IMG/VR virus record: IMGVR_UViG_3300027864_000205
Location: 1 to 64,000 of that record
Origin: a virus
Lineage: Duplodnaviria > Caudoviricetes
Reading direction: 5' to 3' (one strand)
DNA length: 64,000 nucleotides
Part shown: positions 1 through 64,000 of the stretch, piece after piece
Layout: every line of letters begins with the position of its first letter
Numbering within the stretch: the first letter of the stretch is position 1
Translations under genes and position numbers: made by a program
The notes under the pieces: generated by a model
Told to the model about the DNA's origin: nothing
Databases searched by the model: none
What the model saw: the letters and a program-made list of their open reading frames with translations, nothing else

Positions 1-135
1 TGAACCTGTTCCGCTACCACGCAGAACTTCGAGTTCTTGTTCCAGTGCAGTGCATTTGTCCTTTAGTTCCTCGTAACGCTTGAACTGATAATCGGTCATG
101 CCTGTTTCACCAATCTTCTCTTTTATTGTATCCAT
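1..135 (-). CDS. Small hypothetical protein, partial (MDTIKEKIGETGMTDYQFKRYEEL..., runs off left edge)
   Basis: Manual translation: ATG at 135 with a GGAG SD upstream; frame open for 45 codons to position 1; coiled-coil-like. Confidence 0.55.
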   Translation of the reverse strand, partial: MDTIKEKIGETGMTDYQFKRYEELKDKCTALEQELEVLRGSGTGS

Positions 136-180
136 TATATCACGCTCCATAACTGTTTGTACAGCTTGGAGGCGAAAATA

Positions 181-216
181 ACAAGGAGCTTGCACTCAAT
201 GGTGCAAGCTCCTTGT
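181..216 (-). terminator. Hairpin terminator downstream of tRNA
   Basis: Perfect 15-bp inverted repeat acaaggagcttgcac / gtgcaagctccttgt, followed on the minus strand by tatttt. Confidence 0.8.
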
Positions 217-291
217 GGTGGAGATAAGCGGGATCGAACCGCTGACCTCTTGACTGCCAGTCAAGCGCTCTCCCAGCTGAGCTATACCCCC
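216..291 (-). tRNA. tRNA-Ala (anticodon GGC), 76 nt, CCA encoded
   Basis: Reverse complement GGGGGTATAGCTCAGCTGGGAGAGCGCTTGACTGGCAGTCAAGAGGTCAGCGGTTCGATCCCGCTTATCTCCACCA; G3:U70 Ala identity pair, GGTTCGA T-loop. Confidence 0.97.
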
Positions 292-455
292 ATGCTGCTA
301 TGTAATTGTTGCAGTTACTGTAGTTTCCAGATTGACTGTGTAGGCAGTGCAATCGATTGCTAGACTTTTGCTTGATTTTTGCTTGACTCAAGCCACTACT
401 AATTGAAACTTACTGCCACTTGCCACCATTAACTATACTTCCTACATTATTACGC

Positions 456-484
456 ATTATACATCAGGAAGCAATTCACGTCAA
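456..484 (-). promoter_or_regulatory. Sigma-A promoter probably driving the tRNA
   Basis: TTGACG-N17-TATAAT on the minus strand. Confidence 0.7.
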
Positions 485-535
485 CAGTCAAATCTCCTCC
501 ACTGTCAAGTTGCAAATTGTATAATTAAGTATGAC

Positions 536-612
536 AAAAACGCCCCCTGGCGCACAGGGCTTTTTGTTATTAACTCGCCACCAGCAGCTACTCATAATTT
601 CGAGTAACTGCT
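536..612 (-). terminator. Two hairpins downstream of the 618-875 gene
   Basis: agcagctactc / gagtaactgct stem (582-612), plus a GC stem followed by TTTTT on the minus strand (536-566). Confidence 0.55.
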
Positions 613-617
613 ACTTT

Positions 618-875
618 TTATTCTGCAAGTGATTTTGCCTTACTTGGTTTCGGAAAATCACTCTCTTGGAATAGAATCTTCTGCCCGTTGGGAAGCTTTA
701 TGGATAGTTCTCCACCAACAAATGCAGCTATCAGTGCTAAATCTCTTGCGGAAAAGCTACCAAGATGAAGCTTGTTTCTCATAACTTGCGGATTTTTATT
801 GAAATATCCTGCAAGCTCATTAACATTTGTATTTGCAAGGCTGAGTATTGCCTTAACATTGTCCGATACACCCAT
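618..875 (-). CDS. Small HTH/XRE-like DNA-binding protein
   Basis: AAAGGA SD before ATG 875; pattern VKAILSLANTNVNELAGYFNKNPQVMRNKL...SFSARDLALIA resembles an HTH. Confidence 0.65.
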   Translation of the reverse strand: MGVSDNVKAILSLANTNVNELAGYFNKNPQVMRNKLHLGSFSARDLALIAAFVGGELSIKLPNGQKILFQESDFPKPSKAKSLAE

Positions 876-898
876 TAAAACCACGTCCTTTCACATTT

Positions 899-927
899 AT
901 TATAACGTTTAAAGTTATATTAGTCAA
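899..927 (-). promoter_or_regulatory. Sigma-A promoter of the 618-875 gene, with a palindromic operator between -35 and -10
   Basis: TTGACT-N17-TATAAT; TATAAC-N7-GTTATA at 901-919. Confidence 0.75.
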
Positions 928-1056
928 GAAATGAATTATAAAATAGCGAATCATGTTGCACATAGATAAATCTATAAAGCAGTCATAAATCACCAGTATA
1001 TAGCACTATGCGCGAAGAACTGCGTAATGTAACAGAGAAAGGTAAGTGGCGAATTG

Positions 1057-1075
1057 TATAACGCAATAAGTTATA
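1057..1075. promoter_or_regulatory. Operator copy TATAAC-N7-GTTATA
   Basis: tataac gcaataa gttata, same arms as 901-919. Confidence 0.65.
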
Positions 1076-1114
1076 TATTGTACTAAAAAAGTTATAAAAG
1101 TAATCAAAAAAGTG

Positions 1115-1159
1115 TTGACATGGGTAAATCGATATGTTAATATAACGATACAAGTTACT
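1115..1159 (+). promoter_or_regulatory. Rightward sigma-A promoter with an operator over the start site
   Basis: TTGACA(1115-1120)-N17-TAATAT with TGn extension; TATAAC-N7-GTTAC at 1141-1158. Confidence 0.7.
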
Positions 1160-1193
1160 TTTGTAACTAAAAACGTGCAGGAGGAATCCGAAA

Positions 1194-1661
1194 ATGACTA
1201 GAGAAGAATTTGTAGCATTATCCAAAGTAGAGGTAACATACTCGCATTATACGAATCATATTGAACCTAGCTATATGACGCAAGATTCCGCTAAGGACGA
1301 ATTTGTGGTTCAGTGGCTAAAAGACCACAAGCGGTACCTTGTCAAAGCACATTCCATTGATATTGAAAATTCAAATGTAGCTTCAGTATTGGCGGAGGCA
1401 AAAGCTAAAGACCTCGTGAAATTACAGATAGAAAGAGTAGACCTTATCCAAAAATTAACGGATGTCGAACAGATGTACAGTGCAGTCCTAGAGGAGCTTA
1501 GCAATATGCAGAAAGAATGTGTGTCATGGAAAACAGATTTTCTTGCAGCACAAGAGCAAGCCGAACAGGTCGAACCGCTAAAACAGCAGATAGCTGACCT
1601 TGAAAACGAACTTATAAAAATGAAAGCAAGAATGTTTGATATGTTGGATAAATCAGCATAA
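1194..1661 (+). CDS. Hypothetical protein with C-terminal coiled coil
   Basis: Strong AGGAGG SD; 155 aa; heptad pattern in C-terminal half. Confidence 0.8.
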   Translation: MTREEFVALSKVEVTYSHYTNHIEPSYMTQDSAKDEFVVQWLKDHKRYLVKAHSIDIENSNVASVLAEAKAKDLVKLQIERVDLIQKLTDVEQMYSAVLEELSNMQKECVSWKTDFLAAQEQAEQVEPLKQQIADLENELIKMKARMFDMLDKSA

Positions 1662-1677
1662 AGGAAGGTGTGACGTT

Positions 1678-1869
1678 ATGAGCAATCTGGAAAGACTTAG
1701 AAGAGCGAAAAGCCACGTTGCTAAGTTAACTGTTGAAGAAGAAAATGCAAAAACAGCAGACGAAGTTGAACTATATAAACATTTGCAAGTCCTCGCCAAA
1801 GAAAGAGTTCACATAATTGAAAAAGAAATTGAACTTGATGACCTAATCGCTACGTTTTTAAACAACTAA
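1678..1869 (+). CDS. Small hypothetical helical protein
   Basis: AAGGAAGGTG SD before ATG 1678. Confidence 0.7.
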   Translation: MSNLERLRRAKSHVAKLTVEEENAKTADEVELYKHLQVLAKERVHIIEKEIELDDLIATFLNN

Positions 1870-1901
1870 AAAAGCAAATGAAAGAAAGGTCAATAAAATA
1901 T

Positions 1902-2024
1902 ATGCAAAATCCCGATTGCGGAATATGCGAAGCTACAGCGGAAGAATACAAGCGCAAAATAAAGGATATGCAAGCAGAAATAATTGCTCTTGATAATGCA
2001 ATTGCCGATTTAGAAGGCAGGTAA
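1902..2024 (+). CDS. 40-aa hypothetical protein (MQNPDCGICEATAEEYKRKIKDMQAEIIALDNAIADLEGR)
   Basis: Manual translation; GAAAGGT SD; fills the gap in the operon; CxxC plus coiled coil. Confidence 0.55.
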   Translation: MQNPDCGICEATAEEYKRKIKDMQAEIIALDNAIADLEGR

Positions 2025-2055
2025 CATCTATCATAGCAGAGAGGAGGAATACATA

Positions 2056-2478
2056 ATGCCACACTATCTACAAGAATCTATCATAAATTTTGTCAGCGCA
2101 GAACATCAAAATTTCTACGAAACTCAAATGCTGACAAAATCAAAAGACAGTTACAACAGGGTGCTGTTCTACACGCTCGGTATGTGCGAGAACACACGTC
2201 GAAACATCAACAGACTCTACGATGCCACAAAAAGATGTATATTATCAGGAGCTATTAACGAGGGATGGCAGACAAGCACAAGCATGAAGGTTACACGATT
2301 AGCATTTAACCTCTTCACGGATTCGGTGTCAGTAGTACGTGAAGAGAGCAGCAAATCAGAAATATATACTGAATGTAGCCTATACAGTGTTTCCGATATA
2401 TTTTGTTGTGAGTATGCGCCGTATTTTGTCGAAGCTATACGATTACGCTACCCCGAATACATGAGAGGAGATTCATAA
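2056..2478 (+). CDS. DUF6075-like protein
   Basis: Motifs LFYTLGMCENTRRNINRLYD and GWQTSTSMKVTRLAFNLF recalled from that family; GAGGAGG SD. Confidence 0.75.
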   Translation: MPHYLQESIINFVSAEHQNFYETQMLTKSKDSYNRVLFYTLGMCENTRRNINRLYDATKRCILSGAINEGWQTSTSMKVTRLAFNLFTDSVSVVREESSKSEIYTECSLYSVSDIFCCEYAPYFVEAIRLRYPEYMRGDS

Positions 2479-2479
2479 A

Positions 2480-3166
2480 ATGAAAAACGAACAACATGCG
2501 GAGCAATCCGCGCTAAAAAAAGTAGAAGCAGCACATGCAGGACAAGTATATGTCGGGCGTACACAGCGTTCAAAACCAGTGCCAATGCACGGCTCGAAGA
2601 TTGAACACGACACTACTATAACTCTACAAATCTCTACAGGCAGTCATTCACGGTCATGTGGCACCGACCGCTATTTCCCGGAGAAACTCATGGCAGAAGT
2701 GGAAATGACCCAAACCCAGTTTGCCGAAATGATAACATCCTTTAACCAAGGCAATGGAACGCCATGCACACTCCGCTTCATTGATGGCAAGAGGATAGAG
2801 TCAAACCCTAAGCGTCCTGACCCTCTGTCCACTCTCGAAGCGGAATCAGGGAATGCCGACACCCGAGCAATCGACTCCCTCCGCTCCCTCCTTATAACCC
2901 TTGGAGTGACCGCAGAAAAGAAGAGGCCGCTCAGCGTCTCATCGCAACGCGAAATTATCTCAAAACTTTTGACAATACTAAGTAATCTTGAAAGTGACAG
3001 GGAGTTTTACAAAGAGCAGGCTTGCAGAGATATTGAAAGCATGGTGCAAGAAGCAAAGGCAACCGTTGAAGCGCACCTTGCACTCCGTTTTCAGCAAATA
3101 GCCATAGCCACAAGTGAAAGCCAACAACTCATTCCCTCGCAAGAAATCGGAGATACCCAAACATAA
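2480..3166 (+). CDS. Conserved phage hypothetical protein
   Basis: 228-aa ORF directly coupled to the upstream gene; EVEMTQTQFAEMITSFNQGNGTPCTL motif resembles phage hypothetical proteins. Confidence 0.75.
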   Translation: MKNEQHAEQSALKKVEAAHAGQVYVGRTQRSKPVPMHGSKIEHDTTITLQISTGSHSRSCGTDRYFPEKLMAEVEMTQTQFAEMITSFNQGNGTPCTLRFIDGKRIESNPKRPDPLSTLEAESGNADTRAIDSLRSLLITLGVTAEKKRPLSVSSQREIISKLLTILSNLESDREFYKEQACRDIESMVQEAKATVEAHLALRFQQIAIATSESQQLIPSQEIGDTQT

Positions 3167-3221
3167 TTAAACGAACGTACAGCGACGGAGGCGAAAAACC
3201 GCCCGGCTGAAAGGAGATATT

Positions 3222-3707
3222 ATGTCTAAAAAAGAACTCATAGCACTCATAATGGAAAGCACAGGCCAATACAAAAAGACGCACCTCGTAAAGAAAATGA
3301 AGTCTGAACTTGAAACTATCGCAATGCCTTTTATGCCATCGGACGCTACAGTAGCCTTCAGCGAACAGCCGCCCCCCGCACCTATTGCGACACTCAAAGA
3401 GAAAAAGAAAGCACCGCAGGCTTCGGAACGGGCTGTAAACGAAAAAGAGCAGCTAATGCTTGCAACCATACCTAAGTTGCCGGACTTCGAAGGGACTATG
3501 TCGGTGATGGACGGAAAAGGATTTTTAGCAAAGGTCGAGGAAATTCACGGCATACCCCAGAGTACATCAAGGGCACTCATGGTATCGTTGATGAAAAAGC
3601 AATATTACGAAATAATCGGCAAGAAATCTGGACAAAAGAAAACAACAATTAAACTACAACCAAAAGGCATAAAGTACCTCGCAGAAAACAATCTGATAGT
3701 AGCTTGA
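3222..3707 (+). CDS. Hypothetical protein, possible C-terminal winged helix
   Basis: AAAGGAG SD; C-terminal SRALMVSLMKKQYYEI...IKLQPKGIKYL pattern. Confidence 0.7.
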   Translation: MSKKELIALIMESTGQYKKTHLVKKMKSELETIAMPFMPSDATVAFSEQPPPAPIATLKEKKKAPQASERAVNEKEQLMLATIPKLPDFEGTMSVMDGKGFLAKVEEIHGIPQSTSRALMVSLMKKQYYEIIGKKSGQKKTTIKLQPKGIKYLAENNLIVA

Positions 3708-3723
3708 CAGTGTGCAGGTACAT

Positions 3724-3772
3724 AAAAGCAGCGAGAAGCACCTCGGTTAAAGGTGAGGCTCCCGCTGCTTTT
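3724..3772. terminator. Bidirectional terminator between convergent genes
   Basis: aaaagcagcg...cgctgctttt stem with A/T tails on both sides. Confidence 0.75.
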
Positions 3773-3798
3773 ACACACAGTTCCAGCGTGCCGAAATT

Positions 3799-4047
3799 TT
3801 AAGTAATCGGCTTCCCGCTCTTGGTTTTGGTGCGTAGCTTTTCATTTTTTGTGCGCACGATAATGTCCGAGACATCGCAGTCCAACGCTTCACAGATTAG
3901 GTCTAAGTGGTCTAGGTTAATACGTTCTGCGAGTTCGTTGTAAAGTTCGCCGATAGTTGAGGGACGGATATCGGTTGCACGAGCCAGATCAGCTTGCGTC
4001 CATCGCTTTTCGCCTAAGCGTGTGGACAGTAAAACTTGAATCGCCAT
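3799..4047 (-). CDS. XRE/Cro-C1 family HTH regulator
   Basis: WTQADLARATDIRPSTIGELYN...LDHLDLICEALDC; AAAGGAG SD. Confidence 0.92.
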   Translation of the reverse strand: MAIQVLLSTRLGEKRWTQADLARATDIRPSTIGELYNELAERINLDHLDLICEALDCDVSDIIVRTKNEKLRTKTKSGKPIT

Positions 4048-4110
4048 AGAAACGTGCTCCTTTCCTAAAATCTACCACAAACTGCAGCGGTATGGTGATT
4101 TTGTGATATA

Positions 4111-4127
4111 ATCACGGAATACGTTAT
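4111..4127. promoter_or_regulatory. Operator-like site upstream of the XRE gene
   Basis: ATCACG-gaata-CGTTAT, one mismatch to the ATAACG-N5-CGTTAT palindrome. Confidence 0.55.
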
Positions 4128-4182
4128 TTATCATAGAGCTTTTTAGTAGAATGTCCCCTAAATTTAGTTATTTGCAAACAAA

Positions 4183-4225
4183 AAAGCCCTCATGCTGAAG
4201 CGTATACGCTCAGCATGAGGGCTTT
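4183..4225 (-). terminator. Terminator after endolysin
   Basis: 16-bp arms aaagccctcatgctga / tcagcatgagggcttt, with a T-run on the minus strand. Confidence 0.85.
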
Positions 4226-4245
4226 CCCTGCTGTAAATATTGATT

Positions 4246-5574
4246 TTATCTTGTGTGGTCGAGAGCTATCCACCCTCCATCAAAACGGCCGCCTGGGTCA
4301 CTGATGCGACCCCAGAGCCTTGCGCCTAACCCAGTAGATTCTTCGACAATCCTGACTGTGTCTCCATTACGCAGAGAGCTATTCGTTGCAAACATGGTAG
4401 CAAAAGTGGTGCTGGGGCCCTTGCGTACATTCAGCGACGATTGTACATTTACGGTCACTATACGTCCTTTTGGCGTTTCTTGGGTAGGGGTCGGCGCAGG
4501 TGCATTAACTATGCGCGTTAGGCGGAGAGCAATCCATCTGCCAGTTAGGTCAGGGAAGTTAGCAGAATCGTTAGCAATACGCCCCCATATGCTCGCCGAG
4601 TTGCCATCTTGACCCATCATTTCCATGTCGATTTGCAATCGTCGAGGCGGTCTTACTTCTCCTACAGTGCTTGTGTCTGTGCCTGCGCCTGTACGGATAT
4701 TGACAACACTGCCGGTTACTTCCACGGTACGTACATCCACAGGAGTGCCGGGAAGTGTTATATCTGGCAGTTCGGTTAGCAGAGCCCCCCATGTAAGAGG
4801 TCCGACAACGCCATCAATTGCCAACTGACGGCCGTTTACATCGACATTTAACCTTTGGAAATTCCTGACTGCGGTATCTGTAAGTGGTCCGAACACTCCA
4901 TCGACTCTTAGTTGGGGATTTGCTCCGTGCATATTAAGCAAGGCTTGCAGTTCGACAATCGCATCTGTGTTTGGGTTGCCTTGTCTTAATGTGGGATTTA
5001 CTGTGGTCTGTTGTGTAGGCGGCACAGTACTGCTGTTAAGTCGCTCAACCGCAGCTATATAGGCTTCATGCGCTGCTGCCCGCGAACGTAGACCGCGAGC
5101 GATAAAAGTTGCTGCCCTGCGGTTAGCTTCTGGTCTTGCAAGTCGATTATTACCCGCAGGCAATACGGTTGCGCCTGTAGTGCCACCCGAGGAGTTGCGT
5201 AGGTAGCCGCACACATGGCCGCCGTCTGGCGTATTGAAAGGTCCGTTGTTGCTGCGATTGTGAAATCCCGGTCCGGGATTTCCATTGCCTATGAAAGACC
5301 CATGCATGAATCCGTGTATGCCCATTGGTACCCATAAATCACCAAAAATGACGAGCATAGGTCTCGCAAGCCAACTCAACTGACCGAAAGCTCTTCTGAA
5401 GGCGGCCATATCATCAGGTGTCGCAGGGGTCATGTCGTAGTGGCATCCACGAGGACCGGCAAATGCCATGTTAAATTCTATGCCGGTAAGCTCGTCTCGC
5501 ACCCTTTGTATGGAGTTTCCCGGTCCAATAAGCCGACCAAATTCTGCATTGGTGAGCATTTCCACTCTAACCAT
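4246..5574 (-). CDS. Putative endolysin: atypical N-terminal His/Cys domain + PG_binding_1 + two SH3b-like domains
   Basis: Follows holin; VELQALLN...DGVFGPLTDTAVRNFQ...DGVVGPLTW peptidoglycan-binding motif; VNIRTGAGT and LNVRKGPST SH3-like repeats; AAAGGGG SD at 5574. Confidence 0.8.
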   Translation of the reverse strand: MVRVEMLTNAEFGRLIGPGNSIQRVRDELTGIEFNMAFAGPRGCHYDMTPATPDDMAAFRRAFGQLSWLARPMLVIFGDLWVPMGIHGFMHGSFIGNGNPGPGFHNRSNNGPFNTPDGGHVCGYLRNSSGGTTGATVLPAGNNRLARPEANRRAATFIARGLRSRAAAHEAYIAAVERLNSSTVPPTQQTTVNPTLRQGNPNTDAIVELQALLNMHGANPQLRVDGVFGPLTDTAVRNFQRLNVDVNGRQLAIDGVVGPLTWGALLTELPDITLPGTPVDVRTVEVTGSVVNIRTGAGTDTSTVGEVRPPRRLQIDMEMMGQDGNSASIWGRIANDSANFPDLTGRWIALRLTRIVNAPAPTPTQETPKGRIVTVNVQSSLNVRKGPSTTFATMFATNSSLRNGDTVRIVEESTGLGARLWGRISDPGGRFDGGWIALDHTR

Positions 5575-5857
5575 GTGCTTTTCCCCCTTTATCTGCTTCT
5601 TTGAAACGTCTCTCAATTTCTTTAATCGTGCGGGTACACCACTGCAGGTCAGCTTCGACTTTCGCATACTGTGACGCTCCATCGACATAACTTTCTCCAA
5701 AAATGTATGTGACTATATCGACTCCTGCCACAATTAGGCTCACTATCTTCACTGACGGCTCTTCCGACGAGAAAAATGCTACCAACGCCATCAGGAATAC
5801 AGATAGCATGGCAAGAAATTTACGACTCGTCCACTTTCTTTTCCAATCAATTTTCAT
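5567..5857 (-). CDS. Phage holin
   Basis: DWKRKWTSRKF N-terminus, two hydrophobic segments, GESYVD; overlaps the lysin start. Confidence 0.8.
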   Translation of the reverse strand: MKIDWKRKWTSRKFLAMLSVFLMALVAFFSSEEPSVKIVSLIVAGVDIVTYIFGESYVDGASQYAKVEADLQWCTRTIKEIERRFKEADKGGKAHG

Positions 5858-6411
5858 TACGACCTCTCTTTCTCTACACATTGTAGAACCCGTCGCATAT
5901 TATCCTTACACCGGACACAATGCTCTAACACCTTATCCATTGACCCTTTGTTGTCGCTAAAGCCGTTGCTCACAAGACCAGTAATCGTTCCAGTGATTCG
6001 GTCAAGAGAGTTGCGGGAATCACTAAATCCAGCCTTTATTAGTTCTGTTATTTGTGCAGTTGATTCTTCTTTGGCTTTCTCGCTACGTTCAATCATATTC
6101 ATAAAACGCTCTGTAGCTTGAGTGTTTTGGGTGATTACTTCGAGTACCTGTTTTTGATTGTCGCTGTACCTCTCTTGCCGCATATTCTTTGCGGCAATTT
6201 CTCGCTCACTGCGTTCTCTTTCGGATTCTTCTCGCGATTTTTGCGCATCGGCTTCTGCTTTGCGGTCATCCTTATTGGTCTTTAGTTTATAGCCAAGATA
6301 TGCAATAAACGCAAAAAGAGCTATAACCGCAAGAACTATCAGGACTCTTGCGACATCGCTATCCATTGTATAGACCGCTTCAGATACTACGTGATAAATT
6401 TGGTCAGGCAT
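5857..6411 (-). CDS. Membrane-anchored coiled-coil lysis-cassette protein
   Basis: Single TM VLIVLAVIALFAFIAYLGY followed by a charged coiled coil; adjacent to holin. Confidence 0.7.
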   Translation of the reverse strand: MPDQIYHVVSEAVYTMDSDVARVLIVLAVIALFAFIAYLGYKLKTNKDDRKAEADAQKSREESERERSEREIAAKNMRQERYSDNQKQVLEVITQNTQATERFMNMIERSEKAKEESTAQITELIKAGFSDSRNSLDRITGTITGLVSNGFSDNKGSMDKVLEHCVRCKDNMRRVLQCVEKERS

Positions 6412-6856
6412 TGTTCTTTCCCCTTTCAGTTTGCGTAAGCTTAATGCATGGCACGACCTTTCCATGTACATTTTGCAACATTATTACTTTGTCTTTTTTC
6501 TGCCCATAGATAAAGATTTTGTCAAATGCTGCACTGCACGGCTCGTAGTCGTCTTTATCCAGCACACCCTTGCCCATAGCGGACTCTTTTTGGATAATGC
6601 ATTTGTACTTCCAGTATTCGCACCATTTGACAGAATCTATCGCACCAGACCGAGGATAATTCTTGTCCTTGATGATGTTTATGACTACCCCTCCATCTGA
6701 AAGCTCCGCAACTGCGCCTAATTGCTCGCTGACAGCGTGTGCGGACTCGTATGCGTCATACAGTAAAGGTGCAGTGATTGAAAGCCTAATTGCAGGGCCT
6801 TCTATAGTCTGCGCAGATGCACTAAGCACAACTTGATATTTGATTTCTTTTTCCAT
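6404..6856 (-). CDS. Hypothetical protein
   Basis: 150-aa ORF with GAGAGGA SD; stop overlaps the next start. Confidence 0.6.
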   Translation of the reverse strand: MEKEIKYQVVLSASAQTIEGPAIRLSITAPLLYDAYESAHAVSEQLGAVAELSDGGVVINIIKDKNYPRSGAIDSVKWCEYWKYKCIIQKESAMGKGVLDKDDYEPCSAAFDKIFIYGQKKDKVIMLQNVHGKVVPCIKLTQTERGKNNA

Positions 6857-6923
6857 TATGTATCCTCTCTATTGGGTGTTATTATGTTGCCCTTCCTCCT
6901 TTGCAGGCTTTCTGTAGCGCGAA

Positions 6924-6952
6924 AAGACAGCCCCATTTAAAAGGGCTGTCTT
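6924..6952 (-). terminator. Terminator after RT
   Basis: aagacagccc / gggctgtctt stem with a T-run on the minus strand. Confidence 0.75.
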
Positions 6953-6966
6953 GATTATCAAACTGG

Positions 6967-8064
6967 TTATATTATGTCGTCGAGGTCGTGCCGCAGCACG
7001 GCGAAGTCTTCGAGGATCTTATCTCGCAAAGCGTCATTTGTGCAATGTGAGAGCATGCCGAGATAGCTCTGTAGTACTCTCTGCGCTTTTTCATGCGAAA
7101 TCTTGCCTTTCTCAAATTTGTGCTTTACCCCGGCAAGGTTGCGTTTAATCCGCAAAGTGGTGGATTTTCTGATTTGGAGTTTATTGCGCCATATCCTATA
7201 CCCTGCAAACTCAATACCGAATGAAGCCTTCCTGACAGATGTCTTTTTGTTAAGGTTCAACCCCAACTCGCTAAACAGAAAATCCGCCACATAGTCACGG
7301 ATTGCATGCAAATCTGCCTTGCTTGTACCAAGAACGAGCATATCGTCCATGTACCGCATATAGTGCTGCACTTTCAGTTCGTGCTTTACGTACTGGTCAA
7401 GCTCGTTCATTATGATATTTGCCAGCAACTGTGATACGAGGTTTCCAACAGGCATCCCGATATTCCAAAGTCGCTCAGTAGTTTCTACGTCAATAACTTC
7501 AAGAGGAAAGCCGAAAGGAGTTTGGTCATTTCTTATGATTGTTTCGAAGAGCCACAGCAACTTCTTGTCTTTTATTTTCCTGCTAATTACCCGCATGAGA
7601 ACGTCGTGCGGTACACGGAAAAAGAATTTTGCAATATCCATCTTCAGGACATAGAGGTCGTCCGACGACTTATTGTGATGCATCCGCAGCCAGTACTGGA
7701 GCTTTTGAGCAGCAAGGAGTGAACCTTTGCCCTTGACACTGCCGTAACTTGTATCAATGAATATGGGCTCGTACAGCGGGTACACATTGCGATATATCGC
7801 CCATTGCACGATTCTATCACGGAATGGCAGTATCAGTATAAGCCGTTTTTTGGGGATTGTTGCGATTTTCTCTCTGTATTGTCCGACCTGATATGACTGG
7901 TATATCAAGTCATTTTGCAAACTGATGAGCCCCTCTTCAAGCCTATCGCCAAACCTTAGAACTTCTGATCTCATTTTCTTGTCTTTGCGAGCGTTTTCGA
8001 ACGATATAAGCAGATTCTCATAATCGAATATCTTTGGGTATAGATTCCGGAATGTATTCATCAT
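6967..8064 (-). CDS. DGR reverse transcriptase
   Basis: LKMDIAKFF, GMPVGNLVSQ (DGR-type [IVL]GxxxSQ) and RYMDD; about 365 aa with no maturase or endonuclease domain. Confidence 0.95.
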   Translation of the reverse strand: MMNTFRNLYPKIFDYENLLISFENARKDKKMRSEVLRFGDRLEEGLISLQNDLIYQSYQVGQYREKIATIPKKRLILILPFRDRIVQWAIYRNVYPLYEPIFIDTSYGSVKGKGSLLAAQKLQYWLRMHHNKSSDDLYVLKMDIAKFFFRVPHDVLMRVISRKIKDKKLLWLFETIIRNDQTPFGFPLEVIDVETTERLWNIGMPVGNLVSQLLANIIMNELDQYVKHELKVQHYMRYMDDMLVLGTSKADLHAIRDYVADFLFSELGLNLNKKTSVRKASFGIEFAGYRIWRNKLQIRKSTTLRIKRNLAGVKHKFEKGKISHEKAQRVLQSYLGMLSHCTNDALRDKILEDFAVLRHDLDDII

Positions 8065-8257
8065 CGCACCTCCAATAATCGGTGTTGTGCTTTGCACGCT
8101 TTCTACTCCATGTGATTAGTTACTCACAGCATACACAACTAAGTTTTTTTCTCCACCAGGTCTGCAAAGCGGACGGGTGGTGCGGAAGCAAGTCCCTTTA
8201 ACTTCCTTCTGTACTGGACGGCAACCCGCAAGTTGCCGACTGCTAACTACGAAGGTA

Positions 8258-8370
8258 AAGCGCCCCGAGCGCCGATGTTCGAGTTCACGTTCCACGGATA
8301 AACGTTCAGATTCACGGCGCGAGAGCCGGCGTTCATCCCGTTGTTCCAATCGCCGCCGGCAATGAGGGCA
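8258..8370 (-). repeat. DGR template repeat (TR)
   Basis: 113-bp match to 8906-9018; 11 of 12 mismatches are at TR adenines; AAC-rich; lies between avd and RT. Confidence 0.95.
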
Positions 8371-8378
8371 ATAATGAC

Positions 8379-8735
8379 TTACTCCCCCTTATGGTTAACA
8401 GGTGCAGATTGTGATTTAATCCACCCGCCTACCATCCTTCCAATTTCGTCCACCAAGCTCGACCAGTGCTTGTACTTTTTTATCGGCAGGAACCCACGTC
8501 TGTGTGAAAGCCTGATGAACGATTGCAAAGTTGCATTCTCAATGTCTAACTCCTGTAGAGTGGTTTTTTTGTAGTATTTCTTTTGTCCGGCGATAGTAAG
8601 CCTAAGCATTTGCTGCATACAAAGGTCTATGTTTCTTACAAGCGACTGCTTAGACTTTCTCGGATATTGTTCAAGTGCAATATCTGCATACACCATCATG
8701 TCCTCTATTTTTTGTCGGATTTTTAGAACTTCGAT
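8379..8735 (-). CDS. avd: DGR accessory variability determinant (Avd, four-helix bundle)
   Basis: LQELDIENATLQSFIRLSHRRGFL...WSSLVDEIGRMVGGWIK; position between target and TR; start codon uncertain (see findings). Confidence 0.9.
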   Translation of the reverse strand: MEVLKIRQKIEDMMVYADIALEQYPRKSKQSLVRNIDLCMQQMLRLTIAGQKKYYKKTTLQELDIENATLQSFIRLSHRRGFLPIKKYKHWSSLVDEIGRMVGGWIKSQSAPVNHKGE

Positions 8736-8815
8736 TGTGACACACCCCTCTCTCCAAAAGAAACACATGCGCATTATACATTAGTTTGCAATTTTCTATG
8801 TGAAACCGTTATAAA

Positions 8816-8832
8816 ATAACGAAATGCGTTAT
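8816..8832. promoter_or_regulatory. Palindromic operator upstream of the avd-TR-RT promoter (-10 TATAAT at 8773-8778, minus strand)
   Basis: ATAACG-aaatg-CGTTAT, extended by AAA/TTT flanks. Confidence 0.6.
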
Positions 8833-8848
8833 TTTGAAAATTTGCGCT

Positions 8849-8872
8849 ATAGCCGCACTATCGTGCGGCTAT
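8849..8872 (-). promoter_or_regulatory. DGR target-recognition hairpin/cruciform downstream of VR
   Basis: 10-bp stem atagccgcac / gtgcggctat with a GATA (GRNA-type) loop on the sense strand, 20 nt after the target stop. Confidence 0.85.
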
Positions 8873-8891
8873 CAGAACGCAGTTTTTCAGA

Positions 8892-10151
8892 TTACAGGGA
8901 TTCACAAGCGCCCCGAGCGCCGACGTTCGAGCCCACGTGCCACGGAAAACCGCTCAGATGCACGGCGCGAGAGCCGGCGTACATCCCGTTGTCCCAAGCG
9001 CCGCCGGCAAGGAGGGCACTAATGGACTGGTCAAAATACTGGTGGATATTACCATTATTTGGATTGCCTCCGGGTGCGGTTTCACCTAGCGGAGAAACTC
9101 TATCCCACGCCCATGCGCCTTGTGCTGAGTTCGGGCTATTGTCGCCCCTTGTGGTCGGACCATGCGCAGTGCCATTGGTTACCGTCTGCCCTCTGCGACT
9201 ACCGTCGCTCGAAGCGAAGGTGAACGGTGTCGGATTTGTCGTGCCGGCAAGTACGCGTCCACTTGCCATCGTCAGCAAATCATCATTCCACTCCCACACA
9301 TTGCCTGTGGTATCAACACAGCCAATCGCAGATACAGCCCTTGCTACGCTGCCACATACGGCTCTTGCAGTATTTGCAGGAGCTGCGCTCCTTGTGTGTG
9401 CGTTATCGTTGTTCTCAGCAAGGCCTTGTGGGGCACCGAACGCAGCCTGTAGCCATTCTGCATGACTCGGCATCCTTTTATCGCTCATGAGATATCTGTC
9501 TACAAATGTGTACCAGTTATAACCTTCTGTGCCGGTTATAGGTAGCATACCGTGAGAAGATTGCACGCCGCCATTGCCATCATCGGAGGAGAGATAAATA
9601 TCTATCCACAAGCCATGTCCGGAGTAAACCATGCTCTCGGGTTCACATCTTGGTCTGTGCTTTAACGTCCACACACTGCGCGGCACAATTCCCATGTATA
9701 CATTAGCTTCCCAGCCAGTGCCGAATACAATGCCTTGTGTGTTTATTGGGCGTGTCCGAGAATCGACACGACGAGCCATTCCAAAGTGGAATCCACCAAT
9801 TTTGCGACTATTTGCAGCGTTGAAGCCTGCGGGAAATGTTGTATTGAGAGATATACGGTAAGCTTCTTCTATTGTGCCATCATCGCAGATATACACATAG
9901 TAGTCTCTTCCTAAGAGGAAAGCAGAACCCGAGTCTAAGTTTGCGATTCCAAGCGAATCGGCTCTTGTTTTGTAGATGTTTTCACCCACTGATATGACAG
10001 TACCCTCAATTACAGCCAAAGAATTGTCGCCGTCTGTTGTCAGGTATTCGTTGGTATGTGCAACCACATCAGATGATGCAGCTATTTTTGCTGTAGTTAT
10101 CAAAGCCAATGGGTCTAGTCGAGTCGGGTCGTCAATCATAAGTTTAGGCAT
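8892..10151 (-). CDS. DGR target, Mtd-like receptor-binding/tail protein with C-type-lectin (FGE-like) C-terminus
   Basis: GNVWEW and GGxW...GARG CLec-type motifs; VR at C-terminus; sits at the distal end of the tail module. Confidence 0.88.
   Translation of the reverse strand: MPKLMIDDPTRLDPLALITTAKIAASSDVVAHTNEYLTTDGDNSLAVIEGTVISVGENIYKTRADSLGIANLDSGSAFLLGRDYYVYICDDGTIEEAYRISLNTTFPAGFNAANSRKIGGFHFGMARRVDSRTRPINTQGIVFGTGWEANVYMGIVPRSVWTLKHRPRCEPESMVYSGHGLWIDIYLSSDDGNGGVQSSHGMLPITGTEGYNWYTFVDRYLMSDKRMPSHAEWLQAAFGAPQGLAENNDNAHTRSAAPANTARAVCGSVARAVSAIGCVDTTGNVWEWNDDLLTMASGRVLAGTTNPTPFTFASSDGSRRGQTVTNGTAHGPTTRGDNSPNSAQGAWAWDRVSPLGETAPGGNPNNGNIHQYFDQSISALLAGGAWDNGMYAGSRAVHLSGFPWHVGSNVGARGACESL
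8906..9018 (-). repeat. DGR variable repeat (VR) at the C-terminus of the target gene
   Basis: Encodes ALLAGGAWDNGMYAGSRAVHLSGFPWHVGSNVGARGA; differs from TR mainly at adenines. Confidence 0.95.
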
Positions 10152-10578
10152 TTTTAAGCACCCCCAAAATAAAGTTTATTTCGTCAATCTCGAAACCATT
10201 TTGTTTTAGCCAGTTATCCTGATTGAATATTGATAGCGTTTCCCTATCGTTAGGAGCTTTGCTGAGTGTTACTACAGTCTCGGAGTACTGTGTTCCTTCG
10301 CTTTCCTCTTGCTCGGGATTTTCTGTATGCGACACGGACTTAACGGTCAATCCGTCCGCAGTGACATCGCCTTCCTTTACCTCGGGGAAGTATCTGGTCG
10401 TGACCACTGCCCTATCTGCCAATATAATTGGTACCGTGCGGTACTGTTTGCCTAGCAAAGACCTGATAAGTTCTTCAAGTTCTGCTATTTCGGTCTTGTC
10501 TAACTCCCCTCGTTGTGCCATGCCTACAAGGTTTGTCATGTCCAGGCGGGTCTGCAATATTTGTGGTATACCTCTCAT
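10144..10578 (-). CDS. Hypothetical tail-region protein
   Basis: AAGGAGG SD; stop overlaps the DGR target start. Confidence 0.75.
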   Translation of the reverse strand: MRGIPQILQTRLDMTNLVGMAQRGELDKTEIAELEELIRSLLGKQYRTVPIILADRAVVTTRYFPEVKEGDVTADGLTVKSVSHTENPEQEESEGTQYSETVVTLSKAPNDRETLSIFNQDNWLKQNGFEIDEINFILGVLKNA

Positions 10579-10618
10579 TGAAAAATTTCCTCCTTACAAT
10601 TATTGTTTGAGATATTGT

Positions 10619-11095
10619 TTAACTTGGTCCTGAATTACTATTTTCTGGTTCTGTTGGAATATGTGGTGGTGCCGGTATGGCAGGACCACTTCCTCCACCA
10701 ACGCCTGATAAGAACGCCGAACCGAAAAAACTCGCGCCAAGCCAAGCGACATTGGAACTCGGCCCACTGCCCCCTATAGGTACCCATATGAATTTACCTT
10801 CTACAATGGCGGCAAGCACAAAAACACCACCAGTGTCAAGGTTCAAGAAAAACTGACCTACCGCACCAACGGTAGTGTCGAGTGGGTCAATCCACCCAAG
10901 AAGCGTTCGTATTTTGTCATCACTCAGTCTTAGGAAGTGGATATTATTAAGAATCCGCTGAAACAACGGGTTAAATGTGAAGGTTGCGCTTGCAGGGTCA
11001 TTGTCTCGTAGCCTTGATATATGTGGGTTGTATTCAGGATTCTCTGGTATATCGAATTCAACGTATGCGTTTGGATTATGTACCGAGTTACTCAT
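10619..11095 (-). CDS. Short tail-fibre base/adaptor protein
   Basis: N-terminal RLRDNDPASATFTFNPLFQRILNNIHFL resembles myophage fibre N-termini; position after baseplate. Confidence 0.65.
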   Translation of the reverse strand: MSNSVHNPNAYVEFDIPENPEYNPHISRLRDNDPASATFTFNPLFQRILNNIHFLRLSDDKIRTLLGWIDPLDTTVGAVGQFFLNLDTGGVFVLAAIVEGKFIWVPIGGSGPSSNVAWLGASFFGSAFLSGVGGGSGPAIPAPPHIPTEPENSNSGPS

Positions 11096-11109
11096 AGATT
11101 TTTTACCTC

Positions 11110-11508
11110 CTAAAATTCGTCGTCGAACTGGAAAGTGAAGGTCACGCCGCCCTCTTTCCGTTTGTCGAAGAATGTTTTAATTGCACACAACTCACCGTCG
11201 GCATCAACGAGTGCAGCTTCATTCAGAACCTCCCCTGCCAACTCTAATGCAGGGATGATAGCCGTATACCTTGCAGTGGTCGAGTATGGAAACTCAACAG
11301 GCTCTATTGGGTATCGTGCAATCTCACGGGTGAGTGATGTTGCCAGTTCGGACGGATGTATCGGATTGCCTTCTGCATCCGTGCCTCCGCTGCCGAAAGC
11401 GACATGCGTTACGGGAGCTATTGCCGAGATTGCCCCGCTTGTAATCCGCGCAAGATTCTCCCTTCTGTGAAGCGTTGTAGTGCTGTTTTCGGGTATACTA
11501 TGTGGCAT
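11110..11508 (-). CDS. Tail-collar/baseplate fibre-attachment protein
   Basis: THVAFGSGG...EAALVDADGELCAIKTF motifs. Confidence 0.75.
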   Translation of the reverse strand: MPHSIPENSTTTLHRRENLARITSGAISAIAPVTHVAFGSGGTDAEGNPIHPSELATSLTREIARYPIEPVEFPYSTTARYTAIIPALELAGEVLNEAALVDADGELCAIKTFFDKRKEGGVTFTFQFDDEF

Positions 11509-11509
11509 G

Positions 11510-12307
11510 TTATAATTCCTCCTCCTTAATGTCTGCTGTCAGTGTTCGGGCACTATCGAGGCTCCATGAGCCATCAAGATACCAGCGGCTATCAGTAATC
11601 GCACGTGCGCGGAGTCTTGGTCGTGTGCTGAATCGATAGCTCGAAAATATAATGTTGTGCATTCCCATCCCAAGCCGAGTTGAATCGAGCAGCCAAGTAC
11701 CGTCAAGCCGCTGAACTCCGTCGAGCATAGGCTTGCGAGTCCATACACTTCTGTTCCTGAAAATAAACTGCACTTGGAAGTTGATAAGTCTAAACCTATT
11801 CCAGTTTACAACCCGTACCGGAAGCATTATATCTGTGAGGCATAATTCAAGGTGTGCGGGTATGCGGCTTCTGAGAATCATGTTAGTATCGTACATATTG
11901 AACGGGTCCGAGAAGTTTCGAGTAATAGTTATCCGAATAAACCCTGAATCAAACGTGACATCTATCTCTCCCGCCGTGAATACCTGTATAAGTTCGATAA
12001 TCTCTCGGTACCCTATGTGGTTGTTTGGAATCCAAAGTGCAAGCAGCACATTCCGTCGCTCGACAAGTGTCCTCGGTCCTGAATAAGTTATTCTCAGAGC
12101 CTTTTCGAGTTTTGCGACAGTTTGCGCATCCATCTTCGCTATAAAGTGATTGTTGACCGCGCGTATATTTGCCAACTGCATATCATCCATATGTGCGCCG
12201 AACGCCCGCCAAAGTGCGTCCATTTCGCGGACATCCCTATACCAAACCGGGTACCAAGTCTTTATTTCCTCGTACTTGCTCGGCAAGGCGTTATCATACA
12301 GGCGCAT
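11510..12307 (-). CDS. Baseplate wedge protein (DUF2313/XkdU-like)
   Basis: KLEKALRI...LVERRNVLL and RIPAHL motifs; follows baseplate J. Confidence 0.75.
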   Translation of the reverse strand: MRLYDNALPSKYEEIKTWYPVWYRDVREMDALWRAFGAHMDDMQLANIRAVNNHFIAKMDAQTVAKLEKALRITYSGPRTLVERRNVLLALWIPNNHIGYREIIELIQVFTAGEIDVTFDSGFIRITITRNFSDPFNMYDTNMILRSRIPAHLELCLTDIMLPVRVVNWNRFRLINFQVQFIFRNRSVWTRKPMLDGVQRLDGTWLLDSTRLGMGMHNIIFSSYRFSTRPRLRARAITDSRWYLDGSWSLDSARTLTADIKEEEL

Positions 12308-13421
12308 TCACAATCACCTCCTGCACAACGCCGACCTGCTTGACTGACAGCTCAATATTCGCAGTACCGCCATTGAGGGTTAAGCTGGTGTAGTCTATAA
12401 GCCCGGATAATGAATACAACATCTGGCTTATGGACGATATCCTGATAACAGAGGTTTGGTTGTCAAGCGGGTTAAGTGACAAATCTTTCAGCAGTGCAAC
12501 CAGCCCCGCTTCTGCCTCGCTTCTGATGTGTTCAACTGAGACACCTGACGAAAGCTCAGCATTGAAACTGAGTGTTACATAAACACGCTCTGCGGCAATT
12601 GTGCCTAGGTGTGCGCCAATGTTTGCCCTGCCACCTCCACGACCGTCACCGACCGGGAAGTCCTCGCCAAGATACTCCACAGTTATGCCTAACGTCATGG
12701 GGTCGATATGCTCCTGTACACGCTCTACGACAGGTTGACCAGCCGGAAGCCCATCAGGTCCGATGCATACAACCATGACGGTATTCGGTCCTGCAAATAA
12801 AGGAATGACCCGAGCGCGTGTACATCCGGGTATTTCTTCAGCCCAAGTTCTATAGTGCTGTTTATTTCCGTTCTCTGAAGGTGCAGCAATTCTTGCCATG
12901 ATTCTTCTTCTGTAATCGCCATCACTCTCTATGTCCGCTCCCGCTTCTATCAACTTGCCAAAGGTCGCAGATTGCAGCCCCCTTGTGATACCCATGGGTA
13001 TAGCGGGTGTGCCTACGGCAATGCTGTTGCTCTGCATACCGAGAGATTCCGCTTCCAGATAGAGGATGCGTTCACCGTCTAAAGTTCTTTCACGGAGCAA
13101 GAAGTAAAGATTATTGGCAAAAAAGCGGTCGCCCAGCGTGGGCTCAACCTCACCAGTCCACGAGAAAGCATATTTCGCAGCGGTCGCAGGGTTTCGCGTA
13201 ACTGCGTGTTGACTGCCTCCATCATCTAAATATTCGCCTACTGCGGTTGATATGAAGGTAAGATCAAACATCGTGCTGAGATCTTGATAATATTCTGCAA
13301 TTTTGAAGCATGCCGAGGCAACAGCGTCAAAAAAGATACCACCTTGCCTGATATCGACATCGGGAGGAGCAGTTTCAAGACACTCAGCCATAATATTTTC
13401 GTAGGTTCTATCTTCAAACAA
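12294..13421 (-). CDS. Baseplate J/gp47 (XkdT-like)
   Basis: FEDRTYENI, GADIESDGDYRRR, SENGNKQHYRTWA. Confidence 0.92.
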   Translation of the reverse strand: MFEDRTYENIMAECLETAPPDVDIRQGGIFFDAVASACFKIAEYYQDLSTMFDLTFISTAVGEYLDDGGSQHAVTRNPATAAKYAFSWTGEVEPTLGDRFFANNLYFLLRERTLDGERILYLEAESLGMQSNSIAVGTPAIPMGITRGLQSATFGKLIEAGADIESDGDYRRRIMARIAAPSENGNKQHYRTWAEEIPGCTRARVIPLFAGPNTVMVVCIGPDGLPAGQPVVERVQEHIDPMTLGITVEYLGEDFPVGDGRGGGRANIGAHLGTIAAERVYVTLSFNAELSSGVSVEHIRSEAEAGLVALLKDLSLNPLDNQTSVIRISSISQMLYSLSGLIDYTSLTLNGGTANIELSVKQVGVVQEVIVNAPV

Positions 13422-13422
13422 A

Positions 13423-13833
13423 TCAGAGTACCTCCTCGATTGTAGTCTCACCATAGGTCGTTATGGCATTACATGAGATTAGTGCGCTCTCGTTTCTTAG
13501 CTCGATTGAAAACCCGTATAAGTCAAGCACACGCCCGTCGGATAATACGGCATCTTTCGTATATTCAGGCAACTCAGTTTGAATATACTCAGGTGTAACA
13601 TTGCTTGCTATGATTGCCTGTTTTAACTCACTGCCATACTGATTATCATAGATAGCGCACCGAAAACGAGGCGTAATGAGCGCCTTTTTAACGAACTGTT
13701 CCACCGCTTCAATTTCGTCACAACTACCAGCAGACAATATTCTGCCATTTTCAAGATCGAGTTTATATGTCCTTGACGGCGACGGAACAAACTCCTCAAC
13801 TTCCGTTATTGGGATTGGGATAAATACACTCAC
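13423..13833 (-). CDS. Baseplate protein DUF2634 (XkdS-like)
   Basis: EAVEQFVKKALITPRFRCAIYDNQYGSEL. Confidence 0.88.
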   Translation of the reverse strand: MSVFIPIPITEVEEFVPSPSRTYKLDLENGRILSAGSCDEIEAVEQFVKKALITPRFRCAIYDNQYGSELKQAIIASNVTPEYIQTELPEYTKDAVLSDGRVLDLYGFSIELRNESALISCNAITTYGETTIEEVL

Positions 13834-14213
13834 TCTTCTTCCTCCCTATCAAGTATGTAATACTTCTTGCCACGATTAAAGCTCAGTATCATAACAGTGT
13901 CGCCTTCTTTCAATGCATTTTTAATTTTAATTTTGCCCTCTACTCCTTCGTGATTATGAGAGCCGCCTGATGCCGCGTCAGGGTGAGAGTGAATTCCGTT
14001 TCTATCCATTTCCGTTATCTCGAATTCCACCTCATAGTCTGTCAGGTGTTTGGGCAGACAGATAATGCCGGGATGCAATTCCATCTTTTCATCATTGATT
14101 AACCTAATATGCAGAGGGTCTTCTTGTGTGACTACCCCGGAGACTACTCGAATTTCTGTTACTTGCATCCCCTGAATCAATTCTTTTATGCTTCCTGATG
14201 CCACTGCATTCAC
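13830..14213 (-). CDS. Baseplate protein DUF2577 (XkdR-like)
   Basis: GVVTQEDPLHI; NALKEGDTVMIL...YYILDR. Confidence 0.85.
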   Translation of the reverse strand: MNAVASGSIKELIQGMQVTEIRVVSGVVTQEDPLHIRLINDEKMELHPGIICLPKHLTDYEVEFEITEMDRNGIHSHPDAASGGSHNHEGVEGKIKIKNALKEGDTVMILSFNRGKKYYILDREEEE

Positions 14214-14223
14214 CTCCCAACGA

Positions 14224-15216
14224 TTACCTCGGACTCCTCATTATATCCATAGCCTCACACATTCCCAAGTTCATTGTGTGTAGGGAGCCTTCAAATGTGT
14301 GCGTATCCTGTTCAACATAAAATGTCCTTGATATGCCGAGTGGTCTAATCGAAACCATGACTCCAACTCCCGAAATAACATCAGGAATGCCAAGTGCCGG
14401 AAGAGTCAGGTTTTCTTGAGGTCTTCCGTTTTCGTTGATAATACCCCGGAGAAGTTGGAAGAGTTGCCCTGGGTTCATTTCATCACGGATTGTCTGCACT
14501 TCTTGAAAAATCCCTATGTTTCTTTCGAGTGACGGGTTTATTGCCCCAGCAACCACGTGCCCCTCGCTGGATAGCAACCTTATTCTCGTCATAATGTTTT
14601 CTATGCTCTTACTGTATCTGTAATCCATAAGATTTGATTCCACTTCCAATACCCACTGAAGCACGTTCTGCCTACGCTCGATAAGGTTCAGTCTCTCGCC
14701 TCTGCACATAACGAAATAGCGAACACCTGTTGCCTGATATGTCAATCCGAGCGCATCAGCGATAGCATCCCATGCTGTTGTTTGAGGCTTAGGTAATTCA
14801 GGTATCATGAAGCCAGTATTAGCAACACTTCCCATAGGGAGACCGAAGCGACTGCATGCATCCCTGAACACTCCGGATGCCGTCACGCCTGAGTAATTGA
14901 AAGTATCTTTGTTTCTAAGCAACCTAAACCCATTGTCATAGGCTCTCAACGAAAGTGTTCTGCTTGATGATGGAGTTTGCCTGAGAAACATTCCACGGAA
15001 AAGTTCCCTGCCCTGCCAATTGAAAATACAATGATGACCGTTTTCCACATCAATGCGTAAGCGCTCGTGGCCGTGGTCATCACTATCGATAAAATCCACT
15101 TGCAACGACCTTGCGGGAGAGCTTCGTCTCCCCGCCCATGTGATTTTTGACACAAGATTGCTTGCATCTATAGTCGCTCCACCCCTAGCGACAAGTAGTG
15201 TTGCAGATCCGCTCAT
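14224..15216 (-). CDS. Tail hub protein (XkdQ/YqbQ-like)
   Basis: LVSKITWAG, AYDNGFRLLRNKDT, YVEQDTHTF. Confidence 0.88.
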   Translation of the reverse strand: MSGSATLLVARGGATIDASNLVSKITWAGRRSSPARSLQVDFIDSDDHGHERLRIDVENGHHCIFNWQGRELFRGMFLRQTPSSSRTLSLRAYDNGFRLLRNKDTFNYSGVTASGVFRDACSRFGLPMGSVANTGFMIPELPKPQTTAWDAIADALGLTYQATGVRYFVMCRGERLNLIERRQNVLQWVLEVESNLMDYRYSKSIENIMTRIRLLSSEGHVVAGAINPSLERNIGIFQEVQTIRDEMNPGQLFQLLRGIINENGRPQENLTLPALGIPDVISGVGVMVSIRPLGISRTFYVEQDTHTFEGSLHTMNLGMCEAMDIMRSPR

Positions 15217-15869
15217 GCGGGTAATGCAAGGACTTGACCAGGATGGATTAAGTTAGGGTTGCTTATCCTGTCCCGATTCAAGTTGTGTATCTCAGGCCAT
15301 CGAGCACCATTGCCAAGGTGTGTCTGAGCAATCCTCCAAAGAGTATCACCCGGGGCAACGGTATGCGTTCGTGGCATGATGCGGTTGTCCACTCGAGGTG
15401 GCGCAGGGGCTGGGGGTGGTATAAACGCCCGTTGTTGCCGCACCTGTACTTGCCTGAGAGTCACGCTTCTGTGCATTTTGAGGACAAGCGTATAATGGAT
15501 AGTGCCAATATCGCCGCCTCTTTCGTGATGTGTAAAGTTTTCTATTCTGAAGTATGCGCCAGCACTCATGCCGGCAACCAATAGTCTGATAGGTCTTTTG
15601 CTGCTTTGCCACGATTCTATCCTTGCCACCAGATCGTTCGGGGATATCAGAGCCCCTTGCATACCCTGTATTGGTGTAGCGGGGAAGATAGAGGAAAATG
15701 TTATCACCGGCGCGGAAGGGTCATTCCTGAAAATGACCTCGCCCAGCCCCTGAATGTTGACGCTTCTGCTTGAACTGCCCTTGACAACAGTAAAAACATC
15801 AGGAAGAACGGGCATTCTTATTCTGTCAGTTCCACCATTATGCGTGAGCCACATTTGATACCTAGAAGG
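15213..15869 (-). CDS. LysM-containing tail tube initiator (XkdP-like)
   Basis: HTVAPGDTLWRIAQTHLGNGARWPEIHNLN...NPNLIHPGQVL LysM domain. Confidence 0.9.
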   Translation of the reverse strand, partial: PSRYQMWLTHNGGTDRIRMPVLPDVFTVVKGSSSRSVNIQGLGEVIFRNDPSAPVITFSSIFPATPIQGMQGALISPNDLVARIESWQSSKRPIRLLVAGMSAGAYFRIENFTHHERGGDIGTIHYTLVLKMHRSVTLRQVQVRQQRAFIPPPAPAPPRVDNRIMPRTHTVAPGDTLWRIAQTHLGNGARWPEIHNLNRDRISNPNLIHPGQVLALPA

Positions 15870-18800
15870 CATAAGCTTCTTCCCCTTCCTCAAACACTTC
15901 CTCTTGTATAATGCCCATAAAGGCTTCTTTCAACCTTGGCGCTACTGTATCCCAAATACTCTCTTTATCAACGCCGGGTGCTTCAATTTTGCCGTTGCAG
16001 TTTATGTCGAGTTTCACGGCTCTATCTTGCGATTGTCGCGCAGTGCCACGACTATCTTGCGGTGCATTAGACATGGAGGGAGGTGGCGTTATATTGATAG
16101 GTGCTCGACCGTTTTCCGCTGCTGCCATCCTGTGTGATTCGTTTGCAGGGTAAACCCTTTCACCTCCACTGAACGCCATAAGTTCAGGACCTTCTTCACC
16201 TACCCATGCGAGACCGGGAGGTGCGGAACGTGTGCCTGTTGCGTAACCGCCGACATCTGTTCGACCGCCTAACGCTCCGGCAACTGCATTCGCTACTGAT
16301 TCCGCTGCATCTCTCGCTCCGGCTATCCCTGCCCTGATATTTGCGATATACGCATCTATCGTTGCCTGCGCCGCGGCCCCTGCTTCATTCGACATATCCA
16401 TGTCATCGATAGCAATGCCCAAGTTATCCAGAATTTCATCCATTCTGTTGTCAAAATCTGTGCTGATTTCAGCCATTGTCTGAGCAGTAGTATCTCGTGC
16501 TTCTGTTAAGTTTTCAAAGGTAGAGTTGATTTCAGCAATCTTTGCAGCGGCTTCTTCTGGGTCAAGCCCTTCGAGTTCATTAACGAGCGAGGCAACCTGC
16601 GCCATGCTATCTTGACTACCATCACTCAGTTTGGTCAAGAAATCGGTGTTAATGTCGAAGTCTTGCAGTGCTTGCAGATTGTCGTTATACGCTTCAAAGA
16701 ACTTAATTTGAGATTCCCAAGCCTCGATGATATTTTGACTTGCAATCCCGGCTCTTTCCTCTGCCATTTCAAAAAGACCAAATGTGCCTTTGAGACTTCT
16801 TTGTGCAGAGTCGAATGCCACGTCAAAGGCTTCACTAAGTTCGAGCAAGCATTCAACGACACTCTCAATTGCTCGACCGACACCTTCTTCGTAAGTAATC
16901 CCTAATTGAACCGCTTCTGCTTCCGCTCGGGCGAGTGCTTCCGCTTGACTTTCCCACATCGCTTCGGTGGTTGCTTGGATGTGTTGGTTTTCGTAAAGCG
17001 CGGCACTTAATGCCTCGTAAACTTCTCTCGCTTCATCGACTTCTCGCCTATAGCGACTATGATTAAAAGAGAAACGCCCGACCATATCATCTCTGCGCTG
17101 AGCTGCCAAGGTATATTGCTCAGCGGCAAGCTGCAACTTAGCATATAGGTACTCTTCTTGGCGTAGGGCTTCGATGAACGCTTCGTGGGCGGCGGCCGTC
17201 CTTTCGCGCTCAACTTGTGCGGCAGCAAGGTCACGCATAGCCGCTGCGCATAGTACGAGTGATCCTGTAGCCTCGTCTATGTGTTCAGCCATTTCAGGGA
17301 ATTGTGCAACGAGTTCTCCCGTTATCAGAGCCATTTGTTGCTGTTGTGCAGCAGTTATATCCGTAACATCAGATAGAACCTCTAGTCTGCTTATAAGAGC
17401 GCCGGCAGACCGCTCCTCTGCATCAAGAGCGTCCATTGTGGAGTAAAGGGTATCTGCCATTTCGCGGTGATTATCAATTAGCCTGTCAACCGTAGCGTAG
17501 AACTCTTCAAGCGTGACTCGGCTTGCTTCGAAAACAAGTCGAGAGGCTTCAAGTTCTCCGCGCAGCCTTTCGGCTTCTGGTGATAATTCGCCGTGGATCT
17601 CTACTGCACGTCTGTACTCATCGTTGAGCCTTGTAATTTCGTTATAACTCTGTCTTGATGTCATTGTTAGACTGTTGAACTCGGAGTTTGCATCGCTAAG
17701 CGCATTTCCAAGCAAAACCGCACCTGCAACCACAGCGGCAATAGCGCCGGCGATGAGAAACACGGGACCGAGCGCAACTTTTGCAGTAGCTCCGAACACC
17801 GCAGTAACAGTTGTAGCCACCGCTTTCGCGGCAGTATACACCATTACAGCAGAAGTGGCTGCAACTAAGCCAGTACCGATAGTAGCTATCGCAGCGGCAA
17901 CAGCAGGGTTCTCGTTGAGGAAGTCGCCAATCCATTGAACTATATCTGCAAGGCCTTCTGATGCTACAGTTACGGCAGGGGCGAGTACCCCTGTAAATGC
18001 AGCACTAATACTGTTTGTCGCCATTGCCCAGCGTTCTTCAAGCGTAGTCGCAGCTTCGGCAGTAGCTGATAATGTGCCGTCTGCACTTGCAATCTTCTCT
18101 ACCCAATCATCAAAGACCATTGCGCCGGATTGAATTGCAAACGCCAGTTCAGGCCCAGCACGCACACCGAATACTTCCACGGCTCGAGCCGTGGCTTCCG
18201 ATGCGCTTTCCATGTTATAGATTTCTTCGATAGTTTCGCTAAGTGCTTCTCTTGCATCCCTGCCTTCTTGTCCTGCATATATAAGAGACCGCCTGAGTCC
18301 ATACATGGCTGCACCGTAGTCTATACCTTTTTGCTCGAGCCTTGCAAAGAGCGCTACACTCTCGTCCATGCTAAAGTTGAGAGCATCAAGGGTAGCTTGA
18401 TTACCGAGTAGCTTATATGTGAGTTGGTCTACGGCTATACCCGACAGTTGCCCGGCAAGCGTAAACTTATCTAGCACCCTTTCGGTTTCAGTAACTTCTA
18501 TATTCCAGCGCGACATAAGCATCGATACTGTCTTGATGGACGAGGTAACGTCTGCACCTGTCACATCGGCAAAGTCAAGATGTAAGCGTGTTGTCCTCTC
18601 CAGTTCATCGCCTTGGAGATTCAGCCGTGTATTGACTTCCGACAGGGCGCTGGCAACCAATGACAAGTCACCGTTTCGTGCTGTCGCGAATACATTCAAC
18701 ATTGAATTAGATAAGCCGTCAAGTGCTGCGCCTGTCGCACCTGTAGACTTGATTATGATAGCCTCTGCGCGTGAGTGTTCGTTCGCCATTTCGATGACCG

Positions 18801-19080
18801 CATCCGTGACTTGATTAACGAGTTTTGCAAGTCCTGCGGCCACTAATGCGTTTTTTATTACATCAACAGAGTCCGCGATACTGTCGCTCGACCTCTGCAT
18901 AGTGTCTGCTTGATTTTGACCTGCGGAGGCGGCATCGTCGAGAGCTCTCGCAGTGCCGGTAGCTGTACTTCCGACACTTTCTATAGCGTCACCATAGGTT
19001 TCTACATTTTGTGCTGCGCCTTCAAGCACTGCGCTAAATTTATCTTCACCTTGTATGACTGCCGAGAGTATTGCTGACAT
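15862..19080 (-). CDS. Tape measure protein
   Basis: 1072 aa, Ala-rich and helical with hydrophobic stretches; GYATGT...AWVGEEGPEL C-terminal motif. Confidence 0.93.
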   Translation of the reverse strand: MSAILSAVIQGEDKFSAVLEGAAQNVETYGDAIESVGSTATGTARALDDAASAGQNQADTMQRSSDSIADSVDVIKNALVAAGLAKLVNQVTDAVIEMANEHSRAEAIIIKSTGATGAALDGLSNSMLNVFATARNGDLSLVASALSEVNTRLNLQGDELERTTRLHLDFADVTGADVTSSIKTVSMLMSRWNIEVTETERVLDKFTLAGQLSGIAVDQLTYKLLGNQATLDALNFSMDESVALFARLEQKGIDYGAAMYGLRRSLIYAGQEGRDAREALSETIEEIYNMESASEATARAVEVFGVRAGPELAFAIQSGAMVFDDWVEKIASADGTLSATAEAATTLEERWAMATNSISAAFTGVLAPAVTVASEGLADIVQWIGDFLNENPAVAAAIATIGTGLVAATSAVMVYTAAKAVATTVTAVFGATAKVALGPVFLIAGAIAAVVAGAVLLGNALSDANSEFNSLTMTSRQSYNEITRLNDEYRRAVEIHGELSPEAERLRGELEASRLVFEASRVTLEEFYATVDRLIDNHREMADTLYSTMDALDAEERSAGALISRLEVLSDVTDITAAQQQQMALITGELVAQFPEMAEHIDEATGSLVLCAAAMRDLAAAQVERERTAAAHEAFIEALRQEEYLYAKLQLAAEQYTLAAQRRDDMVGRFSFNHSRYRREVDEAREVYEALSAALYENQHIQATTEAMWESQAEALARAEAEAVQLGITYEEGVGRAIESVVECLLELSEAFDVAFDSAQRSLKGTFGLFEMAEERAGIASQNIIEAWESQIKFFEAYNDNLQALQDFDINTDFLTKLSDGSQDSMAQVASLVNELEGLDPEEAAAKIAEINSTFENLTEARDTTAQTMAEISTDFDNRMDEILDNLGIAIDDMDMSNEAGAAAQATIDAYIANIRAGIAGARDAAESVANAVAGALGGRTDVGGYATGTRSAPPGLAWVGEEGPELMAFSGGERVYPANESHRMAAAENGRAPINITPPPSMSNAPQDSRGTARQSQDRAVKLDINCNGKIEAPGVDKESIWDTVAPRLKEAFMGIIQEEVFEEGEEAYAF

Positions 19081-19277
19081 TACACGCCGCCTCCTTTCGC
19101 TATTATGTTCAGTGTGTCAAGCCGTACCGGGTTCTCGTTTTCATAAACCTCAGAGGCGATATAAAAAAGCCGCCTCTCTCGCGGCATTTTCCAAAAATCT
19201 TCCATTCGGAGGTTGTGTTTCTGCCAGAGCGTATGAGCCCAAAAAGCCTCAGAGCCCCGGACGGCAATTAGTTTTTT
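19080..19277 (-). CDS. -1 frameshift extension of the tail assembly chaperone (G-T product)
   Basis: A AAA AAC heptamer at 19271-19277 just before the stop; -1 frame open for 63 codons (..HTLWQKHNLRMEDFWKMPRERRLFYIASE..); its stop overlaps the TMP ATG. Confidence 0.8.
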   Translation of the reverse strand, partial: KKLIAVRGSEAFWAHTLWQKHNLRMEDFWKMPRERRLFYIASEVYENENPVRLDTLNIIAKGGGV

Positions 19278-19765
19278 GCTTCTTCAAGCAGGCTCTCGTC
19301 GTTCGACACAGTTGTGCCCAACCCAAGTGCGTTCATAACCATAGCATTAACATGCTGATACTCACCAGATTTCCAAAACACCTTGAGCGGCATTTCGGTT
19401 ATGTCGTGGCAACTGTAATACTCCATGAGTTCCTTGCTTTTGAGGTCGGGGTACACTAGGGCTTCGGCAATGATATGCCGTACCGCCCGAGGAGTATCAC
19501 GTTCAGTTTTGAACATTACTTCGTTGTTTGGTCCGATATACGGCGAGCCTCTGTCGTTAGTGGCTACGCTACGAGTGCGATAACCTTCAAATAACTTTTG
19601 GATGCGCTCTTGACTCAGCACTTTGATTTCGAGTTCAATGCGATCTCCGTTTTCATCAACAAAAGATTCAGGTGCAGGAGCTTTTACAATTTCATTACGC
19701 TGTTCGCGCATGAAGAAGCTGAGGCTTTTGCTGTTTGAGGTAGCTACTTGTGTTGAAGTATCCAT
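19268..19765 (-). CDS. Tail assembly chaperone (XkdN-like)
   Basis: EALVYPDLKSKELMEYY motif; between tube and TMP. Confidence 0.88.
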   Translation of the reverse strand: MDTSTQVATSNSKSLSFFMREQRNEIVKAPAPESFVDENGDRIELEIKVLSQERIQKLFEGYRTRSVATNDRGSPYIGPNNEVMFKTERDTPRAVRHIIAEALVYPDLKSKELMEYYSCHDITEMPLKVFWKSGEYQHVNAMVMNALGLGTTVSNDESLLEEAKN

Positions 19766-19788
19766 AATTTTAAGTTCTCCTTTCTCTG

Positions 19789-20217
19789 TTAAACCACGCC
19801 TTTTGCGTTAAACGCAATTACATCGTCGAGTACCTGACCAGCGGCATCATGCATGAGCAGGTTCAGGTCGCCTGTCAAGACACAACCCGTAGCTGTTATG
19901 GTGTCGCTTCCGTGTTCTTGGAAGAAATCACTGCCGGAATCGTTCATGATACCTTGGATGGTTAGCTCGGGAGTGCGTCCAGTTCGCAGATAGCCCATTA
20001 TGGTGTTTTTGAGCCAGTTTGTGGTACGCCTACGTGTGATACTGCCTGAAATCGTGTACCCAAGCCACCTTGACGAAGGCGACCTTTCGCCAACCTGACT
20101 GCCCGACCAGACTTGGGGGGTGAAAGTTATTGAACACGCAACCTCATCAAAGATTTCTATGCCATCAATAAACACCTTGCCCTCTTTGAGAGATATTGGG
20201 GCCATGTTATGTTCCAT
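19789..20217 (-). CDS. Tail tube protein (XkdM-like)
   Basis: PISLKEGKVFIDG...ITGSITRRR; follows sheath. Confidence 0.9.
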   Translation of the reverse strand: MEHNMAPISLKEGKVFIDGIEIFDEVACSITFTPQVWSGSQVGERSPSSRWLGYTISGSITRRRTTNWLKNTIMGYLRTGRTPELTIQGIMNDSGSDFFQEHGSDTITATGCVLTGDLNLLMHDAAGQVLDDVIAFNAKGVV

Positions 20218-20232
20218 GATTAGTTATCCTCC

Positions 20233-21561
20233 TTATCGTGTTTTGATTGTGAAGAACAGCTTTTCAGCGCTATCCACAGGCTGTATAAAAACATCAAAGA
20301 AAACTTCATCGCCAATACTTTCGCCTCGGTTCACTCTGAAATCTTCTTCGAAGTTTACATTCATGATGGCGTTGTTTCCCTCGTATCTAAGCAACAATTC
20401 TCTGCCGAGGCCTTCCATAGCATCCCACGCATCTTCATTGTTGTGGAACCTATTTGGTGGGAACTCCAACATTACATCTTTTGCGAAAGAATCGAGTGTT
20501 CGGCGCACACGGTTCTTTCGGTAGTATTCACCTTTCGGTCTTTCAAAGGTGACGAGAGAGTTGATGTCGTACTCAACGGCAACCTCGCCCCGCTCGTTCC
20601 ACGAGAAGAAGAACTCGCCCTTATTGATGGCTGCTTCGGCTTCTTCGTGGTTTTTCTCGCCGAGTATGCTGACGGCTCCTTCGTATGGTCTGTATGTCAG
20701 ACTTTCGATGTGGTAGAGAGCCGCTGCGTCGGATGCTGCAATAAAGGCGGTCGCCTTAAAGGCATCAATCTCGGTGCCATCATTAAGGACAACTCCATTC
20801 GTCACATTTATTATGCCGATGCAGTCTGCTTGCAAGCCTGAAACAGCCGCTGTACGGTATTTCCCGTTATCGCGGAGATACTTGATTTTTGAAGCAACTG
20901 CGGCTTTTAGCGCAGCCTGCGCAATCGGAAAAGCCATAGTATCCCAGCTTTGACTCTCTGAGCTGTCGATATACTTAGTAATGTCGGCATTTGTAGCATT
21001 GCCAGTCACTCCACCCGAGAGAGAGAACCCTGCATGGGCGACTAATGCGCCACCTCCTGCGAAGTCCACCCAATCGTTATTGCCCACCTTGATAAGTTCA
21101 TCAATTTCCGACAACCCGGTGACGTTAAACACGCGGTCAGAGCCCAACCAGACTGAAACATCAAAGCCGCCAGTTGGATTTGCGGTAACTGCAACTCTCA
21201 GGTCATTACCTCTTGCGCCTCCATACTTTGCGGTAACGGTCAGGTTGTTTTCAGTTGCTGTGGCTTTTGCTCCCTGTTTCGGTATATAGACTACAACCTC
21301 AGCAGCCGCCTTCAGTGCTTCACGTACAAGCAGCAACTCCGGGTCAAACACAGAGTAACCTAACTTATGACGTTGAGCTTCAGGCGCATTGCGTGCAATT
21401 CTGATAAACTCTTCTCCCGGACCATACGGATGGTTTATAAGCGGTATTGTTACCGCACCACGGTTTCGCCCTCTGATTCTAGTCGGACGAGTGCTTTCAA
21501 AGTTGATATAGGTTCCCGGGCGCACCTTGCCGACAATTTTGTCAAATGTTCCACCTGGCAT
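20233..21561 (-). CDS. Contractile tail sheath protein (XkdK-like)
   Basis: GGTFD...KVRPGTYINF; AKYGGARGNDL; YRKNRVRRTLD. Confidence 0.95.
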   Translation of the reverse strand: MPGGTFDKIVGKVRPGTYINFESTRPTRIRGRNRGAVTIPLINHPYGPGEEFIRIARNAPEAQRHKLGYSVFDPELLLVREALKAAAEVVVYIPKQGAKATATENNLTVTAKYGGARGNDLRVAVTANPTGGFDVSVWLGSDRVFNVTGLSEIDELIKVGNNDWVDFAGGGALVAHAGFSLSGGVTGNATNADITKYIDSSESQSWDTMAFPIAQAALKAAVASKIKYLRDNGKYRTAAVSGLQADCIGIINVTNGVVLNDGTEIDAFKATAFIAASDAAALYHIESLTYRPYEGAVSILGEKNHEEAEAAINKGEFFFSWNERGEVAVEYDINSLVTFERPKGEYYRKNRVRRTLDSFAKDVMLEFPPNRFHNNEDAWDAMEGLGRELLLRYEGNNAIMNVNFEEDFRVNRGESIGDEVFFDVFIQPVDSAEKLFFTIKTR

Positions 21562-21563
21562 AA

Positions 21564-21821
21564 CTATTTTTCCTCCTTCTTCTCAGGAATGGCTGATAAG
21601 CCACACCATTCTTCGATGTGCGTTCTCATTTCTTCAACTGTGTATGTGCCTTCCAGCGCATATGTCGCGGCATCGTAAGTGCTGGTCGATACGTTAAACA
21701 GTTCCCTGCAATCCACACAAAGTCTCTCAACACTGAACTTGGGCTTTATCTCCGGGTTCGCTTGCGACTCTGTCATGGTTGGGTTTTCGTTGGGCTTATT
21801 TTTTTTGTTGTTTTCTGCCAT
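21564..21821 (-). CDS. Small tail-region hypothetical protein
   Basis: 85-aa ORF with SD, between the terminator and sheath genes. Confidence 0.7.
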   Translation of the reverse strand: MAENNKKNKPNENPTMTESQANPEIKPKFSVERLCVDCRELFNVSTSTYDAATYALEGTYTVEEMRTHIEEWCGLSAIPEKKEEK

Positions 21822-21825
21822 ATGG

Positions 21826-22317
21826 TCATTCCTCCTCTTGATTTATTATGGCAAGAGCGCTATCGTAAGCACTCTTTAATTCGATTGTGGCGTTAATCGC
21901 CGCTATGGCTTGCGATTCTACTCTACGGTATGGGCGCGGACTATCCCACATGAGTGTGATTTGCGCTGCGTTGTCCATGGGTCTCAACAATGGATCTCTC
22001 AGACGGATAATCCGCTTTGTCGGATTACCTTCGTTGTCAACAACAGGTACAGCATTCCTCACAGATTTAAGTGCATTCTGCGCAGTAAAGCCGAGGTCAA
22101 ATGCCAAGCTCGATTTGCTGTGAAAGAACTTCACAAACCAAACAAAATTGAGCGCATACGTGGACATGGTAAACCCCTGTGAATCAACTTCTGGAGGAGG
22201 GAAGTACACAGACGGCACTATAAAATCTTGCGGCATTTTTTCGTAGTATGGCTGCAGGTTTCCCGTGGCTTTGAGCATGAACGCAATAACGCTCGCCATT
22301 TCTCTATCCAATGCCAT
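21826..22317 (-). CDS. Putative tail terminator protein
   Basis: YYEKMPQDFIVPSVYFPPP motif; synteny. Confidence 0.75.
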   Translation of the reverse strand: MALDREMASVIAFMLKATGNLQPYYEKMPQDFIVPSVYFPPPEVDSQGFTMSTYALNFVWFVKFFHSKSSLAFDLGFTAQNALKSVRNAVPVVDNEGNPTKRIIRLRDPLLRPMDNAAQITLMWDSPRPYRRVESQAIAAINATIELKSAYDSALAIINQEEE

Positions 22318-22331
22318 ATAGCAATCTCCCC

Positions 22332-22850
22332 CTAACTAAAGTAGCTGTTAATCCACTGCTGTACTTTTGCTTCAAGCCACTTAGGCAGTATTTTCTCTAA
22401 TATGCGGATAGAAGCTTCCCAATAGTGCGCACCTTCTACCCACTGCTGTTTCAGCATCATGCCCGAGGAAGCGCCGGGCGTGTGAACAAACCTGCCTCCT
22501 CGCCAGTAACCTGGCACGAAGCGCATGGCTACACCCTGCGGATTCATCCAGTGACCATCATTTACAAAAACTGCATATGAAACATTTGTGCCAACTTCAA
22601 GGGTCATGCCCCCGTCGCTTATATTCCACACATTGTCCTCATCGCCCTTGCTGAAGCTGTTCAGCAGCAAGCGTGAGTCCACGACATTTCGCCTGATAAT
22701 TTCGTCTTGGAGGATACGTAGAAACTCGTACCCGATACTTTCGATAAAAAGCGTAAACTCTTCTTTGAAGTCGCCAGATGCTGCACTGCGTAGCTTTTGA
22801 GCAAGTCCTGTAGTATCTTCGAGTGTGATTTTAATGAATGGTGCTGACAT
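22332..22850 (-). CDS. HK97 gp10-like neck/tail-completion protein
   Basis: VVDSRLLLNSF...VGTNVSYAVFVNDGH. Confidence 0.88.
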   Translation of the reverse strand: MSAPFIKITLEDTTGLAQKLRSAASGDFKEEFTLFIESIGYEFLRILQDEIIRRNVVDSRLLLNSFSKGDEDNVWNISDGGMTLEVGTNVSYAVFVNDGHWMNPQGVAMRFVPGYWRGGRFVHTPGASSGMMLKQQWVEGAHYWEASIRILEKILPKWLEAKVQQWINSYFS

Positions 22851-23224
22851 TAGATAGCCTCCTGATTCGCCCTGCGCGTCACCATTACATGAACATGGTG
22901 TCGCCTTACCTTGCGAGGCATTTCAGCGGTGAACTCCAAGCCTGTATCAAGGTCTACTATCTTATCGTTTACTCTTATATCGGTACCCCAGGGAAGCGAG
23001 AGCTTTATCCGCGCATCATAGACTGTCTGAGGTTCGCGCTGTACTACGCTTGCACTGCCGCTCCGTGCGTGAAAGTGGCACGCCACGTTTTCTATATCAG
23101 GTGTATCAGGATATGAGTGTTCAAGCGAGGCTGGAAGTCCGTAACCGGGTGATGCGCCCTCACTTATGATGTGATATACGTTGCACCGATGGAGAAGAAA
23201 ATCAGAAAATCCCACAACTACCAC
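22850..23224 (-). CDS. Head-closure protein (XkdH-like)
   Basis: HRCNVYHI, GTDIRVNDKI; synteny. Confidence 0.75.
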   Translation of the reverse strand: MVVVGFSDFLLHRCNVYHIISEGASPGYGLPASLEHSYPDTPDIENVACHFHARSGSASVVQREPQTVYDARIKLSLPWGTDIRVNDKIVDLDTGLEFTAEMPRKVRRHHVHVMVTRRANQEAI

Positions 23225-23228
23225 CTCC

Positions 23229-23630
23229 TCACAGTTTTCGCAGACTCATATTAACAGGGTTGCGTGCCCTAGCTACAATGTAGTCCGCAAGTAGAGGCTC
23301 AATGTCAATGTTGTCAATCTTGGATTCCGTGTCATGAAGCGTGTAGGAATAATCATCAAAAGACTCACTCCTGAAATTGCCGCTATTTGCATCTGCCCCC
23401 GCAGCGCCAATTGCATACATTTCAGCAAGCAACATTACCGCAGTTTTTACATTTAGAGGTATCTCAGGGAATTCATCGGCATCATCGAAACGGTTTCCGG
23501 TGATAGCGATAACCCGCTGTTCTGCCCTGAGAATATCCACTTTGAGGCGGCTATCATCGCGTGATGTTACTCTTGGGTTCTCGGAGTAGTCTTTTACCTC
23601 TTGAGGCGTTACCCACGGCCTTGTAGCCAT
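23229..23630 (-). CDS. Head-tail adaptor/connector
   Basis: PWVTPQEVKDYS; SESFDDYSYTL. Confidence 0.82.
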   Translation of the reverse strand: MATRPWVTPQEVKDYSENPRVTSRDDSRLKVDILRAEQRVIAITGNRFDDADEFPEIPLNVKTAVMLLAEMYAIGAAGADANSGNFRSESFDDYSYTLHDTESKIDNIDIEPLLADYIVARARNPVNMSLRKL

Positions 23631-23634
23631 GACA

Positions 23635-24147
23635 TCACCCCGCTTCAAACATGCCTGTGCTTATCAGCCTACCCGCGAGGTCTTCGCCTACATTAACAGG
23701 TACACCTTTCAGGAATATTTGACTACCTTTTGTATACGTCGCACCCCTTACGAGTACTACCGCTTTTCCATCCCCGGCAACAGCGGTGTCGCCGCTCTGC
23801 TCGTTGCTCTGAACTTCGGGAGTAGCGGTGCTGGTGCTTTCGTTTGGCTTGCTTTCCTCGTCAGTAGCTTTCGCTTCAATGTCAGCGAATATAAGGTCAG
23901 CACGCATGTCGTTATTTGTTGCCGCAGAAATGTCAACTCCACGCTCCAGAGCAATTGCCTCGAGGCTATCTTTGCCAGCTTTTTTGAGTTGCGACAGGGT
24001 CATTCCATCCCCGGCAACAGCGGTGTCGCCGCTCTGCTCGTTGCTCTGAACTTCGGGAGTAGCGGCAAGCGGAGCCATTCCCGGCATATAAATGCCATTA
24101 TCATCATCGAGCAAGGTTGAGCTACCTGTGTTGTTGTTGTCAGACAT
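23635..24147 (-). CDS. Head-associated acidic protein with a HeH/LEM-like motif and an internal duplication
   Basis: LKKAGKDSLEAIALERGVDI...RADLI motif; AGGAGG SD; follows capsid. Confidence 0.7.
   Translation of the reverse strand: MSDNNNTGSSTLLDDDNGIYMPGMAPLAATPEVQSNEQSGDTAVAGDGMTLSQLKKAGKDSLEAIALERGVDISAATNNDMRADLIFADIEAKATDEESKPNESTSTATPEVQSNEQSGDTAVAGDGKAVVLVRGATYTKGSQIFLKGVPVNVGEDLAGRLISTGMFEAG
23766..24065. repeat. Perfect 63-bp direct repeat (23766-23828 and 24003-24065)
   Basis: ttccatccccggcaacagcggtgtcgccgctctgctcgttgctctgaacttcgggagtagcgg occurs twice. Confidence 0.95.
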
Positions 24148-24274
24148 ATTTATTCCTCCTAATATTATTGTGTAGGTCTATTCCGCAGCCTGTGCAACAC
24201 ATTTTTGTGTTTCTCCCTTATGGGATACTCGTAATCATAAAGCGCAGCACAGGCTTATACAGAATGTGAGATGT

Positions 24275-25228
24275 TTATGGTGTCGGTGTTGTGTCAACTG
24301 TGAAATTGTCAGCAATGACAAATGCATCGGGATTGACAATTTCCATGTCGAAGTCGGCAAGCAAGGTGAACTCGTGACGGGTTTTGCGTGGCACCACCTG
24401 ATGGTAGCTATGCAAGCTTTGTCCGAATACGCCGTATGCGAGGTTTTCAAACGGAGCAAGGAAAATGATATTATCGGGCAGGAAGCCGAGGGGGAAGATT
24501 TCGTGACCGTCGTAAGTCACATGCCTGCCGTCGATAATCATTGAGTCTCCTAGAGCTGTGTTGCGTTGCTGCAGTTGTTGTTTGTATTTGCGATTGACTT
24601 GGTGTGAGCAGAAAATTGTCAAAAGGTTCTTATCTTCCTCTTGGAAGAGTTGGAAGTATTTGCTCGGCATTGCAGTGAGCAGTCCATCAAATACCTTACC
24701 GAGGAAGTCTTCGCTGCCTTCGGTGTCGAATTTGTGGGTCAGTGTATCTTTTTTGGCAAGCTTCACCCAACCATCGTTGATACTCAGGAAATTGTCGTTA
24801 GAGTCGGTATCTCCGTTGATTGCGAGATCAAGAGAGTCATTGACGAATTGCTGTGAAAAGAGTTTTGCAAGCGTGGTGTTGACGTTCCTGCCTTCGATGT
24901 TTTCCTTCATGTACTGGAAAGTGACGTTGTAAGGCATGATAACACCTTCTGCGGTAAGCTTGCGCCTCTTGTGGTCTGCTGTGCCGGATGCGGGGTTGTC
25001 GTCATCTTCAACCTGTGCCCTGAGTGCACGCTTGTTGACGCTTAGGGAGTCAAGGTAGCGTGTAGTCGAACTCATGTTAATGACATCTGTACGCTTGAAA
25101 AATACAGAGTAGTCTTTCATGAATGTCATGAATTGTCTCTGCTGCTCGGTATTCATGGCACCGCCGCTTCCAAGTGCGCTGGAATCAATCGATGCCTTAG
25201 ATACTAGTGTTCTGTTATCCAAACTCAT
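24275..25228 (-). CDS. Major capsid protein (XkdG-like, HK97 fold)
   Basis: GGAMNTEQQRQF; DSLDLAINGD; follows protease. Confidence 0.9.
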   Translation of the reverse strand: MSLDNRTLVSKASIDSSALGSGGAMNTEQQRQFMTFMKDYSVFFKRTDVINMSSTTRYLDSLSVNKRALRAQVEDDDNPASGTADHKRRKLTAEGVIMPYNVTFQYMKENIEGRNVNTTLAKLFSQQFVNDSLDLAINGDTDSNDNFLSINDGWVKLAKKDTLTHKFDTEGSEDFLGKVFDGLLTAMPSKYFQLFQEEDKNLLTIFCSHQVNRKYKQQLQQRNTALGDSMIIDGRHVTYDGHEIFPLGFLPDNIIFLAPFENLAYGVFGQSLHSYHQVVPRKTRHEFTLLADFDMEIVNPDAFVIADNFTVDTTPTP

Positions 25229-25242
25229 TTTTGTTGTCCTCC

Positions 25243-26598
25243 TTAAATGAAGAAGTTGTCAAATACGCCAACTTCTGCTTTTTCTATCGGTTCCTGTTCA
25301 GCGTTGAGATTGCTTGGGATACCTCGAGCTTTGAGTAGCGGCTCAATGGCTTCGCTCACCATTTTCTTCACTGCCTCGGGTGTCACAGCTTCAGATACCT
25401 CGAGTTCAGCTTCCAAAAGCTTGGCTTCGGGCAGCTTCTCGAATTTTGCGGCGATAGTATCATCTATCATTTTCTGAATGCTGCTTAGTGTGACGGGGGC
25501 TTCTTCAACTGCATTGTCTACTTCCGGCTTCTCAACCAGTTCGGCAACGGTCTGTGTGACTAGGTCCTTGATTTCCTGCGGGTTCATGTCTGTATCCTCC
25601 TTCGTAATGTCATCCTCGCCGCCAGCTAACGAATCACGGAGTTCCGTGAGTATGTCGCACGCTTCGTCGAGCTTTTTCTTGTTTGCAGCTGATATTTTCT
25701 TGCCTGCTTTCTCAACGGCAGCTGCATCGCTGGAAAGTGCTTTTACAACGCATGGTTGCGTGAGCAGATTTGTGATGATTTCGCCAAAATCTGCGAGAGC
25801 TTCACGGATTGTTTGCTCATCATCGACAAACACCCGACTATCTGTCTCCCAGTTCCAAGAGGCAAGGGTGGTTTCCAGCGCATCAAAGGCTGACCAGAAG
25901 TTTCGCTGCTTAATATTCTTTTCGTACTTCTCCTTAACCTCTCCCTTTTCAACCGCACTAATGCCCAAAGCTGTGCGGATTGCTTTCATCAAACCCTTTC
26001 CCGCAGTGGCCTCTTCATCAGCCTTGATTTCTGCTGCTTGGTCTTGTGTCGTCGTGGTGGTTTCAGGCGAACCTTTTGTGAGTTCTTCCAAGTCAATATC
26101 CTCCTTGCCATATTTCCCGACTCCACCCATCGAAAAGCCTGTGATGTCACCTTTCTCCACAGCTTCCCAAATGGCAGAATCTTCGATTTCGACCGTCATT
26201 AGCCAAGTCCCCTTAGCTATTGTCTCGTCACCTATAATCATGTCGCACGGTGCAATGTAGGTTTCTACGACAGTGACGCCATCCACAGCCTCAAAGCTGT
26301 GCTGTACGTCAATCTGGTCACCGTTCTTGGCGAACCAGTGAGCTGCCTTGCGGATTTCCTCCTCTGTCATGAAGTTTCCGTCTGTATCTTCGACCAGTGG
26401 CTCATACACTACGCCCGTGACATAATGTGTTTCGGCGTCGGCCTTGACAATCCTGCCGAATGTTTCAAACGATGCGCTACCATCTTCGGCTTTGGTTATA
26501 AGGAACTTTTTGTTGTTGGCCGCCTTGTCAACGAGTGAGACAAACCGGATTCTCGCATCGCTGATTTCAATTGCTTTTTCTATTTTTATTTTTGACAC
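25243..26598 (-). CDS. XkdF-like prohead serine protease/scaffold
   Basis: ISDARIRFVSLVDKAAN; GVVYEP; GDITGFSMGG. Confidence 0.9.
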   Translation of the reverse strand: MSKIKIEKAIEISDARIRFVSLVDKAANNKKFLITKAEDGSASFETFGRIVKADAETHYVTGVVYEPLVEDTDGNFMTEEEIRKAAHWFAKNGDQIDVQHSFEAVDGVTVVETYIAPCDMIIGDETIAKGTWLMTVEIEDSAIWEAVEKGDITGFSMGGVGKYGKEDIDLEELTKGSPETTTTTQDQAAEIKADEEATAGKGLMKAIRTALGISAVEKGEVKEKYEKNIKQRNFWSAFDALETTLASWNWETDSRVFVDDEQTIREALADFGEIITNLLTQPCVVKALSSDAAAVEKAGKKISAANKKKLDEACDILTELRDSLAGGEDDITKEDTDMNPQEIKDLVTQTVAELVEKPEVDNAVEEAPVTLSSIQKMIDDTIAAKFEKLPEAKLLEAELEVSEAVTPEAVKKMVSEAIEPLLKARGIPSNLNAEQEPIEKAEVGVFDNFFI

Positions 26599-26735
26599 TC
26601 TCGTTTCACCTCCTTTCGTGTTGGGCGCATTACGCATCGCCCTGCGGACCTTAACCTTTCCTACCCGGTTATAGGCATAAAAATAGCGGGTCTCACCGTT
26701 TGGTGAAACCCGTAGGTTAACTGTGGTTATCTAGT

Positions 26736-26900
26736 TTATATTTCTTCGAATATTGAATCCATAGAATCATCTATGCATTTAACAAACGATTCGTATGCCT
26801 TCTTTTGCTCTTCCGTCGCATCAGCAGGCAAGACAAGATCCCCTGTTTCGGTTTTTTCCAAAACGCCTATCAGCGTATCCGGCAATCCAATTAACGCCAT
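26736..26900 (-). CDS. 54-aa acidic protein directly after MuF (candidate immunity protein)
   Basis: Manual translation MALIGLPDTLIGVLEKTETGDLVLPADATEEQKKAYESFVKCIDDSMDSIFEEI; AGGAGG SD inside the MuF 3' end. Confidence 0.7.
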   Translation of the reverse strand: MALIGLPDTLIGVLEKTETGDLVLPADATEEQKKAYESFVKCIDDSMDSIFEEI

Positions 26901-26901
26901 G

Positions 26902-28707
26902 TTAGAACCCTCCTTCTCTTATAAGCCTTGTGATTTCTGCCGATAGCGGAGATAAAGTTACATCACTTATTGCTTCTGCAAAAGCTTCCCTATAAGCAAA
27001 TCCGAGCCCCTTCTTGTTGGCTACCGCCGAAACATAGTCAGAAATATTGAGCCACTCGTCGGCACTCATTCCGAGATTTGATAATGCTTTTTTAACAATC
27101 CTTGCCGACACATCGCCACTCTTTAACGACTGAAACGCAGCGACTCTATCTAACATGCCATTCAGGTCGGTGGCGGTGAAGTCTACTCCGCGCCCATTGA
27201 AAGTTTCAACGAAGTCAATTGCATGCGACACTTCATGTCGTAGAATCCCTGCGACTCCATTTTTTGAAGTCCAGTAGCCGCTATTTGTGTACTTGTTGAC
27301 CATTTCAGAGATAGAGTTTAGGTCCTGCATGTTCGCGACATTTAGTTTTAAGCTCGTGGTTATGTTTCCTTTGTCGCTTCTCACCGCAAATTCGGCAATC
27401 ATATCACCAGGTTCATTGACAGCCACTATTTTCTGCACTGAGCCCTTCAGTTGCGGAAACTCTTGATAAAGCCCCTCTAGGCTGTTGCCGACTGCATTTA
27501 ACACTTCATCAGACAACCCTGTTACCGCTACTTTTTGAGTGCCTATAGTCTCCTTTAACCGCGCTATTTCTTCGCGCCTACTTGTGAACGGTTTATTTAC
27601 TTCAATTATACCATCGGCTATGCTCCCTTGCAAGCCATTACCACCAATTCCAACCCCTGCGAAGCTTGCAGACGCTCGTGCGTCCATCACATTATCTTGA
27701 ATCACGCCGACTCGCGCCATGTTAGTCTGCTGCAACTCACGCTCCCATGCACCATCGTCTTCGTCTATGGCTTGTTGTTGTAACGCCTGTCTCTCTTCGA
27801 GAGATAATCCGAGTATGTTTTCGTTCACAACGGCTTGCATACAGCAATGACAGTTTATTCGTTCTTCCGGGGGAAGTATAGGGTCGCGAGGGAACATTGG
27901 GCTGAAGCCGTCAAGCGAGAAAGGTTCATTAACCGGCACACGTTGTCCGCTGATAGCGACATGGTTCTCGCGGGGGTCGTTCATGTGACCGCCTGTGTGT
28001 TTCCACCCCTTTTCCTCGACTGCCGGACTTTGTACATAAGATTCCTGCTGAGCTATGGAGTGCGCTGTGAGCATTTCGGTCACGGCAACACTTCTCGCCC
28101 TGTGATATTCGCTGCGTATACCGCCATCCATGAGTACCCTTGTAAACTCTGCCACGCTATGCCCTTGCGAGAGGCTTGTTGTAAGCGCCCTTTGTATCTG
28201 CCTATGCGAAGTGAGTTGCATTATTCCGGCAAGTTCCTCACTCCATTCCTCCGCCCACGCCGCCGTGCGCTTCGATATACGGTCAGCAGTATTGCCTGAG
28301 CCGAGACTTTTTGCTATGGTCGCTTCCGCAAGTTCGGGGTCTGTTTGAGCAATATAGTCTATGGTAAGTTCACAAACCATCTTCTCAAACTCATCATAGA
28401 ATATTTTGGTAAGCTTCTCCGCTGTGTCATCGGATGCGCGGATACCCTGCCAAACAAAGTCATTGAAGAACAGGAGGCCATCCGAAGCATTAAGTGCCTC
28501 TATTACTCTATTCGTAAATTCTTTCAAGCAACTTGCGACTTTTTCCTCACAAGCCGATATTTCTCCCACCGTGCCTTCGGCATCGGCAAAGCCGGCCTCG
28601 TCCAACGCCTCTACAAGATTGCTGTCTTCTTTAGCTATGTATTTGTCGATTGCCTCTATAAGTGGCTTGCAGTTGACTTTGCTCCAATCAATAACTTTCT
28701 TCGACAT
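26902..28707 (-). CDS. MuF-family minor head protein with a C-terminal HEXXH domain
   Basis: RARSVAVTEMLTAH, KGWKH, RENHVAISGQ and PPEERINCHC MuF motifs; then RHEVSH and EAFAEA. Confidence 0.88.
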   Translation of the reverse strand: MSKKVIDWSKVNCKPLIEAIDKYIAKEDSNLVEALDEAGFADAEGTVGEISACEEKVASCLKEFTNRVIEALNASDGLLFFNDFVWQGIRASDDTAEKLTKIFYDEFEKMVCELTIDYIAQTDPELAEATIAKSLGSGNTADRISKRTAAWAEEWSEELAGIMQLTSHRQIQRALTTSLSQGHSVAEFTRVLMDGGIRSEYHRARSVAVTEMLTAHSIAQQESYVQSPAVEEKGWKHTGGHMNDPRENHVAISGQRVPVNEPFSLDGFSPMFPRDPILPPEERINCHCCMQAVVNENILGLSLEERQALQQQAIDEDDGAWERELQQTNMARVGVIQDNVMDARASASFAGVGIGGNGLQGSIADGIIEVNKPFTSRREEIARLKETIGTQKVAVTGLSDEVLNAVGNSLEGLYQEFPQLKGSVQKIVAVNEPGDMIAEFAVRSDKGNITTSLKLNVANMQDLNSISEMVNKYTNSGYWTSKNGVAGILRHEVSHAIDFVETFNGRGVDFTATDLNGMLDRVAAFQSLKSGDVSARIVKKALSNLGMSADEWLNISDYVSAVANKKGLGFAYREAFAEAISDVTLSPLSAEITRLIREGGF

Positions 28708-30298
28708 CTGCATCCCCCTTGCCTTGCATATCACCGACATCGAGTAACAGTGAGCGAACTTCCTTCATAATGGCAGCTATATCTCTATCGCCACTCTTGG
28801 TCGCTTTCTCTATCTGTGCTGCAAGCTCCTCGGTTACAGACTCTGTAGTATCTAACCCTTTAAGCTTACCTGCAATTGCCACGGATGAGCGCAGATACGC
28901 CACAGGGATTTCGCCCCATTCGCCGGGGTAAGCTTCCGCTGTTTCTCCGAGGGCATTGTAAGCTATCTCTTTTGCTTTGTTAGGAGACAAGCCTCCGGCA
29001 CGTTCGCAGATAGAGAGTATTGCACTCAGGTCTTCAGGGTTTGTCACGTTAGGTGACTTGAAGTACGCCTCAACATACTTGAAATTATAGTCTTTGAGCA
29101 ACTTATGATTTATTACCCAAGCGAGACTGGCCCTCTCCGGTTGGAATACCTGCTCTTCCGTAATTTCCATAGCTGTCTGCGCCGTCGCACGGTTGAAGTC
29201 GGTCGTATATCCGACATAGAGGTCGGGGAGCAAAAATGCCGATTGAACCTTTTTGCGGTTATTATTCAGATAGTCCTGAAAGAGTTCGTCTTTCTGCAAT
29301 ATCTCTGCAAGCGGCACGGTCTGTATTTCGGGAGGTTTTTCTTGGTCGAGTAATGTAGTGGAATCTGCAGATTCAGCCTCCAGCACCATAAATGAATGCT
29401 GCCCGGATTCACCCTTGATATCGTTCATGTATGCTTTAAGTTTTTCGAAGCTACCATCTGACAGTTTGCCGTTCTTAATGAGTATGAGTAGCGGAGTGTG
29501 CCGCCCTTCCCCGAAGTAGCGGTTATTGAGTTCTTCTGCTTTGCGAGCGCCGTCAACTCCGAGTATTTGACCTATCCAGCGAATCTCTCCGTAAATCTCT
29601 GTGCCTATTGCGAACTCCATTATCTCATTCGCTTGATCCTCGGGCGCAAGCGCGTCAACGTACTTGCCAGTGGTTTTATTCATGATGCGCGGGTCGCCCA
29701 TCTCCTTAAAGTATACAGTCTTATTTCCGGTGGTCTGACGGTACTTGCAGAATTTACGCTTCCTTGTCTCAGTTTGCCCATTGATGTTGTAATCAACATC
29801 AACATAAGGCTCAAGAGGCGCAGTTTTGCGGATACTCTTTGTATTGATGATAAATTCTATACCGTCAACTTCCCCGCCGACGTTTCGGAGTGCTTCGATG
29901 TATGATATGCCGTAAGTCTCACGCGCCTCAATAACGTCCTCAAACACTTCTTTGGTGTCTTTATCCATGTTGAGCAGGTTTATTATATTTTCGGCCTTGG
30001 TGTATTCGTTTTTCATTTCAGGCGTTTCTGTTGAGTAGTCCATCTTGTATCTTACGCCGATACCAAACCCTGCAATATTGTATTTGTACGCTCGTATGCA
30101 CTGAGGGAGAATTGACGAATGCTTCACATGAATCGAAAGCCCTTCGAATTCAAGCGTAGGCTCTACCCACCCAAAAGCAAATGCGTCTGCCTGTTCCTTT
30201 ACCTGTGCCGACGTAGCTCCTTTTTCAACTGGTTGTTCGGCCGGGGAATCAGCTTTGACTATATGCACATTGTATGTTTTCAAGCTTTTATCAGACAT
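28688..30298 (-). CDS. Portal protein (XkdE/PBSX-like)
   Basis: NIAGFGIGVRY, YFGEGRHTP, DFNRATA; follows TerL. Confidence 0.9.
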   Translation of the reverse strand: MSDKSLKTYNVHIVKADSPAEQPVEKGATSAQVKEQADAFAFGWVEPTLEFEGLSIHVKHSSILPQCIRAYKYNIAGFGIGVRYKMDYSTETPEMKNEYTKAENIINLLNMDKDTKEVFEDVIEARETYGISYIEALRNVGGEVDGIEFIINTKSIRKTAPLEPYVDVDYNINGQTETRKRKFCKYRQTTGNKTVYFKEMGDPRIMNKTTGKYVDALAPEDQANEIMEFAIGTEIYGEIRWIGQILGVDGARKAEELNNRYFGEGRHTPLLILIKNGKLSDGSFEKLKAYMNDIKGESGQHSFMVLEAESADSTTLLDQEKPPEIQTVPLAEILQKDELFQDYLNNNRKKVQSAFLLPDLYVGYTTDFNRATAQTAMEITEEQVFQPERASLAWVINHKLLKDYNFKYVEAYFKSPNVTNPEDLSAILSICERAGGLSPNKAKEIAYNALGETAEAYPGEWGEIPVAYLRSSVAIAGKLKGLDTTESVTEELAAQIEKATKSGDRDIAAIMKEVRSLLLDVGDMQGKGDADVEESY

Positions 30299-30322
30299 GC
30301 CTTAATCTCCTTGCGTTAATAT

Positions 30323-31768
30323 CTATCTCTTATCTTTTGCCGCCGGTTTATCGTCCTTCAGGTTTACCGGGAGGCAGCAGAGAAGCAGACAATCAGCCTC
30401 ATCGGGTGATGGGAGTCCACGCTCTTTCATCGCCCTTTTGCTTTCCACCACTATCTTGTTGCGTCCGTTAAGCTCATATTTCCGTGACGAAAGCTGGGCA
30501 ATAAGATCTGAATCATTTGGCAATATTAAATCCACCGGTTTCTTTTTGCCCTCGTCATCAATCTGCGACAGACGGTCACGCACGAACGCCATCATTACCG
30601 TTGTGGAGTCGTGGTAGTAGGGGTGCTTACTATAGACTTTCCCAAAGTGGACGGGCAATACTTCAAGCCACCAGTAACGCTTGGGGTCGCTTGACTTTAT
30701 CTGGACAAGACGGTCAGTTACGCCACCACCTAAGCCGCCATCGTCTATCTTGACAGGAATCTTACGAGCGAACTTGTGCCTGTGCCTCAGTCGCTCGCCG
30801 AGCAATACGATTTCAGCAGCAGTCTTCATCAGGTTCTGCCCTCGTATTTTTTTATGAAATTTCATATGCTCATTGACTGTGTACCCGATTACCGTCTTGT
30901 CATCGCCGTACCGTGCAACGTCACACCCGATATGTATGCTATGCACTGGCACACCCTCGCCTTGCTCTGACTCGGGATCTGGTATATCCGTATACATGAC
31001 TGAGTTCTCTATGAGCGAGAGAGGTATGAATACATCATCTTCTTGCAGCGGGAAGTCTCCGCGTACCCTTACTCTGACGAAATTGCTTTCCTCTCCGTAT
31101 TTCCTGATATTTGCCTCGATGTTCTCTTTGTTTGTGCGCGAGCTTTTCAAAGCGTTTACCGTATGGCATTTATAGAGGTCACGGTCTGATGTATGGCTGT
31201 CATAAAATGTGCCTGCGGTCTTTGTAGGGTTGCCGCACATCAAGAGCTTGTTGTTATCGCCGGATAGGGTGCCAAGTATAGCTTCCATGATAGGCTCAGC
31301 CACGCCGGAAGCTTCGTCCACTATAAAGAGCATATTGTCTTCGTGGAATCCTTGCATATTTTCTGGCTTGGTTGCAGTCCTCGCTACTGCGAACCACCGC
31401 TTCTCCATGCCTACCATGTATATATATGTTTTAGTCCATTTCAGAATAGCAGAGAGCAACGGACTTCGTGCTTGCCATTTTGCGACCTCGGCCCACAACA
31501 CGTCATGCAACTGTTGGCGGGTTGGTGCCGTTGCTACCACGCGGGGAAAGGGGAAGCATGTTAGAAACCAGAGAAGTACCGCTGCTTCAAGTCCTGTTTT
31601 TCCGACACCTTGACCACTCTTTACCGAAACCCTTTTTGATACTGCGAGATCCATTGCCGCAGCAGCTTGCCAATCGTCAGGCTCAAAGGTGAGTACTTCT
31701 CGAAAGAACAGGACAGGGTCTTTTTGGTACATCTTCTGCCTCTGCTTGAAAAAATCATTTCTATTCAT
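30323..31768 (-). CDS. terL: Terminase large subunit
   Basis: VKSGQGVGKT Walker A; IVDEASG Walker B; CGNP coupling motif; DVARYGDD and SPDEAD nuclease motifs. Confidence 0.95.
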   Translation of the reverse strand: MNRNDFFKQRQKMYQKDPVLFFREVLTFEPDDWQAAAAMDLAVSKRVSVKSGQGVGKTGLEAAVLLWFLTCFPFPRVVATAPTRQQLHDVLWAEVAKWQARSPLLSAILKWTKTYIYMVGMEKRWFAVARTATKPENMQGFHEDNMLFIVDEASGVAEPIMEAILGTLSGDNNKLLMCGNPTKTAGTFYDSHTSDRDLYKCHTVNALKSSRTNKENIEANIRKYGEESNFVRVRVRGDFPLQEDDVFIPLSLIENSVMYTDIPDPESEQGEGVPVHSIHIGCDVARYGDDKTVIGYTVNEHMKFHKKIRGQNLMKTAAEIVLLGERLRHRHKFARKIPVKIDDGGLGGGVTDRLVQIKSSDPKRYWWLEVLPVHFGKVYSKHPYYHDSTTVMMAFVRDRLSQIDDEGKKKPVDLILPNDSDLIAQLSSRKYELNGRNKIVVESKRAMKERGLPSPDEADCLLLCCLPVNLKDDKPAAKDKR

Positions 31769-32624
31769 CGCCAGCACCGATGAGGGACTGTATCCACTCG
31801 ACTGCTATAATGTTTTGCGTAGATTCGCTCTGACTTTGCTTGAGCCTATTCAAGGATTCGATACATTTTCGCTTTTCAGACTGAACTCTCGAAAGTTCTG
31901 CATGGGCGCGTAGCAGCAAGTCGGTGCTATCCCGTGTGATTGTATTTACACTATATGTATGCCCCGGCAGACGCTTATCAGCTTCAACTTTTTCTGTTAT
32001 TCTCTGCTGGTACAATTCTTTCTCTGCATCATTTGCGAACTCGCGAAGTGTCTCTCCCCTAATAACTTGGTCAATCATAAGTCCTCGCGAGACGTTACCG
32101 AAGTTTTGGATTTGTTGTATTTTGTCTAACAGCCAGCGTTCCCTTATTGTGAGGATTGCAATTTGTTCGTTCAGTATACTCTCTTCATCGGTAAGCACTG
32201 CAACCATCCCATTAAACAGTTTAAGGTCATGCTCGGACAATATGTCCGAGTACGGATTAGGGCGAGAGTATATGCCGTGCGTTTCTGCAAGAGTATTGCC
32301 TGGTTGCAAGTTAGGCTTGCCCCCTTTATTGCCTACTGCGTTTTTATTGCCTAGTGGCGCTCCGCGCTTCTTGGCTGGCGTTCCCTCTTGTGGTGCGCTC
32401 CCTTTCGAAGTGGAGCGTTCCACTTGTTTTTTTTTCGACGATTTTGTGGGGCGTGCGCTGCCGCTCGACTTTTTGCCGTCCCAGTTGTCGAGAGACTTCC
32501 ACTTGCGAACTTTGGCTGCGGGAACTCCTAGATGCGCAGCAATGTCCACAAGCTTGACCGAGCCACCCTTATCATGGTACATCTGCTCGGCTTTTATCCT
32601 TTCTTCACTCTTAGGACTTGGCAT
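31761..32624 (-). CDS. terS: Terminase small subunit
   Basis: N-terminal HTH KLVDIAAHLGVPAAKVRKWKSLDNW; GAPLGNKNAVGN; THGIYS. Confidence 0.9.
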   Translation of the reverse strand: MPSPKSEERIKAEQMYHDKGGSVKLVDIAAHLGVPAAKVRKWKSLDNWDGKKSSGSARPTKSSKKKQVERSTSKGSAPQEGTPAKKRGAPLGNKNAVGNKGGKPNLQPGNTLAETHGIYSRPNPYSDILSEHDLKLFNGMVAVLTDEESILNEQIAILTIRERWLLDKIQQIQNFGNVSRGLMIDQVIRGETLREFANDAEKELYQQRITEKVEADKRLPGHTYSVNTITRDSTDLLLRAHAELSRVQSEKRKCIESLNRLKQSQSESTQNIIAVEWIQSLIGAGDE

Positions 32625-32772
32625 ATTGCTCCACCTCGTAGTCGAATTAGTGTGTGTTCCTCGGCTTAGTTGCTGGGTCGGGGCAAAAACTCGCAACCTC
32701 TCCCCAACATGGTCAAGCGACCTTTTAAGTTGACAGGCTGGGTGTCCGCAAGTATGAACACCCAGCCATAAC

Positions 32773-33294
32773 CTAAATATTTGTAAGCAGTTCCGCAGGG
32801 CTGTAACTCACATCTTTCTTGACCATCATAGTCAGGAAGTCTTCTTTTGAGAAATCGGAGAGCCTGAATATTTCCTCTGGCTTCATACCGAGTTGCTTGC
32901 TTATTTCCTCGACACTCTTGCCATCAACCATGAGCCTCCGTATGATAGCTTTCATCGGTTCAAGTAAGTGTACTCCGCGTGCCCTGTTATGTGTTATCGT
33001 GCCATAGATATTCTCGCTCTCGCCGTCGTGCTTAACAATGACAATCGGAACCTTGCCTCCAAGCAGAGACCAAAGGGGTTCTTCTCCCGACACGGTCCAA
33101 CGGTGGAAGCCGTCGATTATAACCATATCAGGATTTACGACAATTGGTAGTGTCCATCCATTCGTCAATATGGACTGTGTGAGTAGTTTCAGGTTTTCCT
33201 TTGATACTCGATTCGGGTTGTAGTCGTTAGCTTTTAGCAACTTTCTGTCCACCCATGCAAGCGTTGATAAAGGGGTAAAAACATTATTTTTCAT
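32773..33294 (-). CDS. ParB/Srx-like protein (IbrB-like)
   Basis: LKANDYNPNRV...IIDGFHRW...TITHNRARGVH. Confidence 0.88.
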   Translation of the reverse strand: MKNNVFTPLSTLAWVDRKLLKANDYNPNRVSKENLKLLTQSILTNGWTLPIVVNPDMVIIDGFHRWTVSGEEPLWSLLGGKVPIVIVKHDGESENIYGTITHNRARGVHLLEPMKAIIRRLMVDGKSVEEISKQLGMKPEEIFRLSDFSKEDFLTMMVKKDVSYSPAELLTNI

Positions 33295-34436
33295 TTTGCC
33301 ACTACCTCCCGTGCTTTTTTCGCATTGTCTATGTAGCGGCCGTATATCCTATTGAAGAGCGCCCTGTATGCCCTGAGTTTTGGGTCGCCCCTTATAAGTG
33401 ATTCGTAGATTTCCCGAAAGTCACGTTGCGATGCTATTGCTGATACCTGCATGAAGAAGTTCCGGTATCTGATTGCTGTTTTCAGCTTGCTTGGTGTGTT
33501 GAAGTTTTGCACCATGTTGGCGAACAGGTTTATAAGCAAAGCTTTGTAATCTTTCTGCTCTTTACCTTCCATTTCACGCCTTGTTTTGGTGCGCCTCCCG
33601 AACATTTCAGAATCCCAATAGAGTGTAGCTAAATATGCGTTTGGTTCTCTTTTCGTTATACGCTCCATCAGGTCCGGGTAGTATTCATTCATCTGCACAA
33701 GACTCTTTGCTGTATCAACACTGAAGAACTGCGATACCCTGAGTTGGCTTTTTGAGGTGCCAGTCTGCCAAAGGTAGAGGTATATTTCGGGGATTTCTAC
33801 TCTCTGCTCGAGCAGATATTTCCACACGTCATTGTTTGTCCAGTCGTATATGGGGAATATCTGCCTTTTGTTGGTCATCTTCTTTCCAGCCATTGTCATG
33901 GTTGCGAGATTCTTTAATCGCTGTATTGATTCCGCTGCGCGTATGCCGACGATTGTCATACCGTCCATACACATACGCGGTAGCCAATCTTGGTACGCAT
34001 CTTTCCTCGGTCTGAGCATTGGGTGTTCCGTTATTGCGAATGATGGAGGTCTTCTTACCCAAACATCTTCTTTTGTTCGGTCCCAGCATATAAAGCTTTC
34101 ATCTTCCGAGAGTTCATTGAAGCAATTAAAATGCTTCACTTCCACACAATACCACTCGAAGGAGGCGCCGACCGCAATGAATTTTCTGCGCCAAGCTTTC
34201 ACCGTGTCCTCAATGCACTTGAAGATAGCTTCTTCGTCTACAAAGTGTACGACGAGCTGTTCGGCTTTGATTTTACCGTGCTGTATCAGGTTCATTACGA
34301 CCTGTGCGAGTGCGAGGCTGTCTTTTCCTCCGCTAAAGCTCATGTAGACAGGCACTCCGTTGTCAAAGACGTTTTTGATGCGCTGCTCTGCCGCTGCAAC
34401 CACATCAATATCGGCTATACATCGTTTTATAGCCAT
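33291..34436 (-). CDS. PAPS-reductase-like PP-loop protein (IbrA-like)
   Basis: SFSGGKDS, GIRAAESIQR, PIYDWTNNDVW. Confidence 0.88.
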   Translation of the reverse strand: MAIKRCIADIDVVAAAEQRIKNVFDNGVPVYMSFSGGKDSLALAQVVMNLIQHGKIKAEQLVVHFVDEEAIFKCIEDTVKAWRRKFIAVGASFEWYCVEVKHFNCFNELSEDESFICWDRTKEDVWVRRPPSFAITEHPMLRPRKDAYQDWLPRMCMDGMTIVGIRAAESIQRLKNLATMTMAGKKMTNKRQIFPIYDWTNNDVWKYLLEQRVEIPEIYLYLWQTGTSKSQLRVSQFFSVDTAKSLVQMNEYYPDLMERITKREPNAYLATLYWDSEMFGRRTKTRREMEGKEQKDYKALLINLFANMVQNFNTPSKLKTAIRYRNFFMQVSAIASQRDFREIYESLIRGDPKLRAYRALFNRIYGRYIDNAKKAREVVAK

Positions 34437-35017
34437 ATTTCACTATTGCAATGAGGACAGATTATTCGCTTATCACTTTCGGCATCCCCCGCTTGCGGCT
34501 CTGCAGGGTTCACTTCAACGCTCGGCGGCGCCATCATCGCTTCTTTCTTTACACTTCCAGCGTTGATTTGCGCTATTTCCTCCGCGCCTATTTTGCCGTA
34601 CTCGCCTATTTTCTTTGAAATCTCGCTTGCATCGGCTACCATGGAGCGAAGTATATCTTCATCGAAGCCAGGCACATCAAGGTCGTGCTTGAGTTCATCT
34701 AGAAATGTGTTAAATGTGTCAAGATCGTCTATACCGAGCCCATAAATCTTATTGTCGGCTATCATCAGTTTCTTTTTCTGATTCTCCGAAAGACCGGATA
34801 CTCTGTAGAAGTCACCTTCTGTACGGCCGAGTAGTTGTAGGGTGTCGTAACACCCTACTCCCGCCATGATTGTATTGTTTTCGTCGATGACTATCGGACG
34901 TATCTGCCCGAACATCGTTATGCTGCGCCCAAACTCATGTAACTGCTTTTCTGTATGTATGCGCACGTTACGTTCAGGCTTCTTGATATCGGCAAGAGGA
35001 AGGCGTTCGATTTTCAT
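34427..35017 (-). CDS. ParB N-terminal-domain protein with a C-terminal CPHC zinc knuckle
   Basis: NVRIH...FGQIRPIVIDENNTIMAG...MIADNK; ICPHCN. Confidence 0.85.
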   Translation of the reverse strand: MKIERLPLADIKKPERNVRIHTEKQLHEFGRSITMFGQIRPIVIDENNTIMAGVGCYDTLQLLGRTEGDFYRVSGLSENQKKKLMIADNKIYGLGIDDLDTFNTFLDELKHDLDVPGFDEDILRSMVADASEISKKIGEYGKIGAEEIAQINAGSVKKEAMMAPPSVEVNPAEPQAGDAESDKRIICPHCNSEIWL

Positions 35018-35793
35018 GCGCCCACCACCTCTATATACCGCTTTGCTCCCGGAAGCACCGTTGCAGCCTCGCGTACTATGTCGGGGTCAATTTCAAAGAC
35101 CTCTTTCCAACCGTTGTCCTCGTTTTTGGTATACTGACGTGCAGGCCATGGGTGGGTACCGCAAACATATCCACTGTGCCAGTCGTATATAGGCGGCATT
35201 GGTAATTTATGGTAATGGCAGTATGCAAGTACCTGTTCGTGCGACCACTCGGAGAGTGGACTATAGCGTGTAACACCGTTACCCGCCATGTATATGTTCG
35301 ATTTCCGACCGACATAGTTACCATCAGCCCGCCTTCTGCCAAGTAACAGAAAGTCTAAGCCTTTTGATTTGTAATATAATTGCTGCGCCCTGTGTTGCAC
35401 AATAGAAAACCATTTAGCCGCGACTGCGCTATTTTGCGGGAAGAGCATTTTCGGGTTTTTTGCAAGCCATTCGAGATTTAAGCCTACATTAATGACTTCG
35501 CAACTTTTGGGTTTGTTTTCCTGTATCCATTGAATAAATGCAGGGTATTCAAGGTCGCAGACACCAATCATGCTTTCGTGGATACCGGCACTCTCGCAAA
35601 CATGACCGAGTACAATGCTGTCCTTGCCGCCTGACCATGCATAAGCGGACTTTTTCCCCTTGACCGTTTTCTTAATTGCTTTTACGGTCTCGGTTGTGAG
35701 CTTTTCTACTTCCTTCAAGGAGACAAGGCTCTCTATGTTTTTAAGCGTTTCGAGCCACGCTCCGTTATCAGTTCTTTGCTTTTTACCCAGCAC
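35014..35793 (-). CDS. Second PAPS-reductase-like PP-loop protein
   Basis: AWSGGKDS, LGRRRADGN, PLSEWSHEQV; GTG start after a GGAGG SD. Confidence 0.82.
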   Translation of the reverse strand: MLGKKQRTDNGAWLETLKNIESLVSLKEVEKLTTETVKAIKKTVKGKKSAYAWSGGKDSIVLGHVCESAGIHESMIGVCDLEYPAFIQWIQENKPKSCEVINVGLNLEWLAKNPKMLFPQNSAVAAKWFSIVQHRAQQLYYKSKGLDFLLLGRRRADGNYVGRKSNIYMAGNGVTRYSPLSEWSHEQVLAYCHYHKLPMPPIYDWHSGYVCGTHPWPARQYTKNEDNGWKEVFEIDPDIVREAATVLPGAKRYIEVVGA

Positions 35794-37162
35794 TTCGACG
35801 CACCTCCCATCTTGAAACAATGAGAGCTATTGCGGCACTAAGCAACACAGTTGTCAGGCTTCCTATCGTTCGAAACATCGCTACCCCCGCAATATTACCG
35901 TATGCAAATATTGGAAGTCCGACAACAAGAGAAGTTAGTATGCCATAAAACATACCTTTACCTGTAAGTTTCTTACCTAAAAGTGTCAGTATCGTTGGCA
36001 GTAGTGTAGATGCCCTCTGTGTGCCATAGAGCAAAAACAGGTACGTGATGGTTATGCCCGGGATATTCGCAATTATTATCGCGAGTATCAGGGTGGCCGC
36101 CATAACAAACTTTGATTTTTTCGCTTTGTCATAATCGGTCGTGAATGATGCTGCTGCAACTAAACTGCTATCCACTGTCGAGAGCAGTCCCGAAATGACC
36201 ATAAACATGAATGGCGCGAGTGTCCAAGCCGGGAATCTGTATATTATGAATTCGAGGTTTACCACTCCTGTATCGGACGGGGTGAAGCCTGAACCTGCCG
36301 CAACAAATCCGAGTATAGCCATGCAGATAGGCACAACTGCGAATAGAAATGCTCCTATCCTGAACGATGCACCCACTTTATCGGACTTAATGGAAAATGC
36401 TCTTTGCCAAAAGCTCTGATCTCCAAATGGACCTGATAAAAGCCCTATAGTCGATGGCAAGCCAAAGCCAAGGAAGAGTGCGAGCCCAGCCTCGCTGATA
36501 AGACTGCTGTACTGCCCGGACACTGATGATAAGCCTCCGACAAAATCACTCATTCCCGTGCCGCTGGTCAGAGTAGTTACTGCAAATGCAACACTGGTTA
36601 CAATCATTATAACCATCTGTACCGCGCCAGTTGTCATTGAAGCCTTTATCCCTGAGAATTGCGAGTACGAAAATGCAATAACAGCCAATATGATTGTCAA
36701 TAGCCAAAAGGGAAGCCCTGTTGTCACCTCTAACATACGCCCGCCGGCGAGCAACTGTACGGCTGCTGCAAACATCGAAAGCATGGAGAGTTGGACTTGA
36801 TATATCCCCCGGACTTTTGGGGAGTCATACTTCTCGCCCATGAATGCAGAAAGCGTGATGCCGTTCGGCATCTGAGCGCGTATCCGCTTTGCATAAAACG
36901 AGAAAAGGATTAAGCATGCCACATTAGGCACAAGAAACCAGAAAACGCCCGGCCAGCCCGTGAGGAAAGCCCTCTCTGCCGACACGAAAAGAGCAGGAGC
37001 CCATATCCATGTACACCCTATACAGAGCGAAGCCTTGACTAGACCCATTTTCCTGTTACCAACATGAAAACTCTCATCGCCACAGTCCGTCTTTTTAGTA
37101 AAGCCTATCGTGACAATGAGCATTAGTGCTGTGTAAACTAATAATATTATGATTCCGTTCAT
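35783..37162 (-). CDS. Sodium:solute symporter (SSS) family transporter
   Basis: About 13 hydrophobic segments; FHVGNRK, GDQSFWQRAFS and GLLSTVDS motifs; AAGGAGG SD. Confidence 0.9.
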   Translation of the reverse strand: MNGIIILLVYTALMLIVTIGFTKKTDCGDESFHVGNRKMGLVKASLCIGCTWIWAPALFVSAERAFLTGWPGVFWFLVPNVACLILFSFYAKRIRAQMPNGITLSAFMGEKYDSPKVRGIYQVQLSMLSMFAAAVQLLAGGRMLEVTTGLPFWLLTIILAVIAFSYSQFSGIKASMTTGAVQMVIMIVTSVAFAVTTLTSGTGMSDFVGGLSSVSGQYSSLISEAGLALFLGFGLPSTIGLLSGPFGDQSFWQRAFSIKSDKVGASFRIGAFLFAVVPICMAILGFVAAGSGFTPSDTGVVNLEFIIYRFPAWTLAPFMFMVISGLLSTVDSSLVAAASFTTDYDKAKKSKFVMAATLILAIIIANIPGITITYLFLLYGTQRASTLLPTILTLLGKKLTGKGMFYGILTSLVVGLPIFAYGNIAGVAMFRTIGSLTTVLLSAAIALIVSRWEVRRSAG

Positions 37163-37235
37163 TTATCGGAATCCTCCTTTTTTAGAATGTTGTTCCTCAA
37201 TAGCCCGTCATTGGCGACATACCGGGTTTTCGAGG

Positions 37236-37268
37236 TTACGCTACATCAAGGAGCAGATACAGCGTCAT
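37236..37268 (-). CDS. Possible 10-aa leader micro-ORF (MTLYLLLDVA)
   Basis: AAGGAGG SD 5 nt before ATG, in the late-operon leader. Confidence 0.3.
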   Translation of the reverse strand: MTLYLLLDVA

Positions 37269-37290
37269 TCTCGCCTCCTTCCAACATAAA

Positions 37291-37418
37291 ATGCACCACC
37301 CCTCGGCGAAAGGGGTGGCATGGCGATACAAGTTTTACCTGCGGAGGGTTCTCCACGCATTAAGAATATCATATCTCGTTCGCTTCGTATTGTGTCACTT
37401 TGGCGCATCTTGGCGCAT
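37291..37418 (-). promoter_or_regulatory. Putative late promoter region
   Basis: Direct repeat ttggcgcat at 37400-37408 and 37410-37418 in the 3' end of the regulator gene; TGaTATTCT extended -10; hairpin at about 37291-37320. Confidence 0.5.
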
Positions 37419-37814
37419 ATTTCCGAAAAATGTTTTTATTTTCCTATCAATCTGGCTTTTTGAATACCCAATAATCTTTGCAGTTGCCTCAACTGTGTGC
37501 AACTCAATGTACCGGCGTGTGAGTATTTGTCTCATTATGCTATCGTCAACACCTTCTATGAACCTCTCCACTTCCGTACACTCGTCTTCATATCTCTTAG
37601 CTCGCGCTCTGAGCCGGGGTCCTGCCTTTTTGACGTATCCCTTGATAGCAACCACATGCTTGGAGTATGGCGGCTCGTTTGACGATGCGAGTACAGTATC
37701 TGTTATTTCACATGCATCTTCGCTTGCTATCTGCTCTTCGAGCATAATTATTTCACTACGGATATTTCCGTAGTTTTCAATTCTACGCCGAGTCATTGGT
37801 ATAGCATTTTTCAT
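37395..37814 (-). CDS. RinA/ArpU-like late transcriptional regulator
   Basis: VERFIEGVDDSIMRQILTRRYIELHTVEATAKIIGYSKSQI C-terminal HTH; last early gene. Confidence 0.8.
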   Translation of the reverse strand: MKNAIPMTRRRIENYGNIRSEIIMLEEQIASEDACEITDTVLASSNEPPYSKHVVAIKGYVKKAGPRLRARAKRYEDECTEVERFIEGVDDSIMRQILTRRYIELHTVEATAKIIGYSKSQIDRKIKTFFGNMRQDAPK

Positions 37815-37900
37815 ATTGACAAACCGCCTCCCATATGTTAGAATCAGTCTTGTTCAGGGGCTGTCTTCCGTCAGGAAGGCGGCTTTTCTTTATGTTGCTT

Positions 37901-38224
37901 TTACCAGTTGCCGAGAACATACCTATTTATCCTTTTTCTGTAATCCTCATTGCTTTCTCCGTGAGCCTGATGGAATTTGCGTATGGTTTGTGCGCTCCTA
38001 GTATATACTTCGTCAAAATTTTCGACTACTCTCACCTCGAAGTTATTTAGCTTCTTCGATAACCGCATGATGCTCCTTCTTTTTCTTTGCATGACCCGAA
38101 GCCATTTCCATCTTTCGCGTAGCGACATTCTTATGCTTAAAAGCTCCCTGATGAACCGGATAGTTATTTTGTGAGATTCAATATACAGCTTTATGAGTTC
38201 GGTAACTTTTTGTATGCTCTTCAT
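37901..38224 (-). CDS. Hypothetical protein
   Basis: ATGA overlap with the upstream gene. Confidence 0.6.
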   Translation of the reverse strand: MKSIQKVTELIKLYIESHKITIRFIRELLSIRMSLRERWKWLRVMQRKRRSIMRLSKKLNNFEVRVVENFDEVYTRSAQTIRKFHQAHGESNEDYRKRINRYVLGNW

Positions 38225-38985
38225 GCTCCGGTACCTCCTGTAACTTGTCTGCAATTTACCTGTAACTTGCCTGTAACTTGCATATCTGTCTGATGTTTCA
38301 ATTCTTCGTCTGTCTGTTCGAGTATCTCGCGCACCATCACCAGTACGGATTCTTTAACACGGACACTATCGTTATCGCAAAATATTGCCACCGTTTGAGA
38401 TACCTTTCGGAATGTATTGTTGATGAGTTGACATCTGGTCTGCGTTTTATCAATCTCGCCGAACACCATTTCAGGCATTTCCTTTTTCAGCACTGCAACG
38501 CTCTCAGGCGGTGTTGCATCTGGCATATGCGCGGGTTTGCTTTTTTCCTCTACTTTTTTATCTCGGCCGAGCTTTGCATATAAACCGTTTTTGAATTGCT
38601 TCATTGTTATCCCGTACTCGTTAGCAAGCGACTCCATGCTTTCGCCCGAGCCAAGTCTTACCATTACTCGCTCCCAATTCACTCTTTTCTCTGGTTTACC
38701 CGACACCTTGCTTGCGGGTGTGCCACTCTGCGCCTGTAGTTGTTCTGTTCCTGTAGTTGTTCTCATATTCTGCTCACTCCTATACCTTAATGCGGATTCC
38801 TCAGAAACGAATATCGCCGTTCGTCTCTTTGCTTTTAGTGCGTCCTTGTCTGTGGTGTAGTGCGTACACTCAGAAACCGGCATGCCGCGCCCACATCCTC
38901 TATGTAGCCTATAGTCGCACGACCTTGTGCTTTTTGAGAAGTATGCACAGTCTATACGTTTGCATACTTGAAATTTGTCAGCCAT
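38221..38985 (-). CDS. Hypothetical protein with a Cys-rich N-terminus and central HTH-like segment
   Basis: CKRIDCAY...CDY...C; ESMESLANEYGIT. Confidence 0.7.
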   Translation of the reverse strand: MADKFQVCKRIDCAYFSKSTRSCDYRLHRGCGRGMPVSECTHYTTDKDALKAKRRTAIFVSEESALRYRSEQNMRTTTGTEQLQAQSGTPASKVSGKPEKRVNWERVMVRLGSGESMESLANEYGITMKQFKNGLYAKLGRDKKVEEKSKPAHMPDATPPESVAVLKKEMPEMVFGEIDKTQTRCQLINNTFRKVSQTVAIFCDNDSVRVKESVLVMVREILEQTDEELKHQTDMQVTGKLQVNCRQVTGGTGA

Positions 38986-38998
38986 GCCGCAACTCTCC

Positions 38999-39832
38999 TT
39001 ATAGCTCTGCGAATTTTAGTTGTTGTGATGCCTCGTAGTTGCACCAAAGTGTCTCTGTTCTTTCGGTTGCAGATTCGGTATGGCAAGTGGTTTCATACCG
39101 ATGCCAGTCGGCAAGAGTGTCCTCGTAAAGCGGACTTTTGTATGCCGAGAGCAGTACAGGCCCGCAATGTTCCATCAGGAGTGCTAACAGTTTTCTATGT
39201 TGCTCGTTTGTGAACTCATGTTTGTATATTCTCCCGTTACGTGTTTCCATCAAATATGGTGGATCTGCGTATATCACACAGTTATGTTGATTGTGCCGTC
39301 GTATAATCTCAAAGGCATCAATATTATCTATTTGCACTATGTTATTAGGGGAGGCGTGTTTAAGCCTTTGGCATATAGCTAGTATGTTACTAGGGATATT
39401 TGTGCAGAATCTGGCAACATTTCCATTTGCAGCCTTTATATTTTTACGCCAACCTGTCTTAGTGGAGGATTTTGCACCGATTGCTTGCCACATACGCACT
39501 ATAAACCGTCGCGCACGCTCAACATCATCTATTTCCCCGCTATCAGAATACGATTCCGCATATTCTTCTCTCGCCCATGGCGTAAGGTACACGGCTCTCG
39601 CCAATTCTTCCGGATAATCTCTTGCCATCCTGAAAAGATTTACAACATCGCTGTCGAGGTCGTTAATTGTTTCCACTTTCGACCGCTCTTTTGTGAAGAA
39701 CACTGCGCCAGACCCAAAAAACGGTTCAAGGTATGTCATGCGCTCGTAACCAGCAGGGAAATGCTCTACTATCCACGGAGCAATAGTCCATTTACTGCCC
39801 GGATATTTGAGAATGTTCTTGTTTGGTCTCAT
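38999..39832 (-). CDS. DNA adenine methyltransferase (Dam/D12 class)
   Basis: LKYPGSKW, YLEPFFGSGAV, INDLD, YADPPY. Confidence 0.93.
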   Translation of the reverse strand: MRPNKNILKYPGSKWTIAPWIVEHFPAGYERMTYLEPFFGSGAVFFTKERSKVETINDLDSDVVNLFRMARDYPEELARAVYLTPWAREEYAESYSDSGEIDDVERARRFIVRMWQAIGAKSSTKTGWRKNIKAANGNVARFCTNIPSNILAICQRLKHASPNNIVQIDNIDAFEIIRRHNQHNCVIYADPPYLMETRNGRIYKHEFTNEQHRKLLALLMEHCGPVLLSAYKSPLYEDTLADWHRYETTCHTESATERTETLWCNYEASQQLKFAEL

Positions 39833-41570
39833 TTGCCCTCACTTTCAGGCTATCGACAATCTTTTTCATGTGTACGGTAGCTACTGCCTGCGCAATCGCC
39901 TTGTCTGCCTCAGTTTCGCCCTTGTCACCCATGATTCCGTTGAACTGTTCTATCTTTTGACCGAGAAACTCCTGTATGACTTCATCGGTGCCTTCCTCTG
40001 CCACAAGATAGTAGCAAAGCACGCTATCTGTTTGCCCGATACGGTGAGCCCTGTCCTCAGCCTGAGTATGTATTGCCGGCGACCAATCGAGTTCCCCAAA
40101 CACAACACAGGTTGCCCTTTGGAGATTTAGACCGGAGGATGCTCGAAGGCTTATCATGCATAAGTTTGTATCTCCGTTCATAAAGGCGTTGACCGATTCC
40201 TCTTTTTCTTTTGAACTTTGCCGACCTGTTATCATCACCGGACTGTGTGATTCAAGCACTTCTGCATACTCATCAAATACTTTGTGGTGGTACGCAAATA
40301 CCAAGACAGCTTCTCCTGCTTCAAGTAACATTTTGAGAAATGTCGCCACATATGGAGCTTTTGCAATGCCTATTGCCTGACGGCTTTCGCGCACAATTTC
40401 CCTTGTCATACGCCCACGTTCAAAATAATCCTCGACACTGCCTATCCGGCCCGCCATAGAGACTGCGTTGTGTATGAGTTCAGAATACATGCCACTGTCA
40501 AAATCAACTGTCTGGATAACTCTGCGTTTAGGCGGCAATTCTTTGAGAACTTCATCTTTCGTTCTTCGGAGCATGAGCCCTTCTCGCCTCAGATAATCTC
40601 CCAAGAGGTCAGGATCTCTCACGATGTCGTTGCCGTATCCATAGCACCACTCTCTTGTAAAACTCTCCCAGTCACCCAAACAATGATACTCAATGATGTT
40701 CATAACTGCCCACATTTCGCCGCCTCGGTTATGTATCGGTGTGCCCGATAACCCTATAACATCGGGAACACTAGAGGCCAACAAGGATGCTGAACTGTAC
40801 TTTTCTGTGCCTGTATGCCTTAACTCCTGTATCTCATCAAATATAACGGCTTTGAAGTCATAGTCCTGTAATGCTGTCTTCCACCCCCGGAGAAGGAGAT
40901 AATGCACAATGTATATGTTCGCAGGTGGCAATTCATATGGGGTAAGCCCCTTCAGTACATGCACCGTTTCAGGTTTATCAAACATACTTAACTGGTCACC
41001 AGCTCCGGGAAGTTTTAGAAAACGCTTTATTTGCGGTACCCAGTTTGTTGTGATTAAATGCGGTTGTACCACAATGACCGCAGGGTACGCATTTTTCGCA
41101 GCGAGGAAAGCGAGTGCTTGAATAGTTTTTCCTAACCCCATTCCATCAGCAAGCAGTGCGCGTTCTGTTCCGAGCAAGTACGAAAGCCCCTCTTTTTGAA
41201 ATTCCCTTAGTTTTCCGATAAATTCAGGTGGTGCTTCTGCTTTGTTCGGCCGTTCATTGAATTCACGTATACGTACTGCATGATCGACCGCTTCCTGATA
41301 ACTTTTTCCCCACGCCTCTTTGTCAATTATTTCGAGAGGGTAGCGTAGCATAAGCCAATTAAGATTTTCGGCATTTCTTTTGGTTGCCGGGAATTTGCAA
41401 TGGCGGCTACCCCTGCCGACAGAGCCCGGAAATATACGCTTAACTACCTGCACCATCCCGGGTTCTCCCGCAACTATCCATTGAGTAATCCTTCCATTCA
41501 CGATGATAGGTTCAAGGGTGCCGTATGTTTCTTTGCTTTCCGGCAATTTTTGCAGATACGCGGGAATCAT
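39792..41570 (-). CDS. SNF2-family helicase/ATPase
   Basis: LLADGMGLGKT, IFDEIQ, LSGTP, QAEDRAHRIGQ. Confidence 0.93.
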   Translation of the reverse strand: MIPAYLQKLPESKETYGTLEPIIVNGRITQWIVAGEPGMVQVVKRIFPGSVGRGSRHCKFPATKRNAENLNWLMLRYPLEIIDKEAWGKSYQEAVDHAVRIREFNERPNKAEAPPEFIGKLREFQKEGLSYLLGTERALLADGMGLGKTIQALAFLAAKNAYPAVIVVQPHLITTNWVPQIKRFLKLPGAGDQLSMFDKPETVHVLKGLTPYELPPANIYIVHYLLLRGWKTALQDYDFKAVIFDEIQELRHTGTEKYSSASLLASSVPDVIGLSGTPIHNRGGEMWAVMNIIEYHCLGDWESFTREWCYGYGNDIVRDPDLLGDYLRREGLMLRRTKDEVLKELPPKRRVIQTVDFDSGMYSELIHNAVSMAGRIGSVEDYFERGRMTREIVRESRQAIGIAKAPYVATFLKMLLEAGEAVLVFAYHHKVFDEYAEVLESHSPVMITGRQSSKEKEESVNAFMNGDTNLCMISLRASSGLNLQRATCVVFGELDWSPAIHTQAEDRAHRIGQTDSVLCYYLVAEEGTDEVIQEFLGQKIEQFNGIMGDKGETEADKAIAQAVATVHMKKIVDSLKVRANETKQEHSQISGQ

Positions 41571-42043
41571 AAGGCAATCCCCCATTGCTTCTGCAAGCCT
41601 ATTACAACACACGGCTTGCCGTTACTGGTTTCAGGTATTGGATTTCTCAGGCTTGAAGCCACGGCTATCACCACCGCTTCCACTATGTCAAACTCAGCAT
41701 AGCGGCTCACCTGCGCTTCAAGTCTCGCCCAGTTAGGCTTGCCTTTCTTGACCTCAACCACTACTGCCGATGTTACTGCCAGTTCGCCACTTACCCAGCA
41801 AAGGAAGTCCGCTCGGCATCCGCGACCTAGCTTATACTCTCTTATGTGCTGAATGCCATGCTCGGCTAATATCTCAGAGATTTTATTTTGCAAAGCAGAC
41901 TCGGCAATGGTAACGCCTACCCGAAGGGTCTTTAGTGCCTTTTCAATTTTGTCAACAGTCTCATTCATGTCCATACTACTCCATTCGTAAATTTTGCAAA
42001 GTAACTCTGTATCGCCATAACTTTGATTGTCCTGTGCGCTCAT
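41567..42043 (-). CDS. PD-(D/E)XK-like nuclease
   Basis: ESALQNKI...REY...RADF...VEVK pattern. Confidence 0.65.
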   Translation of the reverse strand: MSAQDNQSYGDTELLCKIYEWSSMDMNETVDKIEKALKTLRVGVTIAESALQNKISEILAEHGIQHIREYKLGRGCRADFLCWVSGELAVTSAVVVEVKKGKPNWARLEAQVSRYAEFDIVEAVVIAVASSLRNPIPETSNGKPCVVIGLQKQWGIAL

Positions 42044-42119
42044 TCAGCAGCCTGCGCAAAGCGTATTTTGTACATCCCTCTCGTGACGCGGGCAATATAT
42101 AGGCTAAAAGCAAGGCTTG

Positions 42120-42509
42120 TTAATTGCTTTTCAGGGGCAGTTCACCGATACTTTTTATTCCGACCATGTATGACGGTGGCAGGGGGATTTTGTCTTTATC
42201 TTTTTGTGGCCGCCATAAGTGCAGACAATAGGGGTGGTTGTTAACATACTCAGACTCAGGTGGGTGAATCTGAATTACTGTCTCTTGCGGATTGAAGAAT
42301 AGAGTCTTTATCTGTTGCATTTCGTTCCAACGTGGGCACCGTTCTGTTGTGCTTACCGAAACATGGTCCCAATCCCCCTCGTATGTAGCGAGAACCGTGA
42401 ACTTCAAATTGCTTCCTTCGAGGTTTAGCAAAAAGGCACCTGCTTTTTTGTCTCCCATCCATCCCATGTAAGGTGTTCTGAATTCGTCAAGGTGGCTTAA
42501 ATCTCTCAT
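42120..42509 (-). CDS. Conserved phage protein (HVSVS...HPYCLHLW family)
   Basis: WDHVSVS...PRWNEMQQIKTLFF...YVNNHPYCLHLWRP. Confidence 0.8.
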   Translation of the reverse strand: MRDLSHLDEFRTPYMGWMGDKKAGAFLLNLEGSNLKFTVLATYEGDWDHVSVSTTERCPRWNEMQQIKTLFFNPQETVIQIHPPESEYVNNHPYCLHLWRPQKDKDKIPLPPSYMVGIKSIGELPLKSN

Positions 42510-43057
42510 TACGTTTCTCTCCATTCAATGTCTTCAAGGAAGTGCAGTACACCATTGTTGCACGGTACTTCAAATTTTGATAAGTCGGTCGGCTTGATGT
42601 GGCGTCGCCCGAAGATCTCCCCCATTTTTACCCATACTCGCCAAGGTATTCTATAATAACCGATGCGGTCAAACCCTATGAGTACGAAACACGCAGCACC
42701 CATTTTGGCATACTCCGTTATACGCTCGGACTGTTCTGTAGTTACCCTGCTTTGTGGGAGCTTTTCACTAGCGGAGAACTTCGCCTCGAATACCACAGCT
42801 CTGCCGGAACGTAATGCGCCTTTATAGTCGGGCTGTGCTTTCTTTTCAAAACAGGCAATAAATTTGCCGTTGTTGAGGTTCTTTATCGGTCTTAGTGGCT
42901 CGGGAGTCTTTTCAATGACCGCAATGCCTGATTTTTCGTAGTATGCACAGGCCTCATCAATAAGTGTTTCAAAATATTTACCCATGGCTTTGTTCAAAGT
43001 TCCCTGATATTGTCGCTTTGGGTCTTTTAGGGCTTGACAATTTCCGGTTCTGTCCAT
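42509..43057 (-). CDS. recU: RecU-like Holliday junction resolvase
   Basis: GKYFE, IEKTPEP, AQPDYKG, VFEAK. Confidence 0.85.
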   Translation of the reverse strand: MDRTGNCQALKDPKRQYQGTLNKAMGKYFETLIDEACAYYEKSGIAVIEKTPEPLRPIKNLNNGKFIACFEKKAQPDYKGALRSGRAVVFEAKFSASEKLPQSRVTTEQSERITEYAKMGAACFVLIGFDRIGYYRIPWRVWVKMGEIFGRRHIKPTDLSKFEVPCNNGVLHFLEDIEWRET

Positions 43058-43335
43058 CACGGCTTGCCTCCATTCCACTGTCTATGGTTCAGCCCTATTT
43101 CTAAAGCATTTCTTATGATATCGTTAGATATTCCGTTCCTTGACATACTCGCTATCACCTGAGATAGCATAAACACAGCCGCCGCAGGATTTAGAACTTT
43201 ATAGATAATTTGCACTTTACCTGTTTCATGGTCCATGCTTGTAAAAATTTCTGCACTTTTGCCGTCCAGCATTTTTATTATGGCCTTATTTACTTGTTCC
43301 TGAGTGAGTTCGTCAGTTAGGTCTTTATTGCCCAT
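43057..43335 (-). CDS. Hypothetical protein
   Basis: ORF coupled with neighbours; GGAGG SD. Confidence 0.6.
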   Translation of the reverse strand: MGNKDLTDELTQEQVNKAIIKMLDGKSAEIFTSMDHETGKVQIIYKVLNPAAAVFMLSQVIASMSRNGISNDIIRNALEIGLNHRQWNGGKP

Positions 43336-43594
43336 TATACAATCCTCCAATTTTTTCAAGGCGGGGTTTGATTTTCTTCCAAAGCTTGGGGTGCGCAATA
43401 ATTGCATTGTCTGTTATCATAAACTTGTCGGAGGGAACGTCAACAATCCCATATCTTTTCCTCCATTTTTTGTTTATGCGTTTCTTTTTGTGTGTCCGCC
43501 TTTGCGTTGTGCCCTCGGTGATGTGTTCACTGAGAATAATATCCCTGCCGAAAAATACCGCATGTTTCATTAAGTCCACACTCCTAAAATCCAT
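43325..43594 (-). CDS. Hypothetical protein
   Basis: RTHKKKRINKKWRKRYG motif resembles phage hypothetical proteins. Confidence 0.65.
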   Translation of the reverse strand: MDFRSVDLMKHAVFFGRDIILSEHITEGTTQRRTHKKKRINKKWRKRYGIVDVPSDKFMITDNAIIAHPKLWKKIKPRLEKIGGLYNGQ

Positions 43595-44726
43595 CTAACA
43601 TTACCTGAACAGGTTCTGGGTCTTTGACTTTTAGCATCCTCGAGAACTCAAGTGCATCAATTTCTTTTGCGGTCAAGTGCTTGCCCGCACGGATTCTCCA
43701 TATTTTGTCAAGTTCATCATAACCGACCGCGATTATCTTCTTTTCTATTTTTCGCTTATTCGCCGCCTTCCGCGCTTCCTTTCGCTGGCGCTTTTGCTCT
43801 GCAAGGGCTTTTTTGCTCACGGATTCGTGTTTCACCTCTATGCCGGCAGCGACATCAGCAAGGTCTTGCATTAAATCCCTGCTTGGTCGTGACTCCACTC
43901 GAACATTAACAATCTCCCTAGTGCAACCTGCAATACGATAGCGCAGTCTTCCGTAAGCCGCCGCATAATCAGCTTTGTAACTTTCGAGCCCATGTTCGAC
44001 AAATGCTTCACATATCGTAATTGATGTCTGCTTGTCGAATACTTTAACGCCTTTTGTTATGGAAACACACTCTTTTTCAGGAAATAGACCCTCGGCTGGG
44101 TTGTGGGAAGTAAATTTAATGTCATAATAAACATTTGCTTTTTTGGGCGACAGTGGCATTTGCAGGAAGTGGCAATATGGTATGCAGTGGTTAAAGTTGT
44201 CTCTACCGCATTGGAGAGGGTCGTAGAACATTTTCCACTCTTTAGTGTGTCTATTATATACACTCCTGCGACGGCAAGCCCTCGTTCCCATAGTTTCGTT
44301 AAATAACTCGAAGCGACTATCAGAATCTTTCCAGACTTCATCATGCGCTTCATCGACGCTGTTTTCGTAGCTGTAAGTCTTGTTTGTGCGTTTGCATGAG
44401 CAATGGGCTATTTTATCTTTTCCTAAGAAAAAGTTGCGTAGAGCCGGATGGTTGAGTTCGCAGGGTATGCCATCAAACTTTGGGCAGGGAGTTGTTGCAT
44501 TATCATTTTCAGCAGTCCAGGTTACTCCTCCATAACTCATTGTACCGGTAGCTGCTAAGCCTTTTGCAAGCAGTCCGCACGGGGTTTCCCATACCATGTC
44601 AAGTTTTGTTTTGCAGGTGTATTGCCAACCACCATAAAAATCGTTCCACTCTGTTACCCAGTCGGGAGGGTTTTCTTTTGTATATCCTTCATCAAGCAGT
44701 TGCAGTGTAAGTTTGTTTATTTCCAT
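43584..44726 (-). CDS. Cys-rich hypothetical protein
   Basis: 380-aa ORF in operon orientation. Confidence 0.75.
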   Translation of the reverse strand: MEINKLTLQLLDEGYTKENPPDWVTEWNDFYGGWQYTCKTKLDMVWETPCGLLAKGLAATGTMSYGGVTWTAENDNATTPCPKFDGIPCELNHPALRNFFLGKDKIAHCSCKRTNKTYSYENSVDEAHDEVWKDSDSRFELFNETMGTRACRRRSVYNRHTKEWKMFYDPLQCGRDNFNHCIPYCHFLQMPLSPKKANVYYDIKFTSHNPAEGLFPEKECVSITKGVKVFDKQTSITICEAFVEHGLESYKADYAAAYGRLRYRIAGCTREIVNVRVESRPSRDLMQDLADVAAGIEVKHESVSKKALAEQKRQRKEARKAANKRKIEKKIIAVGYDELDKIWRIRAGKHLTAKEIDALEFSRMLKVKDPEPVQVMLDGF

Positions 44727-44727
44727 A

Positions 44728-44937
44728 TCAGATACCTATACATGGCCTTATTCCGAGATAAGATTCAAGCGATGCCCGGAGATGCGCCGGAGATGCGATA
44801 TCATATTCCTTACACAAGCAAGACTCGCATACTTGGAACTTTTTATATCCGAGCGCCTTTGATGCTCTCACATCCCAACTGCTCATTTGACTTTGGCACT
44901 TAGGGCAGTTCGTCTCTAACCATTTAAGTTTACCCAT
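44728..44937 (-). CDS. Small zinc-finger-like protein
   Basis: CPKC...CESC. Confidence 0.7.
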   Translation of the reverse strand: MGKLKWLETNCPKCQSQMSSWDVRASKALGYKKFQVCESCLCKEYDIASPAHLRASLESYLGIRPCIGI

Positions 44938-45235
44938 TGTTGGCAGCCTCTAGTTTTTCAATTAAATCCTCTACCCAACGTATTTCCATATGGAGGTCGT
45001 TGACATTGCCTGCAATCCCCGCCAACTGACTTTGGTAATTCGAGATATTGCCATTTCGGGCACGGTAGAGATACGCCACAACTGAATCATTGTCATATTC
45101 TCGTATTTCAACAAAGTCTCCACATTCACAGTGTTTAGCATTAAAGTTCTCCACTGCCTCTGCTAAGTCCTTGCTCTCATCAACCTCTTCCACTTTTTTG
45201 ATATGTTCGTCTTTGTAATATACAGCCAATCTCAT
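44930..45235 (-). CDS. Hypothetical protein
   Basis: AAAGGAG SD; overlaps the next gene. Confidence 0.65.
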   Translation of the reverse strand: MRLAVYYKDEHIKKVEEVDESKDLAEAVENFNAKHCECGDFVEIREYDNDSVVAYLYRARNGNISNYQSQLAGIAGNVNDLHMEIRWVEDLIEKLEAANNG

Positions 45236-45291
45236 AAGTTGAACTCCTTTAATTTGTAGTGCTTCACTTCGCATTCACTCTGTCAAATCAA

Positions 45292-45540
45292 TTACTCATT
45301 TTTGCGATTGGCTTTTATACTGGCACGTATAAGGCACGCTTCCGGATTTCGGTGTTCGATACTGCATAATCCGTCGTTGATGTATTGGCACTTTGTGTTG
45401 TCGCAACTCAATTTATTGTTCATTTGCAGCGGAATCATCATTTCCCGTATGCACTCGCAGACGAAATCGGTTTGCGCTTTAGATGGCAAACTGCAAAATA
45501 GCTTGGCGTTTTCGTTGAGGGAATATTCATCTTTACTCAT
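45292..45540 (-). CDS. Hypothetical protein
   Basis: AAGGAG SD before MSKDEY. Confidence 0.6.
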   Translation of the reverse strand: MSKDEYSLNENAKLFCSLPSKAQTDFVCECIREMMIPLQMNNKLSCDNTKCQYINDGLCSIEHRNPEACLIRASIKANRKNE

Positions 45541-45542
45541 GT

Positions 45543-45755
45543 TTAGGTCTCCTTGTTGTGCGATTTGCATTTCTTGCAGATGTATTTGTCGCCATCTTTT
45601 AACATTGTAGAAATTAGCGACCCACAGGCATGGCACGATATTATGTTTTTAAAACGAACTTGGTTTGGCATTTTGCGCACACGATTCTTTTGACGCACGG
45701 TAAATGTATCATGCGAAACCCCTCTACCTAATCCGCGCATATAGTCATATATCAT
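45543..45755 (-). CDS. Small Cys-knuckle hypothetical protein
   Basis: CHAC...CKKC; ATGA overlap with the upstream gene. Confidence 0.5.
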   Translation of the reverse strand: MIYDYMRGLGRGVSHDTFTVRQKNRVRKMPNQVRFKNIISCHACGSLISTMLKDGDKYICKKCKSHNKET

Positions 45756-46636
45756 GGGGCAACCTCACTTTCATACGATTTTATCTCGTCGGCAAACCGC
45801 CAAACTTGCTGCGTTCTTCCGTTTCCATAAAATCCTGTCGGGGTTCTGCCCGAAGCATGCCACCAAATAAACCTATTCAATGTTGTCTCGCAATGGCGGT
45901 CATAGCCCCCCCTCGACACGAAAAACTCAAACATTTCCACTAAGGTAATAAGGTTGTGTTTTGCATAAAGAAGGCTTCTTTGCTGATAGTCATCGGTCAG
46001 GCGATAGGGGCCCAGATGTATTCGTTCCCAGTGCCCGTGTAGCCAGTCAGGAGATATTTGAGTCAAGCCATGCCACGGCCCATCACGATTTATTGCACTT
46101 GCATCCCAAGTACTCTCGAGGGTGATAATGCCTTGAATCATTCGAAGATTTATGTCGTGGTATGTTGCTATATCGTAAACGAGCCACTGTAGCTTCGGCA
46201 GGGCAACTATGGGCATTCCGTTTTTGTAGATTCGCCAGAGTGGTCTTGATCGTCTCTCGGTTTCTCGAAACGCTTCAAGTATATGCAACTCTGAATCGAG
46301 CCCGTAAATGAGCATTTCAAACAGGCTTCGCTCAATACTGGAACGCTCTGCAAGTTGCCCATAATCCTCCAGCAGTTCTCGGTATTTGTAGTAGTAGATG
46401 ACATTGACCTCAACCTCACTTATCTCAACAATTTCTTGATATATCGTGACGTACTCTATATGCGGAGGTTTATTTAACTCAACTAAATAAGCTACAAAAA
46501 ATACAACGGCTGCAATGCCTAACACAACAGTACATACGATGATTTGGTTTGTGAGTGTACCCAGTTGCGAAGCTATTTTGTTTCGATGTTTTCGCAATTT
46601 CAACAGGTTGATTTTCGACATAAATGACTTTTCCAT
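45752..46636 (-). CDS. Membrane-anchored SLT-like lytic transglycosylase
   Basis: N-terminal TM; IITLESTWDASA and HGLTQI motifs. Confidence 0.7.
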   Translation of the reverse strand: MEKSFMSKINLLKLRKHRNKIASQLGTLTNQIIVCTVVLGIAAVVFFVAYLVELNKPPHIEYVTIYQEIVEISEVEVNVIYYYKYRELLEDYGQLAERSSIERSLFEMLIYGLDSELHILEAFRETERRSRPLWRIYKNGMPIVALPKLQWLVYDIATYHDINLRMIQGIITLESTWDASAINRDGPWHGLTQISPDWLHGHWERIHLGPYRLTDDYQQRSLLYAKHNLITLVEMFEFFVSRGGYDRHCETTLNRFIWWHASGRTPTGFYGNGRTQQVWRFADEIKSYESEVAP

Positions 46637-46650
46637 CAGTATTCCTCATT

Positions 46651-46794
46651 TCAGACATTCATCGCTAAGTAGTGTATTACTAAGCCCGTGACAACAGCTA
46701 AGCCTGCGACTGATACAACTGCGGCAATAATTGCAAGTTTTGATTTTTTGCTGATACTCTTTGGTTCTTCACCAGTGGCGACAGTATATGCTTT
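46651..46794 (-). CDS. Small membrane peptide
   Basis: One TM LAIIAAVVSVAGLAVVTGLVI; ATGA overlap. Confidence 0.55.
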   Translation of the reverse strand, partial: KAYTVATGEEPKSISKKSKLAIIAAVVSVAGLAVVTGLVIHYLAMNV

Positions 46795-47018
46795 CATGTA
46801 TCTACCTCCGTAATTACAAGAGGACACCAATCGGGGCGTTTCTTCTCGGCTTCCGCAAAATTTAATTTTTTCCATGTCGTAGGCACCTGCGCAACTCCTG
46901 TAGGAAGCTTAACACCCTTGCAGTACATAACACCATCAACATCTAGGTAACAGCACGGACATTTTGCAAAGCATTTTTCAGGTGCAGGCTCAACAGTTAG
47001 TGTTGCTATTTGCTTCAT
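46794..47018 (-). CDS. Small Cys-rich phage protein
   Basis: PEKCFAKCPCC...RPDWCPL. Confidence 0.7.
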   Translation of the reverse strand: MKQIATLTVEPAPEKCFAKCPCCYLDVDGVMYCKGVKLPTGVAQVPTTWKKLNFAEAEKKRPDWCPLVITEVDT

Positions 47019-47316
47019 GTGTCAAGCCTCCTGTCATTTTCAGTCGTTCATATGCTCCCGGATATTGCCGCTCGTACTCATGGTCTATATTTTCGGGGTA
47101 TATGACGTATTGCGTGTTTGCTGTTTCAATGATTTTGTGGTCGGCGAGTATCCTGATATTCTGAATTGCCGATGTCCTTATTCTGTCGCCGTCAGAAAAT
47201 CTCTCCGCGCTGTCATTGAAGATCTCTCCAACAAGTGTATGCTTCACCAATTCTGGCGCAGTGAATCCATCCGAAGTGTTTGATATATGCCAGTTTTTCA
47301 TAATGGCAGTGTTCAT
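46990..47316 (-). CDS. Hypothetical protein
   Basis: LVGEIFND...RFSDGDRIRTSAI motif. Confidence 0.65.
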   Translation of the reverse strand: MNTAIMKNWHISNTSDGFTAPELVKHTLVGEIFNDSAERFSDGDRIRTSAIQNIRILADHKIIETANTQYVIYPENIDHEYERQYPGAYERLKMTGGLTHEANSNTNC

Positions 47317-47645
47317 GTATTAAACCTCTCGTCTTTCTCATCTTGTCCTTGTTGTTCTTTTAGACATCGCTCTGCATAAGCTGCCCAGCTTTTAGCTTCC
47401 TCATCAAGCATTTTATCTCCAAGTTTTTTTACATATTTTCTGGGAAACCATATGTATTTGCAATCTTCGTATCGAAAGTCACCTCCGTATATGGTGCAAT
47501 CGTCAAAGTCAGCTGATTCATAACCCGGTGACGATACAGGACAATTTACGCAGTTGCGATATTTGTATCTCCATGCTTTCAATGCTCTGATTGGGTGCGC
47601 TATTACCCTGAAAATTCGTCTCATGCTTGATAGTCTGCATTTCAT
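47313..47645 (-). CDS. Hypothetical protein
   Basis: ATGA overlaps on both sides. Confidence 0.6.
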   Translation of the reverse strand: MKCRLSSMRRIFRVIAHPIRALKAWRYKYRNCVNCPVSSPGYESADFDDCTIYGGDFRYEDCKYIWFPRKYVKKLGDKMLDEEAKSWAAYAERCLKEQQGQDEKDERFNT

Positions 47646-48271
47646 CCTCGCACCTCCGATTTATCTATCCGTTCGAGTGTATAAGCCCAAACCCAATCAT
47701 TGCGTTCCCATGATTCTTTGCCGTATACGCTAATCCACAAATCCTCAAACCACTCTTTAGGAAAGTTTGTAGGGCAACTATCATCGCAGCACCCGCAATT
47801 AGAAAGCCCCACACATCTATAAGGGAATCCTTCTAGGCGAATATCCGAATCACTTATATCCTGCACCCTTTCAACTTTCAACGCAGTCACTCTCAGGAAT
47901 ATCCGCGCCACTTCTTTGGGCATGTGGATACTGGGTCGCCACATACCAACATATTCAATAGGCATTGTCTTTTCACACGCATAATCCGCTTTATACGCAT
48001 AATGCGGTGGCGCGACACAGACGTTTTGCCATGCCTCTCTTACATAGAGGATGTCACCGACTTGGCAGGGTGGCTTTATCTTATCGCTTATACCGCTTTC
48101 ACCATTATCAAAAAGCACTTTCCCTATGTCTCTTTTATCTCCTGTTGTGCTTGTGCAAATTCCTAAAGCTCTTGTGCCTATCGGCTGAGGCTTAATCGGT
48201 CTACGTGTCATCGTCTTTGTGCCGTCAAGTATCGCACGAACCATTTCCGTGTTGAATAGTATGGGTTTCAT
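47642..48271 (-). CDS. ASCH/PUA-like phage protein
   Basis: MKPILFNTEMVRAILDGTKTMTRR, GDILYVRE, WRPSIHMPKE. Confidence 0.8.
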   Translation of the reverse strand: MKPILFNTEMVRAILDGTKTMTRRPIKPQPIGTRALGICTSTTGDKRDIGKVLFDNGESGISDKIKPPCQVGDILYVREAWQNVCVAPPHYAYKADYACEKTMPIEYVGMWRPSIHMPKEVARIFLRVTALKVERVQDISDSDIRLEGFPYRCVGLSNCGCCDDSCPTNFPKEWFEDLWISVYGKESWERNDWVWAYTLERIDKSEVRG

Positions 48272-48594
48272 TGCTCTTCCGCTCCTTTGATTGTTGAATA
48301 TACATAATCGGCGACTTGCTCGCAAAAATTGTCTCTGTTTTCGTCCATATGCTCACAAGGCTCGTCAGCGTAATCGATTTCACTGTATCTGTATATGTCG
48401 CAATCTGGACGTTTACAACCTTTGCAAATTTCAAGTTCTTTTATCTCGGGTGTCTTGGCTGCAATTGAATAGTAATCTGCTTCATCAACTTCTGCAAAGC
48501 GCGAATCGGTACATATGCAAAACCCGAACCCATTTCCGCAATAATCAATAACTTCACATTCGCCGCAATGTTGTTCTAATTTTCCTATTTTCAT
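48268..48594 (-). CDS. Cys-rich hypothetical protein
   Basis: Multiple CxxC motifs; ATGA overlap. Confidence 0.65.
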   Translation of the reverse strand: MKIGKLEQHCGECEVIDYCGNGFGFCICTDSRFAEVDEADYYSIAAKTPEIKELEICKGCKRPDCDIYRYSEIDYADEPCEHMDENRDNFCEQVADYVYSTIKGAEEQ

Positions 48595-48603
48595 ACTGCA
48601 TCC

Positions 48604-48972
48604 TCATTTGCCTTCGGTTCGACCTGGGGCTTCATAAAATCCTGCCATACAGTTCGGACATTTGTAGTCACCTACGGGATGGTGTTCGGGCAGCACTGGC
48701 TTTTTAGTGTTTTTGCCTCTCAATACCTCAATTTCAGCTATTAGTTCCGGTAATATATTGCGAACTTCGACAATGAGTTCGAAATTCGGATTAAATGCGT
48801 GTCCGAACTGGTCAGGGATGCTGTCGCCGGGATGTTCGCGCAGCTCACTCGAAATAAGAAACGCGCCTTCCCTTTCATGGTATGCGTGAATTTCAGGATG
48901 CATGCCATCATAGCTCCATGGTCCCGGAGTCGCAGTCTCGTGTAATCTTTGTAGTTTTTCTAAGTTAATCAT
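48604..48972 (-). CDS. Ead/Ea22-like protein
   Basis: LEKLQRLHETATPGPW...LIVEVRNILPELIAEIE. Confidence 0.65.
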   Translation of the reverse strand: MINLEKLQRLHETATPGPWSYDGMHPEIHAYHEREGAFLISSELREHPGDSIPDQFGHAFNPNFELIVEVRNILPELIAEIEVLRGKNTKKPVLPEHHPVGDYKCPNCMAGFYEAPGRTEGK

Positions 48973-49054
48973 TTCAGGTGCCTCATCTTTCTCTCTACTA
49001 AATCATTCGTTATTTTTGCGAAGTAACTCTTTAAGCATAATTTTTCAACAACAC

Positions 49055-50872
49055 CTATCCCGCCATTTCTTCCATTAGTTTTGACATTGTCACTATCTTC
49101 TTTCCACACAGCTCTGGAAGGTTTGCTCTGACAATTGCCTCTGAAAATGGCGGCGGTACCGCATTCCCACAACGGGCAACTTGTGCCGCTTTACTTATCG
49201 GTGAGCCCAATGCACCAGCATCTATCACATAATCAGACGGAAAAACCTGAGCATTAAAAAGCTCTCTAGGTGTGAGCATTCGCAAGCCTATGTCGGTTAT
49301 TGCATACTGCTGACCGCGTATAGTAACAAGCCCTAAGCGGTCTTTTGATGTGATGGTATGTGTCGGGGCGGTTATATCTTGCGCATCATCACCGCCGTAA
49401 TATTTAATCAACAACGCTCTAACTTCGCCGAAATGCCCTGCACTTGTGAGTATCGTATTGAGTGGTTCTCTGAGGTCTTGACCGTTGCTGTTATTGCGAA
49501 ACAATGTGAGTTGCGAAGTGATTAGTGCGTTATGGTCGATTGCAGTTACTGTGTTTAGCGGGTCTGTGACACTGTTTCCTTTTCCATCATAACCGCCACT
49601 ATAGTATTTACTAAGAAAAGACATCACCACGCCGTAGCGGTTCTCGGTGTCCACGGTCAGTAATGGTTTCTCTATTGACTGACCTCTGGTTTCGTCCTTG
49701 CCTTGCTCGTCGTGATACTGAATGAGTGTCGGTGTGACAAGTATATTGCGACCACCTGTTGTTACTGTCGGCAAAGGCTCGTTTGCACCAGTAGGCACGT
49801 TATCACTCATGTTTGGTACGATGCATGGAGTAACGCTTGCTTCAATCACACATTGCTCTGCTTTGGAAACGATTGTTCTGACAGGCTCATCGACGGGATA
49901 CGACCTGTCGCTGGTAAAGCCAGTATGTCCTATTGCAGTCATCGTCGGAACAACAATCCCAAGCCCATTTTTTCCAGTCATTGTGTTAGTAGGCTCACCT
50001 ATGCTATGACCTCTAAAATCATCACCGCTTCTGTTCACCTGCACAACAAAAGGCTCAGGATTGTCGAGTACAAATTTCTTTATCCCTCGCGCAATGCGCC
50101 TAAGTGTTTTTTCTGCAAGAGGTCTTACAGCTCTCACACCATACTGCTGTTGAATTTCCGCAGAGCTTGCGAATATGGAAGGACACGGAAGATTCCAGTC
50201 AATTATCTCTGCGGCTGTGCGCCACGGTTTCAGCTTGCCGCTTTTAACGGCTTCGCTGTCCGGGGCACCGTGCGTAGGTCGGGGCCAGACTATAGGCGCA
50301 TCGTCACACCGAGCAATCAAGAAAAGTCTCTTGCGTATCGTTGGTGCCCCATAGTCGCATGCCCTAAGCTCTTCCCACTCCACTTTGTAACCGTGATGTT
50401 TTAGTGCATTCACAAAGCTGTGGAATGTATGCCCTTTCTTTTCTTTGACAGGGTGTCCTGCTTTGTCAAGCGGACCCCAATCCTTGAATTCTTCTACATT
50501 TTCCATAGCAATCATTCTCGGCCGGACAGTTGCCGCCCATCGCACAGCTACCCATGCAAGACCCCTAATCTCTTTTTTGCGCGGCTTTCCACCACGCGCC
50601 TTGCTGTGGTGCGTGCAGTCAGGCGAGAGCCATACAAGTGCGACTCGTCGCCCTGCGGTCACTTGCCGAGGGTCAACTTCCCATACATCCTCACAATAAT
50701 GCTTTGTGTATGGGTGGTTGCGCATGTGCATAGTTATTGAATCAGGGTCGTGGTTAATCGCTATATCCACAGGTCGCCCGGTGGCAAGTTCAATGCCTGT
50801 AGATGCGCCTCCTCCTCCTGCGAAATTATCAACTATTAACTCATCGAATATTGAGGTTTGTTTTTTCGTCAT
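49055..50872 (-). CDS. C5 DNA cytosine methyltransferase
   Basis: DNFAGGGG, SPDCTHHS, MENVEEF, RKRLFL and CGNAVPP motifs. Confidence 0.95.
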   Translation of the reverse strand: MTKKQTSIFDELIVDNFAGGGGASTGIELATGRPVDIAINHDPDSITMHMRNHPYTKHYCEDVWEVDPRQVTAGRRVALVWLSPDCTHHSKARGGKPRKKEIRGLAWVAVRWAATVRPRMIAMENVEEFKDWGPLDKAGHPVKEKKGHTFHSFVNALKHHGYKVEWEELRACDYGAPTIRKRLFLIARCDDAPIVWPRPTHGAPDSEAVKSGKLKPWRTAAEIIDWNLPCPSIFASSAEIQQQYGVRAVRPLAEKTLRRIARGIKKFVLDNPEPFVVQVNRSGDDFRGHSIGEPTNTMTGKNGLGIVVPTMTAIGHTGFTSDRSYPVDEPVRTIVSKAEQCVIEASVTPCIVPNMSDNVPTGANEPLPTVTTGGRNILVTPTLIQYHDEQGKDETRGQSIEKPLLTVDTENRYGVVMSFLSKYYSGGYDGKGNSVTDPLNTVTAIDHNALITSQLTLFRNNSNGQDLREPLNTILTSAGHFGEVRALLIKYYGGDDAQDITAPTHTITSKDRLGLVTIRGQQYAITDIGLRMLTPRELFNAQVFPSDYVIDAGALGSPISKAAQVARCGNAVPPPFSEAIVRANLPELCGKKIVTMSKLMEEMAG

Positions 50873-50916
50873 ACCTATCTTTCCTCCATTTTTCAAAAAT
50901 TGGACAAGGCTCATCT

Positions 50917-51555
50917 TTATACGTATCCTCTTGTTTTGCCTTGTTCGTGCCAGTAGTCGTTGTTCGGTTGGTTTCCTGTTTGGTGTATTACACCTCTAAG
51001 AGGGTCCTCAACTCGCACTTCGATTATTGTTTTTCCTAATTCCTTAAATATCTGGTCACGAATTTCATCGAGGGTTAGGTATTGGCTAAATCCCTCAAAT
51101 CCAGAAGCATACTTACTTGTATTCCATCTTAGTTTTGCTTCTGAATATCGGTCGCGGGTAAGTCCTGTAACTATTAAAAGGGTTGATGTGGGATCATCAC
51201 ACCATATGGTGAGCTTTCCGTATTCCGCAGGATGGGGATACTCCTGATCTTCTGCGGGTCGTATGTCATTTTCGATTGTTGGGTCGTCACCCCAATCGTC
51301 GAGACATTCTTGACGGGTCAGAAAGTAGTTGACCCCTATGTTGTTCCATGAACTCCCGCCCTGACTGGGTATGCTGTTAAATTTGAAGCCGCCTCTCTCG
51401 GGGTGTTGCTCTATTGATAGAGGTTTCGGTGACCAATATACTTTTCCGTGATGAGCTGTTCTATCCATTTTCCATAGCACAGTCCCGATTGGGTATTGTT
51501 CCCGCTTTTGTTTTTGGTACTCAGCGTATGTTTGCCCTTTTCTTGCCATCTTCAC
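50917..51555 (-). CDS. Hypothetical protein
   Basis: 212-aa ORF in operon. Confidence 0.7.
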   Translation of the reverse strand: MKMARKGQTYAEYQKQKREQYPIGTVLWKMDRTAHHGKVYWSPKPLSIEQHPERGGFKFNSIPSQGGSSWNNIGVNYFLTRQECLDDWGDDPTIENDIRPAEDQEYPHPAEYGKLTIWCDDPTSTLLIVTGLTRDRYSEAKLRWNTSKYASGFEGFSQYLTLDEIRDQIFKELGKTIIEVRVEDPLRGVIHQTGNQPNNDYWHEQGKTRGYV

Positions 51556-51815
51556 CAGTCTGCCTCCTCTTCTGCCGCGCGCTTTAGTTTGTCATCAATG
51601 TCTTTGTTGTAAACACCGTTACAGTTCATAGAGATTTTGCATGGACAGGCATGTTCCCAGCAACTATGCCAATATCCACAACCATACCTAGCGTTTATCT
51701 CATCAAAGAGTTCTTGTGTCATGCTTTTTCCATCTCCTTTCTCAAATTGAACTCCCACCTTGCTATAATTTTTCCACAATCGTTGCAACGTATCGGCTCT
51801 TCCATCACCAATCAC
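51552..51815 (-). CDS. Hypothetical protein
   Basis: Short Cys-rich ORF; start uncertain. Confidence 0.45.
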   Translation of the reverse strand: MIGDGRADTLQRLWKNYSKVGVQFEKGDGKSMTQELFDEINARYGCGYWHSCWEHACPCKISMNCNGVYNKDIDDKLKRAAEEEADW

Positions 51816-52032
51816 CTCCGCTCATTTGCGCAATATTAGACTGTACAACTACGTTAAACGGCTGCGGGTCGCCATCTGGGCTATGAGATAGACCTTTCAT
51901 AAGGCAAATTGCATCTTGCGGAACAAACAGATAAGCTTCAGGTTCATACTCGGTTATTTCATGCATCAGCTTACATAGCTCGTCAGTTAACCTCACGAAC
52001 TTATTTATATGTTTTTGTTTAATCTTATTCAT
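51805..52032 (-). CDS. Hypothetical protein
   Basis: GAGGT SD; 75 aa. Confidence 0.6.
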   Translation of the reverse strand: MNKIKQKHINKFVRLTDELCKLMHEITEYEPEAYLFVPQDAICLMKGLSHSPDGDPQPFNVVVQSNIAQMSGGDW

Positions 52033-52126
52033 GTTACTACCTCGTATTTGCTTTCAAATTTCATTTTGTATCCCCAGCACGATTAGCATACCTGCTACTA
52101 TTGGGTCGTTTGGCTCGAAGTCGTTG

Positions 52127-52525
52127 TTATTCATCATGAGATACCGCGTGCCATGGATAGCAGCCACCACAATAACCGTTCCCACCAACTTCCTTGCCCT
52201 CTCCATCAAATATGGGAACGTAGCCACCATCATCAGAATCGTACAACTCTTCGCATTCATGACACTTTTCATATGTATCAGGGAACACACCCAAGTGCTC
52301 CTGAAGATAGTATATGATGCTGAATGCAGTGCCGGCATCAAGCCTTGGATGATGCGCTAAAATCAGGCAATGTTCACCTTTATCGCCTTGCAGCATTTTG
52401 TAAAACGATTCCACTGCCTCTAAAGCTACTTTTCCATTCTCAAGCTGGCTTTCACATAAATGCTTATTTTTGCACTTGCTACAGCCGTTATGCACATATC
52501 TTTCCTTAAATTCAATCTTAGCCAT
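52127..52525 (-). CDS. Hypothetical Cys-containing protein
   Basis: CSKC, CHEC and CGGC motifs; start MAKIEF. Confidence 0.6.
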   Translation of the reverse strand: MAKIEFKERYVHNGCSKCKNKHLCESQLENGKVALEAVESFYKMLQGDKGEHCLILAHHPRLDAGTAFSIIYYLQEHLGVFPDTYEKCHECEELYDSDDGGYVPIFDGEGKEVGGNGYCGGCYPWHAVSHDE

Positions 52526-52530
52526 TTGCG

Positions 52531-53271
52531 CTACCCTTTCCCTTCGTGGTTTTCCATTTCCTTTCTCAAATCGTCTTTGATATAGTAGTTTCGTCTGTGT
52601 TTTTTGCAAAGCTCGACACATTTATGACCGAACTCGCCCCAGTTTATATCTGACGGGTGGTAGTTCATTTTGCCTATGCGGTAGAGGTCGATGAAATCAT
52701 AACATTTTATAGAATTATATATTCCTGTCTCATCTATAACAGGCTCGCAAGACACCCATGTTTTTATTCTGCAATACTTAGCCAAAGCTAAGGTTGTCAT
52801 TCTGTCATAATTGTCAGAAGCGTATGGCTCGCAATCGTCTTGATACCCAACGTCATCTAAACCGCCTGTATATGTCACCCCAAACCAATCGTTGCTGTCA
52901 AGCAAATCATGGTCACGCGCCGCAATTTCGCTACCCTTTGTAAGTATCTGCACATGATTTCCGCTGCCTTTTATGAGCTTGATTATCTCTCGTGTTACGG
53001 TGGTGTCGTATCCAACGGGGTATGGGTCGCACACGAACGAAAGGTGAATGAGCTTGCCTGTTATGCCCTCACGCTCTATTTGTTTTGCTGTAGCCTCAAT
53101 TATGCTTTTTCGCGGCTCTACGTGGCTGTGAAACTCTTCACGGCTCTTGCGGAGTACAGAGGGTGCAAAACAGTATGTGCATGAATGTGGGCAACCAGTG
53201 TAGATGTTCAATGCAAGTGCATCCGGTGAATATTCCAAGGCTTTGCCTTTTGGTTTATATATTGGTTTCAT
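52531..53271 (-). CDS. Radical SAM protein (spore-photoproduct-lyase-like)
   Basis: GCPHSCTYC CxxxCxxC; LSFVCDPY; TWVSCEP. Confidence 0.88.
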   Translation of the reverse strand: MKPIYKPKGKALEYSPDALALNIYTGCPHSCTYCFAPSVLRKSREEFHSHVEPRKSIIEATAKQIEREGITGKLIHLSFVCDPYPVGYDTTVTREIIKLIKGSGNHVQILTKGSEIAARDHDLLDSNDWFGVTYTGGLDDVGYQDDCEPYASDNYDRMTTLALAKYCRIKTWVSCEPVIDETGIYNSIKCYDFIDLYRIGKMNYHPSDINWGEFGHKCVELCKKHRRNYYIKDDLRKEMENHEGKG

Positions 53272-53349
53272 TGTGAACCCTCCAATAATTTAGGACTGTT
53301 CGATGTCCTTAAAATAGTTTTGATAATTGTTGGGGCTGTTGTTTTGCTC

Positions 53350-54414
53350 TCATCGACTCGCCTCCGGGTGCAGCCTTACAGGGAGTATCATTGATGTTAG
53401 CTGGTTGTCCTTCATAACAATTGGAGTCGTTGCTGTGTTGTACGTTATTGTCACTATTTCAGACTTGTGCGCTTTTAGCGAATCACGCAAATAGCGGATA
53501 TTAAAACCGATGCGAAGGCTTTCATCTATGTCACCATCAACTTCTACTTCTTCCTTGAATTGTGCAGTAGCGGATTCTAAGGAAACAACCATTTTGCCGC
53601 CGGAAAAACTTATTGTAACCGGCGATTTTGTGAGGTCGTCCATGCAGATCTGCGCACGCTCAACGCAGTCGAGCATTGTTTTTCTGTCAACAGATACGAT
53701 ATTGCCTTCACAAGGCACGGCATTTTGATAATTAAAGAACTCACCTTGTAACAAAATAGTGTATATGGCGTAATCCTCAGTTTTAAATACCATATTTTTG
53801 TCGGTATAGTTAATCTCTATTTCTCCCTCAATGCCCAACTTTAACAGCTTTTCGAGTGTTTCTTTTGGCACAACAAAAGAGAACTCATCATCAAAATCAA
53901 CCTTGCTCCACGCAAGACGGAATCCATCAAGTGCTACAACATTGAGTTCGCCGCCAGTGGCCTCAAGCAGAACCCCTGTAGCTGTCGGTCTTGTTTCATT
54001 CGTTGCCACTGCATACATGACCGATGACACGAGGTCTTGAAGAGTGCTGATGCTGATTTTGCTCCCGTTGCTTTCGCCTGTCGGCTCGGCCGGTATAGAG
54101 AAGTTTTTAGCATCATCACTTCTGAATGTACTTTCTATCCCATCGGCAAATATCTCCACTGCTTCACCCTTGGTTGTGATTTCAATGGTGGTTTCAGGCA
54201 GTGCGGCGATAAAGTCCATTGCTTTTGGCATCAGGATTATCGGGTTCTTTAGTTCTGCTGATATTTTTGCTGTTATCCCTATTTTGAGATTATGAGCTGT
54301 GATTTGGTCGCCTGCCACCAGTACGCCTTGCTGTGCGGGGGGCAGATTCTTTTGTCCGGTGGCACTTCTGACCTTTTTTAGTTTCTCTGCAAATTCCCCT
54401 TTTTTGATTAACAT
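53350..54414 (-). CDS. dnaN: DNA polymerase III beta clamp, phage-encoded
   Basis: TRPTATGVLL, VALDGFRLA, IGFNIRYL and ILPVR motifs; 354 aa. Confidence 0.9.
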   Translation of the reverse strand: MLIKKGEFAEKLKKVRSATGQKNLPPAQQGVLVAGDQITAHNLKIGITAKISAELKNPIILMPKAMDFIAALPETTIEITTKGEAVEIFADGIESTFRSDDAKNFSIPAEPTGESNGSKISISTLQDLVSSVMYAVATNETRPTATGVLLEATGGELNVVALDGFRLAWSKVDFDDEFSFVVPKETLEKLLKLGIEGEIEINYTDKNMVFKTEDYAIYTILLQGEFFNYQNAVPCEGNIVSVDRKTMLDCVERAQICMDDLTKSPVTISFSGGKMVVSLESATAQFKEEVEVDGDIDESLRIGFNIRYLRDSLKAHKSEIVTITYNTATTPIVMKDNQLTSMILPVRLHPEASR

Positions 54415-54427
54415 GCTTTAAGTCCTC

Positions 54428-54619
54428 CTATTTTGTTGTGTATTCGCCGTCCTTGAATATCTCGATATAGTGAATGTTCGGCGAATTTTGCTTTCCTTCT
54501 TGCTTCTCCTTACCGAAACGTACCATGTATCCTGCTTTCAGTAGCAGTTGCCCAAGGGCAAGTCTGTCTTGCTCGTTCAAGGTTCCAAGCTTCTGACTGA
54601 ATATCTTGTAGCTCATCAC
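54428..54619 (-). CDS. Small conserved phage protein
   Basis: DRLALGQLLLKAGYMVR motif. Confidence 0.7.
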   Translation of the reverse strand: MMSYKIFSQKLGTLNEQDRLALGQLLLKAGYMVRFGKEKQEGKQNSPNIHYIEIFKDGEYTTK

Positions 54620-56481
54620 GCGCTCCTCTCTATTGGTCTCAGCTTCTGTATGAATTCATTTGCAAAACTTCTGATTTCGCCTTTTGCAGATTGGTCACCA
54701 AAGCCGTATAACTGTAATATTTTTAGTGTTCGCATATCCACCTCTAAGGTAAAGTATGGTTTTTCTTTATTCTCGAGTTTTCTGACAAAAAACACCATCT
54801 GTTCACCTTTGATATGATTTTCGAAATAACGGTCCATACCTACACAATGGTTGAGGGCTTGTCCTTCTGCGATAAACTCGCTCCGACTGGACGGGAATAC
54901 GATACAGTGTTTCTCGTTACTGTGTTCCTTCAAGCCTGAGTATATCTTTTCTGTTGCTATTTTTAGTTTTTCATCATCTAAATGAAGCTTGACCTTGTTA
55001 TAGCTTTCAACGAGCCTATCATGTGCCACTTTGATGTTTTCAGGAAACAGTACAGATTTTCGCGACATGTCCACATTCATAGTGCTACACAATTCGAGGT
55101 AGTCGGCATACCATTTGATAGTTCGCCCTGCATTTCTTGCCATTCCTGTGACGGTTGCCTGTTTCGTAAAGTAATTTATGAATCGTTCAAAGCTCATAAG
55201 GGATACTATGCTTAAAGTCTCTCCATTTGCGACTAGGTCAAGGGCGCGGAGTTTTTCAAAATATGCAGGGCTTACCCAAGTCTTAGAACTTTGTATTATT
55301 CGGTGTTCTTCCCACGAAATATTGTATTTTCGGTACAGACTCTTGTACTCGCCGCGAACACCAAGTACCTCAGAGAAATTACGCCCTTTGTTTACAGACT
55401 CAGCGCTTGTGGATGCTAACTGTATGAGACCTAGCTTAATGAGGTATTCAGCGACCGGGTACTTATCAATATTGCTCAGCAGACAAGGTAGCGAGACTTT
55501 GCCAGCACTTCGTAGCACCTCAGCAAGATTTATGTTCTTGTAGACTTTCGTGTATGTTTCGGCAAGATTTTCTGTGTAAACGTGAGTGCTATCCGCGCAT
55601 AAAACATCGTTTTGCTTTCGGTACCAGTAAGGTCCCCAAGCATAACCCATGTTCATCCACCTGTATGCATATGTAACCTTACCTCTTTTTGATGGTGCCT
55701 CTATCGTGCGGTAGTAATCTTTGAACGTGTAAAAGCTTTTCGGGGTCGGTGCTAAGTGTCTTTCTACGTTCACCCATTGCATGATAAGAGCGCCATTTGC
55801 ACGGCTTACTATAAGAATTTTTGCTTTTTCGGGTTTCGTGCATCCCGTCCAGTCACCCCTGTAGATTGCGCTTTTTCCACACTTCGGGCAATTACTCAGG
55901 GTTCCTGACCTTGTATCTCCACTGAGTTTGAATCTCTTTCTGCAAAACGCACATACAGCACTCCGTTTTCCATTTTTCTTTTTGCTCATGAAAATATATG
56001 TTTTGTCGAACACATGCTCATCGCAGTAATCAGCAAGGTTTGCAGGATACTCAGGGATCATTGCAAAGTGACCTTCCTGCATTGCGTACTTACTCGTTGT
56101 TCGTTTATCGCGACGCTCGCTCCCAATTTCCCACAAGTGTCCACTAACTATGCTGCGGAGAGGTTCTTCACTTTTCTTTCCGAAAAACTTACGAGCTTTT
56201 TTATCATCTTGCTCGCTTGATGATGCATGGGGTTTGAGAATGTCATAACCTGTTTTTAAGTACCACTTCTCAGCAGGCCATTCATCGCACATAAGTGCAT
56301 TCTTCCCGTCTGTGAATACTCTTTTATCGAGCTTCTTTGATTTGGCATCGTAGAAGTCGGCTACAAGAAGCTTTCCTGATCTCGGGAGTTCAACAACCTG
56401 TGCAGTAGCGACATAATAAGACTTATTGCATTTAGGGCAATCCAACAGAGGCACTGTCAGCATTTCTTTCTTTACGAGCAT
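54616..56481 (-). CDS. PcfJ-domain protein
   Basis: C-terminal FPENIKVAHD...EGQALNHCVG...FFVRK...PYFTLEV; CAFC and CPKC motifs. Confidence 0.88.
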   Translation of the reverse strand: MLVKKEMLTVPLLDCPKCNKSYYVATAQVVELPRSGKLLVADFYDAKSKKLDKRVFTDGKNALMCDEWPAEKWYLKTGYDILKPHASSSEQDDKKARKFFGKKSEEPLRSIVSGHLWEIGSERRDKRTTSKYAMQEGHFAMIPEYPANLADYCDEHVFDKTYIFMSKKKNGKRSAVCAFCRKRFKLSGDTRSGTLSNCPKCGKSAIYRGDWTGCTKPEKAKILIVSRANGALIMQWVNVERHLAPTPKSFYTFKDYYRTIEAPSKRGKVTYAYRWMNMGYAWGPYWYRKQNDVLCADSTHVYTENLAETYTKVYKNINLAEVLRSAGKVSLPCLLSNIDKYPVAEYLIKLGLIQLASTSAESVNKGRNFSEVLGVRGEYKSLYRKYNISWEEHRIIQSSKTWVSPAYFEKLRALDLVANGETLSIVSLMSFERFINYFTKQATVTGMARNAGRTIKWYADYLELCSTMNVDMSRKSVLFPENIKVAHDRLVESYNKVKLHLDDEKLKIATEKIYSGLKEHSNEKHCIVFPSSRSEFIAEGQALNHCVGMDRYFENHIKGEQMVFFVRKLENKEKPYFTLEVDMRTLKILQLYGFGDQSAKGEIRSFANEFIQKLRPIERSA

Positions 56482-56494
56482 TGCCTTCCTCCTG

Positions 56495-57070
56495 TTAAAA
56501 TAGTGTCAATTGCATAACTTCGGCTTTTGGCTCTTGCGGTGGTTCTGTTTTTGGTTTCTCTGCCCTTTGCTTCGGTTTTGCAGGTACTGGCGCTTTCACT
56601 TTTGGAACGCGAGTCAATTCTTCCGTTGTCGGCTCATCACCTGTTATTTCGACTTGCATAGTCATATGCACCTCAGAGTTCGGAAAGTAATACTTGACCG
56701 CAGCTCTGTACACATCAATGTCAGAGACGGAGTTGCCGACACCCTCCATAATCTCCGCACAACAATCAGAGAGTGTCCTCGGCGTTAAGAGTACAGCTTT
56801 TGCAAATCGTTCATCCTGCTCGCTAAAGTTTGTCAGTGTCGCCGCAACAAATTTTGATACAACTTTTTCTTTTTGACCACCTTTGAACTTTTTTAGTTCA
56901 TCAGAAATCTTCTCGGCGGCGGTTGCATATTGCTTAGGTTCGTTTGCTTCCTGTGGCTTTGCCAGTTCTGGTGATGTTTCATTCTTTTCTTCTGCCGTTG
57001 CTTCAATCGCCATTCTTGAAGCGGCCGCTCTCCATGCGTTGTCCGCGGGGTCTTTGTTAAAAATACTCAT
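56495..57070 (-). CDS. PcfK-like (AcrIIA9-related) protein
   Basis: TLSDCCAEI...VSDIDVYRAAVKYYF...C-terminal QLTLF; immediately upstream of PcfJ. Confidence 0.6.
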   Translation of the reverse strand: MSIFNKDPADNAWRAAASRMAIEATAEEKNETSPELAKPQEANEPKQYATAAEKISDELKKFKGGQKEKVVSKFVAATLTNFSEQDERFAKAVLLTPRTLSDCCAEIMEGVGNSVSDIDVYRAAVKYYFPNSEVHMTMQVEITGDEPTTEELTRVPKVKAPVPAKPKQRAEKPKTEPPQEPKAEVMQLTLF

Positions 57071-57086
57071 ATCGTTCCTCCAAAGT

Positions 57087-59036
57087 TTAGAATAATTTCA
57101 ATTGGGGTTCTTCACCAAGATCTGCTGTCTCGGTCGCTTCTGTTGCCTCTATCACTGATTCTTCTGCTTCATGTGTCTCAACAGGGTAAAGTTCTTCCTG
57201 CTCGTTGACGGGAGTAAGCGGTGCTACAGCACTTGTTTCAGAAATCATCATCACACCCTCGGTCGGTTCTGCTAAGAAGAAATCCGCTCTGGAAAATACT
57301 GTTTCATATGCCTTTTCCCCTTGAAAGCTGTCAACGACCTCTTTTTCATCGTCCGCCATTTCCTTATACTTCGTTTTTCCGTAGTTTGGCGGTAGCCAAT
57401 TCTTATTTCGCGCTGCGTAGATATTAAACTTTTCCACGAGTTCCATGTCTTTATACTTGATGTGGGTCGTGCCTTTTTTGAAGAGGTCAACATAGAAGTA
57501 TTTGAGTTCTATGTTCTTGGTCTGACCGTTGTCGCTCGCTATGCGCAGGACATTGCGAATACTTCTTTCATCTGATGCGCTCCCGCTGAGATAGTCAAAT
57601 ATTTTTTCAATATCGGATAGAACCGCATGTGCCTCGCTGACTTCAAACGCTTCTGATTTCCATTTCCAGCTTGAGAATATTCCCCATGTTGGAATTATTG
57701 ACTTCTTGCCTATCTTGTGCGCTTTATTCGTTTTCCATCCGTTGTAGTAGTGAATAGTCTGCTTACACTCTGGGTAGTGGGAGTGCTCGGCTGTCAACTT
57801 GTCGAAGCAGCTAATTATAGCTTCTTTCACGCCGTCAACTACTTGCGCATTCATTTCGTGCATGACAGTCTTGATGTTAAAAAGCGTGAAGTCATAATCT
57901 GCCATTTTGTTTACTTTGCGCACGTAGTCGTCGCGCAACTTCGATGTCAACCTGTCCATAAACTTACTGTTGCTAAAGAGGGCTCTCCAGTATTTGAGCC
58001 TTACCTCCTTCATGTATTTGTCAATATCTATGACTTGGTTATAGTTCACTTCCCTCCCTACTGTGAGCGTGAGAATGGCGTTTTTGTATGAAGCTTCCGG
58101 GTCAAGCGAGTCCAAAATGTACGGCGAAAGTGCTTTATACTGGCGTATGAGTTCCTTCGATGCGGCTACCTCGACCTTGAATCGAGTCACTGCCTGTTCT
58201 ATATAATCTCCGGCTACAAGGTCGGTAACGTCAAAATCTTCTTGCTTCTCATCTTGTGCCGCTTTCTCCATGCGTTCCCATATATCGCTGTGATACTCTG
58301 TACGATATGGGATATTCACACGTATGATTGCTACGTTGACATCAGCCTTACGCTCGGCATCGGAGAATGCGTTATCGACAAATATCACCTCTGCTTCATG
58401 TTTTTCAAGTTCCCTCTGTAAGACCTGCCGTGACTTTGTGTATGGGTTGCGAAGTGTTTCTGCGTTGAGTAGGCAGATAATTGCACCACCGTCTTTTTGT
58501 ATTTCCAGAGCCTTCAGCAAGTGCATGTCTCCATCTGCAAAGGGAGGGTTCATGAGTATTAACTGATAGTCTTTGTGGCAATTGTATGTAATGAAATTGT
58601 CGTGAATTATGTTGACTTTGCCGCGTTCAATATCGCGAATATTTTTTTCAATCTCTCGCAGATGGGCGAGGTGGTTTCCACCGTCTTTTCCTGCACTCAC
58701 AGCACTTACTCTGCATTCTTCAACTTTTTTGTGCAATTCATAAAGTGGTTTCGTCCATTCAGATATGTGATTTTCTTTTATGATTGCCCGGAGAAATGGG
58801 TCAATTTCTATGCAATCTATGAATATTTCTCTGTCCCATGAGCGACCGCTATAGTTATCGGCAAAATGCTTGATCGCTGATAATACAAGGTCGCCCTTTC
58901 CTGCTGATGGCTCGAGTACGTTTACAACACAGGTCCAATCAACATCGTTAAGCATTTTTGTTGCGAGATAGTCTGGGGTAGGATAGAACTGGTCGTTACC
59001 TTCGGTTTTTGTGAGGTCTGTAATTTTTGTGTTCAT
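57087..59036 (-). CDS. Class I SAM-dependent methyltransferase (DUF4942-like, probably N6-adenine)
   Basis: FYPTP, VLEPSAGKGD, ILMNPPF, YFYVDLFKKGTTHI. Confidence 0.88.
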   Translation of the reverse strand: MNTKITDLTKTEGNDQFYPTPDYLATKMLNDVDWTCVVNVLEPSAGKGDLVLSAIKHFADNYSGRSWDREIFIDCIEIDPFLRAIIKENHISEWTKPLYELHKKVEECRVSAVSAGKDGGNHLAHLREIEKNIRDIERGKVNIIHDNFITYNCHKDYQLILMNPPFADGDMHLLKALEIQKDGGAIICLLNAETLRNPYTKSRQVLQRELEKHEAEVIFVDNAFSDAERKADVNVAIIRVNIPYRTEYHSDIWERMEKAAQDEKQEDFDVTDLVAGDYIEQAVTRFKVEVAASKELIRQYKALSPYILDSLDPEASYKNAILTLTVGREVNYNQVIDIDKYMKEVRLKYWRALFSNSKFMDRLTSKLRDDYVRKVNKMADYDFTLFNIKTVMHEMNAQVVDGVKEAIISCFDKLTAEHSHYPECKQTIHYYNGWKTNKAHKIGKKSIIPTWGIFSSWKWKSEAFEVSEAHAVLSDIEKIFDYLSGSASDERSIRNVLRIASDNGQTKNIELKYFYVDLFKKGTTHIKYKDMELVEKFNIYAARNKNWLPPNYGKTKYKEMADDEKEVVDSFQGEKAYETVFSRADFFLAEPTEGVMMISETSAVAPLTPVNEQEELYPVETHEAEESVIEATEATETADLGEEPQLKLF

Positions 59037-59097
59037 CGTTTTTCTCCTTTTTTAGTCTCTATTACCCCATTCGTATCCGCGCCACTGAAACTATCTT

Positions 59098-59904
59098 TCA
59101 GAGTGAAAGTTGTGCGGGAGTCCATCGGTAATCCCGAGTTGCATCATGTGCGATGTTGATGATGTATAGACCCCCCATCTGGTTTATTCGTCCGGCGATT
59201 GCTCCATCAATTTTGCTGAGTTCATCAATAGTGTGTTCCGATGATATGAGTGTTACCAGCTTTGCATTGTACCGTGCATTGAGTATTTCGAAAGCGAGTC
59301 TTACGTCCGCATCAGACGGCTCTGAGCCTTTCTTGCACTTAAAAAGGTCGTCTATGTATAAGACACTCACAGACTGAAGTCGCCTGACTTCTTTTTCATG
59401 TGTTTCCCCTTCGTTGACGGTAGCGCGAAGCTTTTTGATGTCGCTGCTCCAAAGCATGTAATATGTCTCTTTGCCACCGTTAAGTAGGCTTACGGCTATT
59501 GCTGTGCATATGTGGGTTTTCCCGCTGCCGGTCTGCCCTAAGACTCCGAACCATTTGCCTGTCGAATCTTTTGCAAAAGCGATAGCCTTTTGTTTGATGT
59601 TATCTTGCCATGGTGCTTTTACCAGATAGCGGTCGAAAGTGTACTCGTCCATGATAGGCTTCAATCCGCTTTTTTCGATATTCCTCAACGACCGTCTTAT
59701 GTTCAAGCACTTGCAGTCCCTCGCTGTTGCTACACCGTTGACAAGCTCTGTCTTGTATCCTCGGTTAAGGCAGTCCGAACATTCGTAACCTTCAAGGTTT
59801 CCTTTGCGCGAGTTCGCCCACTCAATGCGCCGAGATTCATAATCATCGCTCGATAACGGTTCTATTTTCGGTAAATTTTTCAGTATCTCTGAAATGTTCT
59901 CCAT
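59098..59904 (-). CDS. DnaC/IstB-like helicase loader ATPase
   Basis: CSDC...CKC zinc motif; GQTGSGKTH; LYIDDLFK. Confidence 0.9.
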   Translation of the reverse strand: MENISEILKNLPKIEPLSSDDYESRRIEWANSRKGNLEGYECSDCLNRGYKTELVNGVATARDCKCLNIRRSLRNIEKSGLKPIMDEYTFDRYLVKAPWQDNIKQKAIAFAKDSTGKWFGVLGQTGSGKTHICTAIAVSLLNGGKETYYMLWSSDIKKLRATVNEGETHEKEVRRLQSVSVLYIDDLFKCKKGSEPSDADVRLAFEILNARYNAKLVTLISSEHTIDELSKIDGAIAGRINQMGGLYIINIAHDATRDYRWTPAQLSL

Positions 59905-59908
59905 CTTT

Positions 59909-60625
59909 CTATACCCAGTTTCCACGCCTTGCGGATGCGTTATTTTGCTGATTGGTTTCGGCAACAGTTGGCTCATCTTCCCAACGCCGCTGATTAAGCC
60001 AAGTTGCTGGATGCGGTATAAATTGGCCGCGATCTTTGGTCCACTGCTCACTCTTGCGTTGGTCATCTAGCGCGAGCATAATTTCCTTTAACAACCCTTC
60101 GTCAGGCTTAATTCTTTTCCACACGGCATATGCTTTTGCTTTCGCTACCTTCCGAGGGTAGATTTTCCAAAATTCATCAAAGCTAACATCAATAATCTTA
60201 TTTCTATTTTTATTTTCATTATCATTTTCATCTTCCGTAATGGTTTTGTTTGGGTTATGGTCTGGGTTATGCTTGGGTTTTGTTTGGGTTACGTTTGGGT
60301 TATGGTCTGGGTTTTGATATTGAGTTGTCGGTCTTCCCCCTTTCCTCCCATTTTCGGTTTGTTTGCTAATAAAATAGTTCCTTTTTTCAGCCTCAACTTC
60401 GAGGCGCTTGTTGTAGTAAAGACCATTCTCATCAATATCAAATTTGCACATGACGTCATCAGATACTTCGCCCACTGCCAGTTTAATTGCTTTTTTTGTT
60501 AATCTGCCTTTTTGATGCTGTAGGCAAAGCAGTTTGATGTACTGTCCTACTTCTTCGTTCGTGAGATCAACGACACCTGTAAGAAAATCACTGCTGTAAA
60601 AGAGAAAAGCGGGGTCTTTCTTCAT
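59909..60625 (-). CDS. Phage replication initiator (DUF1376-like N-terminus)
   Basis: PAFLFYSSDFLTG...GQYIKLLC; FDEFWKIYPRK...HPATWLNQRRWEDE. Confidence 0.85.
   Translation of the reverse strand: MKKDPAFLFYSSDFLTGVVDLTNEEVGQYIKLLCLQHQKGRLTKKAIKLAVGEVSDDVMCKFDIDENGLYYNKRLEVEAEKRNYFISKQTENGRKGGRPTTQYQNPDHNPNVTQTKPKHNPDHNPNKTITEDENDNENKNRNKIIDVSFDEFWKIYPRKVAKAKAYAVWKRIKPDEGLLKEIMLALDDQRKSEQWTKDRGQFIPHPATWLNQRRWEDEPTVAETNQQNNASARRGNWV
60251..60313. repeat. Iteron-like array (putative phage origin) inside the initiator gene
   Basis: Six TGGGTT copies at 60251, 60263, 60274, 60285, 60296 and 60308 (11-12 bp spacing), next to an AT-rich tract. Confidence 0.75.
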
Positions 60626-60667
60626 ACCATAAGCCTCCTTTATGCGTTTTGTGGTGGCATAGCCGCC

Positions 60668-61114
60668 TTAGAACGGCAGGTCACCGTCGTCCATGTCCAG
60701 TTCTGTGAAATCTGAACTTTCGACCGGGGTATTGTAACCTGAGCCGAAGTCCTCTTTCGGGTCGGCAGTACCTCCCAGTGCCGCTTCTCTGCTTTTCTTG
60801 CTCTCCGTGAAATAGACGTTTTCGGCGACAACTTCCGCACTGCGGCGTTTGTTGTTTTCTTTGTCAGTCCAGTCACGTATTTGCAAGCGTCCGGTAACAG
60901 CTGCCATTTGCCCTTTTGTAAAATACTTTGAGACAAATTCCGCTGTGTTTCGCCATGCGACTACATCTATAAAATCTGTTTGCCTCTCTCCTCCGTCTTT
61001 AGGGGAATATCCTCTATCGACAGCCAGCGAAAACGAAGCGACAGACACGCCGTTTGGCGTTTGGCGCAGCTCCGGGTCTCTTGTTAGCCTTCCCATAATT
61101 ACGATTTGGTTCAT
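60668..61114 (-). CDS. ssb: Single-stranded DNA-binding protein
   Basis: GRLTRDPELRQT...DDGDLPF. Confidence 0.95.
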   Translation of the reverse strand: MNQIVIMGRLTRDPELRQTPNGVSVASFSLAVDRGYSPKDGGERQTDFIDVVAWRNTAEFVSKYFTKGQMAAVTGRLQIRDWTDKENNKRRSAEVVAENVYFTESKKSREAALGGTADPKEDFGSGYNTPVESSDFTELDMDDGDLPF

Positions 61115-61118
61115 TGTC

Positions 61119-61313
61119 CTACACCCCACTATTCACTGGTCTTTTTTCTGTGCCTGAGAAAGCCATTTCGAGCAAAACTTTAAAGGTATGCTCATCAACA
61201 CCTTCTTCCCACGCATCTCTTATAAGGCAAAGTTTTGTTTCAGTTGCGATGAGTTCCGTATAGCGTGACAGGTTCACAACGATGTTGGTTTCTGCATTGT
61301 TTGTGTTATTCAT
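61119..61313 (-). CDS. Hypothetical protein
   Basis: GAAAGGA SD; 64 aa. Confidence 0.65.
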   Translation of the reverse strand: MNNTNNAETNIVVNLSRYTELIATETKLCLIRDAWEEGVDEHTFKVLLEMAFSGTEKRPVNSGV

Positions 61314-61347
61314 AAAAAGTTCCTTTCTTGCGTAGGTTGTCAGCTTT

Positions 61348-64000
61348 TTAGGCAGCCTCTACACGACTTCCGCTTTCTGTCTTGATGATATCTATGCTTT
61401 GTGGGAAACGTGCTTTGAATGCCGGGTCGTGCGTTATCGCCATAACTTTGAGGCTGCTGTATCTGCGTTGTATAGCCTCCAGTGCGTCGCAGTATGCTCC
61501 GACACCGTCAGCATCTAGGAAAGGCGGTTCGTCTATAAAGAGCATACCTAATTGCACCCCCGCTTGACTGCTCTTGGCTTCGGCAAGCGAAAGTATGACC
61601 GAGAGTGATGCCTTAACTCTCTCACCGCCCGATTTGGATAGATACGGCAACGTATCTTTTCCGTATTCCTCGATTACGATGTCTAGCGTAGGTATCTCTT
61701 TTTTTGAGTTTGACTTGAGTACTCTGTCGGTAACAAAATCAACACCCATTTTTCCTCCTGTCATGGTGCCGAGAATGCTGTTGGCTGTGGCGGATAGTGT
61801 TGGCAATACGGCGCGGATAATATTGTGCGGTATGCCATCTTGACCGAATGCGCATTTTAAAGTTTCGTAGATAGAGGCTTTGTTGGCGTATTTCTTGATT
61901 TCTGCCTGCTCTGTGGTTATCTCGGTTTTCTTTTTTTCAATATCATCAAGGCGCTGCGTGTATCTGCCGATGTCCATTCGGATGGAGGAAATTTTTGAGT
62001 CATTTTGGAGTATTGCTGATTCAACCTCACTCAGTCTCACGTCTACGTCAGATGCCGAAAATAAGGCCTGTTCTTCGCATAGTTTCTGCTCTTTTGCGGC
62101 AATATCTGCTTTAGCTCTATCTACTTCTTGCTGCAGTTCAGCGATGCGAACTTTAGCGGTAGCCATACGCTCTTTGATAATCGGGAGTTGTTTTTCACGC
62201 TCTACCCATTCGGCAGATTTGGCAATCCTTGCTGAAATATCTTCGTATTTGACATCAAGCTCTGCCTTTGCCGCTATCAACTCACGTTCTCTCTCGGCTG
62301 ATTCTGTGAGTTTTGTGAGCCTTTCTTGCAACGAAGATGTTGAGATAGCCAGGGTGGCTCGTTTCTCGTTCAGGAGTGTTATTTGCGCTCTGACGGCTGT
62401 CAGTTGTTCATAGTCTTTTGTTTGTTGCTCCAAGTTTGAAGCGGTTTGAAGCAGTAGTATGCGCTTTTCAGGGTCATACTGAATAGCTTCCAATTGCGCT
62501 CTGAGATTTTCAAGGCTGTGTTTTTGTTGGTCTAGCCGTGCCATCTCACTTTCTTTCCACTCAGTACATTTTTTCCGATATGGTTCGAGTTCTGCGGCGG
62601 CGGTTTGGGCATCTTTTAAGAAGGTGCAGTTTGCTGTGTCTGGGTTTGGGCAACCACTTGACGTGAGCATAGTTGTTTTTGCTTCGAGCGAAACAATGCG
62701 TTCTTTTCGGCTTTTCGCTTCTTGCTCGAAGTTAGACTGCTCGATAGTGTACTTGCTCTGAATTGTATTTATTTCGTCAGATAATGGTAAGTATTTCTGC
62801 AACTTTTCCTCTTGCTCTGCTAAGAGTTCGAGGATTTTCTTGTGTTCGTCAGCCGCATTGCGCAGTTCATCTTCTGCATGCACCTTTTCTTCGAGAGCCA
62901 TTATACGACTCTCTGCTGATTCGATTTCTGTGGTATTAGAATTGATGTTGCGACGAATTTGTTCTGCCTCAGCCTGCACTCCATTACAGCCGGCAATCTG
63001 CGAAGTTGTTGCGGCAAGCTCTTGTAATAGCTCTTTTTCTCTTTCAAGTAGTTTAGGGTACTCCGCAGCCTTCTCGTTGATAGTCTCTTCAAGCGTTAAA
63101 CTGTTCTCAGATTCGTTTATTATGACGTTTTGTGATGTAATGCTGTGGAGCAGTTCAGCAGATGACTCTTTCATCGAGGCGATGTCTGTGCGAATATTGT
63201 TTATGCGCTCCTGTACTTCCTTGCGCTTTTCAGCTTCTGATTTGAGTTCATCGCGCGTTTTTTCAAAGTTGGCTTTTTCGGATAAAAGCAACTCGGCATC
63301 TTGTTTTGCAACAGCGAGATTGCCCACGAGTTCTCTTTCATCGGTTATCTCTCGGGAGAGCGTTTCAACTATAGTTTTGCGCTTTGAGATTTCACTGCGA
63401 TTTTCTCTCAACTTATTCAGTGCTAGTTGCTCCATATCGTCATAGATACCTAGTCCGAGGATGTTTCCAAGTACTGACATACGGTCCTCTTTGTCGGCTT
63501 GCATAAATAGACCGTATTGATCTTGCATTATTAGAGCGCAGCTTCGGAATGTCATACTATCCATGCCAAGCACGCCTTCGATGGTGTTCTGCGTGTCTTT
63601 CAACTTCTCGTGAGATCGGTCTACCCATTCATCGCTGACAAGCTCTGAGAGGTTAAGTGTCGCTTTGCCGGACTTAGCACGGGTGCGAGTTACGCGGAAG
63701 GTTTGCTCGCCGATTGCAAAGGAAAACGATATTGAGCCGCTTCGTGCCTTTTCGTCGGCACGTATCCAGCCTGTCAAATCACCCTCACGGGGCTCCTCAT
63801 AGAGGCAGTCAAGAATTGCATCCATAAAAAGAGAACTCTTGCCTGACCCATTTTTGCCGTTGATAGTGCAGAAATTGATGTTGCGAAAGTCAAAAACTTC
63901 TTCCGCATAATTGCGGTAATTCTTCACTTCAATCTCAAGCGGAGAGAAAATGCCTGTTAGTCTTGACGTGATGGCGCCGGCAAGTGCTTCCGAGATTATC
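61348..64000 (-). CDS. SbcC/Rad50-like SMC ATPase, 5'-truncated by the window edge
   Basis: GKNGSGKS, long coiled coil with CPNPDTANC hook, SKSGGER, FIDEPP, VMAITH; frame stays open from 63927 to 64000. Confidence 0.9.
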   Translation of the reverse strand, partial: IISEALAGAITSRLTGIFSPLEIEVKNYRNYAEEVFDFRNINFCTINGKNGSGKSSLFMDAILDCLYEEPREGDLTGWIRADEKARSGSISFSFAIGEQTFRVTRTRAKSGKATLNLSELVSDEWVDRSHEKLKDTQNTIEGVLGMDSMTFRSCALIMQDQYGLFMQADKEDRMSVLGNILGLGIYDDMEQLALNKLRENRSEISKRKTIVETLSREITDERELVGNLAVAKQDAELLLSEKANFEKTRDELKSEAEKRKEVQERINNIRTDIASMKESSAELLHSITSQNVIINESENSLTLEETINEKAAEYPKLLEREKELLQELAATTSQIAGCNGVQAEAEQIRRNINSNTTEIESAESRIMALEEKVHAEDELRNAADEHKKILELLAEQEEKLQKYLPLSDEINTIQSKYTIEQSNFEQEAKSRKERIVSLEAKTTMLTSSGCPNPDTANCTFLKDAQTAAAELEPYRKKCTEWKESEMARLDQQKHSLENLRAQLEAIQYDPEKRILLLQTASNLEQQTKDYEQLTAVRAQITLLNEKRATLAISTSSLQERLTKLTESAERERELIAAKAELDVKYEDISARIAKSAEWVEREKQLPIIKERMATAKVRIAELQQEVDRAKADIAAKEQKLCEEQALFSASDVDVRLSEVESAILQNDSKISSIRMDIGRYTQRLDDIEKKKTEITTEQAEIKKYANKASIYETLKCAFGQDGIPHNIIRAVLPTLSATANSILGTMTGGKMGVDFVTDRVLKSNSKKEIPTLDIVIEEYGKDTLPYLSKSGGERVKASLSVILSLAEAKSSQAGVQLGMLFIDEPPFLDADGVGAYCDALEAIQRRYSSLKVMAITHDPAFKARFPQSIDIIKTESGSRVEAA

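Follow-up and report, generated by a model that had tools for sequence, protein, structure and literature searches.

Results

Organization of the locus

The window, i.e., the whole 64,000-nt stretch of phage DNA analysed here (part of a 73,928-base record), bears an accessory switch with a small HTH gene (hereafter HTH88), a gene for a small XRE protein, and a DGR cassette (Table 1). The palindrome ATAACG-N5-(C/A)GTTAT was found in five intergenic copies, three at the switch, one upstream of the XRE gene and one upstream of avd-TR-RT. An earlier note on this DNA had described these copies; all five lie where it had placed them, and the promoter contexts it gave for the sites at 902, 1142 and 8816 held on re-reading the sequence. 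At no more than one mismatch, the window scan gave 9 strand-hits vs. 0.46 expected, a number reached in none of 100 shuffles. The motif scan of the whole phage proposed in the note, run on the 73,928-base record, returned the five copies and no other 17-mer with fewer than two arm mismatches to the perfect palindrome; exactly two mismatches were seen in only two 17-mers, both in coding regions.

The DGR comprises a reverse transcriptase (RT) and an adenine-specific TR/VR pair, together with Avd and a GRNA-loop hairpin after VR. TR and VR (119 nt) are 89% identical, and their core differences fall at TR adenines: the aligned stretch has 14 A-to-N differences, the remaining ones being in a few added flanking bases. 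The true start of avd, as judged from the alignment with homologues, is likely near 8735. Since the DGR is on the minus strand, the site at 8816-8832 falls between the stop codon of the target gene (8892) and avd. The DGR hairpin is defined as GC-rich, with a GRNA tetraloop, 4-34 nt after VR (PMC6602519); here it lies 35 nt after the VR repeat, i.e., 1 nt beyond this range, and comparable hairpins were found in related DGRs.

Table 1. Features of the locus, with positions in the window; operators are predicted
Feature	Position	Strand	Description and basis
HTH88 gene	618-875	-	second small HTH gene, 85 aa, Cro/CI-type, accessory switch; family evidence
Leftward promoter of HTH88 gene	899-927	-	TTGACT-17-TATAAT; 11/12 matches
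Site O1	902-918		ATAACGTTTAAAGTTAT; within spacer and start of -10, leftward promoter of HTH88 gene
Site O2	1058-1074		ATAACGCAATAAGTTAT; between both divergent promoters
Operator word of HTH88 homologues with the same recognition helix	1100-1108	-	TTTGATTAC; just upstream of rightward -35
Rightward promoter of 1194-3707 operon	1115-1143	+	TTGACA-17-TAATAT, with TG; 10/12 matches
Site O3	1142-1158		ATAACGATACAAGTTAC; over -10 end and start site of rightward promoter
O3 with H3-like half-site	1142-1167	.	GTAACT at 1162-1167; sequence
XRE regulator gene	3799-4047	-	82 aa, Cro/C1-type HTH_26 (Pfam E 9e-18); proposed palindrome binder
Extended -10, XRE promoter	4069-4077	-	TGG-TAGATT, 36 nt after O_X; read from sequence
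Third half-site H3, XRE promoter	4102-4107	-	ATCACA, 3 nt after O_X; read from sequence
Putative operator O_X	4111-4127	-	ATCACGGAATACGTTAT; minus strand ATAACG-TATTC-CGTGAT; XRE gene's own promoter; centre about -57
DGR reverse transcriptase	6967-8097	-	Pfam RVT_1
Template repeat TR	8258-8376	-	repeat comparison with VR
avd (bAvd)	8379-8774	-	Pfam bAvd 5e-27; NCBIfam DivGenRetAVD 93.8 bits vs. cut-off 80
-10 hexamer, avd-TR-RT promoter	8773-8778	-	TATAAT, 37 nt after O_D; read from sequence
Third half-site H3, avd promoter	8807-8812	-	ATAACG; read from sequence
Putative operator O_D	8816-8832	-	ATAACGAAATGCGTTAT; perfect ATAACG-N5-CGTTAT; avd-TR-RT promoter; centre about -58
DGR target-recognition hairpin	8851-8870	-	AGCCGCAC-GATA-GTGCGGCT; 8-bp stem, GRNA loop; separate from operator
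DGR target gene	8892-10151	-	Mtd-like, C-type lectin/FGE fold; Pfam mtd_2nd and FGE-sulfatase; repeat with TR
VR	8906-9024	-	within target gene; pairs with TR

The XRE protein and the two promoters

The XRE protein carries an XRE-fold helix-turn-helix domain and belongs to the Cro/C1-type (XRE) regulators, with 449 relatives in the species genomes. Its Pfam matches are to HTH families only, and an assignment to one of the known DGR accessory classes (avd, HRDC, MSL, CH1) was rejected. The AlphaFold model (pLDDT 78.6) has five helices and CylR2-like terminal beta strands, and Foldseek matched it to XRE-fold proteins with a probability of 1.00. The nearest folds include the N-domain of SaPI2 Stl (rank 1), VanUg (2), CylR2 (9) and ClgR (17), as well as C-proteins; VanUg (PDB 3tyr) is also the best PDB sequence match (E 2e-4).

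The XRE and avd-TR-RT promoters are built alike, with the palindrome, a third half-site (H3) and a -10 placed 36 or 37 nt after the palindrome; no -35 is present in either promoter in the window. The XRE promoter consensus (57 non-identical loci) consists of the palindrome, TTTC-TAACAA and the extended -10 TGTTAGAAT. In most of 94 homologous loci the palindrome lies at -77 to -83 from the XRE start codon, i.e., in the gene's own promoter, as expected for autoregulation. H3 co-varies with H2 across loci, and in 67 DGR promoters the H3 region has the consensus TTTcTaACAAA. Among 47 related DGR promoters having the hexamer TAnAAT, 37 show a distance of exactly 37 nt from the palindrome to its first base. 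Many XRE promoters bear another half-site over the start site, which is absent from the DGR promoters. One half of the window O_X reads CGTGAT, so that the XRE protein must tolerate both TAAC and TCAC.

Conservation and co-variation of the palindrome

By the earlier note, the proposal would fall if the 8816 site were not kept in related DGR prophages. It is kept: the palindrome or a co-varying variant stands upstream of XRE homologues as well as at the DGR promoter, where it either precedes avd directly or is placed between VR and TR, and about 58 non-identical loci from viral contigs and bacterial genomes hold both operator regions. Among the 94 loci selected by XRE, many of them truncated, 45 gave RT matches, and 35 had a DGR with bona fide A-specific TR/VR pairs within 10 kb of the XRE homologue; about 40% of the XRE loci with full flanks had no DGR within this distance. 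The RTs adjoining XRE homologues are 38-45% identical to the window RT. When the search was started from Avd, an XRE gene was found in 11 of the 16 loci having at least 8 kb of downstream flank.

In 16 loci, a locus-specific operator scan placed the sole second copy within 20 kb at the DGR promoter, i.e., between VR and TR or immediately before avd/RT. In five bacterial genomes, each of the six perfect palindromes was either at an XRE promoter or in the stretch separating VR from TR. An intergenic operator upstream of the avd-like gene is lacking in some XRE-linked DGRs with a third layout (L016, L035), a point against the proposed regulation. A conserved association of the XRE family with DGR cassettes is seen in prophages of Oscillospiraceae and other Clostridia. 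Cultivable lysogens include Flavonifractor porci, Bengtsoniella intestinalis, Agathobaculum desmolans and Anaerotruncus colihominis.

The two operators of a locus vary together: they differ by 1.81 arm mismatches on average within a locus vs. 2.72 across loci (permutation p <= 2e-4), and the variant classes CGTGAT, CGATAT, TGATA-TATCA and TTCCG-CGGAA match at the XRE and DGR promoters. Moreover, residue 30 in the recognition helix of the XRE protein tracks the third base of the half-site: Ser30 goes with TAAC (37 cases), Ala30 with TTAC (6/6) and Asn30 with the TATC/TGAT class (about 12 of 14, mixed and near variants counted), giving p 1e-4 in a permutation test which, like the former one, ignores the relatedness of loci. 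The residue-30 switches fall at several separate places on a protein tree of 70 residues, whose branch support was not assessed. Because a recognition-helix residue co-varies with the half-site base, the XRE protein (3799-4047) can be singled out as the probable binder. The earlier note had proposed that one of the two small HTH proteins autoregulates and also controls the DGR, and co-variation and synteny support this for the XRE protein.

Two other explanations of the palindromes were considered here. That they arose by chance or reflect a general AT-rich character of promoters has a negligible probability: more than 120 unrelated metagenome contigs do match the relaxed promoter-embedded pattern TTGACW-N3-ATAAC-N7-GTTATAAT, but the shuffle statistics, the fixed positions, the genome-wide exclusivity, the co-variation of the XRE and DGR operators and the residue-30 code led us to reject it. 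It is also very improbable that the 8816 palindrome is a cis element of retrohoming (a target boundary mark, or a landing site of Avd or RT) rather than an operator. It does follow the IMH-flanking hairpin at about 35 nt and, in relatives, stands at a nearly constant distance after VR; however, the same element with the same 37-nt gap to the -10 precedes XRE genes having no VR, TR or hairpin nearby, it co-varies with the XRE protein residue, and the canonical GRNA hairpin exists separately. Taken together, conservation, geometry, co-variation and genome exclusivity thus identify 4111 and 8816 as predicted XRE operators.

Activation or repression of the DGR

Very likely, a small DNA-binding protein of the phage recognizes the palindrome, which fronts both the gene of this protein and the DGR genes in at least about 60 different gut Clostridia phage or prophage stretches. 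More specifically, we consider it probable that the palindrome is the operator of the 82-aa XRE protein at its own gene and at avd-TR-RT, where it would most likely activate, and that the same protein would repress at the accessory switch. An XRE dimer would bind 4111-4127 and 8816-8832; a dimer is hinted at only by the site being two-fold symmetric. At both promoters the site is centred at about -58 and the third half-site at about -43, followed by a good -10 without a -35, an arrangement that makes recruitment of RNA polymerase the most likely mode of action. The bound protein would thereby activate its own gene and the DGR mutagenesis genes, and negative feedback might come from a further half-site that XRE promoters possibly have directly behind the -10. 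We infer activation rather than repression, and the -58 position favours it.

The same protein with the same regulon could instead be a repressor silencing its own gene and the DGR, all five sites being negative. This would explain the tight silencing of many DGRs, for which a lack of transcription in culture has been reported (10.1101/2024.11.15.621889). Repressors are the rule among small phage proteins of the Cro/CI type, and the fold neighbours CylR2 and SinR are repressors too. Furthermore, many XRE promoters have the additional half-site over the start site, and their extended -10 may work unaided, which weakens the case for an activator. Repression nevertheless appears unlikely: the site centred at -58 is clear of the core promoter, the start-site half-site is missing from the DGR promoters, and the latter, having no -35 and usually no TG extension, look activator-dependent.

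The accessory switch

The earlier note had seen in the palindrome a link between the accessory switch and the DGR. Its three copies at the switch promoters speak for such a link in this phage, but not beyond it: about 60 other loci with HTH88 homologues have switch operators that differ from the palindrome, and no counterparts of the sites 902, 1058 and 1142 were found in any other locus examined, so that their assignment to the XRE protein follows from sequence likeness alone. We regard binding of the XRE protein to these three sites as moderately probable. The sites overlap the core promoters of the switch, where the protein would repress, making accessory-gene expression and DGR mutagenesis in this phage dependent on one regulator.

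A serious, though doubtful, alternative is that there are two look-alike regulons, the XRE protein binding 4111 and 8816 only, and the 618-875 protein binding the A-type sites ATAACG-N5-AGTTAT/C, with no link between switch and DGR. The window HTH88 protein itself has no Pfam match; in its family, 10 of 13 members match Phage_CI_repr, and hhalign to the XRE family gives 94%; the two families are distantly homologous, and their arms and spacers have the same geometry. At all other loci the HTH88 homologue has its own divergent promoter pair with 3-4 repeats unlike the local XRE operator, one of them in its own promoter spacer. In each of O1-O3, one half carries A instead of C at its inner base. 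On the other hand, HTH88 homologues with the same recognition helix (PQAMRNKL; L080/L185, L181) use TTTGATTAY words, not the palindrome. The window has a sole copy of such a word, TTTGATTAC, a single copy not being significant by itself. A at position 12 is tolerated in natural XRE operators (L037 and L084). In addition, a third half-site resembling H3 accompanies O3, and on the minus strand the XRE-promoter-like sequences ACAATTCGC and TGTTACATT come after O2.

Discussion

In this work, we describe a concrete candidate switch by which DGR mutagenesis may be started or stopped: a regulator family with its predicted operator, its promoter and a predicted specificity code. The earlier note stated that direct regulators of DGR activity are poorly known. 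No regulatory gene is listed in the large DGR surveys; the accessory genes named there are limited to avd, HRDC, MSL and CH1, and HTH, regulator and promoter are not mentioned in PMC5758913. A 2024 study of gut DGRs found that activity tracks avd/TR/RT transcript levels, and, in its words, the regulatory mechanisms and the signals "await discovery" (10.1101/2024.11.15.621889). The literature searched yielded no description of a DGR-specific regulator. If the proposal is true, the XRE family would be a fifth accessory gene class, its promoter signature could serve DGR annotation pipelines, and it might offer a natural handle to switch engineered DGRs on and off.

Tentatively, and with less confidence than in the operator assignment, the XRE family may be the missing on-switch of DGRs in gut Clostridia phages: a positively autoregulated activator whose feedback could give a switch-like response, with mutagenesis in bursts, and which is wired to the accessory switch in this phage. 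Its specificity would follow a one-residue/one-base code, in which position 3 of the half-site is A with Ser, T with Ala and another base with Asn at residue 30.

The DGR of Bordetella phage BPP-1 (mtd-avd-TR-brt) has the same cassette order as that of the window; its target is likewise Mtd-like, bAvd is present, TR and VR differ in an A-specific manner, and VR is followed by a GC hairpin whose loop is of the GRNA type. The literature searched describes neither a transcription factor nor an operator dedicated to this or any other DGR. VanUg (PDB 3tyr), CylR2 and ClgR, the fold matches of the XRE protein, are likewise small stand-alone XRE regulators, from Firmicutes and Actinobacteria, but are only about 20-30% identical to it and have unrelated targets (vancomycin resistance, cytolysin, clp).

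As in phages of the lambda/434 CI type, two divergent sigma-70-type promoters share three operators at 885-1193, here spaced 156 and 84 bp. Lambda CI both represses and activates (PRM from OR2). Unlike in lambda/434, copies of the operator also stand at remote promoters (4.1 and 8.8 kb), and the real lysogeny module of this phage, a CI-like repressor with an integrase, lies away from the switch at 70-73.6 kb. Hence, 618-1193 was rejected as a full lambda-like immunity switch: it is not next to the integrase, and no Cro-like antagonist is present, the first genes of the rightward operon having no HTH match.

R-M controller (C) proteins (C.AhdI, C.Esp1396I, C.BclI) are also small (about 80 aa) XRE-fold proteins and are among the fold neighbours, the likeness being assigned without sequence-level membership. 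A role of the XRE protein as an R-M controller was rejected, as no R-M genes adjoin any locus inspected and a C-box of two palindromes is missing. C proteins recognize palindromic boxes that immediately precede a weak -35 in the promoter of their own gene. They are activators at low and repressors at high concentration, and set the time at which a linked, potentially harmful enzyme is expressed. Instead of two adjacent C-boxes, the XRE promoters have one 6-N5-6 palindrome with single extra half-sites, and the XRE gene is linked to a DGR rather than to an R-M system.

The XRE and DGR promoters share one putative operator

The five intergenic copies of the palindrome ATAACG-N5-(C/A)GTTAT described in the earlier note are real: reading of the window sequence confirmed the coordinates of all five, and the pattern with at most one mismatch gave 9 strand-hits in the window vs. 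0.46 expected, a number that none of the shuffles reached. Relative to the perfect palindrome ATAACG-N5-CGTTAT, O3, a site of the accessory switch, has 2 arm mismatches and the other four sites have 0-1. The motif scan was run on the whole virus record (73,928 bases; the window covers its first 64 kb); besides the five sites, it yielded only two 17-mers, both in coding regions and with 2 arm mismatches each. A megablast search with window 300-10300 against phage records gave no match.

Palindromes, regulatory genes and DGR components
Feature	Position	Strand	Remark
Gene of HTH88 (85 aa)	618-875	-	accessory switch
O1	902-918		accessory switch
O2	1058-1074		accessory switch
O3	1142-1158		accessory switch
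Rightward operon	1194-3707	+	coiled-coil protein, two small proteins, DUF6075, phrog_6452 protein, 161-aa unknown
XRE gene (82 aa)	3799-4047	-
O_X	4111-4127		XRE promoter
RT	8097-6967	-	DGR part
TR	8376-8258	-	DGR part
avd	after TATAAT, before TR	-	DGR part
TATAAT	8778-8773	-	-10 ahead of avd
O_D, perfect palindrome	8832-8816	-	between hairpin and TATAAT
GRNA hairpin	8870-8851	-	after VR
VR	9024-8906	-	inside target gene
Mtd-like target gene	10151-8892	-	DGR part

Operator positions were set by anchored alignments of XRE and DGR promoters. The consensus of 57 non-identical XRE promoters reads ATAACG-N5-CGTTAT, TTTC, TAACAA, about 25 nt, TGTTAGAAT, a short leader, GGAG and ATG, with 37 nt from the end of the palindrome to the -10 hexamer and no -35 consensus. 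In 67 aligned non-identical DGR promoters, the post-VR hairpin(s) and a ATTTTTGAAA word precede the palindrome; 47 of these promoters have a TAnAAT hexamer, and in 37 of them it starts exactly 37 nt past the palindrome. The corresponding distances in the window are 36 nt (XRE) and 37 nt (DGR). Since the spacing is the same, the XRE and DGR promoters are, on sequence criteria, of one type, with the dyad near -58 and the third half-site, just after the palindrome, near -43. A TTGAAA ahead of the palindrome was ruled out as a -35 element, there being no -10 at 17 nt beyond.

The operator is largely confined to these two promoters. A locus-specific scan found, in 16 loci, that the only second copy of the locus's own XRE operator lies in the DGR promoter region, either in the VR-TR interval or right before avd/RT. 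Five bacterial genomes (2.4-3.8 Mb) contain six perfect palindromes altogether, and each of these is located either at an XRE promoter or in the VR-TR interval of a DGR nearby.

Several further features of the DGR region were observed. The O_D palindrome was ruled out as the DGR cruciform, as the canonical GRNA hairpin is separate. A conserved word, CTG(C/T)GT(T/A)CTG(A/G), stands between the target-gene stop codon and the GRNA hairpin (window 8871-8881; L006, L009, L011, L013, L084, L094), and many relatives have a second hairpin, with a GCGAAGC or GCGTAAGC mini-hairpin loop, just before the operator. No canonical start codon stands close to the ribosome-binding site of avd, GGAGAGAGGGG (8757-8747), in the window (8735-8778, minus strand); the sole in-frame ATG (8774) overlaps the -10 TATAAT. 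The avd homologues start with MA(E/D)ELKILQK, and the aligned position in the window is an ATC codon at 8735, which, together with the lack of a canonical start, suggests that avd begins at a non-canonical codon or that its translation is deliberately weak.

The XRE family is linked to DGRs

The XRE protein is of the Cro/C1-type HTH_26 family (Pfam), and NCBIfam has no family naming it. Its homologues were sampled from 14 IMG/VR loci and the best 80 of 449 relatives (one genome per species); almost all of these best 80 belong to Oscillospiraceae or other Clostridia. An RT lies within the flank in 45 of the 94 loci, many of which are truncated by contig ends, and a TR/VR pair with differences almost only on TR adenines is present in 35. 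When both flanks are full, about 60% of the loci have a DGR within 10 kb; in one genome the distance is 10.4 kb. In the reverse sample (80 of 339 viral loci matched by an Avd alignment), at least 8 kb of sequence downstream of avd is available for 16 loci; 11 of these have an XRE gene on that side, at a distance of 4-7.5 kb.

A second DGR class among the XRE loci (L020, L021, L036, L049, L054, L058-L062, L065, L067, L082, L367, L368) has no avd between VR and TR, a gap of just ~230 nt, and an RT only 25-28% identical to that of the window. This gap bears the same palindrome with the same 37-nt spacing to TATAAT. The DGR operator is not an invariable companion of the XRE linkage, because the closest XRE relatives of the window (L016 and L035, 66-78%) have the DGR order avd-like gene, TR, RT, then VR downstream, where the avd-like gene abuts the upstream gene and an intergenic operator is absent.

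Operator variants co-vary within loci and with the XRE recognition helix

The expectation that related XRE genes and DGR cassettes keep the motif was borne out: the palindrome or a co-varying variant was found at both promoters in a comparison of 58 non-identical loci. Matching variants within a locus include CGTGAT halves (L125), ATATCG/CGATAT (L003, L004, L044, L123), TTGATA-N5-TATCAA (L011) and TTCCG-N5-CGGAA (L121). Arm mismatches between the XRE and DGR operators averaged 1.81 within a locus vs. 2.72 across loci (permutation p <= 2e-4).

Residue 30 of the XRE protein, with which the recognition helix begins (IRP-S-TI), tracks the third base of the half-site (permutation p = 1e-4). Ser goes with TAAC (37 cases), Ala with TTAC (6/6) and Asn with the TATC/TGAT class (about 12/14); CGTGAT halves are accompanied by Thr or by STIG, the variant of the window's own subclade, and TTCCG by Ser-Gln (L121). 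In a FastTree of the XRE proteins, a short tree whose support values were not assessed, Ala/TTAC occurs at at least four separate places and Asn/TATC at at least five. Because residue 30 co-varies with the half-site base, these data identify the XRE protein, rather than another factor, as the predicted binder of the palindrome. Of the two small HTH proteins proposed in the earlier note to autoregulate and to control the DGR, it is thus the XRE protein that conservation and co-variation point to.

As to the sign of regulation, the XRE dyad at -58 lies outside the core promoter, and the -10 of the DGR promoters is good, but they lack a -35 and, for the most part, a TG extension; activation would therefore be favoured. 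At the switch sites, which overlap core promoter elements, the protein would repress. A further half-site just past the -10, present in about 30 of 73 XRE promoters, absent from DGR promoters and partially co-varying with the operator class, suggests negative feedback on the XRE regulator itself. That XRE is a repressor altogether seems less likely to us, given the architecture of the DGR promoters, than activation there.

The accessory switch may have been rewired to the DGR regulator

The label "accessory switch" fits the 618-1193 region, because the CI-like repressor and the integrase, the actual lysogeny module, are at 70-73.6 kb. The record begins with a gene cut by its left end (1-195) and a tRNA-Ala(GGC) gene (216-291); the integrase is at the far right end (record 72457-73593), and no terminal repeat was found in the record. 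As had been proposed, O1 is within the leftward promoter of the HTH88 gene, where it takes up the spacer and the first bases of the -10, and O3 is at the rightward promoter start, over the last bases of the -10 and the start site.

HTH88 has no Pfam match of its own; its family matches Phage_CI_repr, and the protein is distantly homologous to the XRE family. Single-sequence searches with HTH88 gave no match in viral or metagenome contigs. Loci were scanned with a 5-sequence alignment, a 13-sequence one being too variable. A search for homologous proteins found an identical HTH88 encoded on 3 contigs and a relative that is 57% identical. Every homologue is placed in a divergent promoter pair of its own; of the 3-4 operator repeats there, one is in the spacer of the homologue's promoter, and the repeats are unlike the local XRE operator. 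Homologues with the recognition helix of the window protein (PQAMRNKL) have the operator words TTTGATTA(C/T). The window contains a single word of this type (1100-1108), beside the rightward -35, and its HTH88 promoter spacer holds an XRE-type palindrome in place of the homologues' word. The XRE gene and the HTH88 homologue are often convergent, ~50-100 bp apart (L003, L006, L026, L031, L038, L049, L057, L063, L066, L070, L074, L076, L089, L090, L092, L177-L198); in the window both are on the same strand with the 2.5-kb rightward operon between them.

We consider it somewhat more likely than not that XRE binds O1-O3 and that in this phage the accessory switch has come under the DGR regulator by rewiring. 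This is favoured because an inner-base A in one half also occurs in natural XRE operators (L037, L084), O3 has a third half-site like that of XRE promoters, the flanks of O2 resemble an XRE promoter, and the centre-to-centre distances of O1-O3 (156 and 84 bp) are both whole helical turns. On the minus strand (window 1026-1074), ACAATTCGC comes after O2 and TGTTACATT another 26 nt further, both like the XRE-promoter consensus but one helical turn shorter; this flank is perhaps a relic, or else a second XRE-type promoter towards the HTH88 gene. The other loci compared have no O1-O3-like arrangement, and ATAACG-N5-AGTTAT repeated after a gap of 125-155 had no match in viral contigs. The promoter-embedded pattern occurs in more than 120 metagenome contigs, with an XRE homologue in only one and an HTH88 homologue in none, and this search was uninformative. 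Of the claim that the palindrome joins the switch to the DGR, the presence of the sites stands, the arrangement recurs in none of the other loci compared, and XRE would probably bind there.

Discussion

In the searchable full-text literature, we found no description of a DGR-specific transcription factor or operator. The accessory genes named in the main DGR survey are avd, HRDC, MSL and CH1, and the words HTH, regulator and promoter are absent from its text (PMC5758913); according to myRT, HTH_XRE domains occasionally adjoin RT genes; and the regulatory mechanisms of retrohoming "await discovery" (2024 preprint, 10.1101/2024.11.15.621889). The XRE-DGR promoter coupling makes this open question of DGR control directly testable. 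As a kind of element, an HTH protein that regulates its own gene through palindromic operators is ordinary; the conserved, co-varying coupling of the XRE and DGR promoters is the part for which we found no description. The fold and sequence neighbours of the XRE protein are generic small XRE proteins (VanUg, CylR2, the SaPI2 Stl N-domain, C-proteins and ClgR). The protein falls outside the families of the R-M controller proteins and of lambda CI, but its proposed regulatory logic resembles that of both.

Follow-up and report, generated by a model that had tools for sequence, protein, structure and literature searches.

Why should a phage place a membrane transporter and four enzyme-like genes directly ahead of its terminase? 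The question is raised by a 64,000-nt stretch of a 73.9-kb phage record (the window), in which five minus-strand ORFs between 32773 and 37162 encode a sodium:solute symporter, two PP-loop proteins (PAPS1 and PAPS2) and two ParB-like proteins (ParB1 and ParB2). The phage is temperate and comes from a termite gut. A first-pass annotation of the sequence had proposed a modification system supplied with an imported substrate; this interpretation is partly supported by our analysis. We found no description of the cassette in the searchable literature and, to our knowledge, nobody has studied the chemistry proposed for it. The reading that we prefer, with about an even chance of being right, is importer-fed, ParB-assisted covalent modification of phage DNA around packaging.

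Gene layout and flanks

The features of the region, all on the minus strand, are:

37395..37814, minus: RinA-like/sigma-like late regulator, 139 aa, left flank (phrog_36, phrog_248, weak Sigma70_r4)
37294..37320, minus: terminator-like hairpin after the regulator gene (pattern scan and sequence)
35783..37162, minus: SSS-family (sodium:solute symporter) importer, 459 aa (PF00474, TIGR00813, phrog_20720)
35014..35793, minus: PAPS1, compact PAPS-reductase-fold PP-loop protein, 259 aa from GTG 35793 (PF01507, phrog_424)
34427..35017, minus: ParB1, ParB-N protein of the type seen in phage DNA-methylase fusions (phrog_620, phrog_498)
33291..34436, minus: PAPS2, IbrA/YbdN-family PP-loop protein, 381 aa (PF01507, phrog_2302)
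32773..33294, minus: ParB2, IbrB/YbdM-family ParB/Srx protein, 173 aa (phrog_2159, YbdM similarity)
32736..32767, minus: 9-bp GC-rich hairpin, GGCTGGGTG...CACCCAGCC, in the ParB2-terS gap (read from sequence)
31761..32696, minus: terminase small subunit, TerS (PF10668 E 3e-14, NF040601 E 5e-32)
30323..31777, minus: terminase large subunit, TerL (phrog_2 E 8e-38)
28688..30298, minus: portal protein (PF04860 E 2.8e-10)

All five ORFs lie where the first-pass annotation had put them, and the junctions that we read from the sequence agree with its description of overlapping, translationally coupled genes ahead of terminase. The symporter gene stops at TAA 35785-35783 and PAPS1 most likely starts at GTG 35793, with GGGAGG 9 nt upstream, so these two genes would overlap by 11 nt (35783-35793); the longest PAPS1 ORF begins at TTG 35820, but a start at 35793 suits both the homologues and the protein as called (259 aa). 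PAPS1 and ParB1 share ATGA 35017-35014, the PAPS2 gene, from its ATG at 34436, overlaps the end of ParB1 (stop 34429-34427) by 10 nt, and PAPS2 and ParB2 share ATGA 33294-33291.

The placement between a RinA-like regulator and terS also holds. The upstream protein matches phrog_36 (E 4e-12), phrog_248 'transcriptional activator' (E 1e-6) and, weakly, Sigma70_r4, and is 43% identical to the same-position protein of the related locus L216; TerS, TerL and the portal follow downstream. The cassette genes come first in the putative DNA-packaging operon, with the symporter leading. A pattern scan of the regulator-symporter gap found no sigma-70 consensus promoter; the segment 37163-37293, with an RBS (GGAGG) at 37177-37173, is presumed to hold an activator-dependent late promoter. 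Among RNA runs, none contains this DNA. The NF040601 match to TerS begins at residue 25 and TerS homologues start MPRA(K/R)S. The true terS start is most likely ATG 32624, which would leave ~148 nt with the 9-bp hairpin, which has no T-run, between ParB2 and terS. TerL has 568 relatives in IMG/VR.

The PP-loop and ParB-like proteins

The core of the cassette is the enzyme PAPS2 with its partner ParB2. Judged by sequence, both are clear members of the IbrA/IbrB (YbdN/YbdM) family: PAPS2 matches phrog_2302 (E 6e-90), PF01507 and the full length of E. coli YbdN (hhalign probability 100, E 5e-40), and ParB2 matches phrog_2159 (E 5.5e-67) and is 39% identical to E. coli YbdM (BLASTP, E 4e-29). Across the PAPS2 family FSGGKDS and GxRxxES are invariant and no Cys is; in ParB2 the DGxHRW and HNRARG motifs are invariant and Cys is absent. 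An AF2 model of PAPS2 (pLDDT 78) gives generic PP-loop fold matches.

We know of no IbrA/IbrB member with a known biochemical function. No phenotype is known to us for the pair other than a regulatory, non-chemical one, which is a counterpoint to the preferred reading: in E. coli ECOR-9, IbrA/IbrB reportedly activate prophage eib genes (Sandt et al., 2002). The cassette might be a regulatory module, which would either help to activate prophage genes in the IbrA/IbrB manner or promote the start of packaging by binding DNA in the vicinity of pac or the late promoter; the transporter would then bring in a cue from the environment. Family membership and the position between late regulator and terS fit such a role, but the invariant catalytic-type motifs (PP-loop and GxRxxES in PAPS2, DGxHRW/HNRARG in ParB2) indicate an enzyme over a mere DNA binder, and we consider a regulatory module quite improbable.

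The two PP-loop/ParB pairs are unlike each other: PAPS1 and ParB1 are proteins different from PAPS2 and ParB2. PAPS1 matches PF01507 (E 9e-9) and phrog_424 (E 5e-33); its AF2 model (pLDDT 93.8) has CysH/APS reductase, CysD and TtuA as nearest folds, and the FAD synthase PAPS domain is also among the closest. Cys75, Cys88 and Cys220 (numbered from TTG 35820) are 89-94% conserved in close relatives, and a C-terminal CGTH recalls the ECGLH of CysH. As had been claimed, both PP-loop proteins keep SGGKDS (WSGGKDS in PAPS1, FSGGKDS in PAPS2); this canonical motif and the predicted PP-loop folds favor the preferred reading.

ParB1 matches phrog_620 (E 1e-42) and phrog_498 'DNA methyltransferase' (E 2e-26) and has a C-terminal CxxC. 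The first-pass annotation had both ParB-like proteins keeping the N-terminal core; this needs a slight correction, as the usual G-H-G-R box is mostly G-N-G-L in the ParB1 family and G-V-G-C in the window. Because the family has mostly lost the Arg of this GxxR box, ParB1 is possibly an adaptor only, a point against the preferred reading.

The likeness of the PP-loop proteins to DndC/SspD holds at the superfamily level and not closer. PAPS2 scores 30 bits against the DndC model (cut-off 290), outside that type, with a weak PADLOC match to DndC (E 5e-10) spanning ~50 residues. It also falls outside the CysH type, all NCBIfam CysH/CysD/APS-reductase scores being 17-34 bits against cut-offs of 154-413.

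The importer and its substitutes

The symporter covers 404 of the 406 profile positions of PF00474 (E 4.7e-16), matches TIGR00813 and phrog_20720 (E 1.7e-156), has 12 hydrophobic spans and aligns with E. coli PutP (hhalign 97%), including the conserved TM8 Ser-Thr. When viral loci in IMG/VR were collected via the symporter, PAPS2 and ParB2 were present in 63 of the 67 with enough DNA to test, and 30 genome loci found in the same way likewise carry both. The arrangement is far from chance. Prophages of Otoolea muris DSM 111138 and Lachnospiraceae JLR.KK009 (loci L098 and L099) are examples with an intact cassette. The first-pass annotation had named missing co-occurrence in other genomes as grounds for giving up its idea; since the importer does co-occur with the enzymes, that test was passed. 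PAPS1, which we class as an accessory enzyme, is missing from 15 of the 63 viral cassettes and dispensable at those loci.

Among PAPS2 relatives of at least 39% identity an importer lies directly upstream nearly always: the SSS protein, a shortened SSS homologue (hhalign 98.3%) or, in L160, L162, L171 and L296, an unrelated NitT/TauT ABC permease with an NMT1/SsuA-like lipoprotein as binding protein. Neighborhood comparison found no importer beside IbrA/IbrB pairs of at most 31% identity. What is conserved is the importer role; the importer type is exchangeable. Swaps among unrelated importers suit substrate supply more than the signaling that a regulatory module would call for.

They also bear on whether the symporter could be a lysogenic-conversion gene (moron) that aids the host and sits beside an IbrA/IbrB pair by accident. 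One locus (L014) does have the symporter directly before terS with the cassette enzymes absent, and some cellular homologues have neither ParB nor IbrA nearby. Yet the symporter gene is joined to PAPS1 by a stop/start overlap, co-occurrence is 63/67, a replaced symporter gives way to another importer in the same position, and linkage stays where gene order varies (ParB1-SSS-PAPS2-ParB2 in L074-L081), making an accidental neighbor very improbable.

The amine or urea substrate suggested earlier from DUR3 likeness is not supported: that likeness is a weak N-terminal similarity only (E 3e-7), and the ABC variants do not indicate amines because their binding protein is of the SsuA/TauA/ThiY class (SsuA_fam E 1e-31 to 5e-33, with scores of 107-115 below the cut-off of 163.5). 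This class, the 'PAPS reductase' labels of Pfam and PHROG, the three fairly conserved Cys of PAPS1 with its CGTH, and its CysH and APS reductase folds would suit auxiliary sulfur metabolism, in which a sulfonate/sulfate-type importer and PAPS reductases boost host sulfur assimilation or thiolation in infection. We give this a slim chance, as the reductase and SsuA-family scores lie under their cut-offs, PAPS2 has no invariant Cys, both enzymes keep the canonical ATP-pyrophosphatase PP-loop, and PAPS1 can be missing; nor would it explain why ParB partners are obligatory or why the genes sit in a DNA-modification slot.

The terminase-proximal slot and known systems

We defined the slot as the region between a shared ~190-aa upstream protein (40-71% identity) and orthologous TerS/TerL (56-71%). 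In related phages it is occupied by ParB::N6_N4 MTase fusions, by ParB with a C5 MTase, by ParB with a TAGT glycosyltransferase and a UDP-sugar dehydrogenase-like protein, or by ParB with a DpdA-like protein (phrog_887 E 2e-50) and a Vut_1/YhhQ importer (E 2e-48), the last in L292 and L293, whose TerL is 58% identical. Because known DNA-modifying enzymes stand at this spot, we read the cassette as a DNA modifier, a role now better grounded than when it was first proposed. Some phages with the same terminase and upstream protein manage without the cassette, which again argues against a regulatory function.

In the preferred reading, the late activator would switch the operon on and the symporter would insert in the membrane and accumulate an exogenous solute. 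At the expense of ATP, PAPS2, helped by PAPS1 where present, would adenylate one of two partners, the solute or a group on DNA (both orders being equally open), and the partners would then be joined with release of AMP and PPi. The ParB-type proteins would bring the enzymes to DNA, ParB2 as the obligatory IbrB partner and ParB1 as the helper kind found with phage methylases and DpdA. We infer that the modified DNA, once packaged, would resist host nucleases in the next host. Against this, a late-expressed importer has little time before lysis, and with methylase-like genes of the Dam, C5 and DUF4942 types already in the phage, an extra protective modification is not obviously needed.

Position alone cannot name the substrate, and RNA, nucleotides or protein are possible targets. 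The solute and ATP might instead be spent on a product other than DNA, with a small molecule, a nucleotide, RNA or a protein being made or changed (a metabolite that counters host defences, say, or an altered pool of nucleotides); the ParB/Srx proteins would then work as NTPases or phosphotransferases and not as DNA-targeting subunits. Both NTPase and nuclease activity are on record for ParB/Srx proteins (review, PMC10853773). The closest PAPS1 folds act on small molecules, and cellular members of the SSS subfamily also adjoin PP-loop enzymes: AsnB-like proteins that lack the Cys nucleophile (Planctomycetota, Spirochaetota and others) and, in Patescibacteria, proteins of 365 aa in which SGGIDST is invariant. 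This cellular pairing also favors the preferred reading, in that it links the symporter to PP-loop enzymes; but since these pairs have no ParB neighbor, importer/PP-loop chemistry needs no DNA. A non-DNA target is nevertheless unlikely: the slot otherwise holds DNA-acting enzymes, each with a ParB-N helper closely related to ParB1, and a place directly before terS is typical for packaging-linked DNA functions.

Among known systems, PAPS2/ParB2 resemble IbrA/IbrB, their K-12 paralogues YbdN/YbdM and the phage 'PAPS reductase + ParB-like nuclease' pairs (phrog_2302 + phrog_2159), which are likewise adjacent, overlapping and in the same order; the cassette differs in having an importer of its own, along with a further PP-loop protein, unrelated to the first, and a further ParB-N protein. 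In DNA phosphorothioation (DndB/DndC, SspD), too, a ParB-superfamily protein stands beside a PAPS-reductase-superfamily PP-loop enzyme acting on DNA. Membership in Dnd or Ssp is ruled out by the DndC score, the lack of an invariant Cys and the absence of a cysteine desulfurase, which, as noted earlier for the window, holds across the whole phage record; neither DndD nor DndE was seen among the annotated phage genes.

Motif and fold are shared with TilS, GMP synthetase, QueC, TtuA and other PP-loop enzymes (Foldseek matches: TilS, TtuA, NcsA, LarE, GMP synthetase ATPPase), but at the fold level only (TM 0.3-0.6, 10-18% identity), and their substrate-binding domains are absent from the cassette enzymes. 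These enzymes adenylate a base or carboxylate before nucleophile attack and, by analogy, supply a mechanistic template.

ParB-N::DNA methyltransferase fusions (phrog_498; PF02195+PF01555) occupy the same slot, with a ParB domain 47% identical to ParB1 (E 2e-44); unlike them, ParB1 stands alone, its family has mostly lost the GHGR arginine, and it is paired with PP-loop enzymes, not a SAM methylase. The ParB + DpdA + YhhQ cassettes (Hutinet et al., 2019, PMC6884629) share both architecture and slot, with a ParB-N helper (33% identical to ParB1, E 2e-19), a modifying enzyme and an importer directly upstream of terS. Their DNA modification is of the 7-deazaguanine type and draws on precursor taken up from outside; as a precedent, YhhQ, which transports preQ0, is encoded by some of the DpdA phages (PMC6884629). 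Here, however, the enzyme is a PP-loop ATP-pyrophosphatase in place of a TGT-type transglycosylase (no TGT occurs in the phage record) and the importer is SSS, not COG1738; precursor and chemistry are therefore expected to differ.

Organization of the cassette and its phage

The reading best supported for the five overlapping genes at 32773-37162, to which we give an even chance, is an importer-fed, ParB-assisted DNA-modification module with an IbrA-type PP-loop enzyme at its core. The genes lie in a phage genome whose 73.9-kb IMG/VR record, 64 kb of which form the window, probably comes from a termite-gut metagenome and is rated complete by CheckV. A tyrosine integrase encoded at 73042-73539 of the record indicates that the phage is temperate.

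Cassette and flanking genes
37395-37814, minus strand: RinA-like/sigma-like regulator, 139 aa, upstream of the cassette
35783-37162, minus strand: SSS symporter, 459 aa
35014-35793, minus strand: PAPS1, compact PAPS-reductase-fold PP-loop protein, 259 aa
34427-35017, minus strand: ParB1, ParB-N protein, 196 aa
33291-34436, minus strand: PAPS2, IbrA/YbdN-family PP-loop protein, 381 aa
32773-33294, minus strand: ParB2, IbrB/YbdM-family ParB/Srx protein, 173 aa
downstream of ParB2, minus strand: packaging genes terS, terL and portal

Read in the sequence, the gene junctions of the first-pass annotation are exact: overlaps of 11 nt (SSS-PAPS1) and 10 nt (ParB1-PAPS2), and an ATGA at each of the other two. 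The most likely start of PAPS1 is GTG 35793, which is preceded by a Shine-Dalgarno motif, GGGAGG, and yields a 259-aa form that agrees with homologue lengths. The symporter gene has a strong ribosome-binding site, and terS probably starts at 32624, hence ~148 nt after ParB2. The cassette is flanked on both sides by GC-rich hairpins, a terminator-like one 3' of the regulator gene (37294-37320) and a 9-bp one that lacks a T-run in the ParB2-terS gap (32736-32767), which may be attenuation or processing sites. Other genes of the same phage are as follows.

Other genes in the window
38999-39832: Dam-type N6-adenine methylase
39792-41612: SNF2 helicase
49055-50914: C5-cytosine methylase
53350-54414: DNA polymerase III beta clamp
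54616-56481: PcfJ-like protein
57087-59036: DUF4942 protein

The importer and its linkage to PP-loop enzymes

The symporter matches PF00474 end to end (1-404 of 406 positions, 59 bits against a cut-off of 22.8) and has 12 hydrophobic spans, the full-length profile and LeuT-type multi-span topology of the SSS family (PF00474, TC 2.A.21); its match to TIGR00813 has an E-value of 2e-26, yet at 93 bits remains below the cut-off of 184. It aligns with E. coli PutP over 377 columns (hhalign 97.2%), and the Ser-Thr pair in its TM8 motif LLSTVDSS falls on that of PutP VMSTLS, which we take to be Ser340/Thr341, as expected of an Na2 site. This motif is largely kept across the family alignment; PutP Asp55 is not conserved. 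Models of the characterised SSS subfamilies all stay below their cut-offs (PanF 55 of 328, PutP 47 of 515), PHROGs annotates the family as unknown, and a quick tree leaves the deep branches without resolution. The best PDB sequence matches are DUR3 urea symporters (E 3e-7), over the N-terminal part only, a weak likeness on which the earlier guess of an amine solute rests.

Among the 67 IMG/VR loci that were reached via the symporter and extend 3 kb or more downstream of it, 63 encode PAPS2 and ParB2; PAPS1 is present in 48 of these 63 viral cassettes and missing from 15. Another 30 loci, in species-representative genomes, carry the cassette (Bacillota, one Chloroflexota and one Bacteroidales). 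Prophages with the cassette lie in Otoolea muris DSM 111138 (L098) and Lachnospiraceae bacterium JLR.KK009 (L099), and PAPS1 is present in Flavonifractor porci. A lack of co-occurrence of importer and enzymes in other genomes, named at first pass as a refutation, is thus not what the 63 viral and 30 genome loci show. PAPS1 itself falls into 1710 clusters at 90% identity, and the cassette is therefore common in phages of gut/rumen Clostridia and of Bacteroidota. Linkage is kept where the order is ParB1-SSS-PAPS2-ParB2 (L074-L081) and where it is SSS, a 200-aa secreted protein, PAPS1, ParB1, ParB2, PAPS2 (L183-L193). In loci fetched for comparison, the coordinates of neighbouring genes rest on simple ORF calls. 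The ~200-aa signal-peptide protein between symporter and enzymes in L183-L193 (e.g. L183:4473-5081), for which no family was found, may be an outer-membrane component. Searches from PAPS2 divide its relatives clearly: at 39% identity or more, an importer almost invariably lies immediately upstream, and at 31% or less the IbrA/IbrB pairs have none.

The type of importer is exchanged. It is the SSS protein, a shortened homologue of 331-366 aa, or an unrelated ABC system that comprises a NitT/TauT-type permease and an NMT1/SsuA/ThiY-class lipoprotein but no ATPase of its own (L160, L162, L171 and L296, the last with a terminase of another family). The lipoprotein is encoded at L160:5490-6425, L162:580-1536 and L171:2797-3789. 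The 331-366-aa proteins, with 7-8 TM segments and no Pfam family, had been counted as a third unrelated type; a lead from ESM pointed to SSS, and hhalign (98.3%, E 1.6e-14) identifies them as shortened SSS homologues, so that only two independent importer classes, SSS and ABC, are shown. Judging by co-occurrence and by exchange of importer type, what is conserved is transport as such. We regard it as highly improbable that the transporter is a mere hitch-hiker. The binding-protein class of the ABC variants spans sulfonates, taurine, nitrate, bicarbonate and pyrimidine precursors, and no family score reaches its cut-off; the best solved relative, 3qsl, is annotated merely as a putative exported protein, and the gene context of a chromosomal homologue (L294) is uninformative on substrate.

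Some loci depart from this arrangement. One phage lineage (L181/L182:567-8621) has two tandem SSS copies ahead of ParB1-PAPS2-ParB2, with a CTP_transf_3 cytidylyltransferase-like gene (E 1e-11) and an ABC permease just upstream, neighbours that may point to a precursor of the sugar or acid-sugar type. Decayed copies include L100 (Eubacterium plexicaudatum ASF492), in which ~3.3 kb of inserted DNA splits PAPS1; L132 (Parablautia sp.), in which SSS is broken into two ORFs; L014, in which the enzymes are deleted and SSS-terS remains; and L296, in which a frameshift runs PAPS1 into the permease ORF. An apparent PAPS1::permease fusion in L296 was rejected in favor of this frameshift because the 120 residues in its middle read as an Arg/Pro-rich translation out of frame.

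Symporter homologues also lie beside or near PP-loop proteins in cells. In Planctomycetota, Spirochaetota, Pseudomonadota, Aminicenantes and one Clostridia MAG, the homologue comes immediately after an AsnB-like protein with an N-terminus (MGALFG) devoid of the glutamine-hydrolysing Cys; these clusters also encode a TPR lipoprotein and a zinc-ribbon/Toprim-like protein. The four-gene form recurs in several phyla (L110, L111, L114, L120, L121, L126 and L133; e.g. L120:4782-9401), with a 326-aa zinc-ribbon/Toprim-like protein and a symporter 43-48% identical to the phage one. In Patescibacteria, and likewise in one Xanthobacteraceae MAG, the homologue lies near a 365-aa protein with an invariant SGGIDST and no Pfam family (L106, L108, L109, L116, L117, L122 and L127; e.g. 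L117:5680-9362). Those of Patescibacteria can be aligned to PAPS2 in its PP-loop region (hhalign 93.8%, E 2e-7), and the group looks like an unnamed PP-loop family. Neighbours at the Patescibacteria loci, including a 230-aa protein of no family, match no Pfam families and hence give no substrate clue. The linkage of this SSS subfamily to PP-loop proteins outside phages speaks for a solute that, once transported, enters adenylation chemistry directly as a co-substrate.

The enzyme core and the slot ahead of terS

Both PP-loop proteins keep SGGKDS, as first reported. PAPS2 has the PP-loop, helical C-terminal DUF3440 region and full-length homology of the IbrA/YbdN family (PAPS_reduct + DUF3440): it aligns with E. 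coli YbdN over 341 columns (hhalign probability 100, E 4.9e-40), up to YbdN residue 375 of 406, and Pfam reports PF01507 only. Only generic PP-loop folds resemble its model (pLDDT 78). No Cys is invariant in an 18-sequence alignment; four reach 86-89% conservation, but only within the close relatives. ParB2, encoded next to PAPS2 with an ATGA overlap as an IbrB/YbdM-type partner would be, is 39% identical to E. coli YbdM (E 4e-29). It scores 20.1 bits on PF02195, under the cut-off of 26.3, but its DGxHRW and HNRARG motifs are invariant; it contains no Cys. A regulatory role of the IbrAB type would suit this family membership; for the cassette we consider it improbable.

PAPS1 is modeled confidently (pLDDT 93.8), with PAPS/APS reductases, CysD, TtuA and the GMP-synthetase ATPPase as its closest folds, and three of its Cys are 89-94% conserved among close relatives. 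PDB searches by sequence and by fold returned generic PP-loop relatives only for PAPS1 and PAPS2. ParB1 has no Pfam match at E 0.01 but belongs to phrog_620 (E 1e-42); where a GxxR/DGxHR box is expected, its family mostly has GNGL, and the window has GVGC. It shares 33% identity with the ParB of a DpdA cassette and 47% with the N-terminal ParB part of a ParB::MTase fusion that occupies the same genomic slot. An origin of the two enzyme-ParB pairs by tandem duplication was rejected: PAPS1 and PAPS2 share 23% identity (E 9e-4), and the similarity of ParB1 to ParB2 is not significant.

The slot was compared among phages with TerL 56-71% identical and a shared ~190-aa upstream protein (40-71% identity). 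Among 33 loci with enough upstream DNA, 18 hold a window-type cassette, one the short-SSS variant and one an IbrA/IbrB pair plus a ParB and an unassigned protein. ParB-N modules with established DNA-modification enzymes fill five, plus further shorter loci, and six hold none of these.

DNA-modification modules in the slot
L220, L222, L223, L225: ParB::N6/N4-methylase fusions
L219: ParB and C5-methylase
L277, L280: ParB, TAGT glycosyltransferase and UDP-sugar dehydrogenase-like protein
L292, L293: ParB, DpdA-like transglycosylase and Vut_1/YhhQ importer

The fusions in L222 and L223 match PF02195. The cassette site is a genuine exchange slot, and with such occupants a non-DNA target for the cassette appears unlikely. 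At L236:3916-7047, in the same slot, a distant IbrA/IbrB pair is followed by a 211-aa familyless protein and a ParB1-like protein, a further variant of the module that lacks an importer. Among phages with DpdA, some also encode YhhQ, the transporter of preQ0 (Hutinet et al., 2019, PMC6884629), a precedent for a phage importer that feeds DNA modification.

Proposed chemistry and relation to known systems

In the importer-fed module, the solute would be taken up by the importer; the PP-loop enzyme would adenylate either the solute or a DNA group, converting ATP to AMP and PPi; solute and DNA group would be ligated; and the modified DNA would be packaged. DNA as the target, coupling of importer to enzyme and the benefit of nuclease evasion are all points that we infer. 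More tentatively, IbrA-type PP-loop enzymes could be DNA-modifying ligases that here join an exogenous, phage-imported metabolite to phage DNA via an adenylated intermediate. If so, this would be DNA hypermodification of a chemically new class and the first function for IbrA/IbrB (YbdN/YbdM) and for the PP-loop-linked SSS subfamily; our literature search found no functional study of the cassette or of IbrA/IbrB chemistry. A new DNA mark would add new chemistry to phage anti-restriction and explain the E. coli K-12 pair YbdN/YbdM, long unexplained, and phage infectivity would hinge on a compound that the gut environment offers. The soluble binding protein of the ABC variants offers a direct route to the identity of that compound.

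Known PP-loop systems differ from the cassette. Models for DndC, CysH and CysD all score far under their cut-offs on its PP-loop proteins, and PADLOC gives only weak DndC, BrxP and MTase-ParB matches. On TIGR03183, PAPS2 reaches 30.4 bits over ~50 residues against a cut-off of 290.4, and it lacks the invariant Cys that the sulfur relay or Fe-S cluster of DndC/SspD would call for. The first-pass annotation had found no cysteine desulfurase, and this holds for the whole 73.9-kb record: PF00266 is absent with all controls positive, which leaves no phage-encoded DndA/IscS/SspA partner, a role that a host enzyme could serve instead. Neither DndD nor DndE is among the genes annotated.

The CGTH Cys of PAPS1 (89% conserved) is only suggestive of a CysH-type catalytic Cys. 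CysH/APS-reductase models give 16-24 bits for PAPS1 and PAPS2 against cut-offs of 154-254, and PAPS2 lacks the C-terminal catalytic Cys of CysH (ECGLH). Sulfur chemistry is thus neither indicated nor excluded for PAPS1 and unlikely for PAPS2, and we hold a sulfur-metabolic role for the cassette to be improbable.

The cassette resembles the DpdA/DpdB/YhhQ 7-deazaguanine system in layout only, as the TGT-like enzyme is lacking (no PF01702 match in the phage record). Phage modules for ParB-assisted DNA modification are already known, as are IbrA/IbrB pairs, and the cassette is a variant of these, with a real chance of new chemistry.
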